Virus record (IMG/VR): IMGVR_UViG_3300047320_000285 | Span: 1 to 64,000 of that record | DNA length: 64,000 nucleotides | Reading direction: 5' to 3' (one strand) | Shown: positions 1 through 64,000 of the stretch, one piece after another | Layout: each line of letters opens with the position of its first letter | Numbering within the stretch: position 1 is the stretch's first letter | Notes under the pieces: generated by a model | What the model was told of the DNA's origin: nothing | The model's database searches: none | What the model saw: only the letters and a program-made list of their open reading frames with translations | Program-made: the position numbers and the translations under genes

Positions 1-321
1 CGATTCAATACCAAACCGCTCCACACCACTCGCCAACCGGTACAAGCCTTCTTCGATCCATTCGATCTTGGAGGGCAAGCGCCAGTGACGCTTGGTCGGC
101 AGACAAATGATCTTGCGACCATCCGTCTCAAAGATAAACAACCCGTCTCGCTTGAATACAGCCGCTTTACAGGCTCGCTGGTATGCGGCGAGTAGGCCAG
201 GGTAGGTATTGGCAAACGCCAACGCCAGACCCTTACCCATCACGCCCACCGTGTTGACGGGACACACCAGTGATTGCGCGCCACTCTGAAGAATGTCGCC
301 CTCTGTTTCTAACACAATCAT
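1..321 (-). CDS. DarG-like macrodomain protein (ADP-ribosyl glycohydrolase fold), 3' end runs off the window
   Basis: Manual translation from ATG at 321 (ATGA overlap with the stop of the 318-698 gene): MIVLETEGDILQSGAQSLVCPVNTVGVMGKGLALAFANTYPGLLAAYQRACK...IICLPTKRHWRLPSKIEWIEEGL. Matches the DarG macrodomain pattern VNxVGVMGKGIA...FPTKxHWR..S..E.IE.GL. No stop before base 1. Confidence 0.85.
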   Translation of the reverse strand, partial: MIVLETEGDILQSGAQSLVCPVNTVGVMGKGLALAFANTYPGLLAAYQRACKAAVFKRDGLFIFETDGRKIICLPTKRHWRLPSKIEWIEEGLYRLASGVERFGIES

Positions 322-698
322 GGCTGCTCTCCTGCCAGTTGTCGCATCTGACGCAGACCTTCTTCCCCGACCTTGTTGTTTTCCTTCTGGCGTTTGATGG
401 CCAGTTCTTCGACATACTCGCAAATCTCGCGAGGCAGCGATAGGAAGTCAATCAGGTTAAGGCCGAACTTCTGGTAGACTTGACGCTCTTCAAACCGTTC
501 GATTCGCTCAAACAAAGGCCCGTTAGTTCTTTCCGCGTCTCGCATCAGCACCAAAGCCAAGGGATGTTCTCGGTCGTTACCATGATCGTGATCGAAGATC
601 CCGAACTTGGTTTCGTAATGGTGCCGCATCAAGAGCTGCGCGTCGGTAGAGCAGATCTTGGGGACGTAGCGCAACAGGGTATCGAACATCCCTTGCAC
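318..698 (-). CDS. Conserved phiKZ-like hypothetical protein (126 aa)
   Basis: Co-directional operon with the flanking genes; typical codon bias; stop overlaps the next ATG. Confidence 0.75.
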   Translation of the reverse strand: MQGMFDTLLRYVPKICSTDAQLLMRHHYETKFGIFDHDHGNDREHPLALVLMRDAERTNGPLFERIERFEERQVYQKFGLNLIDFLSLPREICEYVEELAIKRQKENNKVGEEGLRQMRQLAGEQP

Positions 699-742
699 GT
701 CGGCGTCATCCCCAAAATCGGCTTGTCGTACGTGTTTGTACG

Positions 743-2353
743 TTACCGGGTCAGAATCTGCGGGAGCTTTTGTCTGAGCAGGGTAAAAAAAGTCGTCAGT
801 GCGTCAATCGGCAGCAAGTGCGGCATGCGCGGGAACTTCTCTTCCTCGCGCTCGTCGACCGTCGGCACGGCGATAAAGGCCACCGTCGTGTCTTCCGCGT
901 ACTTGATCACTTCATTCATGATCAAATCGCGCGCTTTGTCGTCCGAGCTAAACAGGTTGAGCTGGTCTTCGATGGTTTCCAGATCGGTCACCACCGAGGT
1001 ACCCAGTTCCACCGACTTCACCCAGTGGCCGTATTGACGCAACAGCGTCGCCTTGCCCTGATTGGTGATGTAGGTGTTGCGCTCTGCGTCGTCCTGATCC
1101 ATGCCAAACACGCGGTTGGTCATGGTGACGATGTTGTTGACCCACTTCTGACCGCTGATCAGATGCTCGTCGACCGAGGGCACCGCCAGATTGACATGCA
1201 CGTTGTCGTTGAGCGAGATCCGGCGCTCACCGCGAATCGTGAAGTCTTTCTGATAACGATCGAGGTCATCGTTCGTCATCGAGCCAATCGTGATATTGGC
1301 CATGTGCTTGATCTGCCAGTCGGTCATGCTGGCCACGTCGATCCATTGCAGCTTGGAGACGTTGATCTTGCCTTCCACCACGCGGTTCTTCTCCGGCGTT
1401 TCGCCGAGGACCGCGCGCGCATACTGGAAGCCATTGGGCCAGATCGAACAGGCCGAACCCCACGCCATGTGCTGAATGTCGTGGATCGAGATGCGCTTGG
1501 CGATGTTCTCGCGGCTCGAGTCCTTGAGCGTGGTCGAGACCATATGCGCCAGAATAAACTGCATCACGTGGTCGACGATAAACACCGACGCATTGGAGAA
1601 CAGCAGGCCGGCGGTCGCGCGTCCCAGTGCGATCTTTTCTTCGGCGAGCTTGCGATCCAGTTCGAGAATCGCGGCTTCGTCCGGTGTCTTGATGGTGATC
1701 CAGAAACCCGAGTTCCACAGCGGAATCCGATACTGACCACCCAGACCCATGTAGGCACGGGTGCGCATCAGCGCCTTCTCGCCCGACAGAATGGCGTTGT
1801 CGTCGTCGCCCAGCTTCGGCTTGGTAATGCCCAGCGCGCGGCCGTTATGCTCCACCACCTGCCGCCACTTCGCGCCGTCCCGTGCGCCGAGCGTGTCGTT
1901 CATGTCCAGCCGCGGCTGGTGCGCGATACCGAGGCCTGCCGCGGTAATCCACTTCTCGTCCTTGACGAGGCTTTCCTGATCGCCCTTGCTGTAGGCTTCG
2001 AGCGTATCTTCCAGCAAGCCCGCCTGCTCATCGGGCACGACCAGCGTAATGGCGTCATCGTTCCACGGATCATCGAGCTTCTGGAACACCGGGAACTGCT
2101 GCAGCACGGTGGTGCTCGGTGCCCGCACCGGACGCGTTTGCCGTTCATCGGCTTCGGGTTCAGCCGCTTGTTCAGCCGGGACTTCAGCCACCGGGTCGCT
2201 TTCTTCCGCACCCGCCATCGGATCGAGGTTCGACGCCAGCGCCGTGGTAGCCGGGTCGATCATCGCGGGGTGCTGCACGAGCGCTTCGCTACTGGCTGCG
2301 CCCGGTGCCACATTTCCGCTGGAAGCTTGTTCTTGATTGGTAGGGTCGCTCAT
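743..2353 (-). CDS. Conserved phiKZ-like core protein (536 aa; gp77-like by synteny)
   Basis: Long ORF with strong codon bias, acidic disordered N-terminus and globular C-terminus; lies near the RNAP beta-prime piece as in phiKZ-like core blocks. Confidence 0.75.
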   Translation of the reverse strand: MSDPTNQEQASSGNVAPGAASSEALVQHPAMIDPATTALASNLDPMAGAEESDPVAEVPAEQAAEPEADERQTRPVRAPSTTVLQQFPVFQKLDDPWNDDAITLVVPDEQAGLLEDTLEAYSKGDQESLVKDEKWITAAGLGIAHQPRLDMNDTLGARDGAKWRQVVEHNGRALGITKPKLGDDDNAILSGEKALMRTRAYMGLGGQYRIPLWNSGFWITIKTPDEAAILELDRKLAEEKIALGRATAGLLFSNASVFIVDHVMQFILAHMVSTTLKDSSRENIAKRISIHDIQHMAWGSACSIWPNGFQYARAVLGETPEKNRVVEGKINVSKLQWIDVASMTDWQIKHMANITIGSMTNDDLDRYQKDFTIRGERRISLNDNVHVNLAVPSVDEHLISGQKWVNNIVTMTNRVFGMDQDDAERNTYITNQGKATLLRQYGHWVKSVELGTSVVTDLETIEDQLNLFSSDDKARDLIMNEVIKYAEDTTVAFIAVPTVDEREEEKFPRMPHLLPIDALTTFFTLLRQKLPQILTR

Positions 2354-2356
2354 GGC

Positions 2357-2929
2357 TTAGGCCACCTTTGCTTCAGTGCTCGGGACGTCCTTGACCTCGA
2401 CGTCGATCACGTCGTGGTTGTTCGGGTCCTGATGCTTGTTCTTCTCGGCTTCTTCCGCCTGAATCTGCGCTTCGACGTTAGCGAGCTTGGCTTCGGCTTC
2501 CGCGGTCTGCTCGAGCAGATGGTTGAGCACCGGCTGGCAGGTCCGACGGTACGCTTCCATGAACTGGATGTACTGTTCGTAGACCGACAGCGACAGCGCA
2601 AAGTCATCCGGCGTTTTCGAGCTACCGGTCTTGTGTTTGTGCTGGTCGTAAATCTTCGACAGCGCGCCCGACAACTCGGCGGTGTCTTTGGCCAGCAAAC
2701 GGATGTTCTCGTTGAGCATGGCTTTGTCGGTCACAGCCGGATACACGCCCGGTTGTTTGAGCACGAGATCGATCGCGGCGGCTTGCTGGAGCAAGTCCAC
2801 ACACTGACCGTTCAGCGCATGGCAGTCGTCCCAGCTGTTGTTGCCCTTGATCGCCCCCGACGCCTCGCGTTGCTTCTGACGACGCGCGACTTCTGCCGGG
2901 CTCGGACCCTTCTTACCTTTCTTAGCCAT
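2357..2929 (-). CDS. Hypothetical protein, basic N-terminus, helical/coiled-coil (190 aa)
   Basis: ATG start, codon bias, first gene of the leftward operon, 3 nt from the next gene. Confidence 0.75.
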   Translation of the reverse strand: MAKKGKKGPSPAEVARRQKQREASGAIKGNNSWDDCHALNGQCVDLLQQAAAIDLVLKQPGVYPAVTDKAMLNENIRLLAKDTAELSGALSKIYDQHKHKTGSSKTPDDFALSLSVYEQYIQFMEAYRRTCQPVLNHLLEQTAEAEAKLANVEAQIQAEEAEKNKHQDPNNHDVIDVEVKDVPSTEAKVA

Positions 2930-3097
2930 TATGATAACCCCACGGTGTTGTTAGTTCAGGAATTCGATAGGACGCCCTGCTCAATACTCTGAATGAATCA
3001 CGGCGTCTGTCCCACTATATTAGGGGAATATACAAGCTTTTACGTACACGCTCCATTGTGCGACTGTGCGCCAACGCACTTATCTAAGAGACCAACT
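2930..3097. promoter_or_regulatory. Divergent intergenic promoter region
   Basis: AT-richer 168-nt gap between divergent operons; contains TATATTAG (+) and TATATTCC (-), each one mismatch from the TATATTAC motif. Confidence 0.4.
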
Positions 3098-3940
3098 ATG
3101 CTCGACATTCTTCAGCAGTACCTGAATGAGTGCGCCAGCCCCGAAGATGGCGCCGCGATCGGCGCTGCGCAAGAGATCTTCGACAAGCTGGGGCTTCAGA
3201 CACAGGACATGGGTTTTGAACAGCTCATTATCTTAGCCGATGACTCGGACCCCGGTCAGACCCTGACCGACATGTATAACCTCACCCGTCAGCTGCAAGA
3301 CAGCCTGCTGCATCAGCATGGCATCCGTCTGAGCGACATGTGTCCGATCGGCATCCAGACCGATATCCTCAATGCGTTGTTGGAGATTCCGGAACTGGAA
3401 GACAAGCACGATGTGATCTCGATCGCCAAGCAACCCCTGAATGCCTTGGAAGTGTTGGCCGAGCTGGTGGAGAAAGTCACCCACCACAGCGCTGAAACCA
3501 TCCTCGAGCATCTGCTGTTTGTGAGCCAGTCGCTCATCGCCCAAGTGGCCAGCTTAGCCGATCAGGATCAGGTCAAGGAAGACGATGAAGCCGAGCGGCT
3601 GAGTCGCAAGGGCCGGATCGAGAAGTTCACCCTGTGGATGGACTTCTGCAAGCAGACCCAGTCCGAGATTCAGCTACTGGTCAAGCAAGGCATCGACGCG
3701 GGCTTTCCGTTTGCGATGTACGTCAGCCTGATTGGCCGGGACTTCGAAGCGATGCCGGAAGCTGATGCTGCTATCAATCTGGTGGGGATGGCGTTTCTCT
3801 CGGAAGATGGCGCGGGCAATCCGCAAGCCCTGATCGCTGAGCGGCTGGAAACGCTGATTGCTGACCCCGAGAAGCTCACCCGGGTGAGTATGTCGATTCG
3901 TGAAATGCTCCTGAGGTTCGCCCATTATGAACAAAGCTGA
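3098..3940 (+). CDS. Conserved hypothetical protein (280 aa; gp79-like by synteny)
   Basis: Start moved to ATG 3098 after AAGAG; acidic helical protein overlapping the start of the RNAP subunit gene. Confidence 0.75.
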   Translation: MLDILQQYLNECASPEDGAAIGAAQEIFDKLGLQTQDMGFEQLIILADDSDPGQTLTDMYNLTRQLQDSLLHQHGIRLSDMCPIGIQTDILNALLEIPELEDKHDVISIAKQPLNALEVLAELVEKVTHHSAETILEHLLFVSQSLIAQVASLADQDQVKEDDEAERLSRKGRIEKFTLWMDFCKQTQSEIQLLVKQGIDAGFPFAMYVSLIGRDFEAMPEADAAINLVGMAFLSEDGAGNPQALIAERLETLIADPEKLTRVSMSIREMLLRFAHYEQS

Positions 3941-5279
3941 TTTCTTCAAAGCCGCCTGCAAGGCCCATTGCTTTCGCCGCAAGCAATGGGTGATCAGTGC
4001 GTTCTCGCTGGTTGCGGAAGGCCCGGAAGACTGGAAGCGTGACCCGTACCCGTACCGGATTGTGTCGACCCCGATGGGCTACTTCTGTGTGGATCCGGAT
4101 GATCATACGCAGCTCCTGCCGATTGAAGCGGAGCCGGATCTGAAACTCATGCGCGTACCGCTCTTTACAGCCACTGAGCAGTTCGTGATGATCCCGGGCG
4201 ACCTCCCTAACTACGGTACCATGCCGGGTGAAGACAAGCCCGTCAAGACCACCTACGGTAACTTCCTGTGGAACTGGATGGTGTTGTGCTGGGCACTGGG
4301 TAACAAGGTCGCGTACGTCAACGATCGGATTGCCCCGGGGGACTTGGAAGAGCTGATCCTCAAACGCCTGCAAGACGACCCCCAAGCCGGGGACCCCGTG
4401 CCCAAGGCGATTGACCGGGTGGCACCGATCTGGACCTCGGAGTATCTGCAGGTGGTGGAAGCGGCGTTCTATAGCACCGGCTTTACCCAGTTGTTCGTAC
4501 CGGCCGACACCCGCAAGTCGATGACGGCCCCGCCGGGGCTGGCTGAATACAAGGCCAAGCTGATCGAGGAGAACAAGGACCGGCTGCATGATCCGGCCGT
4601 GATTGCTGAGATGGATGCCAAGCTGATCAAGTTTGACAGCGAGTATCTGAAAGGGGACGAGTCCGAAGGCTTCCTGATCTCCGGCAAGTCGCGCACCACG
4701 GTGCGCCGTAAGCTGTTCCTGTCGCTCGGCGGTGAACCCGGCCTCGATGAAGAATCGGGGAACGTGGAGTTTATCCCCAACTCGCTCACCGAAGGCTGGG
4801 ATATCAGCAAGTTCCCGGTGATGAACAACACCCAACGGGCCGGTTCGTTTAACCGTTCGGCGCAAACCATGCTGGGCGGGGAGTCGGTCAAGTGGTTGCT
4901 GCGCGCGTCCTCCAACATGCAGGTGACGATGGACGACTGCGGTACCCAGCTGGGCGTGCCGACGGAGTTCACCGAGAAGTCGATCCAGAAGTATCTCGGC
5001 TTTCATGTGGTGGCTGCCGGCGGGCCGAAAGAGATTACCGAGGCTGACGCTGGCACCTACGTCGGCAAGAAGTTCATGCTGCGCTCACCGTTGTTCTGTA
5101 AGCTGGAGAAGACCGACTACTGCAAGATTTGTGTGGGTCCACGGTTGGCGTTGAACCCGACCGCGCTCTCCTCGGCGGTGACCGAAGTGGGCTCGACCAT
5201 CATGCTGATCTTCATGAAGGCCGCGCACGCGCGAAATCTGGCGGTGGCTCACATGGACTACCTTAGTGAGATCCAGTAA
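3927..5279 (+). CDS. Phage multisubunit RNA polymerase beta-prime C-terminal subunit (virion RNAP, phiKZ gp80-like)
   Basis: MDDCGT, LRSPLFC..TDYCKICVG (Zn site like RpoC VRSxxTC...CxxCYG) and trigger-loop-like AVTEVGSTIMLIFMKAAH. Split beta-prime subunits are characteristic of phiKZ-like phages. Confidence 0.9.
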   Translation: MNKADFFKAACKAHCFRRKQWVISAFSLVAEGPEDWKRDPYPYRIVSTPMGYFCVDPDDHTQLLPIEAEPDLKLMRVPLFTATEQFVMIPGDLPNYGTMPGEDKPVKTTYGNFLWNWMVLCWALGNKVAYVNDRIAPGDLEELILKRLQDDPQAGDPVPKAIDRVAPIWTSEYLQVVEAAFYSTGFTQLFVPADTRKSMTAPPGLAEYKAKLIEENKDRLHDPAVIAEMDAKLIKFDSEYLKGDESEGFLISGKSRTTVRRKLFLSLGGEPGLDEESGNVEFIPNSLTEGWDISKFPVMNNTQRAGSFNRSAQTMLGGESVKWLLRASSNMQVTMDDCGTQLGVPTEFTEKSIQKYLGFHVVAAGGPKEITEADAGTYVGKKFMLRSPLFCKLEKTDYCKICVGPRLALNPTALSSAVTEVGSTIMLIFMKAAHARNLAVAHMDYLSEIQ

Positions 5280-5352
5280 TTTTTCTGTCACTGAAGTCAT
5301 GGTGTGACTGGGGCGCTCCCAGTTCGCCCCAACCAACCTTAAAGGAAAACAA

Positions 5353-6513
5353 ATGGGTATCAACGCAAAACCGTCGAGCATCGATGCACAGGGTGGCGGT
5401 CTGGCCTTGTGGCTGGGTAACAACAACGTCCCGTTCACGTCGACCCCCACGACCCTCGACCCCACGGGTTTCCCGCTGTACATCGAACAAGCCGACTACG
5501 ATCGTCTGCTGAAGACCGATCCGTGGCTCGAAGCGTTGCTCGAAGCCGGCATCGTTACCACGGCAACCATTCCCGACACGGTTCTGGAAGCACTGACGGG
5601 GGGAAACGGCAGCTCGGATTCCTCGAACTCCTCGAATTCCAACTCCGCTGGGGCACAAGACCAGACGGGTGCCGGATCGGCTGCCGGTGCAGAAGGCACT
5701 GGTGAAGTGGGAAACGGTGGAACCGAACCCGCTGCGAATGGGAACTCGCAAGACGCGACGGGTTCGGGCGAGCAGTCGCCGAGCACGGTCGTCGTCAAGC
5801 AAAACGATTCTTCGCCGCAAGGTTCGGGCTCTTCGTCGGATGCCTCGCAATCGTCGAATGGTGCCTCGGTCGTCACGGGTGATGCGACGGGAAACGGCGC
5901 TGCATCTGTCGTCGCTGGAACGACCGGATCGGATGCTGCTGGTTCCGCTGACCAACCGGCTCCGACCCCGGCCCCCTCGCCGGCACCGGTGGTGATCCCG
6001 CCGCAACCGACTCCGGACCCTGCGGTGATTACGGATCCGGTCTCGGAAACGTCGACAGCGGTGGCTTGGCTGGAAGAATTCGCCAAGACCGCTTCGGTCG
6101 ATGCGAAGGCGATCATCAACTCGATCCTGACCTACGTGCGCGACATGGCGCCGGGCAAGAGCCAGACCCCGGAAGCAATGCAGCGCCAGCAGATGAACCT
6201 GCACGTGGCGTTGACGGGCGCGATCAACCGTCTGGACGGCGAATTCAAGCACGTTTGGGGTGGTGTGCTGCGTCTGTTCCATGAACACCGTGACGGCGTG
6301 TTCAGCGAGCGCTACGTGTATCGTCAGTTGCAAAACGCGCCGATGAACCCGCAGCAACGCGCGGCATTCCAGAACGTCGTCAACATGATCAAGCTCACGG
6401 CTGATCCGCAAGGTCGCAAGGTGGGCCTGCGCCAGTTCGACAAGACCCGCACCATGCAACACGGTCTGACCGAGCAAGGTCGCAACAAGCTGCTGGCGTT
6501 CTACAAGCTCTGA
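5353..6513 (+). CDS. Probable virion structural protein with a long G/S/A/T/N-rich linker and PAP hinge (386 aa)
   Basis: RBS AAAGGA; short N-domain, about 150-aa low-complexity linker, PAPTPAPSPAP, helical C-domain; highly biased codons. Confidence 0.7.
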   Translation: MGINAKPSSIDAQGGGLALWLGNNNVPFTSTPTTLDPTGFPLYIEQADYDRLLKTDPWLEALLEAGIVTTATIPDTVLEALTGGNGSSDSSNSSNSNSAGAQDQTGAGSAAGAEGTGEVGNGGTEPAANGNSQDATGSGEQSPSTVVVKQNDSSPQGSGSSSDASQSSNGASVVTGDATGNGAASVVAGTTGSDAAGSADQPAPTPAPSPAPVVIPPQPTPDPAVITDPVSETSTAVAWLEEFAKTASVDAKAIINSILTYVRDMAPGKSQTPEAMQRQQMNLHVALTGAINRLDGEFKHVWGGVLRLFHEHRDGVFSERYVYRQLQNAPMNPQQRAAFQNVVNMIKLTADPQGRKVGLRQFDKTRTMQHGLTEQGRNKLLAFYKL

Positions 6514-6528
6514 TCATTAATCAGTGAT

Positions 6529-6562
6529 CATAAGGCCTCGGGGGAAACCTCGGGGTTTTATG
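6529..6562. terminator. Hairpin between convergent genes, CATAA...TTATG flanked
   Basis: cataagg-cctcgggg-gaaa-cctcgggg-ttttatg. Confidence 0.7.
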
Positions 6563-6564
6563 AC

Positions 6565-7257
6565 CTATTCAAGTTCGTGGAAATAGGCAGAAAAGATGGG
6601 TTCTTCTGGTACATAGTGACCAGTCCAGCCTTTATGATGGGGTCGCTTTCCTCTGAAAACTGCCGACATATTTGCCTGTTCAAGGTTATTTGCCTGACAG
6701 AACTCAGTAAGATTCCTACCCTCGTGAACTCGACCATCTAGTCCAGTGGCGACAAAATCTTTCGCAAGCTTGTCTGTTCGAACCGCCACACCCTCATGAT
6801 TCCCTTTAGTTCGCCCCGTGACCAGTTCGGCCCGTTTGGCAATGTATTCGTGTGTTTCTTTAGTTCGCCCTTTCTGAGCCTCAGAAATGCGCCGATAGTA
6901 GTCAGATGTTTCCTTGGTCTGACCCCTCAGTGCGTCGACCCAGTTGTTTCTTCCATTTTCCCATGCCTCTTGTCGGTTTTGTAGACCCGTCACAAAACGA
7001 CAATTGTCATTGGTATAGTGACCTTGGTCTCCATGGCGTGCCAGTACGAACTGGTCGTTGCGTTGCCCAATCTGGTCGGAGCTTTGGACGCCAGCCTCCC
7101 TGACTTTCTGAAGATAATTCTCGAAAGTTAAATCAGTCTGAAGTCCTCTCCGAGGGGCACCATGGTGGTGATAAGAGAACTTGGCGAAGAGCGATTTTGT
7201 CTCTTCCATCTTAAAACCAAGCCGTTCAACAACCGCTATTTTTTCTTCGCTTTTCAT
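6565..7257 (-). mobile_element. Free-standing HNH-type homing endonuclease with NUMOD3-like repeats and C-terminal HTH (230 aa)
   Basis: Start at ATG 7257 (MKSEEK). LARHGDQGHYTNDNCRFVT..QN resembles the IDRIDNxxGYxxxNCRWVT HNH-like motif; three or four (L/V)xGxTK repeats (NUMOD3-like); NLTEFCQANNLEQANMSAVFRGKRPHHKGWT (NUMOD1/IENR1-like HTH). Visibly AT-richer than flanks and on the opposite strand. Confidence 0.8.
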
Positions 7258-7269
7258 GAGAGGCACCAA

Positions 7270-8136
7270 ATGCTTACGGGATATTATGAAGTTGGTGGTA
7301 CTAAGTATAACATAGATCAAGATTACACAAAAGGTATTCAGAAGACACTCGCCCAGAAACTGGTGCAAGATATTACCATCGACGGGAACTTCGGTCCGGC
7401 CTCCATCGCGGCGCTGACCAAGTTCCAGTTGCAAAGCGGCGTACCGACCACCGGGGTGTATGACCCGGCGACCCAAGCCGTGGTCGAGCCGTTCCTGCTG
7501 AGCCACTTCGTGACGCGGGCTGACTTCCAGAATGCGGCCAATGAACTGGGTGTACCAATTGCAGCGGTGAAAGCCGTGCAAGAAACCGAAACTTCGGGCT
7601 CAGGCTTTGCTTACACAGGTCGGGTACGGATTCTGTTTGAGCGCCACTGGATGGCCCGGTTTCTGTCAGCCAAGCTGCCGTCGGCGCAGTACCAGAAACT
7701 CGCGCTTGCGAACTCGGACATCATCAATACGACGCCCGGCGGTTACGCTACCGGTCCGACCGCGGATGCGCGTTCGATTGCCGAGTACACGCGTTTCTCG
7801 CGCGCGTTTGCCATCGATGCGGACTGTGCCATGAAATCGGCCAGCTGGGGCCTGTTTCAAATCATGGGTTTCAATGCCAACTTCGCGGGCTTCAAGAACG
7901 CCGATGGCACCCCCAGCACCGGTCCGTTTGTGGATGCGATGAAGAGCAACGAACAAGCCCAGCTGCTGGGCTTCGTGAGCTTTATCAAGACCTACAACGG
8001 TGGTGCGTTGTGGATGGCGATGAAGAACAAAGACTGGGTGACGTTCGCGCGGATCTATAACGGCTCGGCGAACGTGGCACATTACTCACAAGTCATCGGG
8101 ACGAACTTCAGCAACTTCAGCGCGATGTACGCGTAA
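7270..8136 (+). CDS. Modular endolysin: peptidoglycan-binding domain + DUF3380-type N-acetylmuramidase (288 aa)
   Basis: PG-binding motif IDGNFGPASIAALTKFQ..SGV.TTGVYDPAT; muramidase motifs KAVQETETSGSGF, ILFERHW, SASWGLFQIMGFN, WVTFARIYNG; RBS GAGAGG before ATG 7270. Confidence 0.9.
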   Translation: MLTGYYEVGGTKYNIDQDYTKGIQKTLAQKLVQDITIDGNFGPASIAALTKFQLQSGVPTTGVYDPATQAVVEPFLLSHFVTRADFQNAANELGVPIAAVKAVQETETSGSGFAYTGRVRILFERHWMARFLSAKLPSAQYQKLALANSDIINTTPGGYATGPTADARSIAEYTRFSRAFAIDADCAMKSASWGLFQIMGFNANFAGFKNADGTPSTGPFVDAMKSNEQAQLLGFVSFIKTYNGGALWMAMKNKDWVTFARIYNGSANVAHYSQVIGTNFSNFSAMYA

Positions 8137-8144
8137 GGGAAGAA

Positions 8145-8176
8145 CGTAAGGGCAGGCCTACGGGCTTGCCTTTATG
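8145..8176 (+). terminator. Hairpin terminator ending in TTTATG
   Basis: taagggcaggcc-tacg-ggcttgccttta(tg), directly after the endolysin stop. Confidence 0.75.
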
Positions 8177-8190
8177 CCGGACCTGTGTTC

Positions 8191-8214
8191 TAATTAGTTT
8201 CAGACCCATATTAC
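8191..8214 (+). promoter_or_regulatory. phiKZ-type early promoter (TTTC-N5-CATATTAC)
   Basis: taattagTTTCagaccCATATTAC; the same spacing recurs at 47947, 51769 and 63045; matches the known phiKZ early motif TATATTAC. Confidence 0.7.
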
Positions 8215-8279
8215 ACACTTGAACCTACAACCGTAATCGGGTTCTAACACTTCCTTATACTACGTCCTAGGAGGACACC

Positions 8280-8684
8280 ATGTCGCAAGCCATCAACAAC
8301 ACCAAGACCGAAATCGAATTCAACGTTGGTGATTATACGACCTGTCAATTCGGCAACCCGTTCGATACTGATTGGACGGAAGCCACGCATGCTGACCAGT
8401 CGGTGATGATTATCGCCAAGGAACGTTGCGAGATCACTCGCAAGATGTTCTATCTGGTCAAACAAGACGGTAAGGAGTTCCTCGCGCGTGCGTACGTACC
8501 GTACACCTGTGAAGGCGCTGAGCCGCCCAAGGGTGCGCTGTATAGCACCAATGGTCGCAGCTACGGTACCCGTGGCCAGCAACGTACGGGTCGTTGCGAC
8601 GGCATCTACAACGCCGCCCACTCGCTGGGCTTCGATCCGGAATCGATCGTTGGCGTGGTCGACGCAGTAGCCAACCCGGCCTAA
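8280..8684 (+). CDS. Hypothetical early protein (134 aa)
   Basis: Strong RBS AGGAGG, own promoter and terminator. Confidence 0.8.
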   Translation: MSQAINNTKTEIEFNVGDYTTCQFGNPFDTDWTEATHADQSVMIIAKERCEITRKMFYLVKQDGKEFLARAYVPYTCEGAEPPKGALYSTNGRSYGTRGQQRTGRCDGIYNAAHSLGFDPESIVGVVDAVANPA

Positions 8685-8687
8685 CGG

Positions 8688-8742
8688 CATAAGCCCAGAC
8701 ACCTTCGGGTGTCTGGGCAGTATGACTGCTGCTTTTTTTTTT
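8688..8742. terminator. Bidirectional hairpin terminator between convergent genes
   Basis: cataa-gcccagacacc-ttcg-ggtgtctgggc-agtatg followed by a T10 run. Confidence 0.8.
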
Positions 8743-8746
8743 CGTC

Positions 8747-10573
8747 CTAGGCTGCTTGCTGGACGGCTTGAGAAGCCCCCAGTTGGGCTTTGAACGCATC
8801 GAGCATCGTAGGCATGTCCGGCGTACCGAAAAGCCCACAGCAGATCTCTACGGCGTTCACATGACCACTGCTGAGGTTAATCCCCTGCATCCGCTGCTGG
8901 ATCTCTGGCACGCCTTCAATCTTGCACAATTCCCGGAACGTCGTCTGCTTGGAAATGTTGAACACCGAGCCGCCATTCGGGTAGGAAGCCGAGACGTCCA
9001 AGTCAGCCACGTGCACGCGAATGTTGGTGCGCAGGTTGGGATCTTCCTCGATACAGCGCAGACCGTTATGCGCCACCAGATGCGCGGGCAAGGTGACGAT
9101 CCAGCCGTCCGGTCCCAAGGTCTTCTCATCCAGTTCAGAGGACATCTGATCCGAGGTACTACCAAAGACCTTCTGGTTCACCAGCGAGAAGTAGTGCAGC
9201 GCATCGGCCGTACGACGCGGTTGGGATTTGAAGGTCTCGAAGTCCGAACACCCACAGGCCAACGGCATGGCAAAGCGCAAGTCAGTGGTCTTCTCATCCA
9301 GCTCTTCCATCGAGATACAGTCCACCACGTTGTAGATGATGTACTCGATCTTGTAGTTGGATTGCATGAAGATGTGCCAGTCGAGCTTGACTAGGCCTTC
9401 GGCCTCCTCGAACTTGAGCTTACGGATACACTCTTCCTTGCCGAGCACATAATCCAGACCGTAGGACGGTAACTCCCCTTGCGCCACCCGGAGCTTGCGA
9501 TACACGCACATGGCGTCGATGAAATAGAACGATGCCGGACAGTAGACGGTATGCCACTGATCGGCAGGCTTGATCGGCATTTCCTTGCCCGAGGCCATCT
9601 TCTTTTTCTTCGGTCCCTGTTTGTAACGGAAGTATCGGTACTCTTTGGGCACCGACGGATCCGAGAACACCTCAGCCGGATCCATCCCCGCCCGCTCGAC
9701 CGCGCCGACAATAAACGGGATGTCGAAGTCGATGTTCCAGATTGCCACGAAGTCAGGCTTCCATGCGTGCGCACGCTTCATGCACTCGAGCACCACATCG
9801 ATTTCTCGGTCGACGATCAATAACTCCCACTCGATGCCGCGCTTCTCGATCAGGTTGACGATTTCCGTCTTGCCGTCCTTGTCCGTGACCTCCATCTTGC
9901 TCAGGTACTTGTAGAGCGCTTCGTGGCCGCGCCGCTCCGCATCCGCTGTACCTTCCAGATAATCCTTCTGTACCGCGGTGAAGACTTTCTTACCCATCGA
10001 CAAGGTGGCCATGATCACTTGGTTGGTGCCACGGACCACATCTTTTTCCGTATCGAACACTGCCACCGAATAGGGGGACTTCAGGCTCGGAAACTTGTCG
10101 AGGTAGGACTTCTTGATCACCGCGGTCGAGAGAATGTCCGAGCCGTACAGATACGGACTGCGCGCGATCTTGCGATACTCCTTACCGGCTTCCCACGGTG
10201 TGCCGAGGGCGCGCGCAATCGACTGGTTCTGATCGTGGCGGGTCGTCATGTATTTCTCGACCTTCTCGATGTCTTCCCATTCCTTCTTCTGCTGGTGATT
10301 GCGGTTGGCTTTCTTGGTCACCCAGAACGGCATACGGAAGTTCTTCAGCATGTGCAGCTGGCTTTCGGTGCGACCATCCGGGTAGTGGGCGATCTGCTTG
10401 ATCACGTGCAAATCCACGTTGCTACCTTGCGGGGCCGGGCAGTAGGTAGCAAAACGACATTCATAACCAATCGGCTTATTCGGGTCGATAACGGGTTCTG
10501 CTTTGACTTCGACCTGCGGTTCGACAATAGCGACGGGGCCAGACGGTTGTGTAATAACGGCGCTGACGATCAT
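8747..10573 (-). CDS. Split family-B DNA polymerase, 3'-5' exonuclease + motif A subunit (phiKZ gp82-like)
   Basis: ExoI VFDTEKD, ExoII WNIDFDIPF, ExoIII YNVVDC, polymerase motif A ADLDVSASYPN; ends before motifs B/C. Start at ATG 10573 after AAGGA. Confidence 0.85.
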   Translation of the reverse strand: MIVSAVITQPSGPVAIVEPQVEVKAEPVIDPNKPIGYECRFATYCPAPQGSNVDLHVIKQIAHYPDGRTESQLHMLKNFRMPFWVTKKANRNHQQKKEWEDIEKVEKYMTTRHDQNQSIARALGTPWEAGKEYRKIARSPYLYGSDILSTAVIKKSYLDKFPSLKSPYSVAVFDTEKDVVRGTNQVIMATLSMGKKVFTAVQKDYLEGTADAERRGHEALYKYLSKMEVTDKDGKTEIVNLIEKRGIEWELLIVDREIDVVLECMKRAHAWKPDFVAIWNIDFDIPFIVGAVERAGMDPAEVFSDPSVPKEYRYFRYKQGPKKKKMASGKEMPIKPADQWHTVYCPASFYFIDAMCVYRKLRVAQGELPSYGLDYVLGKEECIRKLKFEEAEGLVKLDWHIFMQSNYKIEYIIYNVVDCISMEELDEKTTDLRFAMPLACGCSDFETFKSQPRRTADALHYFSLVNQKVFGSTSDQMSSELDEKTLGPDGWIVTLPAHLVAHNGLRCIEEDPNLRTNIRVHVADLDVSASYPNGGSVFNISKQTTFRELCKIEGVPEIQQRMQGINLSSGHVNAVEICCGLFGTPDMPTMLDAFKAQLGASQAVQQAA

Positions 10574-10674
10574 GGGCTTTTTCCTTATCAATCAGTATGA
10601 CTTTGACTCAAACGATGTCCCAACGGGATATTTTTCAACGGACACTTTCCTCATGAGGCCAACGGGATCGAACC

Positions 10675-11967
10675 ATGAATAAGATTCTTGCAGCAGCGAT
10701 GGAGTCGATCGACTTCCAGAGCGGCGCTTTCTATGCCGAACTCACCGCAGCCTTCGAAGCGCTGTCGAAGATGAGCGAGGACCAGCTGCGCTATGAAGGG
10801 GACGATCCTGATGCCGCCAATGTGCTGCTTTCGTCGATCGTCAAGAACCACACCGGCCTGAACGTCAAGTTCATGCTGGGCGACACCTACCCCTGCGTGA
10901 TGATCCCCGAGATCAATCGCAACAACCCGTTGATCAACGACTTCGTCAAGAACTTCTTGGACAACAAGGACGGCGTCAAGTTTATCAAGGAAGCCAAGGG
11001 CTTTGCGCGCGGCACGGTGAACCTGAAGACCGGCCGGGTAACGGGGGTGTTTGCCGAAGTCGCGTCGACCATCTACCTGCCTACCAAGATGATTCGGGGT
11101 AGCAAGTACACCCCGGAAGAAAACGCCGCCGTGACGCTGCACGAAGTCGGTCACCTGTTCACCTACTACGAGTTTATCTCGCGCACGGTGCGCACCAACC
11201 AAGTGCTCGCCGGCGTGACGCGGGGTCTGGACCAGTCCGATACCCAAGCGCAGCGTGAAGTCGTGCTGATGACGGCCAAGCAAGCGCTGGATCTGCAGGA
11301 CATGGATGTCGCCGAAGTCGCCAAGATCACCAACTCGAAGGTGGTGGAAGTGGTGATCATCACGTCGGTGATCAAGCAGACCCGTTCGGAGATCGGCACC
11401 AACATCTACGACAGCAACAACTTCGAGTTCCTCGCCGACCAGTATGCGTCGCGCCAAGGTGCGTCTCGTGCACTGGTGACGGGTCTGGACAAGTTGCATC
11501 GTCAGTTCGGTTCGATGTCGATGCGCAGCAACGGCATGTACCTGTTCATGGAAGGCGTAAAGCTCGTGCTGCTGGCGCTGACGGTGTTCGCCGTGACCAT
11601 GGGCCCGCACGCCTTCCTCGGCATCTTCATGCTGACGACGACCTTGCTGGCGAATGATGCGGCCGGTGACCCGACCTACGATCGGCCGGAAGTCCGCCTG
11701 AAGCGGGTGCGTAACGATCTGATCGAGCGCAGCAAGCAGAAGGATCTCGCGCCGGGCGAAGCCAAGCAGATCGCGGAAGACATCGTGGCCATCGAGAAGA
11801 TCCTCGAAGGGGTCAAGGATCGCTTCCAGTTGATCGGGCTGGTGACGCGTTACGTGTTCGGACTGGGCAAGGCCCGCTTCGAGGCGGAAGCCCTGCAACA
11901 AGAACTCGAAAGCCTCGTGGCCAACAACCTCTTCGGTCGGGCCAACGACCTGAAGGCCGTGGCTTAA
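10675..11967 (+). CDS. Virion protein with M48-like zinc metallopeptidase motifs and a hydrophobic hairpin (430 aa)
   Basis: TLHEVGH (HExxH), EFLADQYA..QG...LVTGLDKL, hydrophobic stretch VKLVLLALTVFAVTMGPHAFLGIFMLTTTLLA, N-terminal AME putative maturation site. Confidence 0.7.
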   Translation: MNKILAAAMESIDFQSGAFYAELTAAFEALSKMSEDQLRYEGDDPDAANVLLSSIVKNHTGLNVKFMLGDTYPCVMIPEINRNNPLINDFVKNFLDNKDGVKFIKEAKGFARGTVNLKTGRVTGVFAEVASTIYLPTKMIRGSKYTPEENAAVTLHEVGHLFTYYEFISRTVRTNQVLAGVTRGLDQSDTQAQREVVLMTAKQALDLQDMDVAEVAKITNSKVVEVVIITSVIKQTRSEIGTNIYDSNNFEFLADQYASRQGASRALVTGLDKLHRQFGSMSMRSNGMYLFMEGVKLVLLALTVFAVTMGPHAFLGIFMLTTTLLANDAAGDPTYDRPEVRLKRVRNDLIERSKQKDLAPGEAKQIAEDIVAIEKILEGVKDRFQLIGLVTRYVFGLGKARFEAEALQQELESLVANNLFGRANDLKAVA

Positions 11968-11991
11968 CTCTTACCCGCAACAGGATCCAAC

Positions 11992-12462
11992 ATGAATCTC
12001 AAGTTCAACGAACTCAACCGACTGGCGCAGTCGTTGCCGGTCGACACCACGATCCGCTCCAAGGTGATCGCCTGTGGCGTGGCGCTGGCGCTGGCTTACA
12101 AGCTGCCGTTGCCCACCGGCCCGGTCACGGACCCGGACAACTTTTACAACATGCAGGTCTCGACGCTGGTGAACGATCCGTTCTCCGAGATCAACGAATC
12201 GGTGGTGCTCGATTTGCGCGCAGCCGTGGAATACTGCCGGGTGTTCTGGCTGCAACGCAATGCGGCCGCCCACGGGGGGCCGCAATTCGCCTTCGCCGAG
12301 AATAGCCCGTACGGCTTTGTCGACACGGTGGCCGCCGCTGGCGTCTATATGGGTGACGCGATGCACTGCTTCGTCAATGAGCAGAAGATCGGCATCTATC
12401 GCGTGCGTAACCTCGTGTGGAACCTGCTGGGTGATTACTGCAATGAGGTGATCAATGGCTGA
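11992..12462 (+). CDS. Conserved hypothetical/virion protein (156 aa)
   Basis: RBS CAGGA; operon with the flanking structural genes. Confidence 0.7.
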   Translation: MNLKFNELNRLAQSLPVDTTIRSKVIACGVALALAYKLPLPTGPVTDPDNFYNMQVSTLVNDPFSEINESVVLDLRAAVEYCRVFWLQRNAAAHGGPQFAFAENSPYGFVDTVAAAGVYMGDAMHCFVNEQKIGIYRVRNLVWNLLGDYCNEVING

Positions 12463-13942
12463 TCCGACCGCCGGCAATGAGGCGGCGCTCAACGAACCGG
12501 ACGAGTCCAGCCTGAATAGCGGGCTGGGTGACGACGATCAGGTTGAGCAGTCGCCTGTCGATCAAGCGCTGCAGTTCGAAAAGACCTATCGGGGCTTGCA
12601 AAACGACGACATCTTCCAAGCCCCGATCGTGCCGGGTGAAGTGCCTGACCTGAAAGACGACGTCAAGCTGATCGCCTCGGATGAGAATGCGCTGGAAGAC
12701 CTGCAGTTCCTGATGGCTGACATGAAGCGCGTCGGTGGTATGTGTCAAGCCTTTGCGCTGGAAGCCGAGCGGGTGGCGCCCGGTGTGATGGGTGTGCCGG
12801 CCGGCTACTTCACCAAGGCACCGACTTCGACCCGTTACAAGATCGCTACCGAAAACCTCTTCGCCAAGGTGTGGGAGTTTATCAAGCAGGCGATCCAGAA
12901 GCTGCGCGATGGTCTGAAGAAGATCATCTACTGGCTGATCGGCAAGAAGGACGACAAGGGTGACCCGGAAGCCCTGAAGCGCGAGAACGCGGAAGCCACC
13001 AAGAAGGCCGACGACGTCGCCAAGGAAGGCGAGAAGGCGACCGACGACGTGGCTGCAGCGGCGATCAATGTCTCGAACGCCGTCAAGCATGGTGTTGAGT
13101 TCAAAGAGAACGGCGGCACCCAGCAGTACTCCAGCATGGACCGCATCATCGGCGAAGCGCTCGGTGGCCAGAACGACCATGTGCGCAAGTTCATGGCCGG
13201 GCAAGACTCGATCTTCAGTGATCTGGTGAATCAGGGCAGCTACTTCAAGTTCCTGATGGAGACCAACAAGGTGGTGATGCCCGCTGCTACGGCGTTGCAA
13301 ACCAAGATTGGGGAGTCGGCCAATCTGATCAAGACCTTGATCGCCTCCGAAGGCCAGACTGCCAGTGTGGTGCAGGGCGACACGTTGCGTAAGCTGGCGG
13401 AACCGATTAGCTTCAAGGTCGGGGCGCAGTCGATGAATCTGTCGCAGTATCTGGAGCATCTGCGCACGCAACAATCGGAAGCGGAGAAGACCCAGCAACA
13501 GATGCGCGAGTTCGATGAAGTCTTCACGGCGTTGTCGCAGGCGTTCCGGCAACGGCTGGTGTACGAACTGAACCGCTTTGTTGAAGCGGGCACGTCGACC
13601 CTGATCGATGCCGAGGAAGTGCTGCGGGAAGTTGAGGAACAGCTGACCAAGGCCTCGGCGCAGGAACACACGGCGGAGTCCAATGTCGACTGGCACAAGA
13701 CCATCCATGCGTTGCGCACCGACATCACCGATCTGTCGGCGATCCTGATGCACGTCAAGACCTACCGCACGCAAGTCACCGTGATGCTGGTAGATCTGAT
13801 GGAGTTTGCCTACGATGTTGCCGAAGCCATCATGAAGCGACTGACGGGTGAATCGAACCATCAGGTCACGGAGACCGTGCAGATGCTGGCGAAGGAAGCC
13901 AAGCATTACCGCGATAACCTCGCCAAGATGGGACGCATCTAA
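12455..13942 (+). CDS. Internal head protein with acidic propeptide (495 aa)
   Basis: Acidic N-terminus, ALE/ATE sites followed by the LFAKVWEFIKQAIQKL amphipathic helix typical of phiKZ-like processed head proteins. Confidence 0.75.
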   Translation: MADPTAGNEAALNEPDESSLNSGLGDDDQVEQSPVDQALQFEKTYRGLQNDDIFQAPIVPGEVPDLKDDVKLIASDENALEDLQFLMADMKRVGGMCQAFALEAERVAPGVMGVPAGYFTKAPTSTRYKIATENLFAKVWEFIKQAIQKLRDGLKKIIYWLIGKKDDKGDPEALKRENAEATKKADDVAKEGEKATDDVAAAAINVSNAVKHGVEFKENGGTQQYSSMDRIIGEALGGQNDHVRKFMAGQDSIFSDLVNQGSYFKFLMETNKVVMPAATALQTKIGESANLIKTLIASEGQTASVVQGDTLRKLAEPISFKVGAQSMNLSQYLEHLRTQQSEAEKTQQQMREFDEVFTALSQAFRQRLVYELNRFVEAGTSTLIDAEEVLREVEEQLTKASAQEHTAESNVDWHKTIHALRTDITDLSAILMHVKTYRTQVTVMLVDLMEFAYDVAEAIMKRLTGESNHQVTETVQMLAKEAKHYRDNLAKMGRI

Positions 13943-13950
13943 CGGTGCGG

Positions 13951-13986
13951 CATAGGGAGAGGCCTCACGGCCTCTCCCGTCTTATG
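13951..13986. terminator. Bidirectional hairpin between convergent operons
   Basis: cata-gggagaggcc-tcac-ggcctctccc-gtcttatg, then ttctttttct. Confidence 0.8.
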
Positions 13987-14001
13987 CCGGTTCTTTTTCT
14001 T

Positions 14002-16926
14002 TTAATTACCCGACGGGTTCGGATCGTACGGCACGAACACCACCGTCACCGCTTCGGCGACGATCAGCGAGTTATCGCCTTGCGCCACCAGCACCTTCTT
14101 CAACCCACAGCGCGTCGAGTCATCCACCACCGTGAACACCGGCATGTTGACCGCCCCGGTGACGATCGCCAACTGCTGGGCAATCACGTCGCTGCCGAAC
14201 ACCGACTTCAGTGCGTCGAGTGCCACGTCAATCGCAAAGGTCGGATTCTGCAACTGCGCCTGCAGCGTGTTGATCGCCGCCGTGGTGAGCTGGGTAGTCA
14301 GGTCGGTGTTTTGCGTGGTCTGCGGGCTGACGTAGAGTGTGAGCTGGAACGACTGCCCAGCCGGCACGCCCACCTTCAGACCATTCTGATTGATGACGTA
14401 GATGTCACCCATCGTGGCTTGCGGATAGAAGAAGATCTCGGTCTGCTCCAACAGGATCTGCTGCAACGGCACCAGATCGTTGAGCAACCACGACAGCACC
14501 GTATTCACCAGCTCCTGACGATAACCGGTGGCCGCCGAGTCCGTCGCAAAGAAGTACGCCCCCTCGATCAACATCAGATCGAGTTGCCGCTCCAGATCGC
14601 GCTGACCGCCGGGCACCGGGATACCGGAGGCATCCGTTACCACGTCCCCGGCATGATGATCAATGATCGGCTGACCATTGGCATCGAGCTGCGGATCGCC
14701 CTTGTGGTGGAGAATCGTCATGGTCGGTTGACCATCCACAAAGGTGATGTACGACCCGTTGGCATCCGTTTGGTAGATGTCTTCGGTGTACAGGCGCGGT
14801 ACATCGGTGGCATACGTCTGGTACGGAATCGCTCCAATCACCGAGCGCGCCCGCGCCCACAGTGTCGTCAGGGAACTCCCAAACTGCAGACGGATCTTCT
14901 CCCACTGAATCCCCACCGAGGTGGTTGGAATCAGGAACAACCCCAGCATCTGATCGAACGGCTTGGACTTGTAGGTCGCCGGGTCCATCGGCGCGGAGGT
15001 CGAGTAGAGCAGATTGAACTGCGTCGTCAGGGCGGCTTTGACGATCCGCGCATCCGTGGTGAACATGAAGAACTTGCTCAGCTCCATGTCGTCATTGCTG
15101 TCGATGTTAAACGTGGTCGACAGGTCAAACGTGAACACCCGCTCGCCTGAGGTCGGGTCCAGCCCTTGCAGCACGCCGTTGACGTAGGCTGGATCCTGCT
15201 CCCCTACCGGCACGAAGGCCAGCTGCACCGCCACCTGATTATCCGCCAGTGCTTTGTAGGCAGCCGAGGACGCCGTCTTGACCACCAGCTGATAGCCGGT
15301 GCTGGTGCGCTGCAGCTGGTAAGCCCCGGTCGACACCTGCAAGCCGGTGGTGTCGTTGTCGTCCTGAAAGATCGTGGTGATCGCACTGGGCGCGTCGAGG
15401 TAGTACGGCCGCAGGGCAAACTCGACACCCGTTGTGTCCAGCACGTAATGCCACGGTGTGTAGAAGAAGTCGTACGAGTTCACCCCCAAGGCCCGTTGGC
15501 TGGGGGCCAGTGCCAACAACGCCGCGACTTCCGAAGCCGGCGCGACCTGAATCACTCCATTCACGTTCTTGTAGATCGTGTCGGGGGTAATCGTCATACT
15601 CGCGCCGTTATCCACCACGGTGGTGAGGGCGGCGAGCTGCGACATCGAGGTGGTGATCGTCTCGATACTGGCTGCCGCTGCCGTGATTAGTTCCGGGTTG
15701 GTCGGCGTTGGCATCGGCTTGGTGGCCAGATACGTCCGGTTGGTGATATTGTCAACGTTCTTGACAATCGAGTAGCCGTTCTCGTTTAACTTCGCCTGAA
15801 TCTGCGCCGGGGTAATCGGGAGATTGATCGGCCCGGTGGCGTTGTTAATCACTCGCTCGCGCAGGGTCGCAAAGTCCAAGGCCGCGGCCCCACCCAGCGT
15901 GACGGCGTCGCCCATGATCTGGACGATCTGCAAGGAGTTCATCGGTGCCGTGAAGGCCGTCAGATCGTTGCTGTCCACGGCTGTCCACTTGGCGGTGAAG
16001 GCACTCGACGGATACGCGCCCATATCCACCGAGATGTCACCCTGCGTCTCGTAGAAGTCGCAACGGATCTTGGTCGACCCCAGCTGCCCGCTGGTCATGT
16101 AGATGTTCGGGATGGTCACGGTCACCACCTGACCCGTGACCGCAATTACCGCCGTTGGCTTGGTGACATCGAACACTTCCGGCGTCATGGTCGTCAGCAT
16201 CTCGGTCCACGTGCCATCGCTATTCTGAAACCACACCCGGGTGAAGTAATAGCTGAAGGTCAACTGGAAGACCATCTTGAACGTCTGCGCGACGGTGGCC
16301 GGTGCCGTCTGCGAGGTCAAGGTCATTTGGTACAGCGGGATCTCGAAATACAGCATGTCGATTCCCGACACCCGACGGATTTCCCAGTTAATCACGTTGG
16401 TCGTCAGTGCCTGCAGGGGCGTGACTTCGGTGGCATCGTACATCACCTGCAAACCACCGTGCTGCAACTGACGGATCTGGATCGGGTACTGTAGCGTGAA
16501 TACAATGCCGGCCACTGTGACCGTCGAGTTACGCGGGATCACCAGCATCGAAATGCCAGTCGTCGGATCCACCACCATCTTGCCGACCAGCTCATCTTTC
16601 GAGAACGCAAAGCCCAGCGTAGTGGTGGAGGGTTTGGCGAAGATGTCGATGTAATCCCAGTCGCTCATGTGCGGATACAGATCGGTGGGCGTTTGCGCCA
16701 CACTCGGATACTGCAAGCGGGTCCGCGTCTGGTCTTTGGCCATCGCCCCACTGGTCATCACCGCTGCCATCTCCATCGAGAAGACAAACGGATTGGATGC
16801 ATCGACCACATCGACCTGACCATTGAGCAGCACGTTCAGGTAGTCCAGCGCGTCCTTCTGGATCAGCGCAGGTTGATACTGATAACCCGCCATGTTGTCG
16901 AGAAATGCGGAAAGAGAGTCTGCCAT
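14002..16926 (-). CDS. Large virion structural protein, probable baseplate component (974 aa; gp87-like by synteny)
   Basis: Start at ATG 16926 (MADSLSAF); beta-rich; GGAAALDFATLRERVI resembles the baseplate wedge G..D.E....LR.R motif. Confidence 0.7.
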   Translation of the reverse strand: MADSLSAFLDNMAGYQYQPALIQKDALDYLNVLLNGQVDVVDASNPFVFSMEMAAVMTSGAMAKDQTRTRLQYPSVAQTPTDLYPHMSDWDYIDIFAKPSTTTLGFAFSKDELVGKMVVDPTTGISMLVIPRNSTVTVAGIVFTLQYPIQIRQLQHGGLQVMYDATEVTPLQALTTNVINWEIRRVSGIDMLYFEIPLYQMTLTSQTAPATVAQTFKMVFQLTFSYYFTRVWFQNSDGTWTEMLTTMTPEVFDVTKPTAVIAVTGQVVTVTIPNIYMTSGQLGSTKIRCDFYETQGDISVDMGAYPSSAFTAKWTAVDSNDLTAFTAPMNSLQIVQIMGDAVTLGGAAALDFATLRERVINNATGPINLPITPAQIQAKLNENGYSIVKNVDNITNRTYLATKPMPTPTNPELITAAAASIETITTSMSQLAALTTVVDNGASMTITPDTIYKNVNGVIQVAPASEVAALLALAPSQRALGVNSYDFFYTPWHYVLDTTGVEFALRPYYLDAPSAITTIFQDDNDTTGLQVSTGAYQLQRTSTGYQLVVKTASSAAYKALADNQVAVQLAFVPVGEQDPAYVNGVLQGLDPTSGERVFTFDLSTTFNIDSNDDMELSKFFMFTTDARIVKAALTTQFNLLYSTSAPMDPATYKSKPFDQMLGLFLIPTTSVGIQWEKIRLQFGSSLTTLWARARSVIGAIPYQTYATDVPRLYTEDIYQTDANGSYITFVDGQPTMTILHHKGDPQLDANGQPIIDHHAGDVVTDASGIPVPGGQRDLERQLDLMLIEGAYFFATDSAATGYRQELVNTVLSWLLNDLVPLQQILLEQTEIFFYPQATMGDIYVINQNGLKVGVPAGQSFQLTLYVSPQTTQNTDLTTQLTTAAINTLQAQLQNPTFAIDVALDALKSVFGSDVIAQQLAIVTGAVNMPVFTVVDDSTRCGLKKVLVAQGDNSLIVAEAVTVVFVPYDPNPSGN

Positions 16927-16940
16927 GTCTGTCGTCCGTG

Positions 16941-18068
16941 TTAGCTTGCGGCCTGTACTTGTACCGTTTGTGCCTGTTGCTGCTGCACGAGGGGCAAGCG
17001 GGTGTTGAAGTCCTGCGTATCCACCCACCACTCCAGTTCGTAGGTGATCGGGTTAATGCGCGGATAGCCTCGGTTATTGAAAATAGGCAGTGCCGCCAGT
17101 GGCACTTTGGTGTAATACGGGTTGGTCTGGTTGGGCGGCTTGCCGGTGAACTTGCCCGCCTGCATACCGTCGTTAAACAGTCCCGTGGTGCGGTTAAACT
17201 CATCGACCAGAATGTCGTCCATGTACATCACCCCATTACTGTGGAAGGTAATGGCGATCTGCGAGTTGTTCTGGTTGATCGGATGGTCGGCGTCGTGGTT
17301 AATCGCCGCCCCATACGGCGCGTTGGTCGGGTAGCTCGCACCGGTCGCGGCAATCTTGGTGACAAAGCGTCGCGAGGGATCGAGCACCAGCCGGTAGATC
17401 CGGCTCATGTAGTCGATTTCATTGGCCAGCAGTGCGTCCGGATAGGGGATAATCATGCCACGATAGACCAGTGACGAGTACCACAGCCACGTCATCATCA
17501 TCAGGAGAATCGGGTCACCCGGGATGTTGCGGAAAGTGGCTGTAATATCGTATGTCCCGTATTGCTCGACGACACTGTCGACGAAACTATATGACTCTTT
17601 GGCGACCCCTTCATGAGACGTAAAAGATTGCACCTCCACATCCGGCCAACCGGTGCAGGACAGGAGCGTGTTAGTCAGCAACGGAATGAAGGCTTGCTGG
17701 GGATCCACAAAGTCGCTCGAGACGCCTTGGCTTTGCGCCAACGTTGGATCCAGCAGACACCGGACGATACGCTGGTAGCTGTTGGGAATAATGGACAGCA
17801 GTGGTCCGAATTGACGAACCGTGCGGATATTATCCGGCGACAAGTTCATTCGTGGCCGGGTGAAAAACGTGAGACCGTAGTAATCACGATTGATCCCGAT
17901 CGACCCGGGCGTCTGACGGTGGTTGATACCGTAGATGTTATCCCCGATAGCACTCTGAATCGAGCCGACCGAGGTTTGTTGCCAGACCTGTTCAACAGCC
18001 GGAGCCAACAACTTGCCGTTGGCTTGGTAGAAGGCCTCAGCTGTATCGATGAGGTACGGATCAGCCAT
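16941..18068 (-). CDS. Virion structural protein, tail-tube/baseplate-like (375 aa; gp88-like by synteny)
   Basis: YGLTFFTRPRMNLS motif; operon with the baseplate gene. Confidence 0.7.
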   Translation of the reverse strand: MADPYLIDTAEAFYQANGKLLAPAVEQVWQQTSVGSIQSAIGDNIYGINHRQTPGSIGINRDYYGLTFFTRPRMNLSPDNIRTVRQFGPLLSIIPNSYQRIVRCLLDPTLAQSQGVSSDFVDPQQAFIPLLTNTLLSCTGWPDVEVQSFTSHEGVAKESYSFVDSVVEQYGTYDITATFRNIPGDPILLMMMTWLWYSSLVYRGMIIPYPDALLANEIDYMSRIYRLVLDPSRRFVTKIAATGASYPTNAPYGAAINHDADHPINQNNSQIAITFHSNGVMYMDDILVDEFNRTTGLFNDGMQAGKFTGKPPNQTNPYYTKVPLAALPIFNNRGYPRINPITYELEWWVDTQDFNTRLPLVQQQQAQTVQVQAAS

Positions 18069-18105
18069 TTTGTATCCCTTTTTTCAATTTCATTAGGAAG
18101 CGCTC

Positions 18106-19200
18106 ATGTCCAACAATTTCCAAAGCCTGCAGGACGCCGTGCGGACTTGCGTCGACGCGTGGAAGGCGGGTCGTACCGACAGCTTGATCGATTTTACCAA
18201 GCCCACCCGGGTCGAGCCCGTGGCACTGGTCGATGCGGCGGTGCTGCACAACGACATGTTGCCCGAAGTCATGCAGTCGTTGCTGTCGATTTTCACCGGT
18301 TACTACTTGCAAGCCATCTCGGTGATGGCCACGGTCGGCAACGTCCAGGTGCTGCGCCAGCTCGATCGCCTGAACCCCGAGCGCGATCTGCTCGAGAACG
18401 TCGCCTCGAGCAACTACTTCGTGATGGCGAAGGAGAACTACGTCGACCGCCTGCCGATGCCGCTGCGTTCCACGGCCCTCGAAGCCGATGACGTGCAGGC
18501 AGAAAAAGACGTCGCTGCCCTCGGCGTCACCAAGGACGCGATTGCGTCGGCTAAGGAGTTGTCGAACCTCTCCGTGGGTAAGCTCCTGAATGTGGAAATT
18601 CAGGATGGCGGGCAGAAACAAAGCATCACCGTGAACGTGCGGGTGATTGCGTCCAGCGTACCCACAAAGGCGCTGATTCATATCTTGACGCTCGACGGCG
18701 AAGACAAAGGCTGGAAGGACCGCATGCGCGGCTTTTTCAGTGGTCGTCTGAAGGGCATCCGCGACATGGTGTTCTGCCAAGACCTGATCGATGCGCACCG
18801 CAAGAACCTGATCGCGGATAAGGACGGGGCTTATACGACCATCAGCAAGCGCGCCAGTGGCAATGCGTTGTCGACGATCGTCTCGGGCGGCGGTAACTCG
18901 TCCGTGGCGACGGCGTCGAACATGGTGGTGATGAGCGAGGCCTCGGCACAAGAACTCGAACTGTCGATGGCCGGCCGTCTGTCGGAGTTCCATGCGCGTG
19001 AAAAGATGCTGCGTGAAACGACCATCATGCTGATGGCAGTGATCGATCCGATGTTTGACCGTGTCACGATCTACCATCGCGGGATTGCCCAGCCGACCGA
19101 AGTGGGTCTGCGTGATCTGAAGGTGGCCAACAAGGGTAGCGGCCCCGACGTGGGCGACATCCTGAAAGCTTATCAAGTCGGCGCGGCTCCTGCGCTGTAA
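18106..19200 (+). CDS. Head/inner-body protein (364 aa; gp89-like)
   Basis: Internal STALE maturation-type site; synteny; strong codon bias. Confidence 0.7.
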   Translation: MSNNFQSLQDAVRTCVDAWKAGRTDSLIDFTKPTRVEPVALVDAAVLHNDMLPEVMQSLLSIFTGYYLQAISVMATVGNVQVLRQLDRLNPERDLLENVASSNYFVMAKENYVDRLPMPLRSTALEADDVQAEKDVAALGVTKDAIASAKELSNLSVGKLLNVEIQDGGQKQSITVNVRVIASSVPTKALIHILTLDGEDKGWKDRMRGFFSGRLKGIRDMVFCQDLIDAHRKNLIADKDGAYTTISKRASGNALSTIVSGGGNSSVATASNMVVMSEASAQELELSMAGRLSEFHAREKMLRETTIMLMAVIDPMFDRVTIYHRGIAQPTEVGLRDLKVANKGSGPDVGDILKAYQVGAAPAL

Positions 19201-19228
19201 CTGCTACCAACAAGACCAAGGTCGTGCA

Positions 19229-20137
19229 ATGAAAATCGATCAGTTTTTCAAGTCCCTGCTGCCGTCGTTCTCCAAGGACACGGTGCTGGAAGACTGCCGC
19301 ATCACCGCTGGCGAGATCAAGGAAACGGTCAAGCCCGCGTACGATGAAGGCGCCAAGCTTCTGAAGAACTGGAAGTTCAAGTCGCCAGAAGTCGAGTCGC
19401 TCGGCAAGACGTTCAGTTCGCTGGTGCAAAAGACCCATGGCAACATGGTGGTCACCATCGAGCAGAAGATCCCGGCCGTGCTGGAGAACCTCGCCCAAGT
19501 CGAGGAACTTATCAAGGCCAACTACAACGAAGACGTCGCCGCCGGCGGCCTCACCTACCTGAAGGCGCAGCTGCTGCAGTTCGTCGAAGGCGCGAGCTTC
19601 TTCGCCAAGTACAGCCGGGCCCTGTTGAACTACATCTACGTGCACGAGTCGGCCCCGTTTGTCAAGGAAACCGACGAGCAGTTCGATGCGGTGCAGGAGT
19701 CGTTGATCCCGGCCGAAGTCGCTTACATCCAGAACAACTTCCAGTCGTTCTGCGTGGTGCTTAACGCGCTGTCAGGCGCGAATGGCGACATCAAGAAACA
19801 GCTCGCCGAAGTGCCGGACATCGCCATCACTGACGACAACGTGCAGACGCTGCCTGCGTCAGTGGGCGCCGCCAAGCTCGACCCGCTGAAGTTTGGTTTC
19901 GTGCCGGTGTTTCTGAACCCGATCTACCACATCCGCATGTCGATCGCCGAGTGGCAAATCGAGCAGTACAAGCTCGCCCAGCGCGAGTTGCAGATGCTGC
20001 AGATGCGCAAGCTCAACCTCGAGAAGCTCAAAGAGGGTCAACCCAACCCGGTGCTGCAACAGAAGCTGGGTGAGACCGAGCGGGCGATCCACGGCCTGAA
20101 AGCGAAGATCGCCAAGATGGAGCGTGACTATGCCTGA
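19229..20137 (+). CDS. Head/inner-body protein (302 aa; gp90-like)
   Basis: Helical protein with C-terminal coiled coil; synteny. Confidence 0.7.
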   Translation: MKIDQFFKSLLPSFSKDTVLEDCRITAGEIKETVKPAYDEGAKLLKNWKFKSPEVESLGKTFSSLVQKTHGNMVVTIEQKIPAVLENLAQVEELIKANYNEDVAAGGLTYLKAQLLQFVEGASFFAKYSRALLNYIYVHESAPFVKETDEQFDAVQESLIPAEVAYIQNNFQSFCVVLNALSGANGDIKKQLAEVPDIAITDDNVQTLPASVGAAKLDPLKFGFVPVFLNPIYHIRMSIAEWQIEQYKLAQRELQMLQMRKLNLEKLKEGQPNPVLQQKLGETERAIHGLKAKIAKMERDYA

Positions 20138-20750
20138 ACTCGCGCAGAGCGCGGGCTTCATCCTCTACCCCCGGGGTTTCTTCGGGGCGGAGCTGAAGCC
20201 TTCGATCAAGAAGCACATCAACCCGTTCTCCTCGGAAGTCAAGCGGCTGCAACCGAGCGTGAGCCTGTTCCACAACAACCGCTCGGGTGACCCGGTCAAG
20301 GTCAACGAAGACGTCGAAGCGCTGTACGCGCAGCTGATCTCGCGCGAAGAGACTATCGATGACTTCGTGTTCCGCGAAGCGATCCTCAACTGTGCGCTGT
20401 CGGCGTTTGGCACCCAGCAGTTTGATTTCTGGTACAGCCAGCAGCAGTACATTCCGTCGGCCGGTAATCTGCATCGGGAGTTCCTCGAGGACATCCTGCA
20501 GTTTATCTCCACCGGCACGCGCTGCATGCATCTACAAACGTGGAATGATCTGATCAATTCCAACGACACCGGCCATCGTCAGACCGTGCTGTCCGAGAAG
20601 GCCATGGCGTTCTTTGGCGTCTCGAGCAATGGCCTTCGTCGCGAGTCGCGTAACAGCCGCTTGGTGGATGTGCTGATTGCGTGGACCAGCCAACCCGGCG
20701 GGTTCATGGATCTGTTGTTCACGCTGCACATTCTGTTCGGCGTGCGTTAA
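20130..20750 (+). CDS. Virion structural protein (206 aa)
   Basis: Overlaps the upstream stop; operon context. Confidence 0.7.
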   Translation: MPELAQSAGFILYPRGFFGAELKPSIKKHINPFSSEVKRLQPSVSLFHNNRSGDPVKVNEDVEALYAQLISREETIDDFVFREAILNCALSAFGTQQFDFWYSQQQYIPSAGNLHREFLEDILQFISTGTRCMHLQTWNDLINSNDTGHRQTVLSEKAMAFFGVSSNGLRRESRNSRLVDVLIAWTSQPGGFMDLLFTLHILFGVR

Positions 20751-20880
20751 ACCGGAGCGTGCTCCTAGCCCCAGCCCGCCCAACAAGTATTGTATAGTGG
20801 CGTCGCGCCTGAGCGTGCGATGCCTTCAGAGTACCGCGCGGGTACGTAGTTCCCTTATTATCCTTCGAAGGAGCATCACA

Positions 20881-22296
20881 ATGCGTAGCAGCCGTTCGAA
20901 CTTTGGCGCCACTCGTGGCGTCGTCGCAATGGAAGAAGAAGAAATCCGTCAACGCGAAGTCGAAGAAACCCGTCGCCGCGAAGAAGGCGGTGGTGAGCGC
21001 GACGTCACGGACGAAGTGCCGGACAACGCTGACGGCCTCGAAACCGGCCTGCTCGAAGTCGCCGATGAAACCGCCGAAGGCGAAGACATCAGCGAAGACG
21101 TCGATGAAGGCGTGGAAACGGCCGAAGCGCTCGAAAGCCTGCGCATCGTCGTGAAGAACGCAGCAGCCAACGGCGGTTTCGATCGTCACGGTGCCGCCAC
21201 TGCCAAGGTCGCACTCGAAGGCCTGTACAAGCGCGCTGGCTTCAACCTGAAGAAGATCCAGGCGGTTCCCGCACTGGAATCGTTCGGCGGCGTCTCGGAT
21301 CGCGTGCGTTCGACGCTCGCGCTCGAAGCCGACATCAAGCAAAAGCTGTCGAACGTCTGGGAAGCCATCAAGAAGGCGATCCAGACCGCGATCGACTTCG
21401 TCATCGGCCTGTACAACAAGCTGTTCGACAAGGCCACCAAGCTCGAAGCGCGCGCCAAGAAGGTCGCTGAAGTGGCTGGCAAGCTGTCGGGTACGCCGAA
21501 GAACAAGGTGTTCGAGAGCAAGGAACTGGGCCAAGCCCTCGTGCTGGGTTCGGCTGTGCCGGGCGACTCCGCAGGCGCCAAGCGCGTGCTGGAAGTGCTG
21601 AACACGGTGTTCAAGGACTACCCGAGCTTCGTCGACACGCTCGACAAGGCAGCTGGCTACGTCGCCGACCAGAAGGCCGACGCCGTGATGGAAGTGCTGG
21701 AAAAGGGTCAGATCAGCCTCGGCCTCGAGAAGATCTCGAACCCGAGTTCGGCGGGTTTCCAAGTGGCAGACGGTGCAGCCGTCGAACGCTCGGCTGAAAT
21801 GCCCGGCGGCAAGGCGCTCGTGCTCGTGCTGGATGCGTCGGATCCCTCGAAGTCGACCGGCGCGATCGGTGACTTCAATCCGAAGTCGCCGGCTCAGGCT
21901 CCGAACGGTGGCAAGATTCCGGTGCTCGACACCAAGGAAAAGATCATCGACATGGCTAACGTCATTGCCGAGATCGCTGCCCACGTGAAGAACGCCAAGG
22001 GTCTGGTCGGCAAGGCTACCAGCGCGAAGAAGAAGTTGCAATCGTACTGCGACAAGGCTGCGGCCAAGGCAGGCAAGGGCGGCGCAGACGACGCAGAAGG
22101 CAAGGAAAACGGCGCAGCTGTCGGTGGTGCCGCTTCGGCCCTGCGTGGCGTGCTGGCACTGATCGACAAGCCGTTCGCGGCGATCAACACGTACTCGCTC
22201 GAAACGGGTATGCGTCTGCTGCATCAAGCTGAAGCGTCGGTGAAGGAATTCGGCGGCAAGGCTGAAGCCGCTCCGGCCGAAGGCGCGACTGCCTAA
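20881..22296 (+). CDS. Abundant internal head protein, gp93-97-like family (471 aa)
   Basis: Start moved to ATG 20881 after GAAGGAG; acidic propeptide with AME/ALE sites, then IKQKLSNVWEAIKKAIQ helix; extreme codon bias. Confidence 0.8.
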   Translation: MRSSRSNFGATRGVVAMEEEEIRQREVEETRRREEGGGERDVTDEVPDNADGLETGLLEVADETAEGEDISEDVDEGVETAEALESLRIVVKNAAANGGFDRHGAATAKVALEGLYKRAGFNLKKIQAVPALESFGGVSDRVRSTLALEADIKQKLSNVWEAIKKAIQTAIDFVIGLYNKLFDKATKLEARAKKVAEVAGKLSGTPKNKVFESKELGQALVLGSAVPGDSAGAKRVLEVLNTVFKDYPSFVDTLDKAAGYVADQKADAVMEVLEKGQISLGLEKISNPSSAGFQVADGAAVERSAEMPGGKALVLVLDASDPSKSTGAIGDFNPKSPAQAPNGGKIPVLDTKEKIIDMANVIAEIAAHVKNAKGLVGKATSAKKKLQSYCDKAAAKAGKGGADDAEGKENGAAVGGAASALRGVLALIDKPFAAINTYSLETGMRLLHQAEASVKEFGGKAEAAPAEGATA

Positions 22297-22309
22297 GTCA
22301 GCGTAGCCA

Positions 22310-22333
22310 TGGGCCAGCCCTGCGGGGCTGGCT
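22310..22333 (+). terminator. Hairpin
   Basis: gccagccc-tgcg-gggctggc with a weak U tail; possibly attenuating. Confidence 0.5.
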
Positions 22334-22370
22334 TGTGACTGTCAACAAATAAACTGCAAAGGCAAAGAAA

Positions 22371-23702
22371 ATGCGCAGACAATTTTTCGCTCTGGAATCG
22401 GGCACGCCGAACGTGGCCCCGGTCCGGATGCTGTCCCTCGAAGAAGAGATGTTGATGGTCGACGAAGCGGCTCAGGACGAGTCGCAAGTCGAACGGGACC
22501 TCTCCGAATCGGAACGTGTCATCGAAGTCTCGGACGCCCTCGAAGACGTGGCGGTCGTCGCCGACGGCATCGAAGCAGCGACGCCGGGCGAAGTGGCGCT
22601 GATCGACACGGCCTCGCAAATGGCCGTGGCAGGTACGGACATCGAACCGGAACAAGTCGTGCCGGCGATGGAATCGTACATGGGCAAGCGTATCGCCACG
22701 GAAACCATCCGTGAAACCGCGCGTACCATCTGGGAAAACATCCAAGCCTTCCTCACGAAGGTCTGGAACCAGATCGTGGCCTACTTCCGTGTCGGCGCCG
22801 TGGTGCCGATGGTCGAGAAGCGCATCGCGTCGCTCGAGAAGAAGGTCGGCGAACTCGGCAAGCTGAAAGAAGGCTCGGGCAACATCAAGCTCAAGTCGAG
22901 CTTCCTCGCCGTCAAGGGCAAGACGGTGTCGACTGTTGGCGAGCTGGGCAAGGCGTTCACGGAAGTCGAGAAGACCGCCGAGTTCGTGTTCGGTGCCAAC
23001 GCCGAAGAAGTGGCCAAGCACGGTGAAGCGCTGGCGGCTGTGATCGGCAAGTTCACGCCCGAGAACCACGCTGAAGTCATGAAGGAACTGCTCGAGACGT
23101 TCGACGGTTTCAAGGCTGCGGTCGTGCCGAGCGGCAAGAGCGGTAAGGATGGCGACTACGAGATCAGCTCCGGTCCGGAACTGCTCGGTGGTGGTCAGCT
23201 CGTCGGCCGGACGTATTCGCCGACTGCGGGTGCTTCACCGCTGGGTTCGCTCGAGCGCTTCCGCAAGAGCGGTATCACCTACGAAGCGGGCTCGAGCCCG
23301 ACGCCGGCTGAAGGCGAATTCCAGACGCTGAGCGTCGCTGAGATGCAAAGCATGCTCGCCGATGCGAAGAAGCTCCTGAAGACGCTGAAGGACTTCCACG
23401 CGGGTGCCCGTCTGGACAAGCTGAAGAAGGCCGGCGATGCGCTGAAGGCAGCGTCGAAGAAGGCGTCGGGCGAGATCGGCAAGATCAAGCAAGACGACAA
23501 GGGCCAGTCGGCGGTGATCAACGATTACCGTGCAGCACTGAACCTGAACGTCGCGTTCACCCGCTGGGTGCAGTCGCCGGCGCTGCCGTTCTACGGCAAG
23601 TGTCTGTCGGCAGTGAAGGCGCTCACGCACGTCGTCGCTTCCTCGGCTGCGCAGTACGAGTCGAAAGACGCGAAACCGGCTGCTGAAGGCGATAAGAAGT
23701 AA
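22371..23702 (+). CDS. Abundant internal head protein, gp93-97-like family (443 aa)
   Basis: ALE/SLE/AME/ATE sites, then ETARTIWENIQAFL helix; paralog of the 20881 gene. Confidence 0.8.
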   Translation: MRRQFFALESGTPNVAPVRMLSLEEEMLMVDEAAQDESQVERDLSESERVIEVSDALEDVAVVADGIEAATPGEVALIDTASQMAVAGTDIEPEQVVPAMESYMGKRIATETIRETARTIWENIQAFLTKVWNQIVAYFRVGAVVPMVEKRIASLEKKVGELGKLKEGSGNIKLKSSFLAVKGKTVSTVGELGKAFTEVEKTAEFVFGANAEEVAKHGEALAAVIGKFTPENHAEVMKELLETFDGFKAAVVPSGKSGKDGDYEISSGPELLGGGQLVGRTYSPTAGASPLGSLERFRKSGITYEAGSSPTPAEGEFQTLSVAEMQSMLADAKKLLKTLKDFHAGARLDKLKKAGDALKAASKKASGEIGKIKQDDKGQSAVINDYRAALNLNVAFTRWVQSPALPFYGKCLSAVKALTHVVASSAAQYESKDAKPAAEGDKK

Positions 23703-23719
23703 ATCGCTGAATGCGCCAG

Positions 23720-23753
23720 CATAAAGCCCGGGGGTTCGCCTCCGGGCTTTATG
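23720..23753 (+). terminator. Hairpin flanked by CATAAA...TTTATG
   Basis: cataaagcccggggg-ttcg-cctccgggctttatg. Confidence 0.8.
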
Positions 23754-23807
23754 CCGTCAGGCATTTTAGTAGATCGTATGATAAGTTCTTTGATACGGGA
23801 TTCTACC

Positions 23808-25391
23808 ATGCCAAAAATTCTAGTCGAGGTACCCGACACCGTCGAAGGTATCTTGCGTCCAGTATCACTGGACATTGCACGTACCTTGTTTGGTAACACG
23901 CAGGTGGTGAAAGATATCCAGATCCTGTTTCCGGGTGACATTGAACGGGCCCAGCAAAAGGGCGGCTCGATCGACGAGCTGAGCGAGCAGAACCCGGATA
24001 GCGTGAAGTTCCCCTACACTAGCCAGATGTCGATGGAAGTGCAGGAGGAGTATGTGGAAGACCGCATGCTCACCTCGGCGATCTTCCGGCCGGAGGAACT
24101 GTTTGTGTTTCGGGATGATGCGATCGAGACGGGTATTCGTCCGGTGTACTCGATGACCCAGACCACGATCAACTTCAAGTACCGCGCCAAGGACAAAACG
24201 GAAGCGATTCGCTGGCGCGATGATATCCGTAACCGCACGGCCGCCAATCGGGATGTATTTGTGCATGACGTCAAGTATCACTACCTCGTCCCGAAAGAGA
24301 TGATCGTGATCCTGAAAGAACTGCATCGCATGCGTGAAGCCGTGGCGCCGTACGGCGACGACTGGGAAACCTACTGGCGGGAGAATGTCTCCTCGCGCGT
24401 GTCGTGGCTCACCAACCAGTCAGGCCAGCAAGGGGCATGGGGTGTGGCGGAGTCGCAGCTGCGGGTACAGGGCTGGTTTGACTTTACCGGGGTACCGGAA
24501 CAGGGCAACAAGGATAACGATGGCTCGACATGGACCATTTCGTTTGCCTATCACTTCCAGTACGAGAAGCCGATTGCCTGCTCGATGTATTACCCGCTGA
24601 TGATCCACAACCAAGTGGTGGCGCAGAAGTACCGCCCGGGACCCGACGAGCAACCGCCCTACCAGATCGAAGCCCAAGCCCGCTCCTACAGCCTCACCGG
24701 CCGGCAGCTGCGCCACTTCGAAACCGGCACGCCGCTCTACCACCTGACCAAGCGGCCCGGTCACCAGATCCCATCGTTTGACGAGTTCTTGCCCGAGCAG
24801 GTGATTCCGCAGACCCTGCGGGTCTTTACCCTGATGATCCAACTGGATCCGGCGAATCCCCGGGCACTGTTTAACCTGAAGACTGATCTCGGTGACATCG
24901 CGCTCAATGACGACATGTGGTGCTGTATTGACAAAGAAATCCCCTTCATGACCCAACCCGGTCAGTCGGTGTTTAATCTGAGTCTGTATCGCAGCACTCA
25001 CTTGATGACGCCGAACTGGATTAGCATTGACGCGAACTACAACATCACGGCGACTGCCGATTTGGATCTGCGCCAGTATTACCATGTGCGGTTTTCGATC
25101 GCACGGGATCTGCGTCAGGTCAACCCCAATGCCCTGAAGCGTCTGCAGAGCTGCCCGGATTGTTTCAATGAGATTCTGGCCGCGATTGACCCGACCTTGC
25201 CGGGCAAGGGCCTGCTGCCGTGCGTGGTCGGGGGTACGTGGGTGCCCAGCCAGTGTCTGGATCAAGCGATCGATGAGATTGACCGGGGCACGCTCAGCCA
25301 AGGCAACCATCAGGTCTACTCGATGAATACGGTCGAGACTTTCTTTATCAAGACCGCATCCGCGAACCTGCCTAACAAACGTTACGATTGA
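23808..25391 (+). CDS. Virion structural protein (527 aa; gp98-like by synteny)
   Basis: Start at ATG 23808 (MPKILVEVP), downstream of a TATG at 23777; first gene of a late operon. Confidence 0.7.
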   Translation: MPKILVEVPDTVEGILRPVSLDIARTLFGNTQVVKDIQILFPGDIERAQQKGGSIDELSEQNPDSVKFPYTSQMSMEVQEEYVEDRMLTSAIFRPEELFVFRDDAIETGIRPVYSMTQTTINFKYRAKDKTEAIRWRDDIRNRTAANRDVFVHDVKYHYLVPKEMIVILKELHRMREAVAPYGDDWETYWRENVSSRVSWLTNQSGQQGAWGVAESQLRVQGWFDFTGVPEQGNKDNDGSTWTISFAYHFQYEKPIACSMYYPLMIHNQVVAQKYRPGPDEQPPYQIEAQARSYSLTGRQLRHFETGTPLYHLTKRPGHQIPSFDEFLPEQVIPQTLRVFTLMIQLDPANPRALFNLKTDLGDIALNDDMWCCIDKEIPFMTQPGQSVFNLSLYRSTHLMTPNWISIDANYNITATADLDLRQYYHVRFSIARDLRQVNPNALKRLQSCPDCFNEILAAIDPTLPGKGLLPCVVGGTWVPSQCLDQAIDEIDRGTLSQGNHQVYSMNTVETFFIKTASANLPNKRYD

Positions 25392-25398
25392 GGATACG

Positions 25399-26757
25399 AT
25401 GCCTGTCGTTCACGATACGCCGGCCGCAGAGCCGGAAAAGAAACCCAACACCGTGCAGATTGCCAAGCCCCAGTATCGGGGCGTGGTGGTCGATACCCGT
25501 TACGTGCCGCAATCGGCGCTGCTGACCAACATCGAAGGCAGCTCGTGGACGGTGAACTATTACTCGCAAGTGCTGGGCGCCGATAACGATCTGTCCGGTC
25601 AGCAGATGAACCGCGATGCGATCGACCAGCAGTACAAGCTGATTCACAAGCTCGAACTGAAAGTGCAGACGCCGCTGACTTCCCAGCAGGATCAGGAGTC
25701 TAAGCAGATGCACGTGACGGGCACCGCGGTGACCTATCCGTTCCTCGTCCCCCAAGAAGGCGACATGTTCTTGGCGGATGTGGGCGACGGTCGGGAAGGC
25801 GTGTTCGAAATCACCAATACCGAACGGCGCACCTACTTCAAGGAAAGCTGTTTTGAAATCCAGTACGTGCTGGTGAGTTACGGCAATCCCCAACGCACGG
25901 GGGACCTGAATCGCAAGGTGGTGCAGGAGCTGTACTTCGAACGGGATTTCCTGATCCATGGTCAGAACCCGTTGCTGATGCCGCAGGACTACGAAGACGT
26001 GCAGGTCTTGTCGCGTAAGTACTTCGACATCATGAACATCTACTTCAAGATGTTTCACAGCAACGAGTACATGACGATGTTGTTGCCGGGTCAGGCCCAA
26101 CCGACCTACGACCACTTCCTGATGAAAGCGCTGAACGCTTTCTTCAATACGTGGGACACACCGTTGATCCGGGAGAACCGCATCTTCAACGTCGACGACG
26201 CGGATGCGATGAAGTGCTTTACCCTCTGGGATGCACTGATGCGTAACGAGAAGGACTTGCTGCCGTTTATCAACAAGAAAGCGGCGCTGCAGACCACCTT
26301 CGCGTTCACCGAGCAGCCGATGTTCGAAGGTATCCGGTACAGTGGCTTGCAGTACGTGGTGTACCCGGGCGATCTGGAAGTGTGTGTTGATTACGAGGTG
26401 CGCAAACGCGCACCGTGTGCAATGGGTGTCAAGCTCTGTAACCCACCCAGTCGTCCCGGTATCCTCGACGAGCTGTTGGGCCAGAAGGTGATGAGCGGGC
26501 TGCCGTACACCGGTGCCCCTCTGATTACTCCGGTCCTGCAGGATGACTACTATATCTTCTCCGAGGCGTTCTACCACGACCTACCCGGTCAGTCGATGCT
26601 GGAGCTGGCAGTTCGCGATTATCTGAATGGTCGGGCGCTCAATCGGCGTCTGCTGGTGATCTTCACCGAGACCTATCAGGCGTGGGGCGGACTCGAGCGC
26701 TTCTATTACATTCCGATCGTCTTGATGCTGATCCGCGCCAGCATTCGATCGCTTTAA
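25399..26757 (+). CDS. Virion structural protein (452 aa; gp99-like by synteny)
   Basis: RBS GAGGA; PFLVPQEGDMFLADVGDGR motif. Confidence 0.7.
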   Translation: MPVVHDTPAAEPEKKPNTVQIAKPQYRGVVVDTRYVPQSALLTNIEGSSWTVNYYSQVLGADNDLSGQQMNRDAIDQQYKLIHKLELKVQTPLTSQQDQESKQMHVTGTAVTYPFLVPQEGDMFLADVGDGREGVFEITNTERRTYFKESCFEIQYVLVSYGNPQRTGDLNRKVVQELYFERDFLIHGQNPLLMPQDYEDVQVLSRKYFDIMNIYFKMFHSNEYMTMLLPGQAQPTYDHFLMKALNAFFNTWDTPLIRENRIFNVDDADAMKCFTLWDALMRNEKDLLPFINKKAALQTTFAFTEQPMFEGIRYSGLQYVVYPGDLEVCVDYEVRKRAPCAMGVKLCNPPSRPGILDELLGQKVMSGLPYTGAPLITPVLQDDYYIFSEAFYHDLPGQSMLELAVRDYLNGRALNRRLLVIFTETYQAWGGLERFYYIPIVLMLIRASIRSL

Positions 26758-26772
26758 ACGAAGGAGGCTCTC

Positions 26773-27405
26773 GTGGCCTACCAAGAATACAAAGTCCTGC
26801 CGACGTCCACGTGGGTCGCACCGAAAGACCGTGACTCCGCGTGGTACATCACCCGCAAGTTGTACAAGTGTCGCATCCCGCATTTCCAGACCCTGTCACC
26901 GGACTATATCAAGTTCATGGGCATGCCGGATTCGGGCGACGATCACACCAACGTGCAAATGCGGAACGAGCTGATCGATGTGCAGATCACCATCGGTCGC
27001 ATGGCGGAGTACTACGCCGAAGACGTGCAGATTCATATCCCGGATCCGCGCGTCACCAAGGAGATCTACGAACGGGTCCATGAACACCTGCAGGCATGGA
27101 AGCGCGATATGGAAGAGTCGGTCAACCCGGGGCAAGTACCGATTGACGACCTGCTCAAGCTCGACCAGTTTGCCAGCGCGTTGTACCCGCATGCCAAGCG
27201 TTTCTTCGACAAGGCCTTTATCGAGTCGAAGTTCGCCCGGCGGCTGGGGGGCTTGGTCTCGATCTCCCGCCAGTCGTTTATGGAGAAGCTCCAGCCCAAA
27301 ACCCCCACGGTCGACAATCAAGAGCCGGATGTGCGCAAGCACGAAAGCTTCGCCGACATCTTCCTCGAACGCAAGAACTTTACGGCGGGTAGACGATGGA
27401 AATAG
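26773..27405 (+). CDS. Conserved hypothetical protein (210 aa)
   Basis: RBS AAGGAGG, GTG start, operon context. Confidence 0.75.
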   Translation: MAYQEYKVLPTSTWVAPKDRDSAWYITRKLYKCRIPHFQTLSPDYIKFMGMPDSGDDHTNVQMRNELIDVQITIGRMAEYYAEDVQIHIPDPRVTKEIYERVHEHLQAWKRDMEESVNPGQVPIDDLLKLDQFASALYPHAKRFFDKAFIESKFARRLGGLVSISRQSFMEKLQPKTPTVDNQEPDVRKHESFADIFLERKNFTAGRRWK

Positions 27406-28754
27406 AACAGTCTTCCCTCTATCCGGTTATCCGCTCGATCATGAATGGGCCGGCCCTGCCGGTGCATTACGTGTGGTCGGCGGTGATCCATGTGAACCAG
27501 CGGGGTTTGGATCTGCCGGCGATGAAAGTGCTCTCGGTAGACTGGGTGTCGGACTTTGAGGCGAACTACACGGACGAGATTACGCTCACCTGCGTGATTC
27601 CCGGCGGCACGTTTGCCAATCAGATCTATCCGTTTCAGAACGATCTGGACATCACCATCATCAAGTCACCGGTGGGTGAAGTCGGCTCCGCGCCCAACCA
27701 GAATCAGGCGGTGCAGGGTCAGCGCTTTCAGGCGACCTTGCTCGATCAGGGCGACCCGCAGATTGAAGGCAATACGCTGGGTGCGTTGGGGCAGGAAGCG
27801 CTCGACATCTCCAACCTGTTGCCGGTCAAGTTCCAGCTGATTGACAAGTCACTGGAGCAGATCCGCATGGCGGGGATTGGCGGCATCTGGCGGCAAACCA
27901 CGATGGATGATTTCATCAAGGGGGTGATGACCAAATGCTCGCAGGATGTGCAGGTCGACCAGAACGCCAAGGTGAAGGGCGTGGACATGGTGCCCGCCTC
28001 CAACCAGAACGTGATGGAACACGTGATTATCCCGCATGGCACGCGGCTGGTGGATGTGCCGAATTACGTGCAGGACAAGTGCGGCGGGATTTACAGTGCA
28101 GGGCTGGGTTGTTATCTGCGTAATGGTTACTGGTACGTGTATCCGTGCTACGACACCACGCGGATGAATACCGCGAAAGCCACCGCGACAGTGATCCTGC
28201 TGCCACCGAACCGCTACACCAATATCGAGCGCACCTTTGAAGTCGCGGGGCGGGACGGCTTGGTGATTCTGGCGACCGGTCAGGTAAAGTTTCGGGGCGA
28301 TTCGACGCCGCAGCAACTGAACCATGGTAACGGCGTCCGCTTTACCGATGCGTCCAAACTGATGGATCAGTTTGCGGTCGTGGATAAGAACGTGGCGCTC
28401 GCCGCGCGGGGTAACATCAACAACGAGTATCTGTCCACGCAACGGCCGAACGGTAACAACAACGTCACGATGGGTCGGAACCGGATCACCGCCAATCCGT
28501 TTGTGGCTGCGTCCGATCTGTCGCGTCGTAACGGTTCAGTGATTGCGGCAGTGTGGGAACACTCCGCCGACAGCCTGATTGCGCCTTCCACCATGGTCAA
28601 CGTGATGTGGTTGGAGGACGATCAGGTGCAGTCCTTGCAGGGGGTGATGTTAAAAGTCGCCACCTACACGGAAATGAATCAGCCGGGCATGTTGAGTAGC
28701 CGGCACGTCAGCCGGACCGCGTTGTCGATCTTTGTCCAGAATCCGAAACATTAA
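27396..28754 (+). CDS. Virion structural protein, probable baseplate hub-like (452 aa; gp101-like by synteny)
   Basis: Beta-rich; overlaps the upstream gene; last gene before a hairpin. Confidence 0.65.
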   Translation: MEIEQSSLYPVIRSIMNGPALPVHYVWSAVIHVNQRGLDLPAMKVLSVDWVSDFEANYTDEITLTCVIPGGTFANQIYPFQNDLDITIIKSPVGEVGSAPNQNQAVQGQRFQATLLDQGDPQIEGNTLGALGQEALDISNLLPVKFQLIDKSLEQIRMAGIGGIWRQTTMDDFIKGVMTKCSQDVQVDQNAKVKGVDMVPASNQNVMEHVIIPHGTRLVDVPNYVQDKCGGIYSAGLGCYLRNGYWYVYPCYDTTRMNTAKATATVILLPPNRYTNIERTFEVAGRDGLVILATGQVKFRGDSTPQQLNHGNGVRFTDASKLMDQFAVVDKNVALAARGNINNEYLSTQRPNGNNNVTMGRNRITANPFVAASDLSRRNGSVIAAVWEHSADSLIAPSTMVNVMWLEDDQVQSLQGVMLKVATYTEMNQPGMLSSRHVSRTALSIFVQNPKH

Positions 28755-28764
28755 AATGGCCAAG

Positions 28765-28804
28765 CGTAGCGCTAAGTCTCAACACAGCGAGACTTAGCGC
28801 TATG
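28765..28804 (+). terminator. 14-bp perfect inverted repeat ending in TATG
   Basis: tagcgctaagtctc-aacacagc-gagacttagcgcta(tg). Confidence 0.7.
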
Positions 28805-28824
28805 CCCTTTGAGGGGTTGCAAAG

Positions 28825-29112
28825 ATGAGTCAAGCACTGTTGCGTATGCGCAAGCTGGGTCTGGGAGCGTTGTATGCTTACTGGACCGTAGCTGGCGTGG
28901 TGGGGACGCTGACGATCACCAGCGCTGTCACGCATCACTTTGCGCATAACGAGCGAAGTGAATTTGCGCGGCAGATGCTCGAGGCGTTTCGGTTGGGCCA
29001 GCGGGTTGAACTCTGCTCGCACGCATGTTTTACGCAAGACCATCAGACGTACATGGGTATTCAGATCTTACCAGACAAACAAGAAGGAGTGAGAGATGAT
29101 CTTGCAAAGTAA
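28825..29112 (+). CDS. Small membrane-anchored hypothetical protein (95 aa)
   Basis: Hydrophobic LGLGALYAYWTVAGVVGTLTITSAV segment. Confidence 0.6.
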   Translation: MSQALLRMRKLGLGALYAYWTVAGVVGTLTITSAVTHHFAHNERSEFARQMLEAFRLGQRVELCSHACFTQDHQTYMGIQILPDKQEGVRDDLAK

Positions 29113-29968
29113 GATGGATGAGCTGCATGCGTTCCTCAGCAAGCAGGACGAGGAACGCAGCGCTTTTCTGAAGAAGTGGGAAGAAGGCATGCGCGAGGAG
29201 CTGGGCTTACCCCGTTCCCCCATGTCGCGGTTGGGCCTGTCGTTTGACCCGTCCACCACCTTCACCAAGCTGCCCCCGGTGCAAGACGTGTCGGCGGGGA
29301 TCTACCACAATCGTGAAGGCCTGACGGTTGAAGTCACCTCACAGGATCCGGAATCCAAGCTGCTGGTGCTGGAGATGCCCGCGTACGTCCCGGCCCGTGA
29401 TCGCTTGCAAACCATGAGCGTGGGGATCTTCAACGAGTTGTTTGTCCCGGCTGAACCGATGGCGGTGGTAAAGTCCGTCGAGCTGGTGAATCAGGAGTTT
29501 GAATACCAGACCGATCCGGGTAAGCGCGAGCACCTGATGGCATGGAAGGAAAACTTTGACTGGACCGCTATTACCACCCAGTACGAGGCCCTGTGCGACA
29601 AGTTCGTCAAGCTCGACCGGGCACTAGCGGCCAAGGACAAAGACAGCACCCAGATGTATTTCTTGGAGGTGGTGTTTCTGTTCTACGTGCTGGGTAATCG
29701 TTTGGGTTACTCCGCTGCGTTTCATTTCCGCGCCCTGCATGAGAGTATCTTCTCGCTGGTGGATCACAACCCGGAAGCCGCGCTCCGAACCCAGAACTAC
29801 TACCTGAGTCAGGCCATCGAAACGGAGTACCGGGAAGTCCAGCTGTATAATCCGCTGGATGTGATGAAACTGCCGGAGAAATACTACCTCACCTACTCGG
29901 CCAAGGATCAGGGTAGTCCCGATGGCGGGGCGCTGCCCAAGGGATGTTTTCTTCGCTCCAGAGCGTAA
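29096..29968 (+). CDS. Hypothetical protein with a degenerate MazG/PRA-PH-like helical C-domain (290 aa)
   Basis: RBS GAAGGAG; ALAAKDKDSTQMYFLEVVFLFYVLGNRLGYSAAFHFRALHESIFS has the spacing of the MazG-like D..E..D.L.D..YV..G....G......F..VH.SN.S motif. Confidence 0.6.
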   Translation: MILQSKMDELHAFLSKQDEERSAFLKKWEEGMREELGLPRSPMSRLGLSFDPSTTFTKLPPVQDVSAGIYHNREGLTVEVTSQDPESKLLVLEMPAYVPARDRLQTMSVGIFNELFVPAEPMAVVKSVELVNQEFEYQTDPGKREHLMAWKENFDWTAITTQYEALCDKFVKLDRALAAKDKDSTQMYFLEVVFLFYVLGNRLGYSAAFHFRALHESIFSLVDHNPEAALRTQNYYLSQAIETEYREVQLYNPLDVMKLPEKYYLTYSAKDQGSPDGGALPKGCFLRSRA

Positions 29969-30016
29969 AGTCTATTTTTATGACTATTTTGCTATCTGCC
30001 GCGAAGGAGTGATGCG

Positions 30017-30556
30017 ATGCCATCCTTGACCCCCTACATCGGCCTGAGCAATCTGCGTCTGACGGCGATGGTGAACAAGGATAATAACAAGACGCTGACA
30101 GAGGGAGTGGACTTCACCTACGGGGAGATCGTCGCCATCATCGGTCGCGATGGTCGCAATGCAATGGTGAGGTTGACTCCGGTGGCGGGTTCAGGCTATC
30201 CGAGCGCACAAGAGATTCAGTACTGGCGATTGGGCATTGACGCCTTAGGTCGATTGCCGGCGGGGTCCACCGACTCCGTCCCCGTACCTAGGCTGCCGTT
30301 TAACATCCACGGGATTCTCCCGGTGATTAATACGGCACTCGGTCTGAACCTCAGGCCAGCTGAGGTAGAAGATTCGATTTATACTGAGGAAGCGCCGTCG
30401 TACGCCTTAAAAATCGTCGATGGTTCGCTGGCATGGTTTCCCTCGACGTACAACTTTCCGGCCACCAATACCGGGGTTGATACGCCTCTGTCGAGCATCA
30501 TTGTTAACCCGGTGCTCAGCGGTTTGGTGTATGTCGAACAGCCTGTTACAGGCTAA
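30017..30556 (+). CDS. Tail-fibre family paralog, N-module only (179 aa)
   Basis: Shared N-module (..N..N...L...F.....GRN...L....GY......Y.RL) ending in the PLSS.I....L.GL.Y linker. Confidence 0.75.
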   Translation: MPSLTPYIGLSNLRLTAMVNKDNNKTLTEGVDFTYGEIVAIIGRDGRNAMVRLTPVAGSGYPSAQEIQYWRLGIDALGRLPAGSTDSVPVPRLPFNIHGILPVINTALGLNLRPAEVEDSIYTEEAPSYALKIVDGSLAWFPSTYNFPATNTGVDTPLSSIIVNPVLSGLVYVEQPVTG

Positions 30557-30625
30557 TTTCTTCTAGCATCTTATGCTAGATCGTTCTTTTCCGCTCGATA
30601 TTCACTCACTTGCTGAGGCTCAAAC

Positions 30626-31153
30626 ATGGCTTTCCAACTCGACTTCACCAAGGCTCCGGAACAGATCCTTCTGGACCAGATCAACAATGACAACACCAGC
30701 GCGCTCACGCTCGCCCAAGTGAGTTTCGGCTTGCCGACCACCACCACCGGCGGCTCCCCGGCGCGTGACACGCAAGTGACGGTCTCCTCCATCACGGGCG
30801 AAGGCTACAGCGGCTCGGTGGTGGTGGAGTACAACCGCGTCAATATCTCGACGGTGCCAGGGGTTCGCTCCACGATCTTCCCGAAGGGCTCGGCGGTCAA
30901 CATCAGTGACCTGATTCCGCAGATCAACGCGGCCTATCAGATCAACCTGACGACGGCCGACTACACGGATGCGCCGTTGCCGACCTTCACGGGCACACCG
31001 AACGAAGAACACGATTTCCAGCTGGTGATCAGTTCGGACTCGCTGCCGTTCGAAAACAGCCTGACGCTGACCGTGAAGTCCAACGACATTCCGCTGTCGT
31101 CGGTGATCACGAGCGCCACGCTGAACGGTCTGGTCTACACGCAGCCTGCTTAA
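30626..31153 (+). CDS. Tail-fibre family paralog, N-module only (175 aa)
   Basis: LLDQINNDN...RDTQV...GYSGSVVVEYNRV...PLSSVITSATLNGLVY. Confidence 0.8.
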   Translation: MAFQLDFTKAPEQILLDQINNDNTSALTLAQVSFGLPTTTTGGSPARDTQVTVSSITGEGYSGSVVVEYNRVNISTVPGVRSTIFPKGSAVNISDLIPQINAAYQINLTTADYTDAPLPTFTGTPNEEHDFQLVISSDSLPFENSLTLTVKSNDIPLSSVITSATLNGLVYTQPA

Positions 31154-31185
31154 GTCGCCCTTTCTGCAGTAGTCCAATCCTGACC

Positions 31186-31214
31186 AAAGGGGGAGGCTTC
31201 GGCTTCCCCCTTTT
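31186..31214 (+). terminator. Intrinsic terminator
   Basis: aaagggggaggc-ttcg-gcttccccctttt. Confidence 0.8.
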
Positions 31215-31234
31215 ATATTTGCAGAGAGGTGAAT

Positions 31235-32035
31235 ATGGCACTTTTAGCAGCGGCCCCGCAAGACGATTTGCTGGCGCTGATTAACGCCGCCAACCCGAAT
31301 CTGCCCGTACCCGTCAGTGCTGATAACCTGTACTTTGGCAACGCCCGCCTCGATTCCGACGGTGTCACCGCCGTACTGCCGACCACAGCGATGCTGGGCC
31401 GGGAGTACCGTGGCTATGTCGATTTTCGCTATAAGCGGATTAACCTGAGTAAGGTGTACGATACCCGACCGCAGCTCACAGCTGTAGGGGGCAAGACACT
31501 GTACGACATGCTGGATGTGGTCAATCGTTTTCTGGGTCTGAATCTCACGACCCAAGACGTATTGAACACCTCGGTAGCAGACGTGGGCTCGGGCGAGCAG
31601 GTGAACATCAACGTGCAGACCGTGCCGGGTTCGTACGGTTACGAAGGCGCGATGGTGATCCAGTTTTTCCGGATCCGGCCATTCATGAACCACGTGGTGG
31701 TGAATGCGGAATTGTCGGTGCTGAACCACTTGGTCGATGCGACGATCGCCAAGAAGGATCTCGACATGCAGATGTGGAATGTGGATTTTTCCAATTCCGT
31801 CTCGGTACTGGCTGTGCAGAACAACTTCTGGAAAAGCGTGGCTGCCGTACAGGCACTGATGGCCGAGGAGTTCGGTTACGCGGACTGGCCGGCACCGGCT
31901 GTGCATGGCGTGACCGATTATGCGACCAAAGACTATCCGGGCGCAAATCTGAACTTCCAGCGCGTGGCCGTGCAGAAGAACGTCGTGGGGTCGACCTACC
32001 AAGGTAACGCCCTCTTCCATTACAACCTCATTTAG
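31235..32035 (+). CDS. Tail-fibre family paralog, N+C modules (266 aa)
   Basis: N-module plus C-module ending GNALFHYNLI. Confidence 0.8.
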   Translation: MALLAAAPQDDLLALINAANPNLPVPVSADNLYFGNARLDSDGVTAVLPTTAMLGREYRGYVDFRYKRINLSKVYDTRPQLTAVGGKTLYDMLDVVNRFLGLNLTTQDVLNTSVADVGSGEQVNINVQTVPGSYGYEGAMVIQFFRIRPFMNHVVVNAELSVLNHLVDATIAKKDLDMQMWNVDFSNSVSVLAVQNNFWKSVAAVQALMAEEFGYADWPAPAVHGVTDYATKDYPGANLNFQRVAVQKNVVGSTYQGNALFHYNLI

Positions 32036-32043
32036 GACTCCCT

Positions 32044-32916
32044 ATGTCGCTTTATCCACGTCCCATGGATGCGATTCTGGGTGCGATCGCGACGCAAAAC
32101 GGCGGCGTGACGTTGGTGGAGGATGAGTACACCTTTGGTGCGCCGACTCCGTGGACCGATCCGTCGGGCCTCACCAACACCCAGCTGAGCATCACGGCCA
32201 TCCAGCCCGATAGTCCTTATCAGGGTACGGTGACCGTCAACTACAAGCGGTTGAATCTGGCCGACTTGACGCAACTGTTGCCGTTACCGATTCAGGGCAA
32301 TGGCTGGCTCACCGTCGCCGATTTCTGGGCGGTGCTCAACAGTAACTTCGGCCTGAACTTTGTCGCGGGCGATCTGAACGACGCCACCGCCTTGGTGATT
32401 GCGGGAGACGGTTCCGGTAGCGTGACCCTGACTGCCCAAGCCAACTCGATGGGCTGGGTCGGTAGCGTGACGCTGCCGTTTATCAAGGGTAACTTTGATC
32501 TGGCGACCACGGTGACCGTGACCACGTTGCCGGGTCTGGTGTTTCCGAATCGGGACGAAACCAAGCCGTATGGTGAGATGTACTCGTACTGGCGTGACAT
32601 GACCGCCTACGAGGCGGACTTCACGCCGATCACGACAGCGACGACCGATCTCACGCAAGTCGCCACGGACCTCACCGCACAGTCGGGTAACACGTGGCTC
32701 ACCGGCGCCTCAGGCCGTTACAGCCTGCAAAACGCAACGGTGGCCTATAACGGTACAGTGGCGGACTTCACGCCGATTGTCAACAGCAGCACCACTCCGA
32801 ACCCGAGCTATCAGAATGTCTTGGTGATCGCGCTCGATCCGACCGCCTCACTGGGCTACTCCGGTTGGCTTTTCCTGCACTATGGTCGGCTTGACGACGG
32901 CTTCGGCACAACCTAA
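32044..32916 (+). CDS. Tail-fibre family paralog, N+C modules (290 aa)
   Basis: NTQLSITA...YQGTVTVNYKRLNL; ends GWLFLHYG. Confidence 0.8.
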   Translation: MSLYPRPMDAILGAIATQNGGVTLVEDEYTFGAPTPWTDPSGLTNTQLSITAIQPDSPYQGTVTVNYKRLNLADLTQLLPLPIQGNGWLTVADFWAVLNSNFGLNFVAGDLNDATALVIAGDGSGSVTLTAQANSMGWVGSVTLPFIKGNFDLATTVTVTTLPGLVFPNRDETKPYGEMYSYWRDMTAYEADFTPITTATTDLTQVATDLTAQSGNTWLTGASGRYSLQNATVAYNGTVADFTPIVNSSTTPNPSYQNVLVIALDPTASLGYSGWLFLHYGRLDDGFGTT

Positions 32917-32927
32917 CGGGAGGCAGT

Positions 32928-33761
32928 ATGAGCACATTGACTCCCAGTGGTGAGAAGCTGGTTATCCTGCTTAACGAGACGTTCGTCCCGCCGACCATCT
33001 TCGACGATACGCGCATTTCGTTTGGGGTGCCAACCGATGCACCGGGAGATGCTACGGATTACGATACGGTCGTGATCGGTAGCGCGATTCCCGGGATGGG
33101 GTACTTTGGTGACGCAGAGATTCACTATACGCGGGTGCCGCTGATTAACCTCGGTACCGTGACCTTGGCGTCGTTGTCGGTATTCACGCCTGCGACCTTG
33201 ATTGCCGCGCTTAATGCGCAGTGCGAGGCGTTTCTGGATGTGACGGACTTTGTGAGCTTCACGATTCCGACCATCCCGAATGGCGGCTCGGCCCCGTTGA
33301 CCTTGACGGCGGACCCGAGTTCGTTGGGCTGGAAGGGGGCGATTACCCTCACGCTCCTGCACGACAAGCCCCAGCTGTCGGCGGTCGTCGGCGCTAAAAC
33401 GCTGAACGCGATGGTCAGTCCGGACGCGGCCGGGAATGCGGTGAATGGCCGCGCGTTGCTGTTTAACGTGGACTTCACGTCATTTCGCGATGCGATTAAG
33501 CCGATGGCACTGCCGATCCAGCCGGGTTGGAACTACATGGGCTTTACGGATTACGCGGCGCTGGCTGACGTCTGTGCACGGATTGGTATTCCGGGCTTCC
33601 CCGCGCCGTGGGTGGCTTCGCAGGTGGCGGACTATGCGACGTCGCAGATCGCAGACAGTAACCAGAATTTCGATCGGGTAGTGGTCATGGGTTACGTACC
33701 CAGCGGGCCGATGTATCCGGGCCCGCTGTACTTCCACTACAACCTTCTTGACAATCGGTAG
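32928..33761 (+). CDS. Tail-fibre family paralog, N+C modules (277 aa)
   Basis: GYFGDAEIHYTRVPL; ends GPLYFHYN. Confidence 0.8.
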   Translation: MSTLTPSGEKLVILLNETFVPPTIFDDTRISFGVPTDAPGDATDYDTVVIGSAIPGMGYFGDAEIHYTRVPLINLGTVTLASLSVFTPATLIAALNAQCEAFLDVTDFVSFTIPTIPNGGSAPLTLTADPSSLGWKGAITLTLLHDKPQLSAVVGAKTLNAMVSPDAAGNAVNGRALLFNVDFTSFRDAIKPMALPIQPGWNYMGFTDYAALADVCARIGIPGFPAPWVASQVADYATSQIADSNQNFDRVVVMGYVPSGPMYPGPLYFHYNLLDNR

Positions 33762-33769
33762 GGCCTGAC

Positions 33770-34729
33770 ATGCCACTTTATTCCAAGCAATCCCAGCAGC
33801 TTCTGGTGGACCTGATCAATGCGTCCAATCCGAGCCTGCCGGTCGCCCTGACGACGACCAACGCGAAGTACGGGACCCCAGCGGTGATTACGCCGCAGGC
33901 GGGGACGATTCAAAACACCTCAATCAGGGTCACAGCCTTGGCGAGCGGCCAGTACATTGGCAATACCACGCTGAATTACCGGCGACTGGACTTTGCCAGC
34001 CTGTTGCGCTCGGTACCGGTACGGATCGACAAGTTCTCGCCAGCCAACATCGGCGCCAGTCCGTTTAAGATCAGTGACCTGATCTCGGTGATCAACTCGA
34101 AATACGGGTTGAACCTGCAGGCTACCGACTACGTGGACGGCAGCATGGCGGCGGGTAACACTAACGCGGTGCCGGCTATCGGACTGGTCGCGGGTACGCG
34201 CAACAGCTCGATCACCGTCAACGCCGCGGCGGGTAGTTACGGTTATGTCGGTTCGTTCACGCTGTACTGGGTGCAAGCACCGCAAGACCTCGCGACGATG
34301 ATTACCACGCCGTCGCTGGAAACAGCACGGGTCTTCCCGGGCAATCGTAACGTGGTGGACAGTTCGATCTACGTGGTCGATCTGGATACCTACAGCCAAG
34401 ACTTCACCGACTACTTCGGGACGGGCGGTACGCTCAGCCCGACGACCTTCGCTAGTCAGACGATTAACACCGTGGGTAGCTGGCCGGCGTTTATCACCAT
34501 GCTCAACACGCTGTCGGGCAAGACGTACACGAACACCGGCAACGGCTCGCAGGCGATGGATCTGGTTGGTTCCACGACCAGTGCCCAGCTCGACATGACG
34601 CTGCCCGCTAACCAAGCACTGTTCCCGGAGGCCAACTTCAAGTATTACAACCGTCTGATGGTCGTGACGTTGTCGGCGAACGCGGCGGCTTGGGGCGCAG
34701 GTAAGCTGTTTATCCACTACAACGTTTGA
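33770..34729 (+). CDS. Tail-fibre family paralog, N+C modules (319 aa)
   Basis: QNTSIRVTA...YIGNTTLNYRRLDF; ends GKLFIHYNV. Confidence 0.8.
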   Translation: MPLYSKQSQQLLVDLINASNPSLPVALTTTNAKYGTPAVITPQAGTIQNTSIRVTALASGQYIGNTTLNYRRLDFASLLRSVPVRIDKFSPANIGASPFKISDLISVINSKYGLNLQATDYVDGSMAAGNTNAVPAIGLVAGTRNSSITVNAAAGSYGYVGSFTLYWVQAPQDLATMITTPSLETARVFPGNRNVVDSSIYVVDLDTYSQDFTDYFGTGGTLSPTTFASQTINTVGSWPAFITMLNTLSGKTYTNTGNGSQAMDLVGSTTSAQLDMTLPANQALFPEANFKYYNRLMVVTLSANAAAWGAGKLFIHYNV

Positions 34730-34738
34730 GGCTAAGCG

Positions 34739-35641
34739 ATGTCTTTTTTCCAATACGCATCACTGAACGATCTGGTTCGCGCGATCAATGCCGCGAACGG
34801 GACCTCGTTCTTGCTGACGGATTTGTCGTTCTCGAATCCGAAAGTCGTCGCTGGCACGTGGCAGGGTAATAATTCCGACCGCAACTCAGCGATCAAGGCA
34901 ACCGCGGCCGCCCCAGCTTTTCAGGGCTCGCAGGTTGTGCTGTATAACCGGCTTGATCTGGGCCAACTTATCGCGCTACCCGGTGCCCGGCTGAAGCTGC
35001 CGGGCACCGTCACCCACGTGTGGGACTGCTTGCCGATGCTCAAGTTTTACTTCGGCATCAGCTTCGTCCAAGGAGATCTGCAGAACACCGCGGTGACCGT
35101 GGGTGGCGATGGGACGGGCACGCTGAACATCACCGCCGATCCGAATTCGATCGGCTGGCAAGGTAGCGTGGCAATTCCGTTCACGGCCGGTGGTTCACCG
35201 ATCGATGTTGCGGTAGCAACCACGCAGCTGCCGGGTCTGAACTATCCGGTGGGTGATCCACCCTCGGTGCCGGGCACGTCGGTCTACGGTCCGGCTTATC
35301 TGTATCCGTACGACTTCACCACCTACACGCCGACCATCATCAACTACACGCCGGGTGTGCTCACCACTCCACAGGCGGACTTCTTGGTGGCGGCGTTGGC
35401 GGCGTTGGACATCGGTGCCGGTAAAGCACTCTGGAACGATACGACCTCGGGCGGCACGTTCACGACGTGGAACTTGACGGGTGCGACGATTGTCTCGAAC
35501 GGGTTGAATGACCCGATCAACAATCCGACCAATCCGGCCTACAAGTACGTGATGGTGCTCCAGTTGCGGGCGGATGTCACGATCCCGACTGGCTTGCTGT
35601 ATCTGCACTATAACGACCCGTTCGACCCGAACAACTTCTAA
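34739..35641 (+). CDS. Tail-fibre family paralog, N+C modules (300 aa)
   Basis: RNSAIKATA...FQGSQVVLYNRLDL; ends GLLYLHYND. Confidence 0.8.
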   Translation: MSFFQYASLNDLVRAINAANGTSFLLTDLSFSNPKVVAGTWQGNNSDRNSAIKATAAAPAFQGSQVVLYNRLDLGQLIALPGARLKLPGTVTHVWDCLPMLKFYFGISFVQGDLQNTAVTVGGDGTGTLNITADPNSIGWQGSVAIPFTAGGSPIDVAVATTQLPGLNYPVGDPPSVPGTSVYGPAYLYPYDFTTYTPTIINYTPGVLTTPQADFLVAALAALDIGAGKALWNDTTSGGTFTTWNLTGATIVSNGLNDPINNPTNPAYKYVMVLQLRADVTIPTGLLYLHYNDPFDPNNF

Positions 35642-35651
35642 CCCAAGTTGT

Positions 35652-35677
35652 CGAGCGGGGTTTTCGAATCCCGCTCG
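35652..35677 (+). terminator. Hairpin
   Basis: gagcggg-gttttcgaat-cccgctc, then gttct. Confidence 0.5.
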
Positions 35678-35695
35678 TTCTGAATGAGGTCACGT

Positions 35696-37174
35696 ATGCA
35701 AGTACCGTATAAACAAAGTCAAAGCCAGACTGACGTGTTCATGGCTTTGATCAATCAGTCCAATCCGGGCTTAAGCGTGCATCCGTTGCAGCTCACGGAT
35801 CTGCGCAGCCTCGCACCGACGGTGATTGCGTCACCGGTCGGTATTCAGGACACGAGTATTCGTTTGTTGGTGAAGCCTAGCAACGCGAATTACTACGGTT
35901 CACAAACCGTCACGTACCGTCGCATCAAGCTGTCGCAAGTCTACAAGGGTCTACCGACCAATGGCGGTGTACCCACCCTAGCGTTACTGCAGTATTCATC
36001 CAGTAGCCTGACGGTCGCCCAGATTATCGCTGAAGTGAACCAGCGTTTGGGTACCGCGTTTGTGCTGGCTGACATTGCCAATGCAGGACCGCTAGTGAGT
36101 GGCAGCACCATGACACTCGTGATGAACGCGACGTCGCTGTGTTATCAGGCCGAGGGCGCGGGCTCGATCAACGTCACGTGGACCCGCCCCAAGCAACCGC
36201 TGCAGGCCAGTCCGGGCGGAGCGATCACCACGATTCCGACGGTACTGAATGGCCGGAGTTACCCGGGCGGTAACACGTTTCCGCGTACCACGCCGCAAGG
36301 GGACTTCTTTACCTACGGGGCCGACTTCAGTCAAGTATCGACGCAGCTCAATGCGCTGGCGGCGACGGGCACGATCACCGCTGCGATGTTGCAAACGGGT
36401 GGCTCGTGGAATACCATCGTCGGTTTGATGCAGGCGCGCCGTCCGAGTCTGAACTTCAACGCCAGTGATGCAGGCTCAGTGTCAGGCGGTTTGCTCAACT
36501 GTACGTGGGCCCGCTTTACGATTCCGTCCGCGTCGGTACCCGGGGCGAACGCGGTCAAGTTCACCAGTGTGGTGGTGGTTCGCCCCCCTGTGTCGGGGAC
36601 ACCGTGGTTCCAAGGACAGATCTATCTGCACTACACGCCGGGTTCGGGTACGTCGACGGTCGAAGGGTTCTATCTGAACTCCAACGACGAACTGCAGCAG
36701 TTGATGATTGCGGCTGGCGCCACCAACATCGGGCAGAATACCGCCACCACCGGTTGGACGGTTACGGGGATCCGGGCGACCAAGACCGCGGATAATCAGC
36801 CGAACCAGAATACCAAGCTGCGGGTCACCCCGCAACCGGGCAACACGTTTTATTCCAGCTTTGCGGATCTGTTTTACAACCGCATGGACTTGCAGTTTCT
36901 GGCCAGCTTTAATCCGTACGTGTTGTCGATGGCGCCGGGCATTTCGGTATTGACGGTACTGAACACGATTCGTGATCAGTTTGGTATCCAGCTGACTACG
37001 GACGACATCAACGACGCGACCACGGTGGATAAGTTTGGGGATGGCTCTGCTACGTCTGTTACACTGGTGGCCAAGAGCACGTCGCTCAGCTGGTTCGGTA
37101 CCGTGACCCTGACGTTCGGTGGACTGCCGGATATTTCGACTGCGTTCGTCTCGCCGGTCCTGACTGGCTTCTAA
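35696..37174 (+). CDS. Tail-fibre family paralog, N+C+N modules (492 aa)
   Basis: Start at ATG 35696 after GAGG; internal GQIYLHYT followed by a second N-module ending ISTAFVSPVLTGF. Confidence 0.8.
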   Translation: MQVPYKQSQSQTDVFMALINQSNPGLSVHPLQLTDLRSLAPTVIASPVGIQDTSIRLLVKPSNANYYGSQTVTYRRIKLSQVYKGLPTNGGVPTLALLQYSSSSLTVAQIIAEVNQRLGTAFVLADIANAGPLVSGSTMTLVMNATSLCYQAEGAGSINVTWTRPKQPLQASPGGAITTIPTVLNGRSYPGGNTFPRTTPQGDFFTYGADFSQVSTQLNALAATGTITAAMLQTGGSWNTIVGLMQARRPSLNFNASDAGSVSGGLLNCTWARFTIPSASVPGANAVKFTSVVVVRPPVSGTPWFQGQIYLHYTPGSGTSTVEGFYLNSNDELQQLMIAAGATNIGQNTATTGWTVTGIRATKTADNQPNQNTKLRVTPQPGNTFYSSFADLFYNRMDLQFLASFNPYVLSMAPGISVLTVLNTIRDQFGIQLTTDDINDATTVDKFGDGSATSVTLVAKSTSLSWFGTVTLTFGGLPDISTAFVSPVLTGF

Positions 37175-37184
37175 TAAAGGACTT

Positions 37185-37610
37185 ATGATGAGTAAGATTT
37201 TTTGGCCGAACTATCTGTTCCATGCTGACTTCAGTGCGGATCAGGCCGAGCTGGCAGAGATCCCGCTGGGGGCAGTCAGTGCGGATACGGCGACCTTGCT
37301 GGCGGCGACGCTCTCGACCCATGACACCGGTGAAGGCCGGGCGTTGTGGACCGATCAAGCAGCTAACGCGTGGTCGCTCGAAGGGGTGGAAGTGACGTAC
37401 AACGGTCAGAACAGTTCGCTGTTCCCGACCAAGTATATCCACAACACCGTACTGGGGATTAAGTTCCCGGCGGATTCTGTCACGCCGCCTGCAGGTACGT
37501 TGCTGTATCTGCAGTACGACACGTCGGCTAACCCCCCGACCATTGCGGATCCGGCACCCGAGGAGCCTGCTCCCACGGAACCGACCGACGACTCAACCCC
37601 GCCGGCATAA
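37185..37610 (+). CDS. Tail-fibre family paralog, C-module only, with Pro/acidic tail (141 aa)
   Basis: GRALWTDQAANAWSLEGVEVTYNGQN...GTLLYLQYD resembles the C-module of the 34739 gene. Confidence 0.75.
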   Translation: MMSKIFWPNYLFHADFSADQAELAEIPLGAVSADTATLLAATLSTHDTGEGRALWTDQAANAWSLEGVEVTYNGQNSSLFPTKYIHNTVLGIKFPADSVTPPAGTLLYLQYDTSANPPTIADPAPEEPAPTEPTDDSTPPA

Positions 37611-37686
37611 GTCGATTCTGGGTCACCTTCTCACGAGGGTGACCTGGTATCATCTTTCCCGTGTTTGTTTTTCATTCGAGGTAATC

Positions 37687-40041
37687 ATGGCGATTCACGA
37701 CATGTGGACGTTTGACCACGCGCCGCAGGGTTCGACTGATGTGTCGACCGGTTCAGGTAGTCCGGTATATGCGACCAATACGGGGACGTATTTTCAGTAC
37801 ACGGGCAATCCCGGGTACGTGTATGCCAACGGGATTGCTGGCGCTGCGCAGCTGACCAGTGACGGCTATCTGACCATGAATTCGAGCAGTTCGGCCAACC
37901 CGGGGATGGCGATCAAGGCCAATGAAGTCCAAGACTGGAGCGTGGCCACGCAGTATTGGGTAGGGTTTCGCACCAAGACTTCCAAACAGAATGTCGCGAC
38001 CGCTAACCTCTTTGCGATGTCGGACACCATCGGGATGGCGAATCCGACGGCTATGGTCCAAGAATCGGACATGACCGCTGCCAGCGCCAATACGCTCAAT
38101 ACCGAATATCAGGTCGAAATCTTTATCGACCGAGTGAACCGGACCTTTCAGGTATGGGTGGCCGGGGTCAATGTAAGGAACGGGGTCATTGCAGCCGCCA
38201 GTATTGTGGCCAACGGCAATGGCTTCTATTGGTTTGGTCCGTGGAATAGTGGCACCGCGCCAGGCAGTGCAACGCGTGCGTTCCGGGACTTTTACTGGCT
38301 GGATGTCGATGGTGTCGATACGACCCGCTTGGGTTCGGTCCGCTCGTCGCTGGCGCCGCTGAGCGCGCTGAATGCACCGAACTACACGCTCAATGCTCCG
38401 AGCAACACCGCGCCGGTCTTAAGCGGCAGCGCGACCATTGCGGCGACCCAGACGAAGTTTGGTGCTAATGCCTTGAATAACGGCGCTGGCGGCGCCACTA
38501 ACGGTATCTCGATTCCGAGCATTCCTGCGCTGCAGTTCACCACGGACTTCACGATCGAAATGTGGGCGTATCCAACCACCAACTCGGTCAACATGATTTT
38601 GGCGGGTAAGGGTGCCAAGGCCTTGTTGTGGTATGCCTCGGGGCCGCGTTTGCAGCTGACAATCGATGGTGCCGGCGGTGCGCAGATCAATGCCGCACCC
38701 ACCATCGCGTTGAACACATGGCACCACATCGCGCTGACGCGCCAAGGTAATACGTGGAACATCTGGCTCGACGGGGTCTCGGTCGGTACGTACAGCGGCA
38801 CAGCTGCTGACAGTTGGGGTAACAATACTAACATCCTGTATCTGGCCAACGCACTCGATCAGTCTGGCTGGGGCGTGACTAATCCGGGCTTTGCAGGGTT
38901 CATCGACGAAGTCCGGATTAGTAACATCGCCCGTTATACGACCACTTTTACGCCCGCATCAGCCGCGTTCAGCCCGGACACCAATACGGTGGCGTTGTTG
39001 CATCTGGACTCGAACAGTGGTAGCAATCTAGTGGATTCGAGCGTCAGCGTGGCCACGCCGTTGGCGGCCTTGCAGGCGGCGTATCCGGTGCCGCCGGTAG
39101 TCACCCCGAATGTGATCAGTGCGGTTACCAATGATCCGCTCACCTCGAGCTTCGCCAGTGGCTTGGCCGCGAGCGCGAAGATCATCGCCGTTGATTATCG
39201 GGTCGCTGAGCAAGCATCAATCCCGGGCTCGCTGCTGAATCCCGTACTGAGTGATGGGACGAACAACGTCGCGCTGGCTCAGGTCTTCTCGCCGGTGAGT
39301 GCGATGCAATTCGGTCAACGGTTGGGCTTGCGGCGTGCTGCGCCGGACGGTGGCATTTGGACCCCAGCGAAAGTCTCGGCCGCGTCGTTGGCGTTGACGC
39401 CCGTCCAAGTCAAGACCTTGCTGTTGCTGCACTTCGATGGCACCAACGGCGCGACCACCACCACCGATGCTGCGGGTCTCAATGCGAGTTTGACGATGGC
39501 AGGCGGCAGCACCATCAATACGGCCCAGTCGAAGTTCGGTACCGCGGCGATGTTGAATGGCGGCTCAGCCAATGCTGGGGTCTCGATCCCCGATGGCCCG
39601 ACAGTGCGCTTCACGGCCGGTCTCAGTCTGACCATTGAATGCTGGTGCCGCTCGACCAATAACGGTCAGATCGGGGTACTGTTCGGTAAAGATGCGGGTT
39701 CGCCCTATTCGCACCTGACGTATAACGCCGGTCAGTGGCAGTTCTGGACGGGCGCGACCGGGTCGGCCTCGATCAGCGCGAACTCAGGCGTAGCCGTCAA
39801 TACGTGGATGCATATTGCGCTGGTGTTTAATGGCTCGACATTCTCGCTGTATCAGAACGGCGTGTTGTTGGGTTCAGCCGCAGGCGTGCAATTCGGCTCG
39901 GATAACACCTTGCCGTTTATGGTGGGTAACTACGGCGCGAATGCACCTTGGCAAGGTAATATCGATGAGTTCCGGATCAGTGCCTTGGCGCGCTACACGT
40001 CAGCCTTCACGCCCCCGACTCAGGCATTCGTGCTGGATTAA
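37687..40041 (+). CDS. Tail fibre / receptor-binding protein with two LamG (ConA-like lectin) domains (784 aa)
   Basis: Start at ATG 37687; repeats of TQxKFG...DFTIExW...WHHIA....G..W.I..DG...GFIDEVRIS..ARY...FTP. Confidence 0.85.
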   Translation: MAIHDMWTFDHAPQGSTDVSTGSGSPVYATNTGTYFQYTGNPGYVYANGIAGAAQLTSDGYLTMNSSSSANPGMAIKANEVQDWSVATQYWVGFRTKTSKQNVATANLFAMSDTIGMANPTAMVQESDMTAASANTLNTEYQVEIFIDRVNRTFQVWVAGVNVRNGVIAAASIVANGNGFYWFGPWNSGTAPGSATRAFRDFYWLDVDGVDTTRLGSVRSSLAPLSALNAPNYTLNAPSNTAPVLSGSATIAATQTKFGANALNNGAGGATNGISIPSIPALQFTTDFTIEMWAYPTTNSVNMILAGKGAKALLWYASGPRLQLTIDGAGGAQINAAPTIALNTWHHIALTRQGNTWNIWLDGVSVGTYSGTAADSWGNNTNILYLANALDQSGWGVTNPGFAGFIDEVRISNIARYTTTFTPASAAFSPDTNTVALLHLDSNSGSNLVDSSVSVATPLAALQAAYPVPPVVTPNVISAVTNDPLTSSFASGLAASAKIIAVDYRVAEQASIPGSLLNPVLSDGTNNVALAQVFSPVSAMQFGQRLGLRRAAPDGGIWTPAKVSAASLALTPVQVKTLLLLHFDGTNGATTTTDAAGLNASLTMAGGSTINTAQSKFGTAAMLNGGSANAGVSIPDGPTVRFTAGLSLTIECWCRSTNNGQIGVLFGKDAGSPYSHLTYNAGQWQFWTGATGSASISANSGVAVNTWMHIALVFNGSTFSLYQNGVLLGSAAGVQFGSDNTLPFMVGNYGANAPWQGNIDEFRISALARYTSAFTPPTQAFVLD

Positions 40042-40055
40042 TTAAAGGATGGATC

Positions 40056-42386
40056 ATGCCTATTCACGACATGTGGTCGTACGACGCGGCAGTGCAGGGG
40101 GCCACCGACGTGTCCACTGGTACCAGCCTCGCAGCGTATGTTGAAAACGGCCTGTATAACCAGTACAGCGGTTTGCCGGGCATGTTGTATAAGAACACCA
40201 GCGCTACGGCGGCGCTCGGCGTAGACGGCTTCCTGACGCTGACGGCGGCCGGTACGCTGAACGCCTGCTTGCTGGTGCAAGCCAAGGAGGTGCAGGACTG
40301 GTCGGTCGCTACGCAATACTGGCTGGGGTTCCGCACCAAGACCACCAGTCAGAACGTGGCCACTGCCCACGTGTTCAAGCTGGTTGACGTACCGGGCATG
40401 ACCAACGCGTCGGTGTTTCTGTTGGAGTCGGATTTGACGGCCGCAGGCGCTAACGTTTCCGGGACCGAGTATTACGTCGAGGTCTTTGTCGATCGCGTGA
40501 ATCTCGTCTATCAGGTCTGGGTCAATGGTATCCAGATCAAGAATGGCGCGATCAGCGCGGCCTCGGTGATCGCCAATGGCGGGAGCTACTACGTCTACGG
40601 CGCGACCGGCAGTCCGGCCAACCCGGTCAATGGTAATAACCGGTCGTTTCGGGATTACTATTTCGTCGATGTCGATGCAATCAAGACGCCGGGTCGACTT
40701 GGTTCGGTCCGGTCTTCGCCCCAGATCACTCCGCTCCCGAGTGCGCCGAACAACGGCTCGCTGTATCAGTCCACGATCTCCGCCACGCAGTCGAAGTTCG
40801 GTGGCTCGTCGCTGTCGGTGGGTGCTGCAGCCGCTTCGGTGGTGACGGTACCGGATAGCCCGGCGCTGCGCTTGGGGGTGACGGGAGACTGTACGGTCGA
40901 GTGCTGGGTCTATTACACGGGGGGTGGTACGACACCGGTGGTGTTCGGCAAACAGATCAACAACCTGCCGAACTACGCTCACCTCACGATGAGTAGCGGT
41001 AACTGGGTGTTCTATACGGACAGCGGCGCAGCCGTGATGACGGTAGCCTCCGGCGCGATCACCAATACGTGGGTGCATATCGCTGCGGTCAAACAAGGTA
41101 CGACGTGGACCCTGTATCAGAATGGGGTGGCGCTCGGCTCAGTGAACAATAACGGCACGTTCGGCAATAACAGCGCACCGTTCTTGATTGGTAACTGGGG
41201 TGGTCTCAACTCGCAATGGCTCGGGTTCATCGACGAGTTCCGTATCAGTAACATCGCCCGTTACACCGCAGCCTTTACACCGCCCACGCAGGTCTTTACA
41301 CCGGACGCAAACACACTTGCGCTGTGGCACATGGAGAGCAGTGTTCTGGGGCAGATTCTGGATTCGGTCCCAGCCTTTACACCAACCACTCTGCCCACCT
41401 CGCCCAATGCAGTAGGCTATAGCGCGCAGCTGCTGGGTTCGGCTGGTTTGTCGACTACGCAGGCCAAGTTCGGCACTAGCTCGTTTGTGACCAACGGCGT
41501 GGCGGGCTCGTGCGCGCAGATCCCGGACGCACCGCAGTTGCGCTTGATCAACGACTGGACGATCGAGTTCTTTACGTACAACCCGTCGCCGGCTACGGTA
41601 ATGATGTACCTGAATAAGGGCACCAACGCGTATTTGTTTAACAATGCTGGCACGCTCGGTCTGTCGCTCGATCCGGCGAACTCATTGGTGATCAACGTGG
41701 CGGGTCTTCTGAAAGCTAATCAGTGGCAGCATATCGCGGTCACCAAGCTCGGTCTGAATGTGCAGTTGTGGGTTGACGGAGTATTGGCGGGTTCACTGGT
41801 GGCGGCACTCCCCAACGGCACGTTCGGTAATGTGGCCAGCCCGTATCAGATCGGCATGTGGACCAACAACACCGACGAGATGGTGGGTTTCATGGATGAG
41901 TTGCGCATCAGTAACATCGCCCGTTACATCGCACCGTTCACCCCGCCGACTCAGCAGTTTGTGGTCGACGCCAATACACTGGTACTGATGCACTTTGAGT
42001 CGGTGTTCAATGGCATGCTGGCTGATGATGCCTGCAACGTTGCAGACTTGCTGCAAACGCCTTATCTGGCACCCCCCGGTGTGTTGCCAATGCTGGTAAC
42101 CTCGCCGACTAACGATCCGGTGACTGTGCCGTTGGGTGCACCGACCCCCGGTAAGTTGTTGGCCGTCGATTTCCGGCTGGGGATCAAAGCCAATAATGGG
42201 CCGGCCAGCATGTCGGGACAACTGAATCAAGGCAGCAACAATCAGGCTACCCCTACCCTACAATTGACCGATAACAGTCTGGGCTACGCGCGACGTCTCG
42301 CACTGACGACTGCGGCGCCGGATGGCGGGGCTTGGACACAGGCCAAGATTGGCACCACGTCTTTGGTGCTGACGCCTAATACCTAA
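40056..42386 (+). CDS. Tail fibre / receptor-binding protein with two tandem LamG domains (776 aa)
   Basis: N-terminus paralogous to the 37687 gene (MPIHDMWSYD / QDWSVATQYWLGFRTKT); two LamG repeats. Confidence 0.85.
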   Translation: MPIHDMWSYDAAVQGATDVSTGTSLAAYVENGLYNQYSGLPGMLYKNTSATAALGVDGFLTLTAAGTLNACLLVQAKEVQDWSVATQYWLGFRTKTTSQNVATAHVFKLVDVPGMTNASVFLLESDLTAAGANVSGTEYYVEVFVDRVNLVYQVWVNGIQIKNGAISAASVIANGGSYYVYGATGSPANPVNGNNRSFRDYYFVDVDAIKTPGRLGSVRSSPQITPLPSAPNNGSLYQSTISATQSKFGGSSLSVGAAAASVVTVPDSPALRLGVTGDCTVECWVYYTGGGTTPVVFGKQINNLPNYAHLTMSSGNWVFYTDSGAAVMTVASGAITNTWVHIAAVKQGTTWTLYQNGVALGSVNNNGTFGNNSAPFLIGNWGGLNSQWLGFIDEFRISNIARYTAAFTPPTQVFTPDANTLALWHMESSVLGQILDSVPAFTPTTLPTSPNAVGYSAQLLGSAGLSTTQAKFGTSSFVTNGVAGSCAQIPDAPQLRLINDWTIEFFTYNPSPATVMMYLNKGTNAYLFNNAGTLGLSLDPANSLVINVAGLLKANQWQHIAVTKLGLNVQLWVDGVLAGSLVAALPNGTFGNVASPYQIGMWTNNTDEMVGFMDELRISNIARYIAPFTPPTQQFVVDANTLVLMHFESVFNGMLADDACNVADLLQTPYLAPPGVLPMLVTSPTNDPVTVPLGAPTPGKLLAVDFRLGIKANNGPASMSGQLNQGSNNQATPTLQLTDNSLGYARRLALTTAAPDGGAWTQAKIGTTSLVLTPNT

Positions 42387-42397
42387 GTGAGTGAGCT

Positions 42398-43456
42398 ATG
42401 TCGAAAGCAAAAAACATGTATGCGTTTGACCATATCCCGGTCGGTTCTTCCGCCACCGGCGGGAATGTGCCAACGTATAGCGATTTCCCGTTTGCCTACT
42501 TTAACTCGACGGTCGCTGGCGCGTTAAGTGGTGGTACGGCGGTGGATGCAGGTGGGACGTGGTTGGTCTCCGGCGCCGCTGGCGCAGCCAGTAACTTCTA
42601 CGCGGGCTTCTGGTACTACCCGATGGCGCAGTTCGACCTGAGCAAAGCACGCAGCTGGATTGGTTTTCGTCTGAAGATGATGAGTGCGAATCGCGTCAAT
42701 CCGCCGCTCGCAGTCTGGACGGCGGCTTTCGCCACGCAACCAGCGAACTTGGTGTTGGGTAACGATTACCCATTCGTGACGGGTCAGGAGCACTATGTTG
42801 AGGTGTTGATCGACCGCGTCAATAAGACGCGTACGGTCTGGGTGGACAGTCAGCTGGCGGTGCCAGCCGTGTCGTATGGTTCGTACACGATCCTGAGCAC
42901 GGACCTGTTGAGTTTCGGTACTAACGGTCCGACTGGCGGCTCGACCGCGCAAGCCTACCAGATCAAGGATGTGTACACCGTTGACGATCCGAACGATGGC
43001 TCAGTGACGCGCATGGGGCCGATTATCGCCCGACCGATTACGGAGGCTTCAGCTACCGGAGCCGGTTGGAATGCGTCAACCGGCACGCCTTTGTCAGCAC
43101 TGAATACGCCGGTCAATACCACTACCCCGAGTACGCCGAACGTGGCGTTCGCAGGTGACGGCACGCCGCTGATCGCGACGCTGCAAACGACCGCCGATCC
43201 GGGTGCGGTAGTGCAAGGTGTGCTGTTGATCGGCTCGGGTCAACGTAATCAGGGTACGGGCACGGTGTTTCGTACGACCATCACAGATCAAGCCACCCCC
43301 ACGCCGAATCAACAACAGATCGCCACGTTGTTTCCGGCCGGGTCGTATCAGTACGGTAAGAGCTTGGCGTTCTTGCCCAATGCGTTGGATGGCAGTAACT
43401 GGAGTGCAGCCAAGATTGCGCAGCTGACACTGTCCAATGTAGCCAGCGCGACTTAA
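42398..43456 (+). CDS. Paralog of the 37687/40056 genes lacking LamG domains (352 aa)
   Basis: FDHxP, WIGFR, EHYVEVLIDRVN, KDVY.VD, RMG N-part joined directly to the TPLSALNTP...PDG..W..AKI C-part. Confidence 0.8.
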   Translation: MSKAKNMYAFDHIPVGSSATGGNVPTYSDFPFAYFNSTVAGALSGGTAVDAGGTWLVSGAAGAASNFYAGFWYYPMAQFDLSKARSWIGFRLKMMSANRVNPPLAVWTAAFATQPANLVLGNDYPFVTGQEHYVEVLIDRVNKTRTVWVDSQLAVPAVSYGSYTILSTDLLSFGTNGPTGGSTAQAYQIKDVYTVDDPNDGSVTRMGPIIARPITEASATGAGWNASTGTPLSALNTPVNTTTPSTPNVAFAGDGTPLIATLQTTADPGAVVQGVLLIGSGQRNQGTGTVFRTTITDQATPTPNQQQIATLFPAGSYQYGKSLAFLPNALDGSNWSAAKIAQLTLSNVASAT

Positions 43457-43470
43457 CAAGGGGTCGGTAG

Positions 43471-46353
43471 ATGTCTACAACTTTTCGCAAGACCGCCGCC
43501 GTCACATGGACGAAGGACCCGACTTCCGTTTCCTTGCGAAATGCGAAAGCGGTGGCCTTCGCCAGTGATGTCGGCGGTAACTTGCGTAACTTGCAGGGGT
43601 ATGCGTTCCAGAGTCCGCTACCCGGCGGGAATCTGCGCACTATCCGCGGTTACGCCTTTCAGTCAGTGAAACCGGCCTTGCCCCTCAATGTCACGGGGGA
43701 CTTGGCGCTGTACGCACTGATCAACACCAACAACATCGCACTGAGCCCGTGGTCGGCCAGTAACTCGACGCTGGGTGTACCGAGCGCGTTAGGTACACCG
43801 CTGGCGAGTGGTCAGAATACGCAGGTCAGTCTGACGGCCAAGCAGAGTTCGGGTTACAGTGGGGCGATGACGTTTCAGTACGCCCGTCGTAATCTCGCGG
43901 ATGCTTTTCCGACACCGGTGGCGATTACCGTACCGGGCAGTGCGACGACGATCTACGCGCAGCTGGCGATGATCAACACGAAGTACGCGATGAACCTGAC
44001 GCAGGCGGACGTGGTGGATGGTCCGATTGCAGCAGGTGCCGCCAGCGTAGTACTGACTGCCAAGTCGACCAGCTGGTTGTTTCTGCCGGGCACCACCGCA
44101 ATTGCTGGTAGCCCGCCGACACTGGCCTCAGTGCTCACGGAGCCGAACCTGCCGGGCTTTACCAATGTCGCTGGGGTGGGTCCGGGTTATCCGTACGCGC
44201 AGTCAGTCTTGCAGATGCACTTTGAAGGCTCTGGTGCTGCTCTGGCGGCCGATAGCTTCGGGCATCCGATGACGACTGTGGGTAACGTGGGGGTGAACTC
44301 GACTTTCACGTCCAAGTTTGGCACGGGCTGTAGTGGTTCAACCGGCGTGGGGATTTACTACACGACGGTGGATCGCGGTGATCTGCGTCTGGGCGCAGAC
44401 TTCACGATTGAGTTCTGGATGTATTGTTCCAACGTCACCACGGCCACCGGTACGTTGCTGGCGAAGGGTGCTTCGTTGACCCAAGCGTCGATGCAGTTGG
44501 TGAACGCCAACTTGGTGATCAACTCGGATCAAACTCCCGGTTTGATTAACGTCGCGCACGGCGTTGCCGCTAACACTTTCACGCATATTGCGTTAGTGAA
44601 GGCTGCGGGTGTATGGACGTTGTATGTGGGTGGAGTGGCAAAAGCAACGATTACCAAGACCGATACGTTTGGTGTGAACGCTTCGCCGTTGGTGATTGCC
44701 AACAGCTTCAATGGCGCAGCACCGCCACCGACGTTTATGGACGAACTGCGGATCAGCAATGGTATCGCTCGGTACACGGCTGCCTTCACGCCGTTGACCT
44801 ATGCATTCGGTGACGTATCGACGACGACCTTCGATGGTTTGCCGACGGGTAACGCCCAGTTATTGATGCACTTTGACGGGGCCGATACCAGCACGGTGTT
44901 CAAGGAAGAGAATGGTCGACCGGTGACGAACACGGGTGGTCAGTTGACGACGGCGTTGGCTCAGTTTGGTCCGAGTTCGCTGGCACCGTTGCCGGTCAGC
45001 AGCAACGTCGTGACCCTGCCGTCTGACCACAGTCTCCAGTTGTCGGATAACTGGACGATGGAAGCGTGGGTCAACAACCTCAGTGCAGGTCAGACAGGGG
45101 TGGTGTTCTCGAAGGATAACGGTGCGTCACCGTTCGCCCACCTGACGTATGCGGCGGGTTTCTGGCAGCTGTTCCTCGATGGCGCGGCGGTCGCGATGTC
45201 GGTGGCCGCCAGCACGGTGTTGAACACGTGGATCCATATCGCGGTGGTTAAGCGGCGCGGTACCGTGGCGATTTACCAGAACGGTGTCTCGCTGGGCTCA
45301 CTTGCCGCCGCCAGTACGTTTGGTAACAACAATTCGCCGTTCCAGATTGGTAACTGGGGTGGTCTGGCCAATCCGTTCCAAGGTTACATCGACGAGGTCC
45401 GCGTGAGCAAGGTGGCGCGTTACTTTGGTAACTTCACCCCGCCTACCGCACCGTTTGCATTGGGTGCGGCTGACCGGATGACGCTCACACAAGCCTTCCA
45501 GAATAACGGTATTTTCTGGGTTGCACCGACTAGCGCCACCACGATTCTGGCCCAGCTGGCGACATGGAACACGATGTCTGGTGTACCTTTGAGTGCGACC
45601 GATTTGGCGGATGGTCCGATTGCTGCCAATGCTTCCAGTGTTACGCTGACGGCAGCAGCCACCAGTACCAGTCTGGTGCCGGGTAGTCAGATTACCATCA
45701 CGGCCAAGAACACTGCGTTGCTCATGCATTTCGATGGTACCAGTGGTGCGCAGACGTGGACCGACGAACGCGGGCATGCAATGACGACGTCGGGTGGGAC
45801 AGTTGCCACGTTACAGCTTTCCAACGTGCAGGCGAAGTTTGGTGGTACGTCGTTCCTCAGTACGGGCGCAGGCGCAATCATCACCCCGTCAGCGCCGGAG
45901 CTTATGTTGGGGGTCACCACGGACTTCACCATTGAGTTCTTCTTTAACATGATCGGTGTCGTGGCTGGTCAGGTGATGTACGAGAAGGGCAACTCAGGCG
46001 CGCGGGTGCAGTACAACGCCGGTAAGCTGTATGTGTATTCCGACCAGTCAGCGAATACGGACGGGGGTCAGTTGCTGACCGTGGCAGCGAGCTTTATCAA
46101 GACGGCTCAATGGCAGCACATCGCCATCGTCAAGTTCAACGGTACGTGGACTGCGTATGTGGATGGGGTGGCGCAAGTCAGTGTCAGTGCACCGACGCAG
46201 ACCTTCGGCAATAACACCAACAACGTGATTATTGGTAACTACTTCAACGGTGCAAACCCGCAGAACGGTTACATGGACGAACTGCGGGTGAGTAACGTCG
46301 CACGTTATACGGCTGGCTTTACGCCGCCCACGGCGCCATTCGTGCTGGATTAA
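43471..46353 (+). CDS. Tail fibre / receptor-binding protein: family N-module + three LamG domains (960 aa)
   Basis: GQNTQVSLTA...GYSGAMTFQYARRNL module; three MHFxG...KFG...DELRxS..ARY..FTP repeats. Confidence 0.85.
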   Translation: MSTTFRKTAAVTWTKDPTSVSLRNAKAVAFASDVGGNLRNLQGYAFQSPLPGGNLRTIRGYAFQSVKPALPLNVTGDLALYALINTNNIALSPWSASNSTLGVPSALGTPLASGQNTQVSLTAKQSSGYSGAMTFQYARRNLADAFPTPVAITVPGSATTIYAQLAMINTKYAMNLTQADVVDGPIAAGAASVVLTAKSTSWLFLPGTTAIAGSPPTLASVLTEPNLPGFTNVAGVGPGYPYAQSVLQMHFEGSGAALAADSFGHPMTTVGNVGVNSTFTSKFGTGCSGSTGVGIYYTTVDRGDLRLGADFTIEFWMYCSNVTTATGTLLAKGASLTQASMQLVNANLVINSDQTPGLINVAHGVAANTFTHIALVKAAGVWTLYVGGVAKATITKTDTFGVNASPLVIANSFNGAAPPPTFMDELRISNGIARYTAAFTPLTYAFGDVSTTTFDGLPTGNAQLLMHFDGADTSTVFKEENGRPVTNTGGQLTTALAQFGPSSLAPLPVSSNVVTLPSDHSLQLSDNWTMEAWVNNLSAGQTGVVFSKDNGASPFAHLTYAAGFWQLFLDGAAVAMSVAASTVLNTWIHIAVVKRRGTVAIYQNGVSLGSLAAASTFGNNNSPFQIGNWGGLANPFQGYIDEVRVSKVARYFGNFTPPTAPFALGAADRMTLTQAFQNNGIFWVAPTSATTILAQLATWNTMSGVPLSATDLADGPIAANASSVTLTAAATSTSLVPGSQITITAKNTALLMHFDGTSGAQTWTDERGHAMTTSGGTVATLQLSNVQAKFGGTSFLSTGAGAIITPSAPELMLGVTTDFTIEFFFNMIGVVAGQVMYEKGNSGARVQYNAGKLYVYSDQSANTDGGQLLTVAASFIKTAQWQHIAIVKFNGTWTAYVDGVAQVSVSAPTQTFGNNTNNVIIGNYFNGANPQNGYMDELRVSNVARYTAGFTPPTAPFVLD

Positions 46354-46400
46354 CAATTGTAAGAGCGCTGTAAGCAGGATTAAGTTCCTACGGCAATCTT

Positions 46401-46430
46401 ATGTGGGCTCTCTCGTTGTGAGAGAGCCCA
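46401..46430 (+). promoter_or_regulatory. TATG late-promoter-like motif followed by a 12-bp hairpin
   Basis: cttatg (46397-46402) overlapping gtgggctctctc-gttgt-gagagagcccac upstream of the 46450 gene. Confidence 0.45.
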
Positions 46431-46449
46431 CGTCTTCCTCGAGGGAATC

Positions 46450-46992
46450 ATGGCAAAAATCGATGCAAGCAAGTCCGCATTGGACAACTTGCTTGTTCTG
46501 GTGAATACGGCCAACACTGGCCAAACCATCACGAACGCGCAAGTGACCGCGGCAGCTGCGACGGTGAAAACCGATACCGGCGACGGTCGCAACACCTCCG
46601 TGGTGTTGTCGGCAGTGGGCGGCCAAGGTTATAGCGGTTCGCAGACGGTCAACTACACCCGGCGCGCGCTGAACGACAGTGTCACGTCGCCGAACTTCGC
46701 AGCCACACAAACCATCGGTGACACGGCCTCGGCAATCATCGCTGCGCTCGCCACCACCAACGGCCTCGTGGCGTCGGAACTTCACCTCGAAGATCCGGGC
46801 GCACCCGGTACGCCGGTCACGGGTGCGATCAACAACAGCCCCGCTACGTTGAACCTCGTGTCGGCCAACGGCTCGCTGTTGTACATCGACGGTTCGTCGC
46901 AAGCGATCACGTTCACGTGGAACGCACCGTCGGTGCCTCTGACGACGGCGATCGCCACGGTTGACCTCGCCGGCTTCGACGCGGCTTCCTAA
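46450..46992 (+). CDS. Tail-fibre family paralog, N-module only (180 aa)
   Basis: LLVLVNTAN...GRNTSVVL...GYSGSQTVNYTRRAL...PLTTAIATVDLAGF; highly biased codons. Confidence 0.8.
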   Translation: MAKIDASKSALDNLLVLVNTANTGQTITNAQVTAAAATVKTDTGDGRNTSVVLSAVGGQGYSGSQTVNYTRRALNDSVTSPNFAATQTIGDTASAIIAALATTNGLVASELHLEDPGAPGTPVTGAINNSPATLNLVSANGSLLYIDGSSQAITFTWNAPSVPLTTAIATVDLAGFDAAS

Positions 46993-47008
46993 GCGCGGTG
47001 GTAGGACA

Positions 47009-47042
47009 GAAGCAGGGGCCTTCGGGCTCCTGCTTTTTTATG
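47009..47042 (+). terminator. Intrinsic terminator ending in TTTTTATG
   Basis: agcaggggcc-ttcg-ggctcctgct-ttttttatg. Confidence 0.8.
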
Positions 47043-47076
47043 CCGAATGCTATGCCTTCCCCTCTTGTGAGTAATC

Positions 47077-47544
47077 ATGCCGAATATTCAAATCGATCCA
47101 AGCAAGTCTGGCTTGGAAAACCTGCTGGCTATGGTCGATGCGTTCAATACGAACGGCCCTGCCACGCCTGACGAAGTGAGCGTGAGTAACCTGCAGGCGA
47201 TCACGCCTAACGGGGTGCTTAACACCTCGGTCACCCTCACGGGTACTAACACCGGCGCTACTCACTATACGGGTAGTGTCACGGTCGAATACGGGCGACT
47301 GGTGCTGGCAGATGAAGCTACCAACCCGTCGACACCGGTGGAGATCCCCAACGGTACAACCGACCCGGTTGTCATCCTCGGCTTGGTCGCCACACATTAC
47401 GGGTTTGTGCTGGCGGACATTAGCTGGCAAGCTAACCCGACGGTACCCGGTGCGTTTCCGGCCGACACCAGCGAGACGGTCCAGTGTTCGGGTTCACTCG
47501 TGTATCAGGACGGCACGGCAAGCGTCAATCTGCACTGGGATTAA
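47077..47544 (+). CDS. Tail-fibre family paralog, N-module only (155 aa)
   Basis: LLAMVDAFN...LNTSVTL...YTGSVTVEYGRL; the start MPNIQIDPSKSGLENLL resembles the 46450 gene (KIDASKSALDNLL). Confidence 0.8.
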   Translation: MPNIQIDPSKSGLENLLAMVDAFNTNGPATPDEVSVSNLQAITPNGVLNTSVTLTGTNTGATHYTGSVTVEYGRLVLADEATNPSTPVEIPNGTTDPVVILGLVATHYGFVLADISWQANPTVPGAFPADTSETVQCSGSLVYQDGTASVNLHWD

Positions 47545-47552
47545 GCCTGCCT

Positions 47553-47582
47553 TTGAGCCCCGCCCGCAGGCGGGGCTCTATG
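47553..47582 (+). terminator. Hairpin ending in TATG
   Basis: gagccccgcc-cgca-ggcggggctc-tatg. Confidence 0.7.
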
Positions 47583-47596
47583 CCAGTTCTATTTTA

Positions 47597-47613
47597 TCTC
47601 GGACCTATATCAC
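47597..47613 (+). promoter_or_regulatory. Variant early promoter (TCTC-N5-TATATCAC)
   Basis: Same spacing as the other four copies, with one mismatch in each box. Confidence 0.45.
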
Positions 47614-47650
47614 GTGAATGTACTGGATACCTAATCGAAGGAGCAACATC

Positions 47651-47860
47651 ATGTTGAAAGATCATTGTCACGATGTCACCGACGTCAAGTTTCATGAAGT
47701 TGTGCAAGGCATGCCGGAGGTTCGCAATGTGTGGTTCTATCAAGACCGCACCTGTCCGTTCATGACCTACGCGCATCTGGCACCGCAACACACGCAGGCT
47801 CGGCAAGACCCCACGATCGGCACAGCAATGGGTCTCTCAGCCCTGCAAGCGTGTCACTGA
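47651..47860 (+). CDS. Small hypothetical protein (69 aa)
   Basis: RBS GAAGGAG before ATG 47651. Confidence 0.55.
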   Translation: MLKDHCHDVTDVKFHEVVQGMPEVRNVWFYQDRTCPFMTYAHLAPQHTQARQDPTIGTAMGLSALQACH

Positions 47861-47879
47861 GGGCGAGGTAGCATGACGG

Positions 47880-47925
47880 CATACACAGCCTGCCAGACGC
47901 CTCTTAAGGCGCTGGCAGGCCTATG
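47880..47925 (+). terminator. Hairpin flanked by CATA...TATG
   Basis: cata-cac-agcctgccag-a-cgcct-ctta-aggcg-ctggcaggc-ctatg. Confidence 0.65.
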
Positions 47926-47946
47926 CCCGACTGTGTTGGAAAACGC

Positions 47947-47962
47947 TTCAATCACATATTAC
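47947..47962 (+). promoter_or_regulatory. Early promoter (CTTC-N5-CATATTAC)
   Basis: aaacgCTTCaatcaCATATTAC. Confidence 0.7.
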
Positions 47963-48020
47963 TACACTGTACTTGATCCCGTTATCAAGTCATTTACACT
48001 TCCTTTATACTCGTAGGAGC

Positions 48021-48356
48021 ATGACCATGAATACCCAACGTATCGCAGCTTGCCTGAACACCATTCCGAGCACGCTGCCGGAGCTGAAAGCCACTCACGC
48101 CACGCTGCGTGAACTGATTGGCGAAATCGCGCAGCAGTACGCTGACCTGCGCAAGATGCCCGAAGGCTTGATACCGATGTTCGCTGAGGCACTGCAGTTT
48201 CTTGCGACCACCACGGTGTCGCTGGAATCCATCGGCGAGAAGCCGTCCATGCCGACTGGCATCGCATGGTTCGAAGACCTGCTCAATGAGCGCCGCCGGG
48301 TGCTCGCCCTGATTGAAGTTGCTGAGCTGCGCTCGCAAGGCGTCCTTTTCCACTAA
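48021..48356 (+). CDS. Hypothetical early protein, helical (111 aa)
   Basis: RBS TAGGAG. Confidence 0.75.
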   Translation: MTMNTQRIAACLNTIPSTLPELKATHATLRELIGEIAQQYADLRKMPEGLIPMFAEALQFLATTTVSLESIGEKPSMPTGIAWFEDLLNERRRVLALIEVAELRSQGVLFH

Positions 48357-48368
48357 GAGAACAAGAAC

Positions 48369-48728
48369 ATGAAAAGCCGTTTCAAACAAATTCTGCAAGA
48401 CCTCGCGGGCGCACTGGCGATTTGTGTGACCCTGCTTGCCGGCACCGCCGTCAAAGCGCATGCGAACGAAGTCACGGTACTGCCCAAGATGATTGGTTGT
48501 ACCGCCGATGGTTACTACCGGGTGTTTGGCGTGCAAGGCCAGCCCGGCGATGTACTGTATCAGCAACAGATTCGCGGCCAGTGGTACCAGTGGACCGACA
48601 TCGACCTCTATAACAACCTGCCGCATGTGCGCAAGGAAGACGTCGATGGGACCACGTATCGCTGCGACCAGTCGGTGTGTTTCACGGCAGACGGTTATGT
48701 GATTGGCGCTGCCCCGCTGGAGCATTGA
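48369..48728 (+). CDS. Putative secreted/periplasmic early protein (119 aa)
   Basis: Signal-peptide-like LAGALAICVTLLAGTAVKAHA|N; three further Cys; internal repeat CTADGY / CFTADGY. Confidence 0.7.
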   Translation: MKSRFKQILQDLAGALAICVTLLAGTAVKAHANEVTVLPKMIGCTADGYYRVFGVQGQPGDVLYQQQIRGQWYQWTDIDLYNNLPHVRKEDVDGTTYRCDQSVCFTADGYVIGAAPLEH

Positions 48729-48758
48729 GTTTTTGTAGGTGTTGGTAAATGCGACTTA

Positions 48759-48789
48759 GCCCGCCGGGGCAACTCGGCGGGTTCTTTTT
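48759..48789 (+). terminator. Intrinsic terminator
   Basis: gcccgccggg-gcaa-ctcggcgggt-tcttttt. Confidence 0.75.
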
Positions 48790-48867
48790 GGCGCAGTAAA
48801 ATCTCACGCGCTTGCTTCACTTTGTGTGATAGCAAGCCGCCTTACACTTCCTTATACTGAGGTTATC

Positions 48868-49008
48868 ATGTCCAAGCAACTGAAGAAGAAGATTCGTGAT
48901 TTCGTGATCGTGACCGTGGTGTTGGTTGGTGGCGGTCTGTCGTTGGTGGCAGTCGGTACGTACGGCGATTACGCCCGTCACGATCGTGCTGCTCACCATC
49001 AAGAGTAA
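48868..49008 (+). CDS. Small single-TM protein (46 aa)
   Basis: MSKQLKKKIRDFVIVTVVLVGGGLSLVAVG...; RBS GAGG. Confidence 0.65.
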   Translation: MSKQLKKKIRDFVIVTVVLVGGGLSLVAVGTYGDYARHDRAAHHQE

Positions 49009-49072
49009 GTGTGGTAGAGTTGTATCCGTCGCAAGCAGTTCTTCTTAACAGCAACTACAAGGAGTCATTCAA

Positions 49073-49450
49073 ATGACCCAAGCCGTCGCAAGCAACACCC
49101 GCGTTACCGTTGAAGCTGCAGGTGCCGCCTATATGGACCTGTTCAGCAACCCGTTCCTGCAAGCCTTTCGGGGCAAGGATAACTACGTTGATCTGCCGCT
49201 GATCTACGATCAGAAGGACATCCTCGAGAAGCTGGTTAAGCCCGAGCTGATGGCCACCATCAAACACGCGCTCGAGACGTTGAACAACTTCCTGTTCGAC
49301 AACGAGCACGCGAACTTCAACCCGAAGGCCGCAGAAGAACTCAAACTACGCTACGGTGTGATGGGTGAGCTGGTCAAGGACCTGCGCTACTATCACGGTA
49401 GCGAGATGTACGTTATCACGACCGCCAATGGCAAGTACGTGATCGGTTAA
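49073..49450 (+). CDS. Hypothetical early protein (125 aa)
   Basis: RBS AAGGAG, strong codon bias. Confidence 0.8.
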   Translation: MTQAVASNTRVTVEAAGAAYMDLFSNPFLQAFRGKDNYVDLPLIYDQKDILEKLVKPELMATIKHALETLNNFLFDNEHANFNPKAAEELKLRYGVMGELVKDLRYYHGSEMYVITTANGKYVIG

Positions 49451-49487
49451 ACCTACAGGGGGCCTTCGGGTCCCTTAGGAGTACGCC

Positions 49488-49622
49488 ATGAAAGGCATGC
49501 TTCTCATTTTCGCTCTGGTGGCCACCTACTGTTTGCCGATGATCGGCATTCCGTTGTGGATCATCTGGGCACTGGTGAAGTTTCGTAAGCCCATAGCGAA
49601 ACTGATCCAAGTGCTGGCGTAA
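49488..49622 (+). CDS. Small membrane protein (44 aa), absent from the ORF track
   Basis: RBS TAGGAG; MKGMLLIFALVATYCLPMIGIPLWIIWALVKFRKPIAKLIQVLA. Confidence 0.65.
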   Translation: MKGMLLIFALVATYCLPMIGIPLWIIWALVKFRKPIAKLIQVLA

Positions 49623-49677
49623 GCGTCAGCTTTCATACTGCAGTATTGTCACACTACTTAAACAAGGAAGAAAAATC

Positions 49678-50157
49678 ATGTTCGGTCGCAAACAAGCTAA
49701 AATCGATGGTCTGAAGATGGCGTTCTACACGGACGCCGCCGCAGATGGTTCGCATGGCAAGATCCTCGTGACGAGTCGGCGTCGCGGTCTGGAGCGTGAA
49801 GTCGTGAACTTCGTGTTCGTCGGCATGACGGCCCCGCCCGCGCTCACGCCGGCCCTGATGGAACACATCTGGACGGAAGCGAAAGCGCAAGGCTTCGTGC
49901 CGTTCGAAATCGTCGGGGCATTGGAAGTCAACGCTGCGCCCTCAAAGGAAAACGCTCAGACCGTGATTCTGGCCGGCGCACCATTACCGGCCGTGCTCGC
50001 GCCTGCAGCCACGTCGGAGGCGCTTAACCTGCAGGAACTCGGTCGTACCCCGGTGCAGTACAGCGACCCGTCGCATCCGTTGGATCCGGCACGCTTCGAG
50101 CGCACCGAAGTCCCGGCCTTCCTGCGCAAGGAAGCCGGTCAACTGGCTACCGCGTAA
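49678..50157 (+). CDS. Early protein with an FtsZ C-terminal-peptide-like tail; candidate division inhibitor (159 aa)
   Basis: RBS AAGGAAG; ends ...RFERTEVPAFLRKEAGQLATA after an Ala/Pro-rich linker. CDS well supported, function inferred. Confidence 0.75.
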   Translation: MFGRKQAKIDGLKMAFYTDAAADGSHGKILVTSRRRGLEREVVNFVFVGMTAPPALTPALMEHIWTEAKAQGFVPFEIVGALEVNAAPSKENAQTVILAGAPLPAVLAPAATSEALNLQELGRTPVQYSDPSHPLDPARFERTEVPAFLRKEAGQLATA

Positions 50158-50166
50158 GGGGTGGTG

Positions 50167-50388
50167 ATGAAACACGTCAGCCTGTTGCTGGCGGCTCTCG
50201 TGGTCAACGCTCCGGCGCTGGCTTACGTGAATGTCGGCAAAGCCAAGATTGACCGTCAGATTAGCAGTCAGGATCTGAATGTGGATCTTATCGAACTGAG
50301 CGATGGTTCGAAATGCGTGCTCGTCCGTGATCCGATCGAGCGTACCATGCAACTGTCATGCGCGGTCAATCCCACCCCGATGAAATAA
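50167..50388 (+). CDS. Putative secreted small protein (73 aa)
   Basis: Signal peptide MKHVSLLLAALVVNAPALA|Y; Cys pair. Confidence 0.7.
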   Translation: MKHVSLLLAALVVNAPALAYVNVGKAKIDRQISSQDLNVDLIELSDGSKCVLVRDPIERTMQLSCAVNPTPMK

Positions 50389-50398
50389 GGAGGCAGCG

Positions 50399-50902
50399 AT
50401 GCTGAGTATAGCAACCAAGCAACGCATCGCTCGCAACCGCAAGTTGCGAGCTAACCCGAAGTGGGTGCAAAAGGTGGAGATGTATATCCATCACCTGAAG
50501 ACCACCTCCATCAGTAGCTCGGCGGTGTTGTCGACCAAGCATCTACTGGATCCGGCCCAACAAGCTGCGGCTGAGGCTGATCTGAACGCCCGCTGGGCTA
50601 AGCTCAATGCGCAGGTCGCATCACTGGCGTTGATTTCGCGGGCCGAGTGGTACGAACTCGAGCAGACCTTGCCGATCGAACACCGCTGGACCCCGCACCA
50701 GATGAAACGCACCATCAAGGCCTGCGGCGGGTATCGGGCGGTCATCGAAGCGCATGGTGGCTACCGCAACAAGATCGCGCCCAAGTCGGTGTTCGCTAAC
50801 CAAGCGAGCGTGCCGATGGGGAATTGGGATAATCCAGCCACGCTTGACGACTGGATGAACAAGGGCGACGAGTGGGAAGCCGAACACGGAGATCCGCAAT
50901 GA
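50399..50902 (+). CDS. Hypothetical protein (167 aa)
   Basis: RBS AGGAGG. Confidence 0.75.
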   Translation: MLSIATKQRIARNRKLRANPKWVQKVEMYIHHLKTTSISSSAVLSTKHLLDPAQQAAAEADLNARWAKLNAQVASLALISRAEWYELEQTLPIEHRWTPHQMKRTIKACGGYRAVIEAHGGYRNKIAPKSVFANQASVPMGNWDNPATLDDWMNKGDEWEAEHGDPQ

Positions 50903-51243
50903 GCCAATCCCTGTTGGGTGAACTCGCCGACAACCTGATCGACGCGTTGTTTCTCGGCATGCGGGACCACACGGTGCAGATCGGTCACGTGCCCGGTATG
51001 CGCCCGGAGCATTCACATGGCGTGATCCATGCAATGAATGCGCAGGGCCGCACCGAGCATATCGGCTTCGTGGCGCAGAACCCGAAGAAGCTCACGCGCC
51101 CGCATCCGGAGTCCATCGCCAGCCTGTTCAAGCAGGCCCGGGTGCTGGGCTTCGACCCCAAACAGATCGAGCTGCGGGTCGGTAAGTACCGCCGTGTGTA
51201 TGAAGAACACAAGCTCGAGCCCGTCTACGTACAACCGCTGTAA
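50899..51243 (+). CDS. Hypothetical protein (114 aa)
   Basis: ATGA overlap with the upstream stop. Confidence 0.75.
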   Translation: MSQSLLGELADNLIDALFLGMRDHTVQIGHVPGMRPEHSHGVIHAMNAQGRTEHIGFVAQNPKKLTRPHPESIASLFKQARVLGFDPKQIELRVGKYRRVYEEHKLEPVYVQPL

Positions 51244-51268
51244 TACTTCCCTACAAGGAGTAGTAACC

Positions 51269-51661
51269 ATGCCGCAGAATCTCGAAGTCAAGGGTATCTT
51301 CAAGGACCCGATCATCCAGCAGAACGTCGCGATGCTCACGCTGGCGATCAAGAACCTCGCCCTCGCGGGGATCAAGGTCGAAGGCACGGCTGATGATGGC
51401 TGGCACAAATTCGAACTGATGCACATCGGCGAGCAGCTGATCAACGGCAAGTGCAACTCGTTCGTTGACGGCACTGTCAATGACGAAGACGCCGCTGCTG
51501 ACCTCGAACTCGAAATCTACGCGAGCGAGCGCATCGAAGTCGCCCCGCCCGATTACATCACCGAAGAAGTCGATCCGAATTTCAACAAGCTGCGCCCGAC
51601 GGTCGCCGAACTCGAGCAGCGTGGTGTGCTCGTCAACGTCGCGGGCTTCGGCCAGATCTAA
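51269..51661 (+). CDS. Acidic hypothetical protein (130 aa)
   Basis: RBS AAGGAG, strong codon bias. Confidence 0.8.
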   Translation: MPQNLEVKGIFKDPIIQQNVAMLTLAIKNLALAGIKVEGTADDGWHKFELMHIGEQLINGKCNSFVDGTVNDEDAAADLELEIYASERIEVAPPDYITEEVDPNFNKLRPTVAELEQRGVLVNVAGFGQI

Positions 51662-51698
51662 GTTTTTGTTGTGACACGGCTTGGCGCGTTTTGCGCCG

Positions 51699-51729
51699 GG
51701 GGCTTCCTAGTGGAGCCTCTTTTTTTTTT
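51699..51729 (+). terminator. Intrinsic terminator
   Basis: ggggcttcc-tagt-ggagcctc followed by a long T run. Confidence 0.8.
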
Positions 51730-51760
51730 GTACGTACTGTGCCATCTGGTGTAGGCTGGT

Positions 51761-51785
51761 CTAATTGATTTCAACAACATATTAC
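51761..51785 (+). promoter_or_regulatory. Early promoter (TTTC-N5-CATATTAC)
   Basis: ctaattgaTTTCaacaaCATATTAC, nearly identical to 8190-8214. Confidence 0.7.
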
Positions 51786-51868
51786 CTACTTGGATGCGCA
51801 TTCGCAAGTCCGTAGGTAGGGAGGTCCTTGACTCCTGTTTCCAATCGTTCTTATACGCAGAGAACATC

Positions 51869-52699
51869 ATGCAAGCAGATCAACTAACAACCTACCTTCC
51901 GTTCATTGAACTGATGGATGAGGTTGAAACCACCAAGGTACTGTGGGCGCTGACGATTCTTTTGATCGGGGCGCTCATTCGTATCTACTTTCTGAATACT
52001 CGCGTCAGAAAGCTTGAGGGGAGCGAGCCGGAACCTACGGCCACGGGGTGGGTCCGTCCGACCCGCCGGGTGATCCTCGACGTGCCCAACCGTACCATGC
52101 GCGCGGCTATTCATGGCAAGCGCAGTTATCCGAATCAGGCGTTGTGCGAAATCTGTCCGTGGAGTACGGAGAACCTCGCCGCGCTGAGCATGTACATGCG
52201 CCAGTCGGTGAGCATCGGAGAGATTGCTTTACAACGCCGGATTGCCACCGTCTCGGCGATTGTCCACGACTTTGCTATCCCGGCCGAGATGATGTTGCTC
52301 GACGAGGAAGCGTTGACGATGTATCTGGATTACCGTAATCGCGTCAGCCCGGCATTAGGCAGTCTCGAGCTGATGCAGTATGCGCACGTCGGGTGTGACG
52401 AAGACGTGGATGAAGCGCATCTGACTCAGCTGTTGCGGCTCACCGTGCCGGTGACGGGGTGGCTGCTGAAATTTGCTGAGAAAGAAGCCTGGCCGGTGTT
52501 TGACATGTTCTACCGGGACCTGCGTTCGGCCGGGGTGATTACCACGCTTGACCGGGCAGATCTTAAAAGCATCATCACGGCGTACAGTGCGTATTCGAAA
52601 ATGCTCGTGCCAAGCGAGTACATTCTGAATAACGCCACCGCATTTTACATCTATCGTCGCATCAGCACGATGGAGTTGTTTGAGCCAATCGAGCAATAA
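51869..52699 (+). CDS. Membrane-anchored hypothetical protein (276 aa)
   Basis: TM segment VLWALTILLIGALIRIYFL near the N-terminus; start at ATG 51869. Confidence 0.7.
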   Translation: MQADQLTTYLPFIELMDEVETTKVLWALTILLIGALIRIYFLNTRVRKLEGSEPEPTATGWVRPTRRVILDVPNRTMRAAIHGKRSYPNQALCEICPWSTENLAALSMYMRQSVSIGEIALQRRIATVSAIVHDFAIPAEMMLLDEEALTMYLDYRNRVSPALGSLELMQYAHVGCDEDVDEAHLTQLLRLTVPVTGWLLKFAEKEAWPVFDMFYRDLRSAGVITTLDRADLKSIITAYSAYSKMLVPSEYILNNATAFYIYRRISTMELFEPIEQ

Positions 52700-52713
52700 A
52701 ACCAGAGGCAACT

Positions 52714-53436
52714 ATGAATAAGCAAAAAGGAATGTTCGTCGTGCTCGAAGGAGTCGACGCTGCCGGGAAGACCACCAATTTTCCCTACGTCAAGCAGTGC
52801 CTCGAAGAAAAGGGGCTGCAGGTTATCACCACCCGGGAGCCGGGTGGTACACGACTGGGCGAAGAGATTCGCAACCTGATTCTCTCGGGACCGATGATGT
52901 GTCCCAAAGCCGAGTTGCTGCTCTTTGCCGCCGCGCGCGCTCAGCACATCGAAGAGAAGGTCAAGCCTGCGGTAGACGCCGGGTACGTGGTGCTGTGTGA
53001 TCGCTACCTGATGTCGACCTACGCGTATCAGGGCTACGGACGGGGCTTTAAGAATCTGTTGCACACGGTGGAACTCATCGCGCACAACAACTTCTATGCT
53101 GACCACACGCTGTTCTTTAACGTCGAGTTTGCAGAATCCCGGCGTCGTGTACGGTCGCGCACCGACAACAACCGCATCGACGTCGAGGCCGATGCCTTCT
53201 TCAAGAAGGTGTATGCGGGTTATCAGGATGCCATCGCGATGAAGCTCGTGCCGAACCTGCACGAGATCGATTCCAACCCCGGGCTCGATCAGGTCCGTGC
53301 CCAAATCAAGGAGTGGGTTGACAATGTCTTCTATCCGAGCTATCTGAAAAAGCAAGAACCCGAGGCTCCCGCGTTCGGTAGAGACACGTACAGCAACAAG
53401 TACATGACGCTCGAGGAGGCACGGGGAAATGGATGA
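52714..53436 (+). CDS. tmk: Thymidylate (dTMP) kinase
   Basis: P-loop VLEGVDAAGKTT, TREPGGT, LLFAAARAQH, DRYLMSTYAYQG. Confidence 0.95.
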   Translation: MNKQKGMFVVLEGVDAAGKTTNFPYVKQCLEEKGLQVITTREPGGTRLGEEIRNLILSGPMMCPKAELLLFAAARAQHIEEKVKPAVDAGYVVLCDRYLMSTYAYQGYGRGFKNLLHTVELIAHNNFYADHTLFFNVEFAESRRRVRSRTDNNRIDVEADAFFKKVYAGYQDAIAMKLVPNLHEIDSNPGLDQVRAQIKEWVDNVFYPSYLKKQEPEAPAFGRDTYSNKYMTLEEARGNG

Positions 53437-53659
53437 GTTTGTCGGATTGATGTTTCGCTTTGCATTGATCTGCCTGACGCTGAGCTGCTTTGTCGCGTAT
53501 CGCTCTCGGGCGAACTACGAGTGGTGGCTCACGCATCGCCGCACCGTGTATCTGACCACGGCCCAGACGATGCATTCGTTGTCACAGACTGCGTTTATCG
53601 TGGGACGATGGGCGCTGTTTTTCGCTGTCGTCTCGTTCCTGTTGTTTATCAACCAGTAG
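53429..53659 (+). CDS. Small two-TM membrane protein (76 aa)
   Basis: Two hydrophobic helices; overlaps the tmk stop. Confidence 0.7.
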   Translation: MDEFVGLMFRFALICLTLSCFVAYRSRANYEWWLTHRRTVYLTTAQTMHSLSQTAFIVGRWALFFAVVSFLLFINQ

Positions 53660-53666
53660 GTGCAAC

Positions 53667-53804
53667 ATGAAGTACATTGAGATTGCCGCGTTCTTGGCGT
53701 TTCTGGCATGGCTGACGTACATGCTGGATCCGTACCACGGTAAGCCGCGCCCGTTGTCTCACGCGCTGCACCGCACCGATCTCGGTGGCTTTGACGCCGC
53801 CTAA
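53667..53804 (+). CDS. Small single-TM protein (45 aa), absent from the ORF track
   Basis: MKYIEIAAFLAFLAWLTYMLDPYHGKPRPLSHALHRTDLGGFDAA; RBS TAGGTG. Confidence 0.55.
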   Translation: MKYIEIAAFLAFLAWLTYMLDPYHGKPRPLSHALHRTDLGGFDAA

Positions 53805-53818
53805 CCCAAGGAGTTCTG

Positions 53819-54010
53819 ATGCTGTTTGCTGCCCCACCTGCCCCGCCACCCATCGAGCCCACCACGCTTACCCAAGTCGCTCCGCTCCCGGCGGGGTATC
53901 ACAATCAACGCCTGACCGGTGCACCGGCTATCTGGTCGCTCAAGGGTAACCCCAAAGCCCTGCTGGACGACCAGTCGTTCCGTTTTCCGCCGGATCAGAA
54001 ACAACCGTAA
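53819..54010 (+). CDS. Small Pro-rich protein (63 aa)
   Basis: RBS AAGGAG. Confidence 0.55.
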   Translation: MLFAAPPAPPPIEPTTLTQVAPLPAGYHNQRLTGAPAIWSLKGNPKALLDDQSFRFPPDQKQP

Positions 54011-54072
54011 TTTTTACGGATCCGCATCATGAAGTGGTCGTACTAACACTTACTAATCAACAAGGAAGAACA

Positions 54073-55425
54073 GTGCCTCATCACCAACACATCCTCGCGC
54101 TCGATGCGCGTTTTCTGAACTACAAGCGCTTCTTCGTCAATCGCTTCAAGGACGAAAAGAAGACTGACGCCGAGTTGTCGGGCATGGGTCTTGTGCAGGG
54201 CTTCAACGAAGCGACCGCCGATTACTTCGACATCTGGTACGACAAAGCTCGCGAGCATCTGGTGATTGCCCAGCGTGACGGCCTCGAACACGCACCGCAG
54301 TTCCGCCAGATCCTGCCGTACACGGTGATTGCGCAGAACCCGGTACGCGGTACGGATTTCTCGCAGGATGTCTTCACCGTCTATCAGCGCACCAAGCAAG
54401 TCGGCGAGTCGCGACTGGCTGGGAACTTCTCGATTGGTGGAGGTGGCCACATCGACATCGCGGATCTGATCTTCGACACGACGACGAGCATCGTCGATCT
54501 GAAGCAAACGATCCTGCGGGCGTTGTTCCGGGAACTGATCGAAGAATTTATCTTCATCGACGAACACGGTGTGGAAGTCACCCCGGAGCGGCTGGTGGGC
54601 GCGATCACGTTCGTACCGGCGGGCTTCATTCGTGACGACGCGAATACCGTCGGTCAGGTCCACCTCGGTGTGGTCAACGTGGTGTACGTGCCGCACACGT
54701 GGACGGTCAAAGTGCGCCCGCCCAAGGAAGGCGAAGAAGCCGAGCATCTGGATGCCCCGTCGGGTACGGCTGCAGAAATCCTCTCGCGGGGTGCGAAGTT
54801 CGAGAACTGGTCGCAGATCCTGCTGGAAGAATTCGCTCAAGTGGGCCGCATGGTCTCAGCGACGGCCAAGCCGGCGAATCCGAACACGGTCATCGCGCTG
54901 ACGGATGCCAACGATACGCTCGATTCGTTGGTCGCGCAATTCGGTGTTAGCAAGGAAGAACTGCTGCGACTGAACCCAGTGCTGCAACAAGCGGTGGCCA
55001 ATGGCGGCCAGTGCGAGAACGGCTGGCGCCTGTGGATCACCGATCCGGATGCGACGTTCGAACCCGAGGTGAAGGACGCCACGCCAGTCGAACGGGTGAT
55101 AGCAGTGCCAACCGCGGTGACAGTCCAGCCCGGTGAAACTTTCGGTCAGATCTGTGCCCGCTTCGGACTGGATCGTTCGCTGGTAGCCCGCTTGAATGAT
55201 CTGTCGACCTTTGATGACATCATCGACGTGCGGGTCGGTCAGCGTCTGTATCTGACGGTACCCAAGCAGATCCAGTTGCGGCCGGGTGATACGCTCGAGA
55301 AGATCTGCGAACGCTTTGGCCTCGCGATCAATGTGATTCGGGTGATCAACCGTTTCGCGCCCAACGAAACGATGATACCGGGTCGCATGGTCACGTTGCA
55401 GGCAGACGAGTCGGCGATTTCCTAA
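54073..55425 (+). CDS. Nudix-fold phosphoesterase (COG4112-like) fused to three LysM-like domains (450 aa)
   Basis: FRQILPYTVI, YQRTKQVGESRLAGNFSIGGGGHID, LFRELIEEF; then DTLDSLVAQFGVSKEELLRLNP, VQPGETFGQICARFGL...RLN, LRPGDTLEKICERFGL...IN. GTG start after AAGGAAG. Confidence 0.8.
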   Translation: MPHHQHILALDARFLNYKRFFVNRFKDEKKTDAELSGMGLVQGFNEATADYFDIWYDKAREHLVIAQRDGLEHAPQFRQILPYTVIAQNPVRGTDFSQDVFTVYQRTKQVGESRLAGNFSIGGGGHIDIADLIFDTTTSIVDLKQTILRALFRELIEEFIFIDEHGVEVTPERLVGAITFVPAGFIRDDANTVGQVHLGVVNVVYVPHTWTVKVRPPKEGEEAEHLDAPSGTAAEILSRGAKFENWSQILLEEFAQVGRMVSATAKPANPNTVIALTDANDTLDSLVAQFGVSKEELLRLNPVLQQAVANGGQCENGWRLWITDPDATFEPEVKDATPVERVIAVPTAVTVQPGETFGQICARFGLDRSLVARLNDLSTFDDIIDVRVGQRLYLTVPKQIQLRPGDTLEKICERFGLAINVIRVINRFAPNETMIPGRMVTLQADESAIS

Positions 55426-55444
55426 GCAATCACAACAAACCACC

Positions 55445-55475
55445 AGCAGACGGGTCAAACCGTCTGCCCTTTATG
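55445..55475 (+). terminator. Hairpin followed by TTTATG
   Basis: gcagacgg-gtcaaa-ccgtctgc-cctttatg. Confidence 0.6.
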
Positions 55476-55490
55476 TTGCAAGGAGAAAAA

Positions 55491-55997
55491 ATGAATACAC
55501 CGTTTGACCGCGAAGCCATCCGCATGGCGAAAGTAGCTCTCCCAGAGCTGCACAGCATGATCATGGCGCGGACCAATCGCCAATACATGCCGCTCACGCA
55601 TCAGGACGCCCAGCTCGAAGCCGGTCGGCCGTCGTTTAACTCCAAGCCTGAATACATCGGTTACGGTCCCGGCTTGGGGCAACTGACCTTCGAGCGGTTT
55701 CGCGACGCAGTCGGTTCGTGGGGCTCGAGTGGCTACTACGCGCGCAGCGATATGGGGCCAGACGAGAAAACCATCTACGCTGTTATCGAGTTGCGGCAGC
55801 AAAAATTAGTGCTGTTTGTCAATCTGATCTCGCTCGAAACTTACGTTGGTGAGTGGCAAGAAGATGACCCGAAACTGTACCCGCGCCCAGCGGGTGCGCG
55901 TGGCACCCCTCACATCCTGAAATGGTTTCCGTGGCCACGTTTGCAGCATCTGGCGATTGATCGAGTCGAACTCGCCACACAAATTGATCAGCTTTAA
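55491..55997 (+). CDS. Hypothetical protein (168 aa)
   Basis: RBS AAGGAG before ATG 55491. Confidence 0.75.
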   Translation: MNTPFDREAIRMAKVALPELHSMIMARTNRQYMPLTHQDAQLEAGRPSFNSKPEYIGYGPGLGQLTFERFRDAVGSWGSSGYYARSDMGPDEKTIYAVIELRQQKLVLFVNLISLETYVGEWQEDDPKLYPRPAGARGTPHILKWFPWPRLQHLAIDRVELATQIDQL

Positions 55998-56023
55998 ACG
56001 AACAACACAAGGAGAGTAGCAAC

Positions 56024-57190
56024 ATGGATTACATTCGCAAGCACATTTCGGTCAAGGCCATCCAATTCACGGGGGATAATATCCGTGCAATTCAGACCTT
56101 CATCAACGGACGTGATCCGGTGACGCACGGTAACTATGCCGCCGATAAGTGGGAACAGTATTGCACGAAAGTGTCGAAAGATGGGTTTATCGAGATCCCT
56201 TCGTCGTTGGGTTACGATCCGATCTATTCGAAGTGTCTGCCGAGCGATTACGTGGTGTCGCCGTCCCCGGGCGTCTACAGCGTGATGGGTAAGGAAAGCT
56301 TCGAAGACCAGTACGCGCAATGGGAGATCGGCGTCGATCTGAAGGGCCAGACCACAGCTGAGTACCTAGCTACCGTCCGGCAATCAGACGAAGCGTTGCG
56401 TACCGGTTACGGACCATTGTCGACCGAGCTGTTGGCACCGGATCGCGTAGAGAATCTACAGGTGGCGCTCCAAGAGTCCATGACGGGCGGGGGCTTCGCA
56501 GCAGGTGAACTGGTCAAACGACGCGCAGCAGTCAAGGCGTTCTTGCCGCAGTCAGATGTCGATAACCTGCTTAAAGATCTGACGATCGAAACCGAACGGG
56601 CAATCTATCAGCGTGATAAGTTCCAGCAAACCGGCGTGTCGACGGCCAGCCACGGAGGTTCGCACGATACCTGCTTTGGCTTTATTCTGGCGAAGTACAT
56701 CGAGTCGGATGTGCCCAGCAAGTTCGGGTTGGGTGTCGAGCAGTTCCTCAGTCTCGACGAAGACACGCGTCGAGCGTTGTTGTGGGTGGCTGAGCGCATG
56801 ATCATTCGGCTCAAGGTACCGGAAGGCGAGATCCCTTCAGAAATCATCGAAGGGGCGCTCGAGCGCATCCAAACGCGGCAGAGTTCCTCACCGGTCCAGA
56901 TTACCCGACCGATTGAAACGCTCGACGATGCTGCTGCATTGATCCAGTCGTACTTGCGCGGTGAGTATGGTCCGCTCACCAGAGATGAAGCTGAAGCACT
57001 GGCGACGCATCGGCATTACAAGGGCGGCCTGTATTACAAGCTCTTCGATGCTTTGCACACCGAAACTCAAGAAGGCATGACGGTGTATCTGCATCTGTTC
57101 CCACACGAACCGGGTGCATACGCGCGCCCGAAGCTGATGTTCGATAGCCCGAACGAAGCCGGCGAAACGCGTTTCACGCCGCTGCGTTAA
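56024..57190 (+). CDS. Composite phage protein with C-terminal DUF1653-like domain (388 aa)
   Basis: N-terminal VKAIQFTGDN...DYVV..PGVY...FE..Y phage module; C-terminal HRHYKGGLY...HTETQE..VYL...YARP..MF. Confidence 0.75.
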   Translation: MDYIRKHISVKAIQFTGDNIRAIQTFINGRDPVTHGNYAADKWEQYCTKVSKDGFIEIPSSLGYDPIYSKCLPSDYVVSPSPGVYSVMGKESFEDQYAQWEIGVDLKGQTTAEYLATVRQSDEALRTGYGPLSTELLAPDRVENLQVALQESMTGGGFAAGELVKRRAAVKAFLPQSDVDNLLKDLTIETERAIYQRDKFQQTGVSTASHGGSHDTCFGFILAKYIESDVPSKFGLGVEQFLSLDEDTRRALLWVAERMIIRLKVPEGEIPSEIIEGALERIQTRQSSSPVQITRPIETLDDAAALIQSYLRGEYGPLTRDEAEALATHRHYKGGLYYKLFDALHTETQEGMTVYLHLFPHEPGAYARPKLMFDSPNEAGETRFTPLR

Positions 57191-57204
57191 AGGTTGATGC
57201 TCCG

Positions 57205-57257
57205 GGGGGAGCAGACGGGAGGGAGTGGTGCGAGAGCGCTGCCTCCTCTTTTTTTTT
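57205..57257 (+). terminator. Hairpin with T tail
   Basis: ggggggagcag...ctgcctcctc-tttttttt. Confidence 0.6.
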
Positions 57258-57285
57258 GTCCAGTATAACACGAGAAGGACCTATC

Positions 57286-57387
57286 ATGGAATCTGAGAGA
57301 CAGCAGCAACCAAAACCACCTGTGTTCACGCCACCCCCTGTGGCACGACCGTGGTGGTGGATACTAATAGATAAACTCAGGAGATAG
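57286..57387 (+). CDS. Micro-protein (33 aa), Pro/Trp-rich
   Basis: RBS GAAGGA; MESERQQQPKPPVFTPPPVARPWWWILIDKLRR; stop abuts the next ATG. Confidence 0.45.
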   Translation: MESERQQQPKPPVFTPPPVARPWWWILIDKLRR

Positions 57388-57388
57388 C

Positions 57389-57739
57389 ATGACCGTAGTG
57401 ACCGTTTCAATGAAGCGTCAACCAAAGGGAAACATCTTCAGTTTCTTGGAAGAAGGCGCTTCTCGGAGACTTAAAGCGTTAGTATTTCACGGGCTAGTAA
57501 ATCGGCCCGATGCTCCACTCGAAGACGGTCAGGGTTCGATCTGCGTGTACACGTTGTCTCGTACGCTGCATTGTCGAACTTACCATGCACGTTTGCATGA
57601 CAAAAACAAAGACAAGGTGGCAGAACTTCTCTACACACTGCCGACTGGTGAATACGAGTTTTTCCTTACCCCCGGTTTTAAAGACGAGAACATCTTCATT
57701 CGGTTCGGCGCCCAGCTCCATGAACCTGAAGAAGACTAA
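57389..57739 (+). CDS. Hypothetical protein, AT-richer codons (116 aa)
   Basis: RBS AGGAG. Confidence 0.7.
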   Translation: MTVVTVSMKRQPKGNIFSFLEEGASRRLKALVFHGLVNRPDAPLEDGQGSICVYTLSRTLHCRTYHARLHDKNKDKVAELLYTLPTGEYEFFLTPGFKDENIFIRFGAQLHEPEED

Positions 57740-57820
57740 GGCCGCGCCGTAAAAATGAATTCGGGTGAGTCATTGTCATGATGACTCACTCATTTACACT
57801 GATCAACAAGGACGAGCATA

Positions 57821-58321
57821 ATGGGCATGGAAGCGATTGCCGCCTTAAATGGCGCACTGCGAGAAACCGTGGAGTTGGCGAATAACAAGTCGTGGGCTGC
57901 GCAGTTTCCCGAACACATCAAGAAGGCTTACAAGCTGGCGATCCTGAGCTTTAAACGGCCGCAAGACGGCCAGCAGGTCGACTGCTTCGGCATCATCCGC
58001 CGCGAGGCACTGGCGCCGTTTGGGATGGACAAAGATTTCGGTAACCGGGCCAGTGGCGACATGCAGGTCTCCGGCATGTATCTGATTACCAGCATGGAAC
58101 GTGCCGCGATTATCCTGCACGCGAAAGATCCGGCCTTGTTGCTCACCGGCGGGCAACGGGAAGTGGATCTGGTGGACTTCCAGAAACTCGCCACGATGAT
58201 GGGTGACCAGAGCGCCATCCATAAGACGATCGTCGACATGCGCGACATCCAGAAGTTCGGCGATATGCTGGTGGGTTTCCTGACCGACGGGCGCAAGCCA
58301 TTGATTCTCTCGGGGGTGTGA
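57821..58321 (+). CDS. Hypothetical protein (166 aa)
   Basis: RBS AAGGA; first gene of a tightly packed operon. Confidence 0.75.
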   Translation: MGMEAIAALNGALRETVELANNKSWAAQFPEHIKKAYKLAILSFKRPQDGQQVDCFGIIRREALAPFGMDKDFGNRASGDMQVSGMYLITSMERAAIILHAKDPALLLTGGQREVDLVDFQKLATMMGDQSAIHKTIVDMRDIQKFGDMLVGFLTDGRKPLILSGV

Positions 58322-58322
58322 C

Positions 58323-58562
58323 GTGAGTCTGCCGGCGAACTGGTCGCATGTGCAGGGTCCGTTTTACCTCGTGCGCACCCAAGCCGGTCTTAAACATGCG
58401 CTCAGGCATTGGGGGCGGGAGAGTCACGAAACGGATGTGCGTGGGTATCCGAAACGTTACCCGGCACTGATCTGCCTGTCGTGGGGCTATAGTGGCGACA
58501 CGTGGATTCGCATTGATACGGTTCACGTGAATCGGCTGCGTGAGAAACTCGAAGGTCAATAA
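58323..58562 (+). CDS. Hypothetical protein (79 aa)
   Basis: GTG start 1 nt after the upstream stop. Confidence 0.65.
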   Translation: MSLPANWSHVQGPFYLVRTQAGLKHALRHWGRESHETDVRGYPKRYPALICLSWGYSGDTWIRIDTVHVNRLREKLEGQ

Positions 58563-58568
58563 GGAGCA

Positions 58569-58823
58569 GTGATGAGAATTCGTCAGCACCGCGGGGGTCT
58601 CGCGGAGTCGATGGAGACGATGGCAGAGATCGAGCCGACGTTAGCGGGCGTACGACAGTACTTCAGGGAGCGTAAACCGTACGGCTATACCAGCCGTTCT
58701 ACGCTGGAAGTCAAACCCTACGGGTCCGGACCCGACACGCGTATTGGTTGGGACAGCGTCTACATTGTACTGGTCAACGGTTTGCCGTACGGTTTTACGG
58801 ATGGACCTATTAAGGAAGAATAA
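58569..58823 (+). CDS. Hypothetical phage protein (84 aa)
   Basis: RBS AAGGAG; RQHRGGLAESMET...D.RIGW..Y.V...G.TDGP. Confidence 0.7.
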   Translation: MMRIRQHRGGLAESMETMAEIEPTLAGVRQYFRERKPYGYTSRSTLEVKPYGSGPDTRIGWDSVYIVLVNGLPYGFTDGPIKEE

Positions 58824-58825
58824 CA

Positions 58826-59299
58826 ATGGAAGCCAAGAAGAATACCGACGGCTCGTTTGAAGTTGTCCTCGGGAACTCGGGTGTTCGAAACAAGAACGGT
58901 CTGGTCTTCCCGACCGAGCAACTGCGCAACGAAATCGTCAAGCTCAATGTGCGAGCCAAACAAGGTACCGCATTGGCTGAGGTGGGTTTTCCGCAACGCC
59001 GACCAGGCGAGGATCCCGATAACTTCCGACGTCGCTTTACCACGGTCGATCTGGAGCGTGTCTGTGCGCGCTTTACGGATTTCCGGGTGGAGAATGACAA
59101 CCCTGCAGATCCGCGCATTGTGGCAATCGTGCAGCCAGCGGGTCCGTTTGCTAACGTGGCGCGTGATCATCTCGAAGCAGGCGGCGAGGGCGTGTACTTC
59201 GGTGCACGCTTTTACGCAGACGGCCAGATGGAAGATAACAAACCCAAGCTGGCACTGAGAAACTTCATTACGTTTGACCTCGTCGCGGAGCAACCATGA
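58826..59299 (+). CDS. Prohead-protease (T4 gp21-like) paralog lacking catalytic residues (157 aa)
   Basis: NKNGLVFP...ALAEVGFP...VDLERVC resembles NRNxRxYP...ALGELxHP...VD; His replaced by Phe and no GVSSRG serine. Confidence 0.6.
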   Translation: MEAKKNTDGSFEVVLGNSGVRNKNGLVFPTEQLRNEIVKLNVRAKQGTALAEVGFPQRRPGEDPDNFRRRFTTVDLERVCARFTDFRVENDNPADPRIVAIVQPAGPFANVARDHLEAGGEGVYFGARFYADGQMEDNKPKLALRNFITFDLVAEQP

Positions 59300-59700
59300 A
59301 AGGCGTGAAAATCAAAATCGAATGCGACGACGTATTGTTGGCTTCCGCCATTGCGTCATCGATCAGCGAAGGTCTGCGCTTGGATGACTTTGACAACGTG
59401 CAGGTCAAGACGGTGATGGTCTATAACGAAGTCGTGCGTAATGCCGAGGGACGGCCGACCAACTTCGCCCGCACCAACATCGTCAAGTCCGTGATCGACG
59501 AAGACATCATGTCGCGTCCGCCGCTGCACGATACGATACTGGTGCCTGCTGACGCAGCACTGGGTTATCCGATTTGCAACGAGACACTGCGTGAGCGCGA
59601 GCCTAGTAAACTGCACACCCCGATCGTGATCGATATGGGGATCGAAGTCGGCGATTACGCCAAGCAAGAGCGTGCGTTCCTGCAAGGGGAAACGGAATGA
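59296..59700 (+). CDS. Hypothetical protein (134 aa)
   Basis: ATGA overlap. Confidence 0.75.
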   Translation: MKGVKIKIECDDVLLASAIASSISEGLRLDDFDNVQVKTVMVYNEVVRNAEGRPTNFARTNIVKSVIDEDIMSRPPLHDTILVPADAALGYPICNETLREREPSKLHTPIVIDMGIEVGDYAKQERAFLQGETE

Positions 59701-60002
59701 TCAACATCGGCTTACATCCCACCCTTAGCTTTGTCTGCGGGATTCCGTTTATCGCGCTTTACTGCTGGATGCTCACGGACCGTATCTCGTCGCGCATTCG
59801 CAGGAGTCGTTATTGGCCGGTGGGTTGGCTGGGTGCGCTGATGATCCTGTCGACCGGTGGCAAGTTGATGTTGCCGGTGCTCAACGGTCTACCCATTGAC
59901 GACAACGTGGCAGTGCCGGTGTTGTTTGGTCTCGTCATGCTCGCCATCCTCGTGCTTTCTGTGAATAACATTTACCAGCTCCGTAAGCTGCGACAAGGAT
60001 AA
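59697..60002 (+). CDS. Three-TM membrane protein (101 aa)
   Basis: Three hydrophobic segments; ATGA overlap. Confidence 0.7.
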   Translation: MINIGLHPTLSFVCGIPFIALYCWMLTDRISSRIRRSRYWPVGWLGALMILSTGGKLMLPVLNGLPIDDNVAVPVLFGLVMLAILVLSVNNIYQLRKLRQG

Positions 60003-60004
60003 CC

Positions 60005-61018
60005 ATGAAACAGTTTCACGACAATCTGCAATTCATTCTCGATAACGGTTCGTGGAAGACCAACCGCACCCAGTACGCGTCGCTGATGGTGCCGGGTCTG
60101 ACCATGCGCTTCGATTTGCGCCAAGGCTTTCCGGCCGTCACCACCAAGAAGCTGGCGTTCAAGTCGGCGCTCGGTGAACTGTGTGGTTTCCTGAAGCCGG
60201 TCCGCAGCGCGGTTGACATGCGGGCACTCGGCAGCAAGGTGTGGGATCAGAACGCCAATGAGAACGCGCAGTGGTTGGCGAACCCGTTCCGTAAGGGCGA
60301 AGACGATCTGGGCGATGTGTACGGGGCGATGTGGCGGGAATGGCCGGGCTTCAAGCTGGTCCGGACCGAGGACTGGACCCACGAGATCGACAATAAGCTG
60401 AAAGCTGACGGATGGCACTGCGAAGAAGTCTTCGAAGGTGCGCTCTACAGCAAATCAATCGACATGCTCGGCGACTGCGTGCGTACCATCATCCTGAACC
60501 CGGACGATCGGCGCATTCTGTTCCATGCGTGGAACCCAGCCAAGCTCGACGAGATGGCACTGCCGCCGTGTCATCTGCTGTATCACTTCCTGCCCAACAA
60601 GGACACCAAGGAACTGGCGCTGTGCATGACGCAGCGCTCAGCCGATTACTTCTTGGGCATTCCGTTTAACATCGCGTCGTCTGCTTTGCTGCTGCACATC
60701 GTTGCACGCCTGACGGGCTACACGCCGACGTGGCTGACGATTACCACCAACGACAGCCACATTTACGAAAACGCGATTGACGCGACCAAGGAGTTGCTCA
60801 CGCGCGAACCGTACCCGCTGCCGCGTCTGGAGATCAACCCAGAGATGCCGACTTTCGAGCGTTTCCATGAGTGGAATGCCGAGATGAAGCTGATGGGGCT
60901 TAATCAGCATGATGTCGGCGAACACGCCGTCAGTTGGCTGGCGAAGCTGGATCCGACGTGGTTCACGCTGGAAGACTACCAGTGCCACGACAGCATCAAA
61001 GTCGACATGGCGGTTTGA
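60005..61018 (+). CDS. thyA: Thymidylate synthase
   Basis: ELCGFL, WDQNANEN..WL.NP.RKG.DDLG.VYG..WR, RRILFHAWNP, ALPPCH (catalytic Cys), QRSADYFLGIPFNIAS. Confidence 0.95.
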   Translation: MKQFHDNLQFILDNGSWKTNRTQYASLMVPGLTMRFDLRQGFPAVTTKKLAFKSALGELCGFLKPVRSAVDMRALGSKVWDQNANENAQWLANPFRKGEDDLGDVYGAMWREWPGFKLVRTEDWTHEIDNKLKADGWHCEEVFEGALYSKSIDMLGDCVRTIILNPDDRRILFHAWNPAKLDEMALPPCHLLYHFLPNKDTKELALCMTQRSADYFLGIPFNIASSALLLHIVARLTGYTPTWLTITTNDSHIYENAIDATKELLTREPYPLPRLEINPEMPTFERFHEWNAEMKLMGLNQHDVGEHAVSWLAKLDPTWFTLEDYQCHDSIKVDMAV

Positions 61019-61019
61019 T

Positions 61020-61244
61020 ATGAGCGTCGTTTGTGTGAAGGCGGTTCCGGGCGGTGATACACTCCCGCCCGAGGAAGAACTCATGTTGCGCGAATTTGCT
61101 AACTCGGCCCTTCAGGGTTTGATGGCAGTTCCGCGCGATGCTCGTTTCAGTCGACAAGAAAACATCGCCGCTCAAGCATGGACTCAAGTATGGGAGATGC
61201 TAGTGTGGCATCGCAAGATGCGCAGCGGCGTTTGGCCCGATTAA
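61020..61244 (+). CDS. Small helical phage protein of the LRDYFAAKAMQG-like family (74 aa)
   Basis: LREFANSALQGLMA...IAAQAWTQVWEML. Confidence 0.65.
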   Translation: MSVVCVKAVPGGDTLPPEEELMLREFANSALQGLMAVPRDARFSRQENIAAQAWTQVWEMLVWHRKMRSGVWPD

Positions 61245-61254
61245 GGAGAAGAAG

Positions 61255-61533
61255 ATGGCGACGATAACCCAAGAAGAATTTACCGAGCAGGCGCGAAAGG
61301 CGACTGAGCCGCTGCGCGAAGTGCTGCTGCCGCTCATGAAGGCAGGGGTGGACGTGAGCGTCGAACGTGATCCCAAAGATCAGTTCTATCTCGCGAAGTT
61401 GACGGTACCCGAACAACCGGATCTGCATTACGAGATCCTGATCGGTATCCCGATCTTCGAAGGTCAGTGGTGCGGTCGACTGCCGATCGAGCGCCAGATC
61501 GATGTACCGGGACTGGAGACAGACCATGCCTGA
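61255..61533 (+). CDS. Hypothetical protein (92 aa)
   Basis: RBS AAGGAG. Confidence 0.7.
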   Translation: MATITQEEFTEQARKATEPLREVLLPLMKAGVDVSVERDPKDQFYLAKLTVPEQPDLHYEILIGIPIFEGQWCGRLPIERQIDVPGLETDHA

Positions 61534-61759
61534 AATGACGATTTACGATCCGGTCACCAAACGACGGCTCACGCCGTTTGAAGACACGCTCGCACAGTCG
61601 TTTGCTAACGCGGCGCTGGTTGGCATCATGTCGCGCAGTCCGTCGGAGTTGGAAACATTGACGCCGGAGGCCATCACCAAGCAGATCTGGCGACAGGCAT
61701 TGGACATGGTGGAGATGCGGCGCAAGCTCACGAACATGAACAACGTGTTCCGGGACTGA
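61526..61759 (+). CDS. Small helical phage protein, paralog of the 61020 gene (77 aa)
   Basis: SFANAALVGIMS...ITKQIWRQALDMV; RBS GGAG. Confidence 0.65.
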   Translation: MPEMTIYDPVTKRRLTPFEDTLAQSFANAALVGIMSRSPSELETLTPEAITKQIWRQALDMVEMRRKLTNMNNVFRD

Positions 61760-61804
61760 GTGTCTGGTGACCCATGGTGTGATTACCACACCTAAAGGTT
61801 AGCC

Positions 61805-62224
61805 ATGTCACGCATCGTTGATGTCTTGCACGTACCGGAGTTGGGCACTGACCCTGCTTCGGCCCTGTATCCGTCGTTCCAGAACATCATCAAGTTCTTT
61901 GAGTCGGAGGTGATGTTCGTCCAGCATGACAAGCTGCGTGGGACTGTCACGATCTGGTTTGGTCCGACCTACGCCGACCAGATCAATTACGCGATTACCC
62001 AGTGGGCGCAAACGCTGGAGAATCCGTATCCGACCTGCCCGTGCGGCGGACGGGGTCAGACTGACGAGATGCGCAAGAACACTGCGACCTTCCGGTATGA
62101 GTCCCAGTTTTACGCGGGGTGTTTCCCCATCATGCCAAAGCTCATCGGTGACGATGGTTGGACCGGCTTTGCATTTAACTACCAATTCGTCGGTGGCATT
62201 AACAATCTGGCGTTTGGTCTCTAG
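61805..62224 (+). CDS. Hypothetical protein (139 aa)
   Basis: RBS AAAGG; operon context. Confidence 0.7.
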   Translation: MSRIVDVLHVPELGTDPASALYPSFQNIIKFFESEVMFVQHDKLRGTVTIWFGPTYADQINYAITQWAQTLENPYPTCPCGGRGQTDEMRKNTATFRYESQFYAGCFPIMPKLIGDDGWTGFAFNYQFVGGINNLAFGL

Positions 62225-62236
62225 GAAAATAACAAG

Positions 62237-63004
62237 ATGAATATCGGCGATGTCCCGACTCTCGATGAGTCGGATGTATTCAAGTGGGTGGCCAACCAAG
62301 CGTACTGCCCGCGCAACCTGCTGGCGTTCGTGATCCGTAACGGCATCCCAGAAGCAGTCGCCGACGAGACGATCGTGGCGGATACGGTGCGCTGTTTGCT
62401 GGAGTTGCACGCACAAGAAATCTCCGGCCTGAACACGGGCTTCTCTCATGCCTCGCCGCGCGAGAAGCAGGTGAAGTTCAAGTTCATCGAAAAGTACGGC
62501 CGGCCCATTGATTCGTTCCTCACGTGGTGGTACGACAAATATCAAACCGCGTGGAATCGCGGCGATGTCGGTGACGACGGTACACTCGACGTGATGTTTC
62601 TCGAACCCGATCCGACCCACACCAAGGTCACGCACGCGATTTACATGTACCGTATGCGACCGATCGAATACTCAGGGATCGAATCGAAGCGTGATCTGTA
62701 CACCCCCCGGGCATTTCCGGTGCCGGAGAAACCGAAGCCGACGTTCTGGCAGCGGTTTGTGGCGTCTTTGAAAGGGGATCCGATCAAAGACGCCATCAAG
62801 AAGCTGCAGGAAGCACCGTCAGTCAAGCCGACGGTGTTGAATGTGACGTTCACGGGCGAGACCTCGACGGGACCCATGGTTATCAAGTTCGCCCAAGAGC
62901 TGCTCGATCAGGCCAACGTCGCGGCCACCAATCCGTACGTGAAGCCGGACCCCAAGGTGTTCGGGGTGTTGCGTCGTAAAGCGATCGACGTCTACCAGTT
63001 CTGA
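62237..63004 (+). CDS. Hypothetical protein (255 aa)
   Basis: RBS TAGGA; typical codon bias. Confidence 0.75.
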   Translation: MNIGDVPTLDESDVFKWVANQAYCPRNLLAFVIRNGIPEAVADETIVADTVRCLLELHAQEISGLNTGFSHASPREKQVKFKFIEKYGRPIDSFLTWWYDKYQTAWNRGDVGDDGTLDVMFLEPDPTHTKVTHAIYMYRMRPIEYSGIESKRDLYTPRAFPVPEKPKPTFWQRFVASLKGDPIKDAIKKLQEAPSVKPTVLNVTFTGETSTGPMVIKFAQELLDQANVAATNPYVKPDPKVFGVLRRKAIDVYQF

Positions 63005-63005
63005 C

Positions 63006-63034
63006 GTGTGCCCCGGCTTCGGCTGGGGCATATG
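63006..63034 (+). terminator. Hairpin ending in TATG
   Basis: tgccccggc-ttcg-gctggggca-tatg. Confidence 0.7.
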
Positions 63035-63037
63035 CCC

Positions 63038-63061
63038 TAAACGATTTCAGCAATATATTAC
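63038..63061 (+). promoter_or_regulatory. Early promoter (TTTC-N5-TATATTAC)
   Basis: taaacgaTTTCagcaaTATATTAC; perfect phiKZ early consensus. Confidence 0.75.
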
Positions 63062-63168
63062 CGAAAAGAGCCTGTTAGAATTAATGAAACAGGTAGATGC
63101 TTTGAGGGGTGATGCCCAGTCATCTCTCACTTACACTAATCAACACTAAGATACAAGGAGTATGTGTC

Positions 63169-64000
63169 ATGACGACGATTGCATGGGACGGTAAGGTACT
63201 GGCAGTAGACAGCCGTAGTTCTTCCCCAGAGACTCGGCAAGAAGCTACCAGTGATCCCAAACGCACTCGCATCTGCTTTCATTGCGAACGTCCAGCATGG
63301 ACGGGTAGTGATGATTCGCAGAAGCTCGTGATTCTGCCTAAGGTCACATGGCGTGGTGAACGGATTCTCGCGGCAGCGGGCACCGGTATGGCACGCGACT
63401 GTGATCGGATCCGGCACGTAATGCAACGCCCGCCCGAAGGCCAGACGGAGTTCGAAAAGATCTGGGAAAGCTACAGTTCGTTGGCACCGCGTAAAATTGC
63501 TGGGATGCAACCATTTGGTGCCATCTCTGCACACTTCGTGGTGGTGACGGAAACACGTCTATGGGTGCTAGAGTTTGAAGGCAACTCGCTCAGTAGTTAT
63601 CTGGAACCGCGCGATGTCATGTTTGCCAAAGGCTCGGGTCGGGATGCTGCGATGTTGGCAATGACGATCATGGGGGCAACTGCCGCCAATGCGGTATGGG
63701 CAGCTCGGGCGATCGACCCGGCGACTGGGGGTCCAGTCAAGTGGGTCGATACCACCGAACAATTGGTGGAGGGCAAAATGACTCGGTCGCTGGAGCATGA
63801 AGAAGCACCGCTGAGTCGCGAAGAAGCGGCGGCGTATGTGCGCAGTGGTTTTACCGTTCGTCCGGAGAAACCTGAGCTGGTCGGCATCCACGAATCGGCG
63901 CCTTCGAAAGAAGAACCGCTGACCGCAGAGGTTGCGAGTCAGATTGCCGAACAGGCACGTAGTAATGGCAAACCGGCTGTCAAGAAAGTTGCCGTCAAGA
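63169..64000 (+). CDS. HslV/proteasome-beta-like Ntn (Thr) protease, 3' end runs off the window
   Basis: Manual translation: MTTIAWDGKVLAVDSR...AAAGTG...FAKGSGRDAAMLAMTIMGATAANAVWAARAIDPATGGPV; RBS AAGGAG; no stop found in the part translated. Confidence 0.8.
   Translation, partial: MTTIAWDGKVLAVDSRSSSPETRQEATSDPKRTRICFHCERPAWTGSDDSQKLVILPKVTWRGERILAAAGTGMARDCDRIRHVMQRPPEGQTEFEKIWESYSSLAPRKIAGMQPFGAISAHFVVVTETRLWVLEFEGNSLSSYLEPRDVMFAKGSGRDAAMLAMTIMGATAANAVWAARAIDPATGGPVKWVDTTEQLVEGKMTRSLEHEEAPLSREEAAAYVRSGFTVRPEKPELVGIHESAPSKEEPLTAEVASQIAEQARSNGKPAVKKVAVK

What the first reader, a model, noticed from the sequence alone, without database searches (positions are those of the whole stretch)
37687..46353. 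Plug-in LamG cassette system in four receptor-binding proteins, with circularly permuted lectin units
Seen: genes 37687, 40056 and 42398 share one N-part/C-part scaffold. Gene 42398 has it empty (RMGP...TGTPLSALNTP). Gene 37687 has one LamG inserted at that junction plus one appended at the C-terminus. Gene 40056 has two inserted in tandem. Gene 43471 puts three LamG units on the other (gp131-135-like) scaffold. The register differs: inserted units start at TQxKFG and end with FTP...D.NT.xLxHxxS, whereas appended units start with LLxHFDG and end at FTPPT..F.LD. The LLxH strand therefore moves from the N-end to the C-end, as in a circular permutation. Inference: a modular receptor-binding toolkit diversified by recombination between LamG repeats, displaying several glycan specificities at once.
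Basis: partly seen in the sequence, partly recalled or inferred. Interest (0 to 1): 0.6.

Follow-up and report, generated by a model that had tools for sequence, protein, structure and literature searches.

The report
Plug-in permuted LamG cassettes, jumbo phage
Four neighbouring virion genes of an uncultured 254-kb jumbo phage carry seven lectin-like LamG domains, either appended in the normal strand order or plugged into a fixed linker of a two-domain scaffold in a circularly permuted order; relatives differ in cassette number and kind, so this is a real but not unprecedented modular toolkit, probably for binding host surfaces.

Summary
Genes 37687, 40056 and 42398 share an N-part/C-part scaffold that no Pfam or PHROG family covers. 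They carry 1 inserted + 1 appended, 2 inserted, and 0 LamG units. Gene 43471 carries 3 units on a DUF7941 domain.

- **Register.** All 24 inserted units in the family lack the LLxHFDG head strand and carry a homologous strand after FTP..F..D.NT. All 27 appended units have the reverse arrangement.
- **Tail strand.** A fragment-complementation prediction places the tail strand antiparallel to the last strand of its own core (ipSAE 0.73; best control 0.01). The circular-permutation reading is therefore supported by prediction only.
- **Variation among relatives.** Architectures include N-C, N-I-C, N-C-A, N-I-C-A, N-I-I-C and N-C-A-A-A(-A). The insertion state changes about 13 times on the scaffold tree. 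Cassette and scaffold trees disagree, which means recombinational exchange.

Corrections:
- DUF7941 matches phiKZ gp127, a baseplate star-lobe protein, not gp131-135.
- The scaffold N-part is itself a ConA-like jelly roll.
- The permuted phase is widespread in metagenomic LamG arrays.
- There is no sign of programmed variation: no reverse transcriptase, no inverted repeats, and DNA repeats only 60-80% identical.

Receptor and glycan binding remain inference. I rate this a new variant of a known kind.

The parts
37687..38358 (+). g37687 scaffold N-part (aa 1-224), a ConA-like jelly roll
   Evidence: 54% identical to the g40056 N-part in the MAFFT alignment (BLASTP). Family HMM match. The homologous part of P0003 aligns to ConA-like CBMs: 5mqs Z 14.4, 5hon Z 12.7.
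38359..38397 (+). g37687 junction hairpin before the insertion point (aa 225-237)
   Evidence: Strands E225-229 and E234-236 in the AF2 model. Indel boundaries in sister pairs fall just after the equivalent segment.
38398..39042 (+). g37687 inserted LamG cassette I1 (aa 238-452), permuted register: core first, beta1 tail last
   Evidence: Pfam Laminin_G_3 at 269-416. No head upstream, tail downstream. VIA alignments cover 259..449-453.
38977..39042 (+). Tail strand and loop of I1 (aa 431-452; DTNT-VALLH-LDSNSG...)
   Evidence: Beta strand E434-438 at pLDDT about 92. As a separate chain it docks on core 240-431 with ipSAE 0.73 against 0.01 for the best control. It pairs antiparallel with residues 406-413.
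39043..39411 (+). g37687 scaffold C-part (aa 453-575), a small beta sandwich
   Evidence: Aligns to g40056 residues 655-775. C-part HMM match. No Pfam family; look-alikes are small phage proteins.
39412..40041 (+). g37687 appended LamG unit A1 (aa 576-784 plus stop), canonical register with head KTLLLLHFDG
   Evidence: Pfam. VIA alignment of model residues 574..779 to AbnA domain 4 (5ho2, 5hon), Z about 22 with 192-193 residues aligned, head strand included.
40056..40727 (+). g40056 scaffold N-part (aa 1-224)
40743..41366 (+). g40056 inserted cassette I1 (aa 230-437) with its own tail (TPDANT-LALWH-MESS...)
   Evidence: Its core is 47% identical to the appended unit of g37687.
41367..41420 (+). 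Pro/Thr-rich linker between the two inserted cassettes (aa 438-455)
   Evidence: Read directly from the sequence.
41421..42026 (+). g40056 inserted cassette I2 (aa 456-657) with its own tail (VVDANT-LVLMH-FES...)
   Evidence: It groups with the inserted unit of L003_11097 (97/84) inside a fully supported clade that also holds P0014 and P0016 (100/99).
42027..42386 (+). g40056 scaffold C-part (aa 658-776 plus stop)
42398..43456 (+). g42398 empty scaffold: N-part aa 1-215, junction 216-230, C-part 231-352
   Evidence: AF2 pLDDT 92.9, pTM 0.91. N-part and C-part HMM matches. No Pfam or PHROG hit. The empty form is the commonest architecture in the family.
43471..44205 (+). g43471 N-terminal DUF7941 part (aa 1-245), phiKZ gp127-like
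   Evidence: Pfam PF25613 at 72-233, E 5.2e-27. phiKZ gp127 matches the same family at E 1.2e-27; gp131-135 do not match.
44206..44808 (+). g43471 LamG unit U1 (aa 246-446), canonical register (head VLQMHFEG)
44854..45462 (+). g43471 LamG unit U2 (aa 462-664), canonical register (head AQLLMHFDG)
45463..45714 (+). g43471 spacer module (aa 665-748), a repeat of part of the DUF7941 region (aa 155-208)
   Evidence: BLASTP 56% identity over 54 aa, E 2e-12. The same module separates appended LamG units in P0063, P0069 and P0102. DNA repeat D14.
45715..46353 (+). g43471 LamG unit U3 (aa 749-960 plus stop), canonical register (head ALLMHFDG)
   Evidence: Sister to an appended unit of the other scaffold, P0063_A2, with 100/100 support.
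30017..37610 (+). Upstream array of DUF7941 paralogues (about ten genes): the context of the toolkit
   Evidence: Pfam and PHROG matches.
46450..47544 (+). Two further short DUF7941 paralogues downstream

Best explanation
This is the variable outer-tail or baseplate module of an uncultured phiKZ-type jumbo phage from a rhizosphere metagenome. Its nearest cultured relative is Burkholderia phage FLC9.

Two carrier families display LamG_3 (ConA-fold) domains:
- A previously unannotated two-domain scaffold, made of a ConA-like N-domain and a small beta-sandwich C-domain.
- DUF7941, which is phiKZ gp127-like.

The LamG unit exists in two phases of the same repeat:
- Canonical phase: beta1, the HxDG loop, the core, then ...FTPPTxxF. 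This form is used when units are appended to a C-terminus, often behind a 70-90-aa spacer module.
- Permuted phase: the core, FTP..F, the linker D.NT, beta1, then the HxDS loop. This form is used when a unit sits inside the inter-domain linker of the scaffold. Here beta1 folds back onto the last strand of its own core.

Cutting the repeat in the loop between beta1 and beta2 gives a cassette whose two ends are adjacent in space, which suits insertion into a linker. This geometric rationale is inferred.

The permuted unit is what the permutation-by-duplication model predicts from tandem arrays. Both phases exist as whole arrays in metagenomes.

Over evolutionary time cassettes have been gained, lost and swapped between positions, paralogues and the two carriers by recombination. 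Related phages therefore display different numbers and kinds of LamG domains.

Shown here: the architecture, the coupling of register to position, variability among relatives, and the discordance between cassette and scaffold trees.

Predicted only: that the tail strand fills the beta1 slot.

Inferred: that the proteins sit on the baseplate or fibres, and that the LamG domains bind host surface glycans and so shape adsorption and host range.
For: Architecture.

Register rule, 24/24 against 27/27. Head and tail consensus motifs are homologous.

Tail packs on its own core:
- ipSAE 0.73 against 0.01 for the best of three controls. This mark was reached by 51 of 78 solved complexes and 2 of 108 mismatched pairs.
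- The three runs agree in at least 98% of contacts, and the partner's pLDDT is at least 67.
- Contacts 411:436, 409:438 and 412:434 show antiparallel pairing with the IDEVRIS strand.
- The tail strand has pLDDT about 92 in the full-length AF2 model, which has mean pLDDT 90.7.
- VIA ranges of the inserted unit reach 449-453. The appended unit aligns from 574, head included, to AbnA domain 4 at Z about 22.

Plug-in behaviour:
- Clean 197-217-aa indels at one site between sister proteins.
- 13 changes of insertion state on the N-part tree, at least 8 of them forced by starred branches.
- Syntenic loci L003, L004, L005 and FLC9 carry different cassette complements.

Exchange:
- The LamG-core tree intermixes the I, A and D classes, with at least 4-5 switches forced.
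- Mosaic identities: P0001 vs P0008, N-part 69% and insert 44%. P0001 vs P0005, N-part 52% and insert 71%. P0001 vs P0010, N-part 40% and insert 64%.
- A spacer-plus-LamG module is shared by both carriers.

Virion and tail context:
- The DUF7941 array surrounds the genes.
- phiKZ gp127 is a baseplate star-lobe protein (PMC13250141).
- Fold relatives of the scaffold include an Achromobacter phage AchV4 'virion structural protein', TM 0.70. That phage's tail cluster encodes several MS-detected 35-37 kDa virion proteins (PMC7996906).
- Laminin G3 lectin domains associated with tail fibres and other virion components are already recorded for jumbo phages (PMC7824862).
Against: - No model coordinates were available, so strand pairing in the full-length model was not read directly.
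- The complementation score comes from a predictor that may simply recall the canonical LamG fold.
- No binding, virion-location or expression data exist for these proteins.
- Variation is not concentrated in loops. Column entropy is 2.05 in strands and 1.98 in loops, p = 0.48, so there is no simple signature of a hypervariable binding surface.
- The presence/absence pattern could be produced largely by repeated precise losses rather than gains. The trees are unrooted and the N-part tree used the quick method.
- DNA identity between units in this genome is 60-80%, so no exchange is recent here.
Confidence: 0.65

Rival explanations
1. The tail is only a vestige. The LLxH segment after inserted units would be the leftover first strand of a lost downstream LamG unit, or part of the scaffold linker. 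The inserted LamG would then be a beta1-less domain, completed by a scaffold strand or not at all. On this reading there is no true circular permutation.
For: In g40056 the tail of the first unit lies upstream of the second core and could in principle serve as its head. MAFFT placed the scaffold segment RLGSVRSS opposite the head position. Strand pairing was not read from coordinates.
Against: - The tail and its HxDS..G loop are conserved in 24 of 24 inserted units across scaffold lineages only about 40% identical.
- Counting the tail with the preceding core gives exactly one beta1 per core in every architecture. The canonical reading leaves the first core without one and an orphan at the end.
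- An 18-aa Pro/Thr-rich linker separates the first tail from the second core in g40056.
- Predicted docking on the own core scores 0.73 against 0.01 for controls.
- Whole metagenomic arrays start with a core and end with a beta1.
Confidence: 0.12
2. One ancient insertion, then vertical descent with differential loss. The architectures would reflect old paralogue duplication and deletions, not a toolkit that exchanges cassettes.
For: The insertion site is always the same. DNA identity between units is low. No reverse transcriptase, invertible repeats or population variants were seen. Unrooted trees cannot tell gain from loss.
Against: - The cassette tree is discordant with the scaffold tree. 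One cassette type (P0001, P0005, P0010; support 100/100) sits in three different scaffold lineages at 64-74% identity, while their N-parts are 40-52% identical.
- Appended, inserted and DUF7941-borne units are sisters with strong support: P0001_A with inserted units at 98/80, P0004_D3 with P0063_A2 at 100/100, and P0013_A with L003_8594_D at 100/86.
Confidence: 0.15
3. The proteins are structural or adhesive decoration rather than receptor-binding proteins. They would build or brace the enlarged baseplate periphery, or bind environmental polymers such as root mucilage or biofilm matrix, without determining host range.
For: The phiKZ counterpart of DUF7941, gp127, is a structural star-lobe component. 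The propeller domain of gp131, not gp127, is the proposed host-binding part (PMC13250141). No ligand-site conservation was shown. The sample is a rhizosphere metagenome.
Against: - LamG_3 and ConA-like domains at the free ends of tail proteins are typical carbohydrate binders. The best structural match is the arabinan-binding AbnA domain 4, and a CBA120 tailspike domain also matches.
- Rapid turnover of number and kind between close relatives is the pattern usually seen for host-interaction modules. This last point is inference.
Confidence: 0.25

Closest known systems
Laminin_G_3 (PF13385) carbohydrate-binding modules, e.g. domain 4 of Geobacillus arabinanase AbnA (PDB 5HON, 5HO2)
   Same: All seven units pass the Pfam gathering score. 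The appended unit superposes on AbnA domain 4 over its whole length, N-terminal strand included: Z about 22, rmsd 2.4-2.6 A, 192-193 residues.
   Different: Sequence identity is only 21%. The phage units carry a conserved ARYTxxFTPPTxxF extension. Half of them, the inserted ones, have the first strand moved to the C-terminal end. Ligand binding was not tested.
Natural circular permutations in the ConA-like fold (concanavalin A versus other legume lectins; permuted GH16 lichenases) and the permutation-by-duplication model. This comparison is from my own knowledge and was not tested here.
   Same: It is the same superfamily. One terminal strand is relocated to the other end of the chain. Tandem arrays that could generate the permutation are present, in both phases.
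   Different: ConA is permuted post-translationally by transpeptidation; here the permutation is genomic. The new points are the strict coupling of phase to position (inserted versus appended) and the coexistence of both phases in one protein, g37687.
phiKZ gp127 (Pfam DUF7941), baseplate outer-periphery 'star lobe' protein
   Same: The g43471 N-terminus and about twelve neighbouring paralogues match DUF7941. phiKZ gp127 matches the same family at E 1.2e-27.
   Different: phiKZ has one clear copy and no LamG fusion. Here the family is expanded to a dozen genes, and one copy carries three LamG units.
Burkholderia phage FLC9 (LC667451) gp311-gp316, gp323 and neighbours: the closest cultured relative
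   Same: It has the same syntenic module. A DUF7941 array is followed by N-I-C (gp316), N-C-A (gp315), N-C-A-A-A (gp314) and three empty N-C genes (gp313-311), with DUF7941-LamG fusions as well.
   Different: All these genes are annotated 'hypothetical protein'. The cassette complement and order differ from the window. FLC9 has no tandem-insert gene and no 1+1 gene like g37687.
Modular receptor-binding proteins of phages with exchangeable distal domains, e.g. CBA120 tailspikes and branched fibres of jumbo phage phiKp24
   Same: Multiple paralogous tail proteins sit in one cluster. Binding-type domains are exchanged between carriers. A domain of CBA120 TSP2 superposes on the inserted unit: 5w6p, Z 17.8.
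   Different: Exchange here includes insertion into an internal linker, not only C-terminal swapping. The exchanged unit is a small non-enzymatic lectin-like domain. The trimeric fibre or spike architecture was not examined.
Metagenomic LamG_3 array proteins of 650-1100 aa that start MVGASF...RSKKGIT and end ...NDANTLLLLHMDGTDASTVF.DDNG
   Same: Their units are 30-40% identical to the inserted cassette, in the same permuted phase. 57 of 116 are arranged core-beta1 repeated, starting with a core and ending with a beta1.
   Different: They have no N-C scaffold. The arrays are free-standing behind a 20-30-aa N-terminal peptide. Their origin and function are unknown.

Membership tests
Pfam Laminin_G_3 (PF13385) / ConA-like lectin fold | HMM match above the gathering score | tested here: met
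   Seven stretches of 48-84 bits against a cut-off of 27.6.
Pfam Laminin_G_3 (PF13385) / ConA-like lectin fold | Beta-jelly-roll fold superposable on solved LamG or CBM structures | tested here: met
   AF2 model with mean pLDDT 90.7. VIA Z about 22 (5ho2, 5hon) for the appended unit and Z 19.5 (4dqa) for the inserted unit.
Pfam Laminin_G_3 (PF13385) / ConA-like lectin fold | Carbohydrate or Ca2+ binding site and actual glycan binding | not testable with these tools
   No ligand-site mapping was possible without coordinates, and there is no assay. Column entropy showed no loop-specific hypervariability.
Circularly permuted domain | The same set of sequence segments in rotated order: the N-terminal segment of one form is homologous to the C-terminal segment of the other | tested here: met
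   Head consensus kT.LLlHFDG.ng.Tt.TD and tail consensus NTvlLmHFDSs.gG.v.Dss. Alignment. 24/24 against 27/27.
Circularly permuted domain | The relocated strand occupies the same slot in the fold | tested here: inconclusive
   The tail is predicted to pair antiparallel with the last core strand, ipSAE 0.73 against 0.01 for controls, and VIA ranges reach 449-453. No coordinates were read, and there was no matching test for the head of the appended unit.
phiKZ gp131-135 paralogue family (fibre base N-domain) | Sequence relationship of the g43471 N-terminus to gp131-135 | tested here: not met
   gp131-135 give no PF25613 match at E <= 0.01. The window's DUF7941 HMM hits gp127 (57 bits) and gp143 (16 bits) only.
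Pfam DUF7941 (PF25613), phiKZ gp127-like | HMM match above the gathering score | tested here: met
   g43471 at 72-233, 95 bits. Neighbouring paralogues at 60-174 bits. phiKZ gp127 at 97.5 bits.
Phage receptor-binding protein | Located on the distal tail or baseplate of the virion | not testable with these tools
   Context only: the genes are embedded in the DUF7941 array, and fold relatives are annotated as virion proteins.
Phage receptor-binding protein | Binds a host surface receptor and determines adsorption | not testable with these tools
   No host is known and no assay is available.
Programmed diversification systems (DGR, invertible shufflon) | Reverse transcriptase with template repeat, or invertase with inverted repeats flanking cassettes | tested here: not met
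   No RVT_1 match in the genome. Only short inverted repeats, 71-89% complementary. All genes lie on one strand.

The most novel reading that the evidence does not exclude
The permuted LamG unit (core first, beta1 last) would be a self-contained natural plug-in module. Because the repeat is cut in the beta1-beta2 loop, its two ends touch, so it can be dropped into surface linkers of unrelated carrier proteins without disturbing them. Phages would exploit the two phases of one repeat systematically: canonical for end-on display and permuted for internal display. Whole arrays, single units and both phases coexist, which would make this a living record of permutation-by-duplication and a ready-made design rule for engineering multivalent phage binding proteins.
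Probability: 0.3. Interest if true: 0.65.

Novelty: new variant of a known kind. Interest (0 to 1): 0.5.

Why it matters
If the prediction holds, this locus and its relatives, including the cultured phage FLC9, would show three things.

- **Protein evolution.** They give a clean natural example of how a circular permutation arises from tandem repeats and is then used for domain insertion. The rule is simple and testable: inserted units are permuted, appended units are canonical.
- **Annotation.** They define an unannotated scaffold family of virion proteins, 109 representatives among 1.84 billion, together with the boundaries of a 200-215-aa cassette that nature has moved between carriers many times.
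- **Engineering and host range.** The cassette boundaries could guide engineering of multivalent binding proteins, and could help explain host-range differences among FLC9-like jumbo phages.

It is not a new biological principle. Lectin-like domains on jumbo-phage tails, modular exchange of binding domains, and permutation in the ConA fold are all known.

Tried and rejected
- **Megablast** of the 8.7-kb region against 50,697 phage records gave no match. tblastn of the empty scaffold found only FLC9.
- **Family and structure searches of P0003.** Pfam and PHROGs gave nothing. The PDB sequence search gave nothing meaningful.
- **Model coordinates** are not exposed in the Python box. Strand pairing in the AF2 model therefore could not be read, and I used fragment complementation and alignment ranges instead.
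- **'gp131-135-like' label.** Tested and rejected.
- **Synteny with phiKZ.** tblastn of 25 window ORFs against two phiKZ stretches found only a kinase-like match.
- **DGR or shufflon.** No reverse transcriptase and no significant inverted repeats.
- **Recent recombination within the genome.** DNA repeats are only 60-80% identical.
- **Population variants.** The only run found is the probable source sample, held as contigs. One 44-kb contig matches with 0 differences, and there are no joints. This is not independent, and contigs cannot show rare variants.
- **Loop hypervariability.** No difference between strands and loops.
- **Target-site duplication.** I considered a target-site-like duplication flanking the insert (PLSALNAPNY versus PLAALQAAY). 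I dropped it because the two segments correspond to two different elements that are also present in empty scaffolds.
- **First regex tallies** of head and tail undercounted. The exceptions were read by eye and are all regex misses.
- **Not run.** The cap on complex prediction prevented the reciprocal control (head of A1 against its core). I also did not fold g40056 with its two tandem inserts.
Full report
**Where the window lies.** The window is the first 64 kb of a 253,740-bp IMG/VR virus record with direct terminal repeats. Its GC content is about 58%. It encodes a phiKZ-type split RNA polymerase beta subunit, internal head proteins and several virion structural proteins. The only public run holding the stretch is a rhizosphere metagenome, probably the source sample. 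One 44-kb contig there matches with no differences. The nearest cultured relative is Burkholderia phage FLC9.

**Check of the observation.** The four ORFs translate without stops.
- Pfam finds Laminin_G_3 twice in g37687, twice in g40056, never in g42398 and three times in g43471. The N-terminus of g43471 matches DUF7941.
- These seven units are the only LamG_3 matches in the genome.
- g37687 and g40056 share residues 1-225 at 54% identity in the MAFFT alignment. They also share a C-part of about 120 aa, which lies at 450-575 in one and 655-775 in the other.
- g42398 has both parts side by side, at 27-28% identity for the N-part and weakly for the C-part. Family HMMs confirm both parts.
- Aligning the seven units with their flanks shows the claimed register difference. 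Appended units begin with a LLxHFDG strand and end at FTPPTxxFxLD. Inserted units begin just before TQxKFG, lack that strand, and carry D.NT-x-LxH-x-(D/E)S after FTP..F.

**Is the register rule more than chance?**
- A profile of the three N-parts, run against 1.84 billion representatives, found only 109 proteins.
- With the word-based search this gave 123 family members, with these architectures:
  - N-C: 69, plus about 18 more whose C-part has diverged
  - N-I-C: about 16
  - N-C-A: 9
  - N-I-C-A: 3
  - N-I-I-C: g40056, and later P0180
  - One each of N-I-C-A-A, N-C-A-A-A and N-C-A-A-A-A
- In every one of 24 inserted units the tail is present and a head of its own is absent. In every one of 27 appended units the head is present and the tail absent.
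- The head and tail consensus motifs are clearly homologous.

**Does the tail strand belong to the LamG fold?**
- An AF2 model of g37687, built on a 78-row alignment, has mean pLDDT 90.7 and pTM 0.76. The tail forms a strand at 434-438 with pLDDT about 92. The head of the appended unit forms a strand at 577-581.
- First test, structural alignment. The appended unit aligns over 574-779 to AbnA domain 4 (Z about 22), so its head is included. The inserted unit aligns over 259 to 449-453 to 4dqa, the PAPP-A LamG domain and PTX3, so the alignment reaches past its tail.
- Second test, fragment complementation. I split the cassette into core (240-431) and tail (432-462) and asked for a complex.
  - The score was 0.73, against 0.01 for the best of three controls. 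That mark was reached by 51 of 78 solved complexes and 2 of 108 mismatched pairs.
  - The runs agree in at least 98% of contacts, and the partner's pLDDT is at least 67.
  - The closest pairs (411:436, 409:438, 412:434, 408:439-440) describe antiparallel pairing of the tail with the last core strand, IDEVRIS.
  - The predictor may be recalling the canonical fold. That still shows the tail is beta1-like and that the core has an open beta1 slot.
- A counting argument agrees. Assigning each tail to the preceding core gives exactly one beta1 per core in every architecture, including the tandem g40056. There an 18-aa Pro/Thr-rich linker separates the first tail from the second core.
- I therefore regard the circular permutation as supported by prediction, not shown.

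**The scaffold.**
- The AF2 model of the empty g42398 has pLDDT 92.9 and pTM 0.91.
- Its residues 1-212 are a ConA-like jelly roll. The best matches are sialidase BT_1020 CBM 5mqs (Z 14.4), Cip1 (Z 13.9) and AbnA domain 4 (Z 12.7). The carrier is therefore itself lectin-like. This explains the weak LamG-HMM hits inside N-parts.
- The C-part is a small beta sandwich with no Pfam family. Its look-alikes are small phage proteins.
- Fold relatives of the whole scaffold occur in many phages, at TM 0.6-0.7 and about 14% identity. One is an Achromobacter phage AchV4 'virion structural protein'.
- The AchV4 tail cluster encodes several MS-detected 35-37 kDa virion proteins (PMC7996906). I could not map the UniProt entry to a gene number.

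**Plug-in behaviour and exchange.**
- Sister proteins that differ in state show clean indels of 197-217 aa at one site. The site lies between a short hairpin after the N-domain and a helix that opens the C-part.
- On a tree of N-parts, made with the quick method, the insertion state changes 13 times, and starred branches force at least 8 of these.
- Syntenic loci carry different complements:

| Genome | Order of genes in the module |
|---|---|
| Window | [N-I-C-A] [N-I-I-C] [N-C] [D-L-L-L] |
| L003, L004 | [N-I-C] [N-C] [D-L] [N-C] [N-I-C] [N-I-C] [D-L] |
| L005 | [N-C] [N-I-C] [N-C] [D-L] |
| FLC9 | [N-I-C] [N-C-A] [N-C-A-A-A] [N-C] x3, plus DUF7941-LamG fusions |

- A careful tree of 51 LamG cores intermixes inserted, appended and DUF7941-borne units, with at least 4-5 switches forced. 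For example, the appended unit of g37687 groups with inserted units (98/80). U3 of g43471 groups with an appended unit of the other scaffold (100/100).
- Module identities are mosaic:

| Pair | N-part identity | Insert identity |
|---|---|---|
| P0001 vs P0008 | 69% | 44% |
| P0001 vs P0005 | 52% | 71% |
| P0001 vs P0010 | 40% | 64% |

- A 70-90-aa spacer derived from part of DUF7941 travels with appended LamG units on both carriers.
- These results show recombinational exchange over evolutionary time.
- Nothing points to programmed or recent variation. There is no reverse transcriptase and no meaningful inverted repeats. Units within the genome are 60-80% identical in DNA. The only available contig set shows no variants.

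- DUF7941 is not gp131-135-like. phiKZ gp131-135 give no PF25613 match, whereas gp127 matches at E 1.2e-27. gp127 is a component of the baseplate outer-periphery star lobe (PMC13250141). That paper proposes the propeller domain of gp131 as the host-binding part.
- The permuted phase is not peculiar to insertion. Of the 116 LamG-array proteins most similar to the inserted cassette, 57 are built entirely as core-beta1 repeats, starting with a core and ending with a beta1. Another 13 are canonical, and in the rest the beta1 was not detected reliably.
- The inserted cassette therefore looks like one period of such an array. This is what the permutation-by-duplication model predicts (my own knowledge, not tested here).
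- A plausible reason for the coupling of phase to position is geometric. Cutting in the beta1-beta2 loop gives ends that touch, which suits insertion into a linker. This is inference.

**Function.** LamG_3 and ConA-like domains on jumbo-phage tail and virion proteins are already on record (PMC7824862). The gene neighbourhood, the fold matches to carbohydrate-binding modules and a tailspike domain, and the rapid turnover between relatives make host-surface glycan binding the most likely role. No ligand, virion location or host is shown. Column entropy gives no loop-specific hypervariability. A structural or matrix-adhesion role cannot be excluded.

**Verdict.** The feature is real and well delimited, and the structural interpretation is largely right. 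It combines known ingredients: a lectin-like domain, modular exchange, and permutation in the ConA fold. The new parts are an unannotated carrier family and a strict phase-position rule. I rate it a new variant of a known kind, of moderate interest. The single read-laying run used 5,770 letters.

Noticed in passing
window 30017-37610 and 46450-47544: About twelve tandem paralogues of DUF7941 (phiKZ gp127-like) flank the LamG genes, compared with one clear copy in phiKZ. This suggests a much elaborated baseplate periphery. The same expansion is present in FLC9 and in loci L003-L005.
   Followed up: partly
window 35684-37174: This 496-aa gene contains two DUF7941 stretches. It also has a short Pfam PP-binding match at residues 420-451 (25.8 bits against a cut-off of 20.8), which is probably spurious.
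   Followed up: no
window 45463-45714 (g43471 aa 665-748) and 43933-44094 (aa 155-208): A sub-domain of DUF7941 is repeated as the spacer before the third LamG unit. The same spacer separates appended LamG units on the other scaffold in P0063, P0069, P0102 and P0006. Spacer plus LamG is therefore a higher-order cassette shared by both carriers.
   Followed up: yes
window 42398-43042 (and the N-parts of g37687 and g40056): The scaffold N-part is itself a ConA-like jelly roll, Z 12.7-14.4 to CBMs and to AbnA domain 4. Even the 'empty' scaffold is lectin-like.
   Followed up: yes
proteins P0161-P0204 and others (metagenomic): This is a large family of 650-1100-aa proteins made of three to five LamG units in the permuted phase. 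They begin with a conserved 20-30-aa peptide (MVGASF...RSKKGIT) and end with an orphan-looking beta1 plus loop. Whether the last strand closes onto its own core or onto the first core is unknown.
   Followed up: partly
protein P0015: A close N-I-C homologue sits on a 245-kb contig filed at NCBI as a Sulfuriferula sp. MAG. This is probably a jumbo-phage genome binned with its host, and it hints at betaproteobacterial hosts for this phage group.
   Followed up: no
protein P0011: The inserted LamG cassette of this relative carries a further insertion of about 35 aa, rich in aromatic residues, inside the core. This is a nested insertion.
   Followed up: no
window 37543-37686: The longest ORF of the first gene starts at a TTG 48 codons upstream. 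All homologues start at the MAIHD methionine, so 37687 is the likely start.
   Followed up: yes
window 3927-5279: There is a split multisubunit RNA polymerase beta-subunit gene of the phiKZ type (phrog_2962, E 3e-131). This marks the genome as a phiKZ-like, possibly nucleus-forming, jumbo phage. Yet tblastn of 25 other window ORFs (18.1-61.0 kb; this gene was not among them) against two phiKZ stretches, one of which holds RNAP beta-subunit genes gp178 and gp180, gave only a kinase-like match.
   Followed up: partly
locus L008 (FLC9 LC667451), 22511-25741 and 26477-28623: FLC9 has further LamG-bearing genes on other, unidentified N-terminal carriers: one of 1076 aa and two of about 355 aa. L005 has a similar 371-aa gene. 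The cassette therefore uses more than two carriers.
   Followed up: no

What the first reader, a model, noticed from the sequence alone, without database searches (positions are those of the whole stretch)
49678..50157. Phage early protein carrying an FtsZ C-terminal-peptide mimic (EVPAFLRK)
Seen: the 159-aa protein has an ~85-aa folded N-domain, an Ala/Pro-rich linker and then R-T-E-V-P-A-F-L-R-K-E-A-G (EVPAFLRK at 50107-50130), 8 residues from the stop. Established: the conserved FtsZ C-terminal peptide (E. coli DYLDIPAFLRKQAD) follows a disordered linker and is the docking site for FtsA, ZipA, ZapD, MinC, SlmA and ClpX. Six residues (PAFLRK) are identical and the two before are conservative (E/D, V/I). 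The domain-linker-peptide layout copies FtsZ itself. Inference: this is a decoy that titrates FtsA/ZipA to block septation and enlarge the cell for the phage nucleus, or a hook that recruits the N-domain to the divisome. The known phage division inhibitors I recall (lambda Kil, T7 gp0.4) are not peptide mimics of this kind.
Basis: partly seen in the sequence, partly recalled or inferred. Interest (0 to 1): 0.85.

Follow-up and report, generated by a model that had tools for sequence, protein, structure and literature searches.

The report
Jumbo-phage protein mimicking the FtsZ tail
A jumbo bacteriophage encodes a small protein whose flexible tail ends in a conserved copy of the peptide that the bacterial division protein FtsZ uses to dock onto its membrane anchors, so the phage probably interferes with or hijacks host cell division by a mimicry mechanism I could not find described for phages.

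Summary
ORF 49678-50157 (+) encodes 159 aa: a folded N-domain, a disordered linker of about 55 aa, then E-V-P-A-F-L-R-K eight residues before the stop.

All 11 metagenomic homologs and Burkholderia phage FLC9 gp303 keep [ED][VI]P[ATS]FLR[KS], with P, F, L and R invariant and synonymous codon changes, while the linker is unalignable and varies in length. Most homologs carry EIPAFLRKQ, nine residues identical to the FtsZ terminus I recovered from at least 116 mostly Burkholderiales genomes. Residues equivalent to E. coli I374, F377 and L378, critical for FtsA/ZipA/MinC/SlmA binding, are retained.

The N-domain (phrog_19581) is a phage-private fold of unknown function with 203 cluster representatives. 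The motif occurs in several of its clades. Unrelated phage families also end in FtsZ-like tails; one 67-aa family ends in ...FLRKQAD*.

Binding, division block, early expression and any link to the phage nucleus are untested. I found no prior report of this mechanism. Best reading: a mimic that engages FtsA/ZipA, either as a decoy that blocks division or as a hook to the divisome.

The parts
49664..49670 (+). Shine-Dalgarno-like sequence aaggaag, 7 nt upstream of the ATG
   Evidence: Read directly from the sequence
49678..50157 (+). Complete ORF, 159 aa plus stop: the FtsZ-tail-mimic protein
   Evidence: Full-length homologs at 50-72% identity on jumbo-phage contigs of about 250 kb
49678..49938 (+). 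N-terminal folded domain (residues 1-87; beta-beta-beta-alpha-beta core at residues 13-79), family phrog_19581, function unknown
   Evidence: PHROG E=1.1e-15. AF2 pLDDT 88.9, pTM 0.78. 203 cluster representatives in a 1.84-billion-protein library. No PDB fold or sequence match
49939..50103 (+). Intrinsically disordered Ala/Pro-rich linker (residues 88-142)
   Evidence: pLDDT below 50 for residues 91-135. Mean column entropy 1.79 bits against 0.57 in the N-domain; length varies 44-95 aa among most motif carriers
50026..50046 (+). Second short conserved island in the linker, N-L-Q-E-L-G-R (residues 117-123), partner unknown
   Evidence: Kept in P0002-P0004 and P0012 and present after the motif in L160
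50107..50130 (+). FtsZ C-terminal-peptide-like motif E-V-P-A-F-L-R-K (residues 144-151)
   Evidence: P146, F148, L149 and R150 invariant and K151 in 12 of 13 homologs; entropy 0.51 bits. Synonymous codon variation. Matches [DE]IPAFLRKQAD* of at least 116 FtsZ genes
50131..50154 (+). Variable 8-residue C-terminal extension after the motif (E-A-G-Q-L-A-T-A), the counterpart of the FtsZ C-terminal variable region
   Evidence: Entropy 1.68 bits. Six or eight residues long in 11 of 12 members of the window clade (16 in P0012)
48758..48783 (+). Terminator-like hairpin (11-bp stem, T-run) upstream; possible 5' boundary of the transcription unit
   Evidence: Consensus scan only; the count in the region is not above chance
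51698..51720 (+). Terminator-like hairpin followed by T10; possible 3' boundary of a six-ORF unit (49073-51661)
49488..49622 (+). Upstream 44-aa hydrophobic (single TM-like) ORF, a syntenic neighbour
   Evidence: Hydropathy. A 44-aa gene sits immediately upstream of the homolog in L005, L006, L007 and L008

Best explanation
The gene encodes a phage effector that mimics the conserved C-terminal peptide (CTP) of host FtsZ. A phage-private folded N-domain carries a disordered linker of about 55 residues that ends in [ED][VI]P[ATS]FLRK. This peptide occupies the CTP-binding pockets of the host proteins that normally hold FtsZ filaments at the membrane: FtsA subdomain 2B and the ZipA C-terminal domain. 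By competing with FtsZ for these tethers it weakens or prevents Z-ring attachment, so the infected cell stops dividing. Because a single CTP binds weakly, effective competition needs high copy number or an oligomeric N-domain. Shown here: the motif, its position after a disordered linker, its selective conservation at the protein level, its identity to the FtsZ terminus of Burkholderiales, and its recurrence in other clades and families. Inferred: binding to FtsA/ZipA, competition with FtsZ, and the division block.
For: (1) The motif is conserved in all 11 metagenomic homologs and in FLC9 gp303, despite an unalignable, length-variable linker. Entropy is 0.51 bits in the motif against 1.79 in the linker and 1.68 after the motif. 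(2) Synonymous codon changes across the motif show selection on the peptide. (3) The majority form EIPAFLRKQ equals 9 consecutive residues of the commonest FtsZ end, GMDEIEIPAFLRKQAD*. Among 120 genomes, mostly Burkholderiales, 116 of the ORFs found are FtsZ by BLASTP. The cultured relatives infect Burkholderia and Ralstonia. (4) The A/T/S variation at the position after P includes Thr, the residue at that position in Bacillus subtilis FtsZ as I recall it (own knowledge, not checked here). (5) Equivalents of I374, F377 and L378 are kept. Those residues are critical for ZipA, FtsA, MinC and SlmA binding (PMC4117426; PMC10769210). (6) Free tail peptide binds its partners and competes with FtsZ in vitro. 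Over-expressed FtsZ 354-383 fragments inhibit E. coli growth in vivo. (7) B. cenocepacia uses FtsA and ZipA as FtsZ tethers (PMC7761207). (8) The spacer between domain and motif (44-95 aa in most carriers) is in the range of FtsZ's own disordered tail: 60-101 aa in the recovered FtsZs, 67 in E. coli. (9) The motif is the commonest recurrent hexamer in the tails of the N-domain family and sits in several clades. Unrelated phage families also end in FtsZ-like tails.
Against: There is no binding or phenotype data. The monomeric CTP binds weakly (Kd 20 uM for ZipA, 50 uM for FtsA, 81 uM for SlmA) and FtsZ polymers bind with avidity, so a simple monovalent decoy would need very high expression; the oligomeric state of the N-domain is unknown. 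The N-domain is more conserved than a passive carrier needs to be, and about 85-90% of family representatives lack the motif. This suggests the N-domain has its own activity, which fits a hook model at least as well. In eight representatives the motif is internal, followed by about 90-180 residues. The Ralstonia phage orthologs lack the motif, although the related genus Cupriavidus has the same FtsZ end. The host of this uncultured phage is unknown.
Confidence: 0.5

Rival explanations
1. Hook or adaptor. The tail is a localisation signal that docks the protein onto FtsA/ZipA at the membrane or divisome. The conserved N-domain then performs its own, unknown job there, for example acting on FtsZ filaments or tethering a phage structure at mid-cell. 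Titration of the tethers is not the point, and division need not be blocked by competition alone.
For: The N-domain is highly conserved (entropy 0.57 bits). It forms a large family whose members mostly lack the motif and carry other tails, including other recurrent short motifs. The motif has been gained or lost at least 5 times on the N-domain tree. In the long forms it lies between two domains. The weak monovalent affinity of the CTP suits transient localisation better than stoichiometric titration. From my own knowledge, not checked here: phage phi29 p1 associates with the FtsZ ring to promote replication.
Against: No activity can be assigned to the N-domain: no Pfam, PDB-sequence or PDB-fold match. 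The independent 67-aa family has barely any domain beyond the tail, which fits a decoy better. Nothing in the window links the protein to a phage structure.
Confidence: 0.27
2. The tail targets a non-tether partner of the FtsZ CTP. It could saturate MinC/SlmA/ZapD, or it could engage ClpX, either as a degron that times the protein's own turnover or as a competitor that protects other substrates.
For: The same peptide is recognised by MinC, SlmA, ZapD and ClpX in E. coli (PMC4117426). A degron review lists the peptide (PMC8138137). The residues after the motif differ from FtsZ's QAD*, and that region modulates ZapD binding in E. coli (title and abstract of PMC4835091).
Against: The best-conserved positions are those used by FtsA and ZipA. 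SlmA is few in number and may be absent from the host. Neutralising division inhibitors has no obvious benefit for a lytic jumbo phage. ClpX recognition of FtsZ also needs a linker element that is not seen here.
Confidence: 0.1
3. The resemblance to FtsZ is coincidental. The conserved peptide binds a phage-encoded or unrelated host partner.
For: There is no experimental link. Short motifs can converge. A looser P[AG]F[LM][KR] ending in a basic context occurs in a large unrelated phage family and could have another role.
Against: Chance expectation in the window is about 0.002-0.004. Nine of nine residues are identical to the local FtsZ terminus. The placement after a disordered linker of FtsZ-like length is the same. 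An independent family copies even the terminal KQAD*.
Confidence: 0.06

Closest known systems
The FtsZ conserved C-terminal peptide (CTP/CCTP) itself, E. coli DYLDIPAFLRKQAD
   Same: Same core sequence, the same key hydrophobic residues (I/V, F, L), the same position at the end of an intrinsically disordered linker of similar length, and a short variable extension after it.
   Different: It is attached to an unrelated 85-aa phage-private domain instead of the tubulin-like GTPase domain. There is no Tubulin/FtsZ Pfam hit and no BLASTP hit to FtsZ. The extension is 6-19 residues in the short forms and does not end in QAD*.
Phage division inhibitors lambda Kil and T7 Gp0.4
   Same: Small phage-encoded proteins that stop host cytokinesis by acting on the FtsZ system. 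Kil's action depends on ZipA (PMC3961180, PMC11323111).
   Different: Kil (predicted helix-turn-helix, PMC11762379) and Gp0.4 act on FtsZ and its assembly. The protein here carries FtsZ's own docking peptide, so it should bind FtsZ's partners, not FtsZ. There is no sequence relationship: the only family hit is phrog_19581.
Experimental FtsZ tail fragments and peptides used as competitors
   Same: [quoted passage not shown] Over-expressed FtsZ 354-383 fragments are dominant-negative in E. coli (PMC10769210). The phage protein looks like a natural version of these reagents.
   Different: It is natural, is fused to a conserved domain, and its effect is untested. Avidity was important for engineered constructs according to Du, Park and Lutkenhaus 2015, which I know only from its title as cited; the paper was not held.
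MinC and SlmA, host antagonists with a two-pronged mechanism
   Same: Both exploit the CTP-receptor interaction to control Z-ring assembly.
   Different: The polarity is reversed. MinC and SlmA bind the CTP, whereas the phage protein presents one.
Short-linear-motif mimicry by eukaryotic viruses (general concept, own knowledge)
   Same: A short host docking motif is copied into a disordered region of a viral protein, with convergent acquisition in unrelated proteins.
   Different: This is a bacterial virus and a bacterial cytoskeletal motif. I found no report of this for phages in the library searched.

Membership tests
FtsZ C-terminal peptide motif class (functional mimic, not homolog) | Core consensus [DE]-[IVL]-P-[ATS]-F-L-R-[KR] | tested here: met
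   EVPAFLRK in the window. P, F, L and R are invariant in 13 homologs. The same core is found in at least 116 FtsZ ends and in E. coli.
FtsZ C-terminal peptide motif class (functional mimic, not homolog) | Lies at or near the C-terminus after an intrinsically disordered linker | tested here: met
   pLDDT is below 50 for residues 91-135. The motif is 8 residues from the end. Spacers of 44-95 aa compare with FtsZ tails of 60-101 aa. In eight distant family representatives the motif is internal.
FtsZ C-terminal peptide motif class (functional mimic, not homolog) | Retains the residues needed for partner binding (E. coli I374, F377, L378) | tested here: met
   V/I145, F148 and L149 are conserved. 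Their roles are taken from PMC4117426 and PMC10769210.
FtsZ C-terminal peptide motif class (functional mimic, not homolog) | Physically binds FtsA, ZipA or other CTP receptors | not testable with these tools
   No multimer prediction or experiment is available. The structure tool takes single chains only.
FtsZ/tubulin family (homolog of FtsZ, PhuZ or TubZ) | Tubulin-like GTPase domain | tested here: not met
   No Pfam family at E<=0.01. The fold is a 4-stranded beta-beta-beta-alpha-beta domain of about 75 aa. It is not a member.
phrog_19581 / N-domain family of Burkholderia- and Ralstonia-type jumbo phages | Profile match over the domain of about 85 aa | tested here: met
   E=1.1e-15 over residues 11-96. 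tblastn hits to FLC1-1B, FLC4-3B, RP12, RP31 and FLC9. BFVD fold hits to RP12 (2e-7) and RSF1 (6e-4). 203 representatives.
Known phage division inhibitors (lambda Kil, T7 Gp0.4) | Sequence or profile similarity to those proteins | tested here: not met
   Pfam and PHROG scans return only phrog_19581, of unknown function. The mechanisms described for Kil and Gp0.4 target FtsZ assembly.
RNase H-like fold (lead from ESM Atlas neighbours) | Significant structural or profile match, and the catalytic acidic residues | tested here: not met
   The Atlas gives TM 0.48-0.55 to RuvC, transposase and terminase fragments only. Foldseek against PDB with a confident model gives a best E of 0.72 and TM<=0.35. 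There are no Pfam or PDB-sequence hits for 60 members.
Chimalliviridae-type (phiKZ-like, nucleus-forming) phage context | phiKZ-type multisubunit RNAP and virion proteins; chimallin | tested here: inconclusive
   An RNAP beta-subunit piece (phrog_2962, 3e-131), phiKZ_IP internal head protein and phiKZ-like virion proteins are present. No chimallin or PhuZ was recognised in these 64 kb of a 253.7-kb contig.

The most novel reading that the evidence does not exclude
Mimicry of the FtsZ docking peptide is a convergent, widespread phage strategy. At least three unrelated phage protein families have independently acquired CTP-like peptides in disordered tails: the jumbo-phage N-domain family, in several of its clades; a 67-aa family ending in FLRKQAD*; and possibly the basic-tailed L158 family and the charged KKSD[IV]PAFLRK family. 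The jumbo-phage N-domain would then be a modular scaffold that displays interchangeable short host-targeting motifs, a bacterial-virus counterpart of the short-linear-motif mimicry known from eukaryotic viruses. In nucleus-forming phages the tail may couple infection to the host division site or to cell length.
Probability: 0.35. Interest if true: 0.9.

Novelty: new variant of a known kind. Interest (0 to 1): 0.78.

Why it matters
Phage proteins that stop host division are known, but those described act on FtsZ polymerisation. A protein that instead presents FtsZ's own docking peptide would be a new mechanism: competitive mimicry of a bacterial short linear motif.

It would give a natural, evolution-optimised ligand for the CTP pockets of FtsA and ZipA, which are sought-after antibacterial targets. 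It would also provide a genetic handle on why large phages manipulate host cell length or the division site.

The motif recurs in several clades and in unrelated families, which suggests a general strategy that a simple motif search can mine. The hypothesis is directly testable with a cultured phage-host pair (FLC9 and Burkholderia glumae) and with standard E. coli division assays.

Tried and rejected
- **Nucleotide search:** megablast of 48000-52000 against 50,697 phage records found no match, so the phage has no close cultured relative at the DNA level.
- **Neighbouring genes:** Pfam on the protein and 9 neighbours found nothing for the protein or its small neighbours. PHROGs on the neighbours found nothing.
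- **N-domain fold:** Foldseek against PDB with the full-length model (best E 0.74) and with a confident N-domain model (best E 0.72) gave no match.
- **N-domain sequence:** a profile of 60 N-domains against PDB sequences gave nothing below E 0.2. A Pfam scan of all 60 members gave only noise.
- **RNase H-like lead:** the ESM Atlas neighbours were considered and rejected for lack of support.
- **Window paralogs:** none found for the N-domain.
- **Promoters and terminators:** promoter-like sites are not above chance, so expression timing cannot be inferred.
- **Excluded sequences:** I dropped those rows and did not resend them.
- **Paper not held:** Du, Park and Lutkenhaus 2015 (PMC4364296) was not in the library, so multivalency is cited only through papers that cite it.
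- **Chance DNA matches:** L130 (FLSK, internal) and the short frames in L140, L161, L162, L164, L172, L180 and L183 are chance or non-genic. L131 is a real FtsZ 3' end at a contig edge.
- **Other motif carriers:** the KKSD[IV]PAFLRK proteins have no informative Pfam, PHROG or Atlas hit.

Full report
**1. The observation**

The ORF at 49678-50157 (+) starts with ATG, is preceded by aaggaag (49664-49670), and encodes 159 residues ending ...LDPARFERTEVPAFLRKEAGQLATA*. E144-K151 is nt 50107-50130, with eight residues between the motif and the stop. I read the E. coli K-12 ftsZ gene from RefSeq; its product ends KEPDYLDIPAFLRKQAD*.

No other match, even to the loose pattern P.F[LM]R[KR], exists in the six-frame translation of the window. 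The chance expectation is 0.004 for exact PAFLRK and 0.002 for the eight-residue class.

AlphaFold2 with 12 homologs gives a folded beta-beta-beta-alpha-beta domain (residues about 12-85, pLDDT 72-89), a disordered stretch (91-135, pLDDT below 50), and low-to-moderate confidence over the motif. A 60-sequence alignment raises the N-domain model to pLDDT 88.9 and pTM 0.78. The domain-linker-peptide layout is real.

**2. Where it comes from**

The window is the first 64 kb of IMG/VR contig UViG_3300047320_000285, which is 253,740 bp long. It encodes:
- a phiKZ-type RNA polymerase beta-subunit piece (3927-5279, phrog_2962, 3e-131);
- phiKZ-like internal head proteins (PF12699);
- a series of Laminin_G_3/DUF7941 virion proteins;
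- a thymidylate kinase.

There is no nucleotide-level relative among 50,697 phage records. The protein's N-domain hits the Ralstonia jumbo phages RP12, RP31, FLC1-1B and FLC4-3B and Burkholderia phage FLC9, in the same gene neighbourhood. The host is therefore most likely a member of the Burkholderiales; this is an inference.

**3. The decisive test: is the tail conserved?**

A search of 5.8 billion proteins found 11 full-length homologs at 50-72% identity. Several lie on contigs of about 250 kb with the same gene order. I aligned these with the FLC9, FLC1-1B and RP31 proteins.
- All 12 members of the window clade, plus FLC9 gp303, keep [ED][VI]P[ATS]FLR[KS].
- P146, F148, L149 and R150 are invariant, and K151 is present in 12 of 13.
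- FLC9 gp303 shares only about 28-32% identity in its N-domain and has an unalignable linker, yet reads ...ALEVPTFLRKEAQ....
- Mean column entropy is 0.57 bits in the N-domain, 1.79 in the linker, 0.51 in the motif and 1.68 after it. The linker also varies in length.
- The codons of the motif vary synonymously (E GAA/GAG, V GTC/GTG/GTA/GTT, P CCG/CCT, R CGC/CGT, K AAG/AAA). Selection therefore acts on the peptide, not on a DNA element.

**4. Match to the likely host's FtsZ**

I scanned one genome per species (GTDB) for DNA encoding IPAFLRKQAD with high-GC codons. Most are Burkholderiales, including Paraburkholderia, Caballeronia, Trinickia, Cupriavidus, Massilia, Bordetella and Rubrivivax.

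Of the ORFs found, 116 of 120 are FtsZ by BLASTP against E. coli FtsZ, and every one ends [DE]IPAFLRKQAD*. The commonest end is GMDEIEIPAFLRKQAD. The majority phage form, AEIPAFLRKQT, shares nine consecutive residues with this.

These FtsZs have 60-101 residues after the globular domain (median 84; E. coli has 67). The phage proteins have 44-95 residues between N-domain and motif in most carriers, so the geometry is also copied.

**5. What the motif does in FtsZ (literature)**

- The tail DYLDIPAFLRKQAD binds FtsA, ZipA, MinC, ZapD, ClpX and SlmA.
- The free 14-mer binds with Kd of about 20 uM (ZipA), 50 uM (FtsA) and 81 uM (SlmA), and competes with FtsZ.
- E. coli has roughly 5000 FtsZ, 1000 FtsA and 3500 ZipA molecules per cell (all from PMC4117426).
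- F377 and L378 are key ZipA contacts, and over-expressed fragments covering FtsZ 354-383 are inhibitory in vivo (PMC10769210).
- FtsA binds the CTP through subdomain 2B, with very transient residence of a single peptide (PMC9098913).
- In Burkholderia cenocepacia, FtsA and ZipA were shown to tether FtsZ polymers (PMC7761207).

The phage peptide keeps the equivalents of I374 (V or I), F377 and L378.

**6. The N-domain**

It matches only phrog_19581, of unknown function. A profile search of 1.84 billion cluster representatives found 203 relatives at E<=1e-3, ranging from 61 to 428 aa. No function could be assigned:
- no Pfam hit for 60 members;
- no PDB sequence hit;
- no PDB fold match even with the confident model;
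- BFVD returns only the RP12 ortholog and a 98-aa RSF1 protein.

Atlas neighbours hinted at an RNase H-like half-fold, but nothing else supports that.

Among 150 representatives, 15 carry a clear FtsZ-type motif, and a few more carry degenerate versions. On a tree built from the N-domain only, motif presence needs 8 changes, of which at least 5 are forced by well-supported branches; 0 of 500 label shuffles gave as few. Several distinct clades therefore carry the motif, and gain cannot be told from loss.

In eight representatives and in L160 the motif is internal, followed by about 90-180 residues. In a reduced alphabet the PAFLRK-type hexamer is by far the commonest recurrent element in the family's tails: 15 representatives against 5 for the next. 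Other islands recur as well:
- NLQELGR, at window residues 117-123;
- G[FH]x[ST]AGF[DE], in FLC9 and several representatives.

The Ralstonia phage orthologs end ...KVDNVAALAPAQ and have no CTP-like motif.

**7. Other phage proteins with the same device**

A scan of IMG/VR for DNA encoding [DE][IV]PAFLRK gave 57 loci, which I classified.
- **Homologs of our protein:** besides the window contig, two FLC9-like homologs (L146, L157) and L160.
- **L173-type family:** a 67-aa ORF in a 40-kb contig (L173) ends ...PLDIPAFLRKQAD*. Its nine-member family all ends RKQAD*, and seven of nine end FLRKQAD*. It is unrelated to the jumbo-phage protein.
- **L158-type family:** a larger family with more than 140 members. 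55 of the 120 listed end in RGE[VL]P[AG]F[LM][KR] plus a basic tail. This is a looser match whose meaning is uncertain.
- **KKSD[IV]PAFLRK family:** about 23 low-GC contigs encode highly charged proteins of 410-770 aa with an internal EEVKKSD[IV]PAFLRK[AM]RGDKPL block and no informative family hit.
- **Others:** L131 is a genuine FtsZ 3' end at a contig edge, and a few hits are chance.

**8. Mechanism**

The best-supported statement is that the tail binds the host receptors of the FtsZ CTP. I put that at about 0.75-0.8 in total.

Within it I favour competition with FtsZ for FtsA/ZipA, leading to loss of Z-ring anchoring and a block of division (0.5). The reasons are that free tails are known to compete and to be toxic, and that the independent 67-aa family is little more than a tail.

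The main rival is a hook that localises an active N-domain to the divisome or membrane (0.27). It is favoured by the strong conservation and wide distribution of the N-domain without the motif, and by the weak monovalent affinity of the CTP. The two readings are not exclusive.

Minor rivals are targeting of ClpX/MinC/SlmA/ZapD (0.1) and coincidence (0.06).

**9. Novelty**

- Full-text searches for PAFLRK returned seven papers, all on FtsZ itself.
- Searches combining phage, FtsZ, mimicry, FtsA/ZipA and jumbo phages found no phage protein described as an FtsZ-tail mimic.
- A 2026 review of jumbo phage biology contains neither "FtsZ" nor "cell division". It does note that PhuZ-driven nucleus centring depends on host cell length (PMC13282480).
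- The known phage inhibitors Kil and Gp0.4 act on FtsZ assembly.

The library is incomplete, so an existing report cannot be excluded. I classify the finding as a new variant of a known kind: phage effectors of host division, acting by a mechanism not previously described.

**10. Limits**

Everything about binding, phenotype, timing and oligomeric state is inferred. The host is unknown. The census of other families came from one restricted DNA pattern and is not exhaustive.

Noticed in passing
L173:7368-7568 (-); family P0162-P0170: An unrelated 67-68-aa phage protein family whose members all end in RKQAD*. Seven of nine end in FLRKQAD* and the query ends in DIPAFLRKQAD*, which is the literal extreme C-terminus of proteobacterial FtsZ. 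It lies in a 40-kb, 64% GC viral contig next to a DNA methyltransferase-like gene.
   Followed up: partly
L158:3782-4204 (-), L165; family P0171-P0290: A large family of about 120-145-aa proteins (more than 140 members). 55 of the 120 listed end in ...ERKxRGE[VL]P[AG]F[LM][KR] plus a short basic tail. The ending is CTP-like but looser, and its function is unknown.
   Followed up: partly
L133:448-1686 (-), L155:3570-5852 (-), L148, L182, L166 and about 18 more loci: Highly charged, low-complexity proteins of 410-770 aa in low-GC (35-38%) viral contigs. They share an internal block EEVKKSD[IV]PAFLRK[AM]RGDKPLT.DVKSG.KDSISHKDN. Pfam, PHROG and Atlas give no informative hit.
   Followed up: partly
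window 50026-50046 (residues 117-123); L160; FLC9 gp303 (L003:2989-3513); P0015, P0018, P0028, P0041, P0083, P0113: Two further short conserved islands occur in the disordered tails of the N-domain family. NLQELGR is found in the window clade and, after the motif, in L160. G[FH]x[ST]AGF[DE] is found with or without the PAFLRK motif. This suggests the tails carry several interchangeable short motifs with unknown partners.
   Followed up: no
L001:2968-3369, L002:2965-3372 (Ralstonia phages FLC1-1B, RP31; also RP12, FLC4-3B): The syntenic orthologs in Ralstonia jumbo phages have the N-domain and a short tail ending KVDNVAALAPAQ, with no FtsZ-like motif. The related genus Cupriavidus nevertheless has the same FtsZ terminus. 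The reason for the difference is unknown.
   Followed up: partly
L131:1-69 (IMGVR_UViG_3300019776_001116): A genuine FtsZ 3' end (...GMEDFEIPAFLRKQAD*) sits at the very edge of a 43.6-kb 'viral' contig. This indicates host flanking DNA, so the contig is a prophage or a mis-binned sequence.
   Followed up: no
window 49488-49622 and 50161-50388: The mimic gene is flanked by a 44-aa hydrophobic ORF and a 75-aa ORF with a signal-peptide-like N-terminus. The 44-aa ORF is conserved in size and position in L005-L008. The group lies between two terminator-like hairpins (48758-48783, 51698-51720).
   Followed up: partly
L161, L162, L164, L172, L183: Five contigs share a very short open frame ending ...IFR.[FL]D[IV]PAFLRK(2 aa)*. 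It is too short to be a gene of this kind, and may be the off-frame or antisense reading of some conserved element.
   Followed up: no
window 37543-46353: Three consecutive large paralogous virion proteins (832, 776 and 960 aa) have repeated Laminin_G_3 domains. They are followed by three small DUF7941-type ORFs, an arrangement conserved in L005 and L008.
   Followed up: no

What the first reader, a model, noticed from the sequence alone, without database searches (positions are those of the whole stretch)
54073..55425. Nudix hydrolase fused to three LysM domains with no export signal
Seen: a COG4112-type Nudix fold (GGGGHID...RELIEEF) followed by three LysM-like repeats, with no signal peptide or TM helix. 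Established: LysM binds GlcNAc-containing glycans such as peptidoglycan, and Nudix enzymes cleave nucleoside-diphosphate-X substrates. Inference: cytoplasmic LysMs could capture UDP-GlcNAc/UDP-MurNAc-peptide or lipid II precursors for hydrolysis, remodelling cell-wall synthesis and nucleotide pools. Alternatively it may destroy immune nucleotide signals. It sits between tmk and thyA.
Basis: partly seen in the sequence, partly recalled or inferred. Interest (0 to 1): 0.6.

Follow-up and report, generated by a model that had tools for sequence, protein, structure and literature searches.

The report
Phage Nudix enzyme with LysM tail
A giant soil phage carries a leaderless enzyme that joins a YmaB/TM1382-type Nudix pyrophosphatase, most likely part of the phage's thymidine-nucleotide supply line, to three sugar-binding LysM modules; this pairing is conserved in one lineage of giant phages and has not been described or explained.

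Summary
Window 54073-55425 (+) encodes a 450-aa protein. Residues 1-258 are a TM1382/YmaB (COG4112) type Nudix domain with its catalytic R-E-x2-E-E helix intact. Residues 272-442 are three canonical LysM repeats. There is no signal peptide or TM helix.

The fusion is a conserved core gene of a lineage of phiKZ-like jumbo phages that includes Burkholderia phage FLC9 gp286. Of 2553 relatives, only the eight closest 50%-identity clusters include LysM carriers.

- The catalytic family sits beside dNTP genes again and again (tmk, thyA, DHFR, RNR, dCTP deaminase).
- It is fused to DHFR in two sister clusters.
- The LysM clade keeps every family-invariant residue.
- This phage has dCTP deaminase, ThyA and Tmk but no dUTPase.

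My best reading is a cytoplasmic dNTP pyrophosphohydrolase, probably dUTP to dUMP, with a cytoplasmic LysM tether. The tether's ligand is unresolved: lipid II-type precursors, as for SpoVID, or a protein partner. I rate it a new variant of a known kind, of moderate interest.

The parts
54073..55425 (+). Nudix-LysM gene (450 aa, GTG start, stop included)
   Evidence: ORF. RBS AAGGAAG at 54062-54068. Orthologue N-termini coincide. Self-match in G000.
54073..54846 (+). TM1382/YmaB (COG4112) type Nudix domain, residues 1-258
   Evidence: Family profile vs PDB 3E57 E=6e-42. Foldseek 3E57 TM 0.78. BFVD nickie TM 0.90. phrog_8902 E=2e-41. phrog_8902 rings only in B. subtilis and T. maritima among the 14 controls.
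54436..54450 (+). G-G-G-G-H motif (residues 122-126), a family signature upstream of the catalytic helix
   Evidence: G122, G124, G125 and H126 are invariant in 47 sequences.
54529..54546 (+). Nudix catalytic helix core R-E-L-I-E-E (residues 153-158)
   Evidence: E154, E157 and E158 invariant; R153 in 46 of 47. Aligns to the MutT Nudix helix in the profile search.
54886..55038 (+). LysM repeat 1 (residues 272-322), the repeat found next to the Nudix domain in both sub-clades
   Evidence: Local LysM HMM 4.5e-18. Modelled as beta-alpha-alpha(-alpha)-beta. Present in P0002-P0009, P0011, P0012 and P0051.
55108..55254 (+). LysM repeat 2 (residues 346-394)
   Evidence: Pfam LysM best stretch 350-394. 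Genome scan 55117-55254, 27.1 bits, over the cut-off.
55267..55398 (+). LysM repeat 3 (residues 399-442)
   Evidence: Genome scan 55279-55389, 21.5 bits, over the cut-off. Local HMM 1.2e-16.
55446..55467 (+). G+C-rich hairpin 21 nt after the stop; possible terminator of the tmk...Nudix-LysM unit
   Evidence: Consensus scan only.
52714..53436 (+). Thymidylate kinase, conserved upstream neighbour
   Evidence: PF02223 8.5e-40. TIGR00041 155.6 bits vs cut-off 83. Same position in L011, L012, L013 and L039.
53429..54010 (+). Three small conserved ORFs between tmk and the gene: 53429-53659 (76 aa, 2 TM), 53667-53804 (45 aa, 1 TM), 53819-54010 (63 aa, soluble)
   Evidence: Translations and hydropathy; homologues in L011, L039 and L038.
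60005..61018 (+). Thymidylate synthase (337 aa), downstream member of the conserved block
   Evidence: PF00303 4e-77. TIGR03284 194 bits vs cut-off 108.

Best explanation
The gene encodes a cytoplasmic, two-module enzyme of a phiKZ-like jumbo phage.

**Module 1 (residues 1-258).** This is a YmaB/TM1382-type Nudix pyrophosphohydrolase with an intact metal-binding R-E-x2-E-E helix. It most likely cleaves deoxynucleoside triphosphates to the monophosphate plus pyrophosphate, as part of the phage's own thymidylate pathway. My specific guess is that it turns the dUTP made by the phage dCTP deaminase into dUMP for the phage ThyA. That step then leads through Tmk to dTTP, and it also keeps dUTP out of phage DNA. 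The phage has no dUTPase of its own.

**Module 2 (three LysM repeats on flexible linkers).** This is not the determinant of catalytic specificity. It is a tether or adaptor that must act in the cytoplasm, because that is where the Nudix substrates are. The ligand is unresolved. The two live options are GlcNAc-MurNAc precursors on the inner face of the membrane, as for the SpoVID LysM and lipid II, or a protein partner, as for SipL-SpoIVA and SpoVID-SpoVK.

**Shown:** the folds, the conserved catalytic residues, the absence of a leader, conservation of the fusion, and the gene neighbourhoods and fusions.

**Inferred:** the substrate class, the dUTP preference, the compartment, and the role of LysM.
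For: **Fold and family.** Catalytic and family-invariant residues are retained.

**Precedent for activity.** YmaB is the last gene of the B. subtilis nrdI-nrdE-nrdF-ymaB operon. It is reported to have dNTP pyrophosphohydrolase activity in preliminary work (PMC5960316).

**Neighbourhoods of the Nudix family.**
- Nickievirus has RNR-beta, thyA, DHFR, the gene, then tmk; IMG/VR locus L015 has the same order except that no DHFR match was found.
- PaBG and Noxifer have it near dCTP deaminase and thyA.
- Geobacillus phage GR1 has dUTPase, the gene, thioredoxin, then guanylate kinase.
- Further IMG/VR loci have RNR-beta, tmk or thyA within 6 kb.

**Synteny of the LysM clade.** Parts of one block, tmk, small ORFs, the gene, DUF1653, S80 protease, thyA, tail tube, recur in all seven contigs; none shows every element.

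**Rosetta-stone links.**
- DHFR is the adjacent upstream gene in FLC9.
- DHFR is fused N-terminally in P0012 and P0051.
- An ESM-Atlas cluster of dCTP-deaminase proteins matches the Nudix domain structurally (a lead only).

**Pathway gap.**
- G000 has dCTP deaminase (TIGR02274, 160 bits vs 93), ThyA and Tmk.
- It has no trimeric or dimeric dUTPase, MazG, dCMP deaminase or second Nudix gene.
- FLC9, PaBG and Noxifer likewise have dCTP deaminase and no separate dUTPase.

**LysM.**
- It is retained across proteins only 37-47% identical in the Nudix domain.
- Within the family it is found only among the eight nearest clusters of 2553 relatives.
- It is the only LysM in the genome.
- No leader or TM segment appears in any orthologue.
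- Cytosolic LysM precedents exist.
Against: - No enzyme of this family has a published, fully characterised substrate. The YmaB activity is cited only as preliminary.
- Pfam NUDIX does not recognise the protein. The canonical G-x5-E and trailing G-U of the Nudix box are absent: Q145 and I160 occupy those positions.
- GR1 carries a dUTPase right beside its copy, so the family is not simply a dUTPase substitute.
- Only 6 of the 23 IMG/VR loci (4 distinct) showed dNTP genes by BLAST.
- The phage dCTP deaminase could be bifunctional, or the host Dut could serve, so the 'gap' may not be real.
- Nothing here shows what the LysM repeats bind. Three tandem LysMs on linkers is the classic architecture for avidity to a glycan polymer, and the cytoplasm does not obviously contain one.
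- The docking test of the LysM region on the Nudix domain gave no verdict.
Confidence: 0.5

Rival explanations
1. The cytoplasmic LysM repeats capture GlcNAc-bearing wall precursors (UDP-GlcNAc, UDP-MurNAc-peptide, lipid II). The Nudix domain then cleaves their pyrophosphate bond, which cuts host wall synthesis and returns UMP to the nucleotide pool.
For: - The LysM repeats are canonical and three in number.
- A cytosolic LysM binds lipid II in B. subtilis SpoVID (PMC10659427).
- Nudix enzymes that cleave nucleoside-diphosphate sugars exist among the fold matches, for example 5C7Q.
- Small membrane-protein genes lie just upstream in most members.
Against: - The catalytic family without LysM is linked to dNTP genes, not wall genes.
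- The fused clade keeps tmk/thyA synteny and gains DHFR by adjacency or fusion.
- All invariant residues outside the catalytic helix, which I take to be substrate-contacting, are the same in fused and unfused members.
- As far as I know, LysM has little affinity for single GlcNAc units such as those in UDP-GlcNAc.
- No mur, mra or other wall-synthesis genes lie nearby.
Confidence: 0.1
2. The LysM tail is an ordinary peptidoglycan anchor that works outside the cytoplasm. The protein would be packaged in the virion and ejected into the periplasm, or would reach the wall through holin lesions. The Nudix domain would then act on something there, or act only before export.
For: - Leaderless LysM proteins are normal in phages (endolysins), and the LysM part of the model matches phage lysins.
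- The gene lies in a block that also holds virion genes: S80 prohead protease, tail tube and internal head proteins.
- Conserved small 1-TM and 2-TM ORFs lie directly upstream.
Against: - Nudix substrates and Mg-nucleotides are cytoplasmic, so no rationale exists for a dNTPase on the wall.
- The DHFR fusion in sister clusters makes no sense outside the cytoplasm, because DHFR needs NADPH.
- No lytic domain is present in the protein or its neighbours.
- No virion proteomics are available for any member.
Confidence: 0.12
3. The Nudix domain destroys host immune or alarm nucleotides (cyclic oligonucleotides, ADPR-derived signals, ppGpp, NAD-capped RNA). The protein would therefore be a counter-defence factor.
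For: Nudix enzymes are chemically capable of such reactions. Jumbo phages carry many counter-defence genes. These points rest on general knowledge only.
Against: - There is no match to PADLOC models.
- There are no defence-related neighbours.
- Neighbourhood and fusion partners are consistently dNTP enzymes.
- Cellular homologues occur in an RNR operon.
Confidence: 0.05

Closest known systems
Thermotoga maritima TM1382 (PDB 3E57) and Bacillus subtilis YmaB (COG4112 'MutT-family phosphoesterase')
   Same: The N-terminal 258 residues belong to this family. The family profile matches 3E57 at E=6e-42 and the fold TM-score is 0.78. The same signature is present: G-E-S-R-L, S-I-G-x-G-G-H and R-E-x2-E-E. 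phrog_8902 rings only in B. subtilis and T. maritima among the controls. YmaB is linked to RNR and has preliminary dNTP pyrophosphohydrolase activity.
   Different: Those proteins are single-domain, about 200 aa, and cellular. This one carries a 190-residue LysM tail and is a phage protein. I did not align YmaB itself; its membership is inferred and from my own knowledge.
Burkholderia phage FLC9 gp286 (BDD79805.1, 'hypothetical protein') and the metagenomic proteins P0002-P0009, P0012, P0048-P0051
   Same: They share the Nudix + LysM architecture and the same syntenic block.
   Different: FLC9-type members have one LysM after the Nudix domain, then about 270 residues of unknown domains and a terminal LysM. 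DHFR is adjacent or fused. G000-type members have three LysM repeats and no DHFR gene in the genome. None has been described functionally.
Stand-alone phage homologues (Nickievirus, PaBG gp60 'putative phosphoesterase (MutT family)', Noxifer gp301, Staphylococcus phage 6ec-like, Geobacillus GR1)
   Same: They have the same Nudix domain, 31-40% identical, with structural TM-scores up to 0.90. Several have dNTP-gene neighbourhoods.
   Different: They have no LysM or other extra domain.
Cytoplasmic LysM proteins: B. subtilis SpoVID, C. difficile SipL, E. coli Kbp
   Same: These are leaderless proteins whose LysM acts in the cytosol. SpoVID binds lipid II, SpoIVA and SpoVK. SipL binds SpoIVA. Kbp is BON+LysM without a signal sequence. 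Weak NCBIfam matches of the tail to SafA and SpoVID LysM models were seen.
   Different: None is an enzyme fusion, none is a phage protein, and each has a single LysM. Nothing shows that the phage LysMs share these ligands.
dUTPase (Dut), T4 gp56 dCTPase/dUTPase, and E. coli NudI (pyrimidine dNTP pyrophosphohydrolase)
   Same: The proposed reaction (dNTP to dNMP + PPi, feeding thymidylate synthase) is the one these enzymes perform (own knowledge). NudI is among the fold matches as 6DT3.
   Different: The relationship is a different family, or only distant superfamily kinship. The activity of this protein is untested.
LysM-bearing phage endolysins
   Same: They have leaderless tandem LysM repeats, and the tail matches them structurally.
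   Different: This protein has no muralytic domain. Its catalytic partner is a nucleotide enzyme.

Membership tests
Nudix superfamily | Alpha/beta/alpha Nudix fold | tested here: met
   AF2 model with pLDDT 89. Foldseek returns 3E57 and more than 15 solved Nudix enzymes at probability 0.97 or higher.
Nudix superfamily | Nudix box G-x5-E-x7-R-E-U-x-E-E-x-G-U | tested here: inconclusive
   The core R153-E154-L-I-E157-E158 is present and conserved (E154, E157 and E158 invariant; R153 in 46 of 47). The upstream G-x5-E spacing and the trailing G-U are not kept: Q145 and I160 occupy those positions, and there is an insertion after G-G-H. The same deviation runs through the whole TM1382 family.
Nudix superfamily | Match to Pfam PF00293 over the gathering score | tested here: not met
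   No match at E<=5 for P0001, or at E<=1 in the genome scan. Some relatives pass or nearly pass: P0015 scores 22.1 bits, and P0019 and P0032 have precomputed matches.
Nudix superfamily | Metal-dependent pyrophosphohydrolase activity | not testable with these tools
   Requires an enzyme assay.
TM1382/YmaB family (COG4112; phrog_8902) | Full-length sequence-profile match to family members | tested here: met
   Profile vs 3E57 E=6e-42 over 5-206 of 285 positions. phrog_8902 E=1.7e-41. 2553 relatives by phmmer.
TM1382/YmaB family (COG4112; phrog_8902) | Family signature residues (R68, E72, Q79, Y83, R106, G-E-S-R-L, S-x-G-x-G-G-H, H197, E244, W246) | tested here: met
   All are present in P0001. 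All are invariant in 47 sequences apart from the G and E of G-E-S-R-L (G111, E112), which are conserved in at least 90%; 11 of them remain invariant in the second set of 44 and the rest are near-invariant there or not listed.
LysM domain (PF01476) | Pfam match over the gathering score | tested here: met
   52.4 bits vs 20.9, in three stretches. Two repeats are individually over the cut-off in the genome scan.
LysM domain (PF01476) | Beta-alpha-alpha-beta fold | tested here: met
   DSSP of the model for all three repeats. Foldseek matches to Ecp6, 4UZ2/4UZ3, CEBiP and MltD.
LysM domain (PF01476) | Binding of GlcNAc-containing glycans | not testable with these tools
   The D/E-T-hydrophobic motif in the beta1-alpha1 loop, and the L-N motif, are present in all three repeats of G000-type proteins. 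Binding itself needs pull-down or ITC.
Secreted or cell-wall-anchored LysM proteins | Signal peptide, lipobox or TM anchor | tested here: not met
   Maximum hydropathy 0.95. The N-terminus is polar and part of the fold. The other 14 LysM-carrying relatives checked also lack a hydrophobic N-terminus; P0011 and P0012 reach 1.6-1.7 at one internal stretch. Heuristic only.
dUTPase (functional class, not homology) | Homology to trimeric (PF00692) or dimeric (PF08761) dUTPase | tested here: not met
   The only PF00692 signal in G000 lies inside the dCTP deaminase gene, and there is no PF08761 match. The protein would be an analogue, not a member.

The most novel reading that the evidence does not exclude
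The three leaderless LysM repeats bind lipid II or related GlcNAc-MurNAc precursors on the cytoplasmic face of the host membrane, as the SpoVID LysM does. On this reading the protein, or its Nudix domain acting on the precursor's pyrophosphate, sequesters or destroys wall precursors while also processing dNTPs. It would be a jumbo-phage factor that couples arrest of host wall synthesis to phage DNA-precursor supply, or that pins the dNTP-synthesis machinery to the membrane.
Probability: 0.12. Interest if true: 0.8.

Novelty: new variant of a known kind. Interest (0 to 1): 0.5.

Why it matters
The TM1382/YmaB Nudix family is large (2553 relatives here) and recurs in phage and Bacillus dNTP operons, yet it has no firmly assigned substrate. 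The DHFR fusions, the tmk/thyA synteny and the missing dUTPase found here give a concrete hypothesis that can be tested at the bench: a pyrimidine dNTP pyrophosphatase feeding ThyA.

The LysM tail is the odd part. A glycan-binding module is conserved on a cytoplasmic nucleotide enzyme across a whole jumbo-phage lineage. If it binds lipid II-type precursors or a protein partner, it would extend the small set of cytosolic LysM functions (SpoVID, SipL, Kbp) to phages. It would also point to spatial organisation of nucleotide synthesis during jumbo-phage infection.

FLC9 is a cultured phage that carries an orthologue, so experiments are feasible.

Tried and rejected
- **Pfam NUDIX.** It did not match P0001, whole or split, nor the genome. 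Membership had to be shown by family profile and by fold.
- **Complex prediction.** Nudix domain (1-262) against the LysM region (268-450) scored 0.00, and the controls were not run. There is no verdict, so this is not evidence for or against docking.
- **PADLOC.** No match for the protein or three neighbours.
- **Extra FLC9-type domains.** tblastn of the middle and C-terminal domains of P0011 and P0012 against G000 found nothing significant. The ESM-Atlas feature search on that region found nothing usable.
- **Sequencing runs.** Only the probable source sample, a rhizosphere metagenome, holds the stretch. There is no RNA run, so expression could not be examined and read laying was not used.
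- **Literature.** 'COG4112' gave 0 papers. 'LysM + Nudix + phage' gave nothing on this fusion. The FLC9 papers do not discuss gp286.
- **Holin idea, set aside.** The upstream 2-TM ORF could be a holin that exports the protein. I dropped this because there is no lytic domain nearby and the DHFR fusions argue for a cytoplasmic location.
- **Thymidine hypermodification, set aside.** ThyA here passes the thymidylate synthase equivalog cut-off. I did not test whether it is a hydroxymethylase.
- **Not attempted.** I made no alignment to B. subtilis YmaB or SpoVID, because neither was available by reference. I did not test for a nucleus-forming (chimallin) status of the phage.
Full report
**1. What is at the coordinates**

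The window is the first 64 kb of a 253,740-bp IMG/VR virus record with direct terminal repeats. It probably comes from a rhizosphere metagenome.

The phage is phiKZ-like. It has a split phage RNA polymerase beta subunit (phrog_2962, 3927-5279), internal head proteins and an S80 prohead protease (58826-59299).

The ORF 54034-55425 (+) is open. It coincides with the N-termini of orthologues. I accept 54073-55425, 450 aa (P0001).

**2. The Nudix half**

That support is strong.

- phrog_8902, of unknown function, matches residues 46-256 at E=2e-41.
- A word search with residues 1-270 found bacterial proteins that their sources name 'predicted NUDIX family phosphoesterase'.
- A profile of 47 relatives (A1) matches PDB 3E57 at E=6e-42. 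That entry is Thermotoga TM1382, 'a putative Nudix hydrolase'.
- The AF2 model built on that alignment has mean pLDDT 89.4.
- Foldseek puts 3E57 first (TM 0.78 by target), followed by many solved Nudix enzymes.
- In BFVD the best matches are the homologues from phages nickie (TM 0.90), PaBG and Noxifer.
- Among 14 control genomes, phrog_8902 rings only in B. subtilis and T. maritima. That fits YmaB and TM1382.

Twenty positions are invariant in all 47 sequences:

- G122, G124, G125 and H126;
- E154, E157 and E158 of the Nudix helix, with R153 in 46 of 47;
- R68, E72, Q79, Y83, R106, R114, H197, E244 and W246, among others.

The canonical G-x5-E spacing and the trailing G-U of the Nudix box are not kept. 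This holds for the whole family, not only this protein. The domain therefore looks catalytically competent, but it belongs to a divergent Nudix family.

**3. The LysM half, and no leader**

Pfam LysM matches at E=5e-14, 52.4 bits against a cut-off of 20.9, in three stretches. The repeats lie at residues 272-322, 346-394 and 399-442.

Each repeat is modelled with high confidence as beta-alpha-alpha-beta, and low-pLDDT linkers separate them. Structural matches include Ecp6, the T. thermophilus NlpC/P60 LysM pair, CEBiP, MltD and phage lysins.

No 19-residue window exceeds a Kyte-Doolittle mean of 0.95. The N-terminus is polar and forms the first strand of the fold. The other 14 LysM-carrying relatives checked likewise lack a hydrophobic N-terminus; two FLC9-type members reach 1.6-1.7 at one internal stretch. 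This is the only LysM-encoding gene in the phage genome.

**4. The fusion is conserved and clade-specific**

The word search found full-length relatives 55-74% identical on contigs of 112-259 kb. It also found Burkholderia phage FLC9 gp286, 633 aa and annotated 'hypothetical protein'.

An exhaustive phmmer search with the Nudix domain found 2553 relatives at E<=1e-3.

- I scanned the 44 longest with Pfam.
- LysM occurs only in the eight nearest 50%-identity clusters (E<=1e-39). One of the eight, P0010, shows no LysM; at 295 aa on a 2.6-kb contig it may be truncated.
- Everything more distant, including 23 IMG/VR loci, lacks LysM.

LysM repeat 1, directly after the Nudix domain, is the repeat found in both sub-clades. 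Two of the eight clusters, P0048 and P0049, show only weak, more C-terminal LysM matches. The number of further repeats and extra domains varies.

The seven related contigs examined carry parts of one syntenic block: tmk, small ORFs, the gene, DUF1653, S80 protease, thyA and tail tube. No single contig shows every element.

The fusion is therefore an old, selected feature of one jumbo-phage lineage, not an assembly or annotation accident.

**5. What the Nudix domain probably does**

The evidence is contextual, but it is consistent.

- *YmaB precedent.* YmaB closes the B. subtilis nrdI-nrdE-nrdF-ymaB operon. It is reported to have dNTP pyrophosphohydrolase activity in preliminary work (PMC5960316).
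- *LysM-less phage copies.*
  - In Nickievirus the gene lies between DHFR and tmk, downstream of RNR-beta and thyA. IMG/VR locus L015 has RNR-beta, thyA, the gene and tmk in that order, with no DHFR match.
  - In PaBG and Noxifer it lies near dCTP deaminase and thyA.
  - In Geobacillus phage GR1 it lies between dUTPase and thioredoxin/guanylate kinase.
  - In phage 6ec it lies next to the DNA polymerase.
- *DHFR link in the LysM clade.* DHFR is the adjacent upstream gene in FLC9. It is fused to the N-terminus in P0012 and P0051.
- *Atlas lead.* An ESM-Atlas cluster of dCTP-deaminase-domain proteins matches the domain structurally. This is only a lead.
- *Gene content of G000.*
  - It encodes dCTP deaminase (TIGR02274, 160 bits against 93), ThyA (TIGR03284, 194 against 108) and Tmk (TIGR00041, 156 against 83).
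  - It has no dUTPase of either type, no MazG, no dCMP deaminase, no DHFR and no second Nudix gene.
  - FLC9, PaBG and Noxifer show the same pattern of dCTP deaminase without a separate dUTPase.

The step dUTP to dUMP + PPi is thus the obvious vacancy, and a Nudix dNTP pyrophosphohydrolase could fill it.

Several caveats apply:

- GR1 has a dUTPase beside its copy.
- The deaminase might be bifunctional.
- The host Dut exists.
- BLAST saw dNTP genes in only a minority of the IMG/VR loci.

I put about 0.55-0.6 on 'dNTP pyrophosphohydrolase in the thymidylate or dNTP supply' and about 0.3 on dUTP specifically.

**6. What the LysM tail may do**

Nudix substrates, and the NADPH needed by the fused DHFR, are cytoplasmic. 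The tail must therefore coexist with a cytoplasmic enzyme. Leaderless, cytosolic LysM domains have precedents:

[quoted passage not shown] It also binds SpoIVA and SpoVK (PMC10659427).
- The SipL LysM binds SpoIVA (PMC6436350).
- E. coli Kbp is BON+LysM without a signal sequence (PMC7806268).

The tail could therefore tether the enzyme to GlcNAc-MurNAc precursors at the inner face of the membrane, or to a protein partner. My tools cannot separate these two options.

A docking test of the tail on the Nudix domain returned no verdict. The full-length pTM is 0.60 despite pLDDT 89. That fits beads on a string, but it does not prove it.

Two small membrane-protein ORFs and one soluble ORF are conserved between tmk and the gene. 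Their relevance is unknown.

**7.

The idea that a cytoplasmic LysM could bind a wall precursor is respectable, given SpoVID. The proposal that the Nudix domain hydrolyses UDP-sugars or lipid II is not supported, for three reasons:

- The family's context is dNTP metabolism.
- The fused clade keeps that context and adds DHFR.
- Every family-invariant residue is unchanged in the fused clade.

The immune-signal alternative found nothing in its favour. I rate the interpretation partly supported.

**8. Novelty and verdict**

No paper in the library describes a Nudix-LysM phage protein. The one orthologue from a cultured phage is annotated as hypothetical. Both domains belong to known families, so this is a new variant of a known kind.

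The interest lies in two points. First, there is a testable substrate hypothesis for an uncharacterised but widespread Nudix family. Second, a glycan-binding module is conserved on a cytoplasmic nucleotide enzyme, which is unexplained. I score interest at 0.5.

Noticed in passing
window 53429-53659, 53667-53804, 53819-54010 (+): Three small ORFs between tmk and the Nudix-LysM gene are conserved in related contigs (L011, L039, L038). They are a 76-aa protein with two TM helices whose start overlaps the tmk stop, a 45-aa single-TM protein ending in L-G-G-F-D-A-A, and a 63-aa proline-rich soluble protein. FLC9-type contigs instead have a TM protein of about 155-160 aa (3-4 hydrophobic segments by the hydropathy scan), and L013 and L040 also a 60-63-aa 2-TM protein, upstream.
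   Followed up: partly
window 51794-52699 (+): A 301-aa protein with one N-terminal TM helix lies immediately upstream of tmk. It is conserved in L011, L012 and L039 (274-284 aa) and has no family match. A strong terminator-like hairpin with a T-run (51698-51720) precedes it, so it may open the transcription unit that ends after the Nudix-LysM gene.
   Followed up: partly
L012 12824-14793; L039 12125-13018; window 60005-61018: In relative L012 an R2K-type ATP-grasp gene (PF14243/PF18299) sits directly upstream of a long (405 aa) thyA. RlaP nucleotidyltransferase genes occur in L012 and L039. The window's ThyA is 337 aa, longer than the 266-position Pfam profile. I did not test whether these phages make a modified thymidine.
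   Followed up: no
window 37543-40041, 40056-42386, 43471-46353 (+): Three consecutive large genes (832, 776 and 960 aa) each contain two or three copies of the same module (phrog_3545, phrog_13163 'baseplate wedge', phrog_701). They form a tandem paralogue array of virion proteins.
   Followed up: no
window 58826-59299 (+): The S80 (phiKZ gp175-type) prohead protease ORF is only 157 aa and covers profile positions 16-176 of 229. Relatives are similarly short (148-180 aa), so this looks like a compact version rather than a truncation.
   Followed up: partly
window 63109-63999 (+, runs off the window): An ORF matches phrog_1040, an HslV-family peptidase (E=8e-25). It lies downstream of a tail-tube-like gene (62237-63004).
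   Followed up: no
L040 5261-6787: In one relative the DHFR-Nudix-LysM gene is followed by a periplasmic-binding-protein-family gene (Peripla_BP_6, 377 aa) and a thioredoxin. The first is unusual cargo for a phage.
   Followed up: no
P0011 residues ~310-570; P0012 residues ~515-749: FLC9-type orthologues share about 270 residues of unknown domain(s) after the first LysM, including a conserved W-D-V-N-V-P...G-Y-C-G-A-N-G-S-H segment. These have no Pfam match, no Atlas match and no counterpart in G000.
   Followed up: partly
G000 82226-83161 (L014 1012-1947): The phage dCTP deaminase ORF is 311 aa, and the deaminase domain occupies only residues 161-310. The N-terminal 160 residues or so are unassigned. 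FLC9 has a similarly long frame (332 aa).
   Followed up: no
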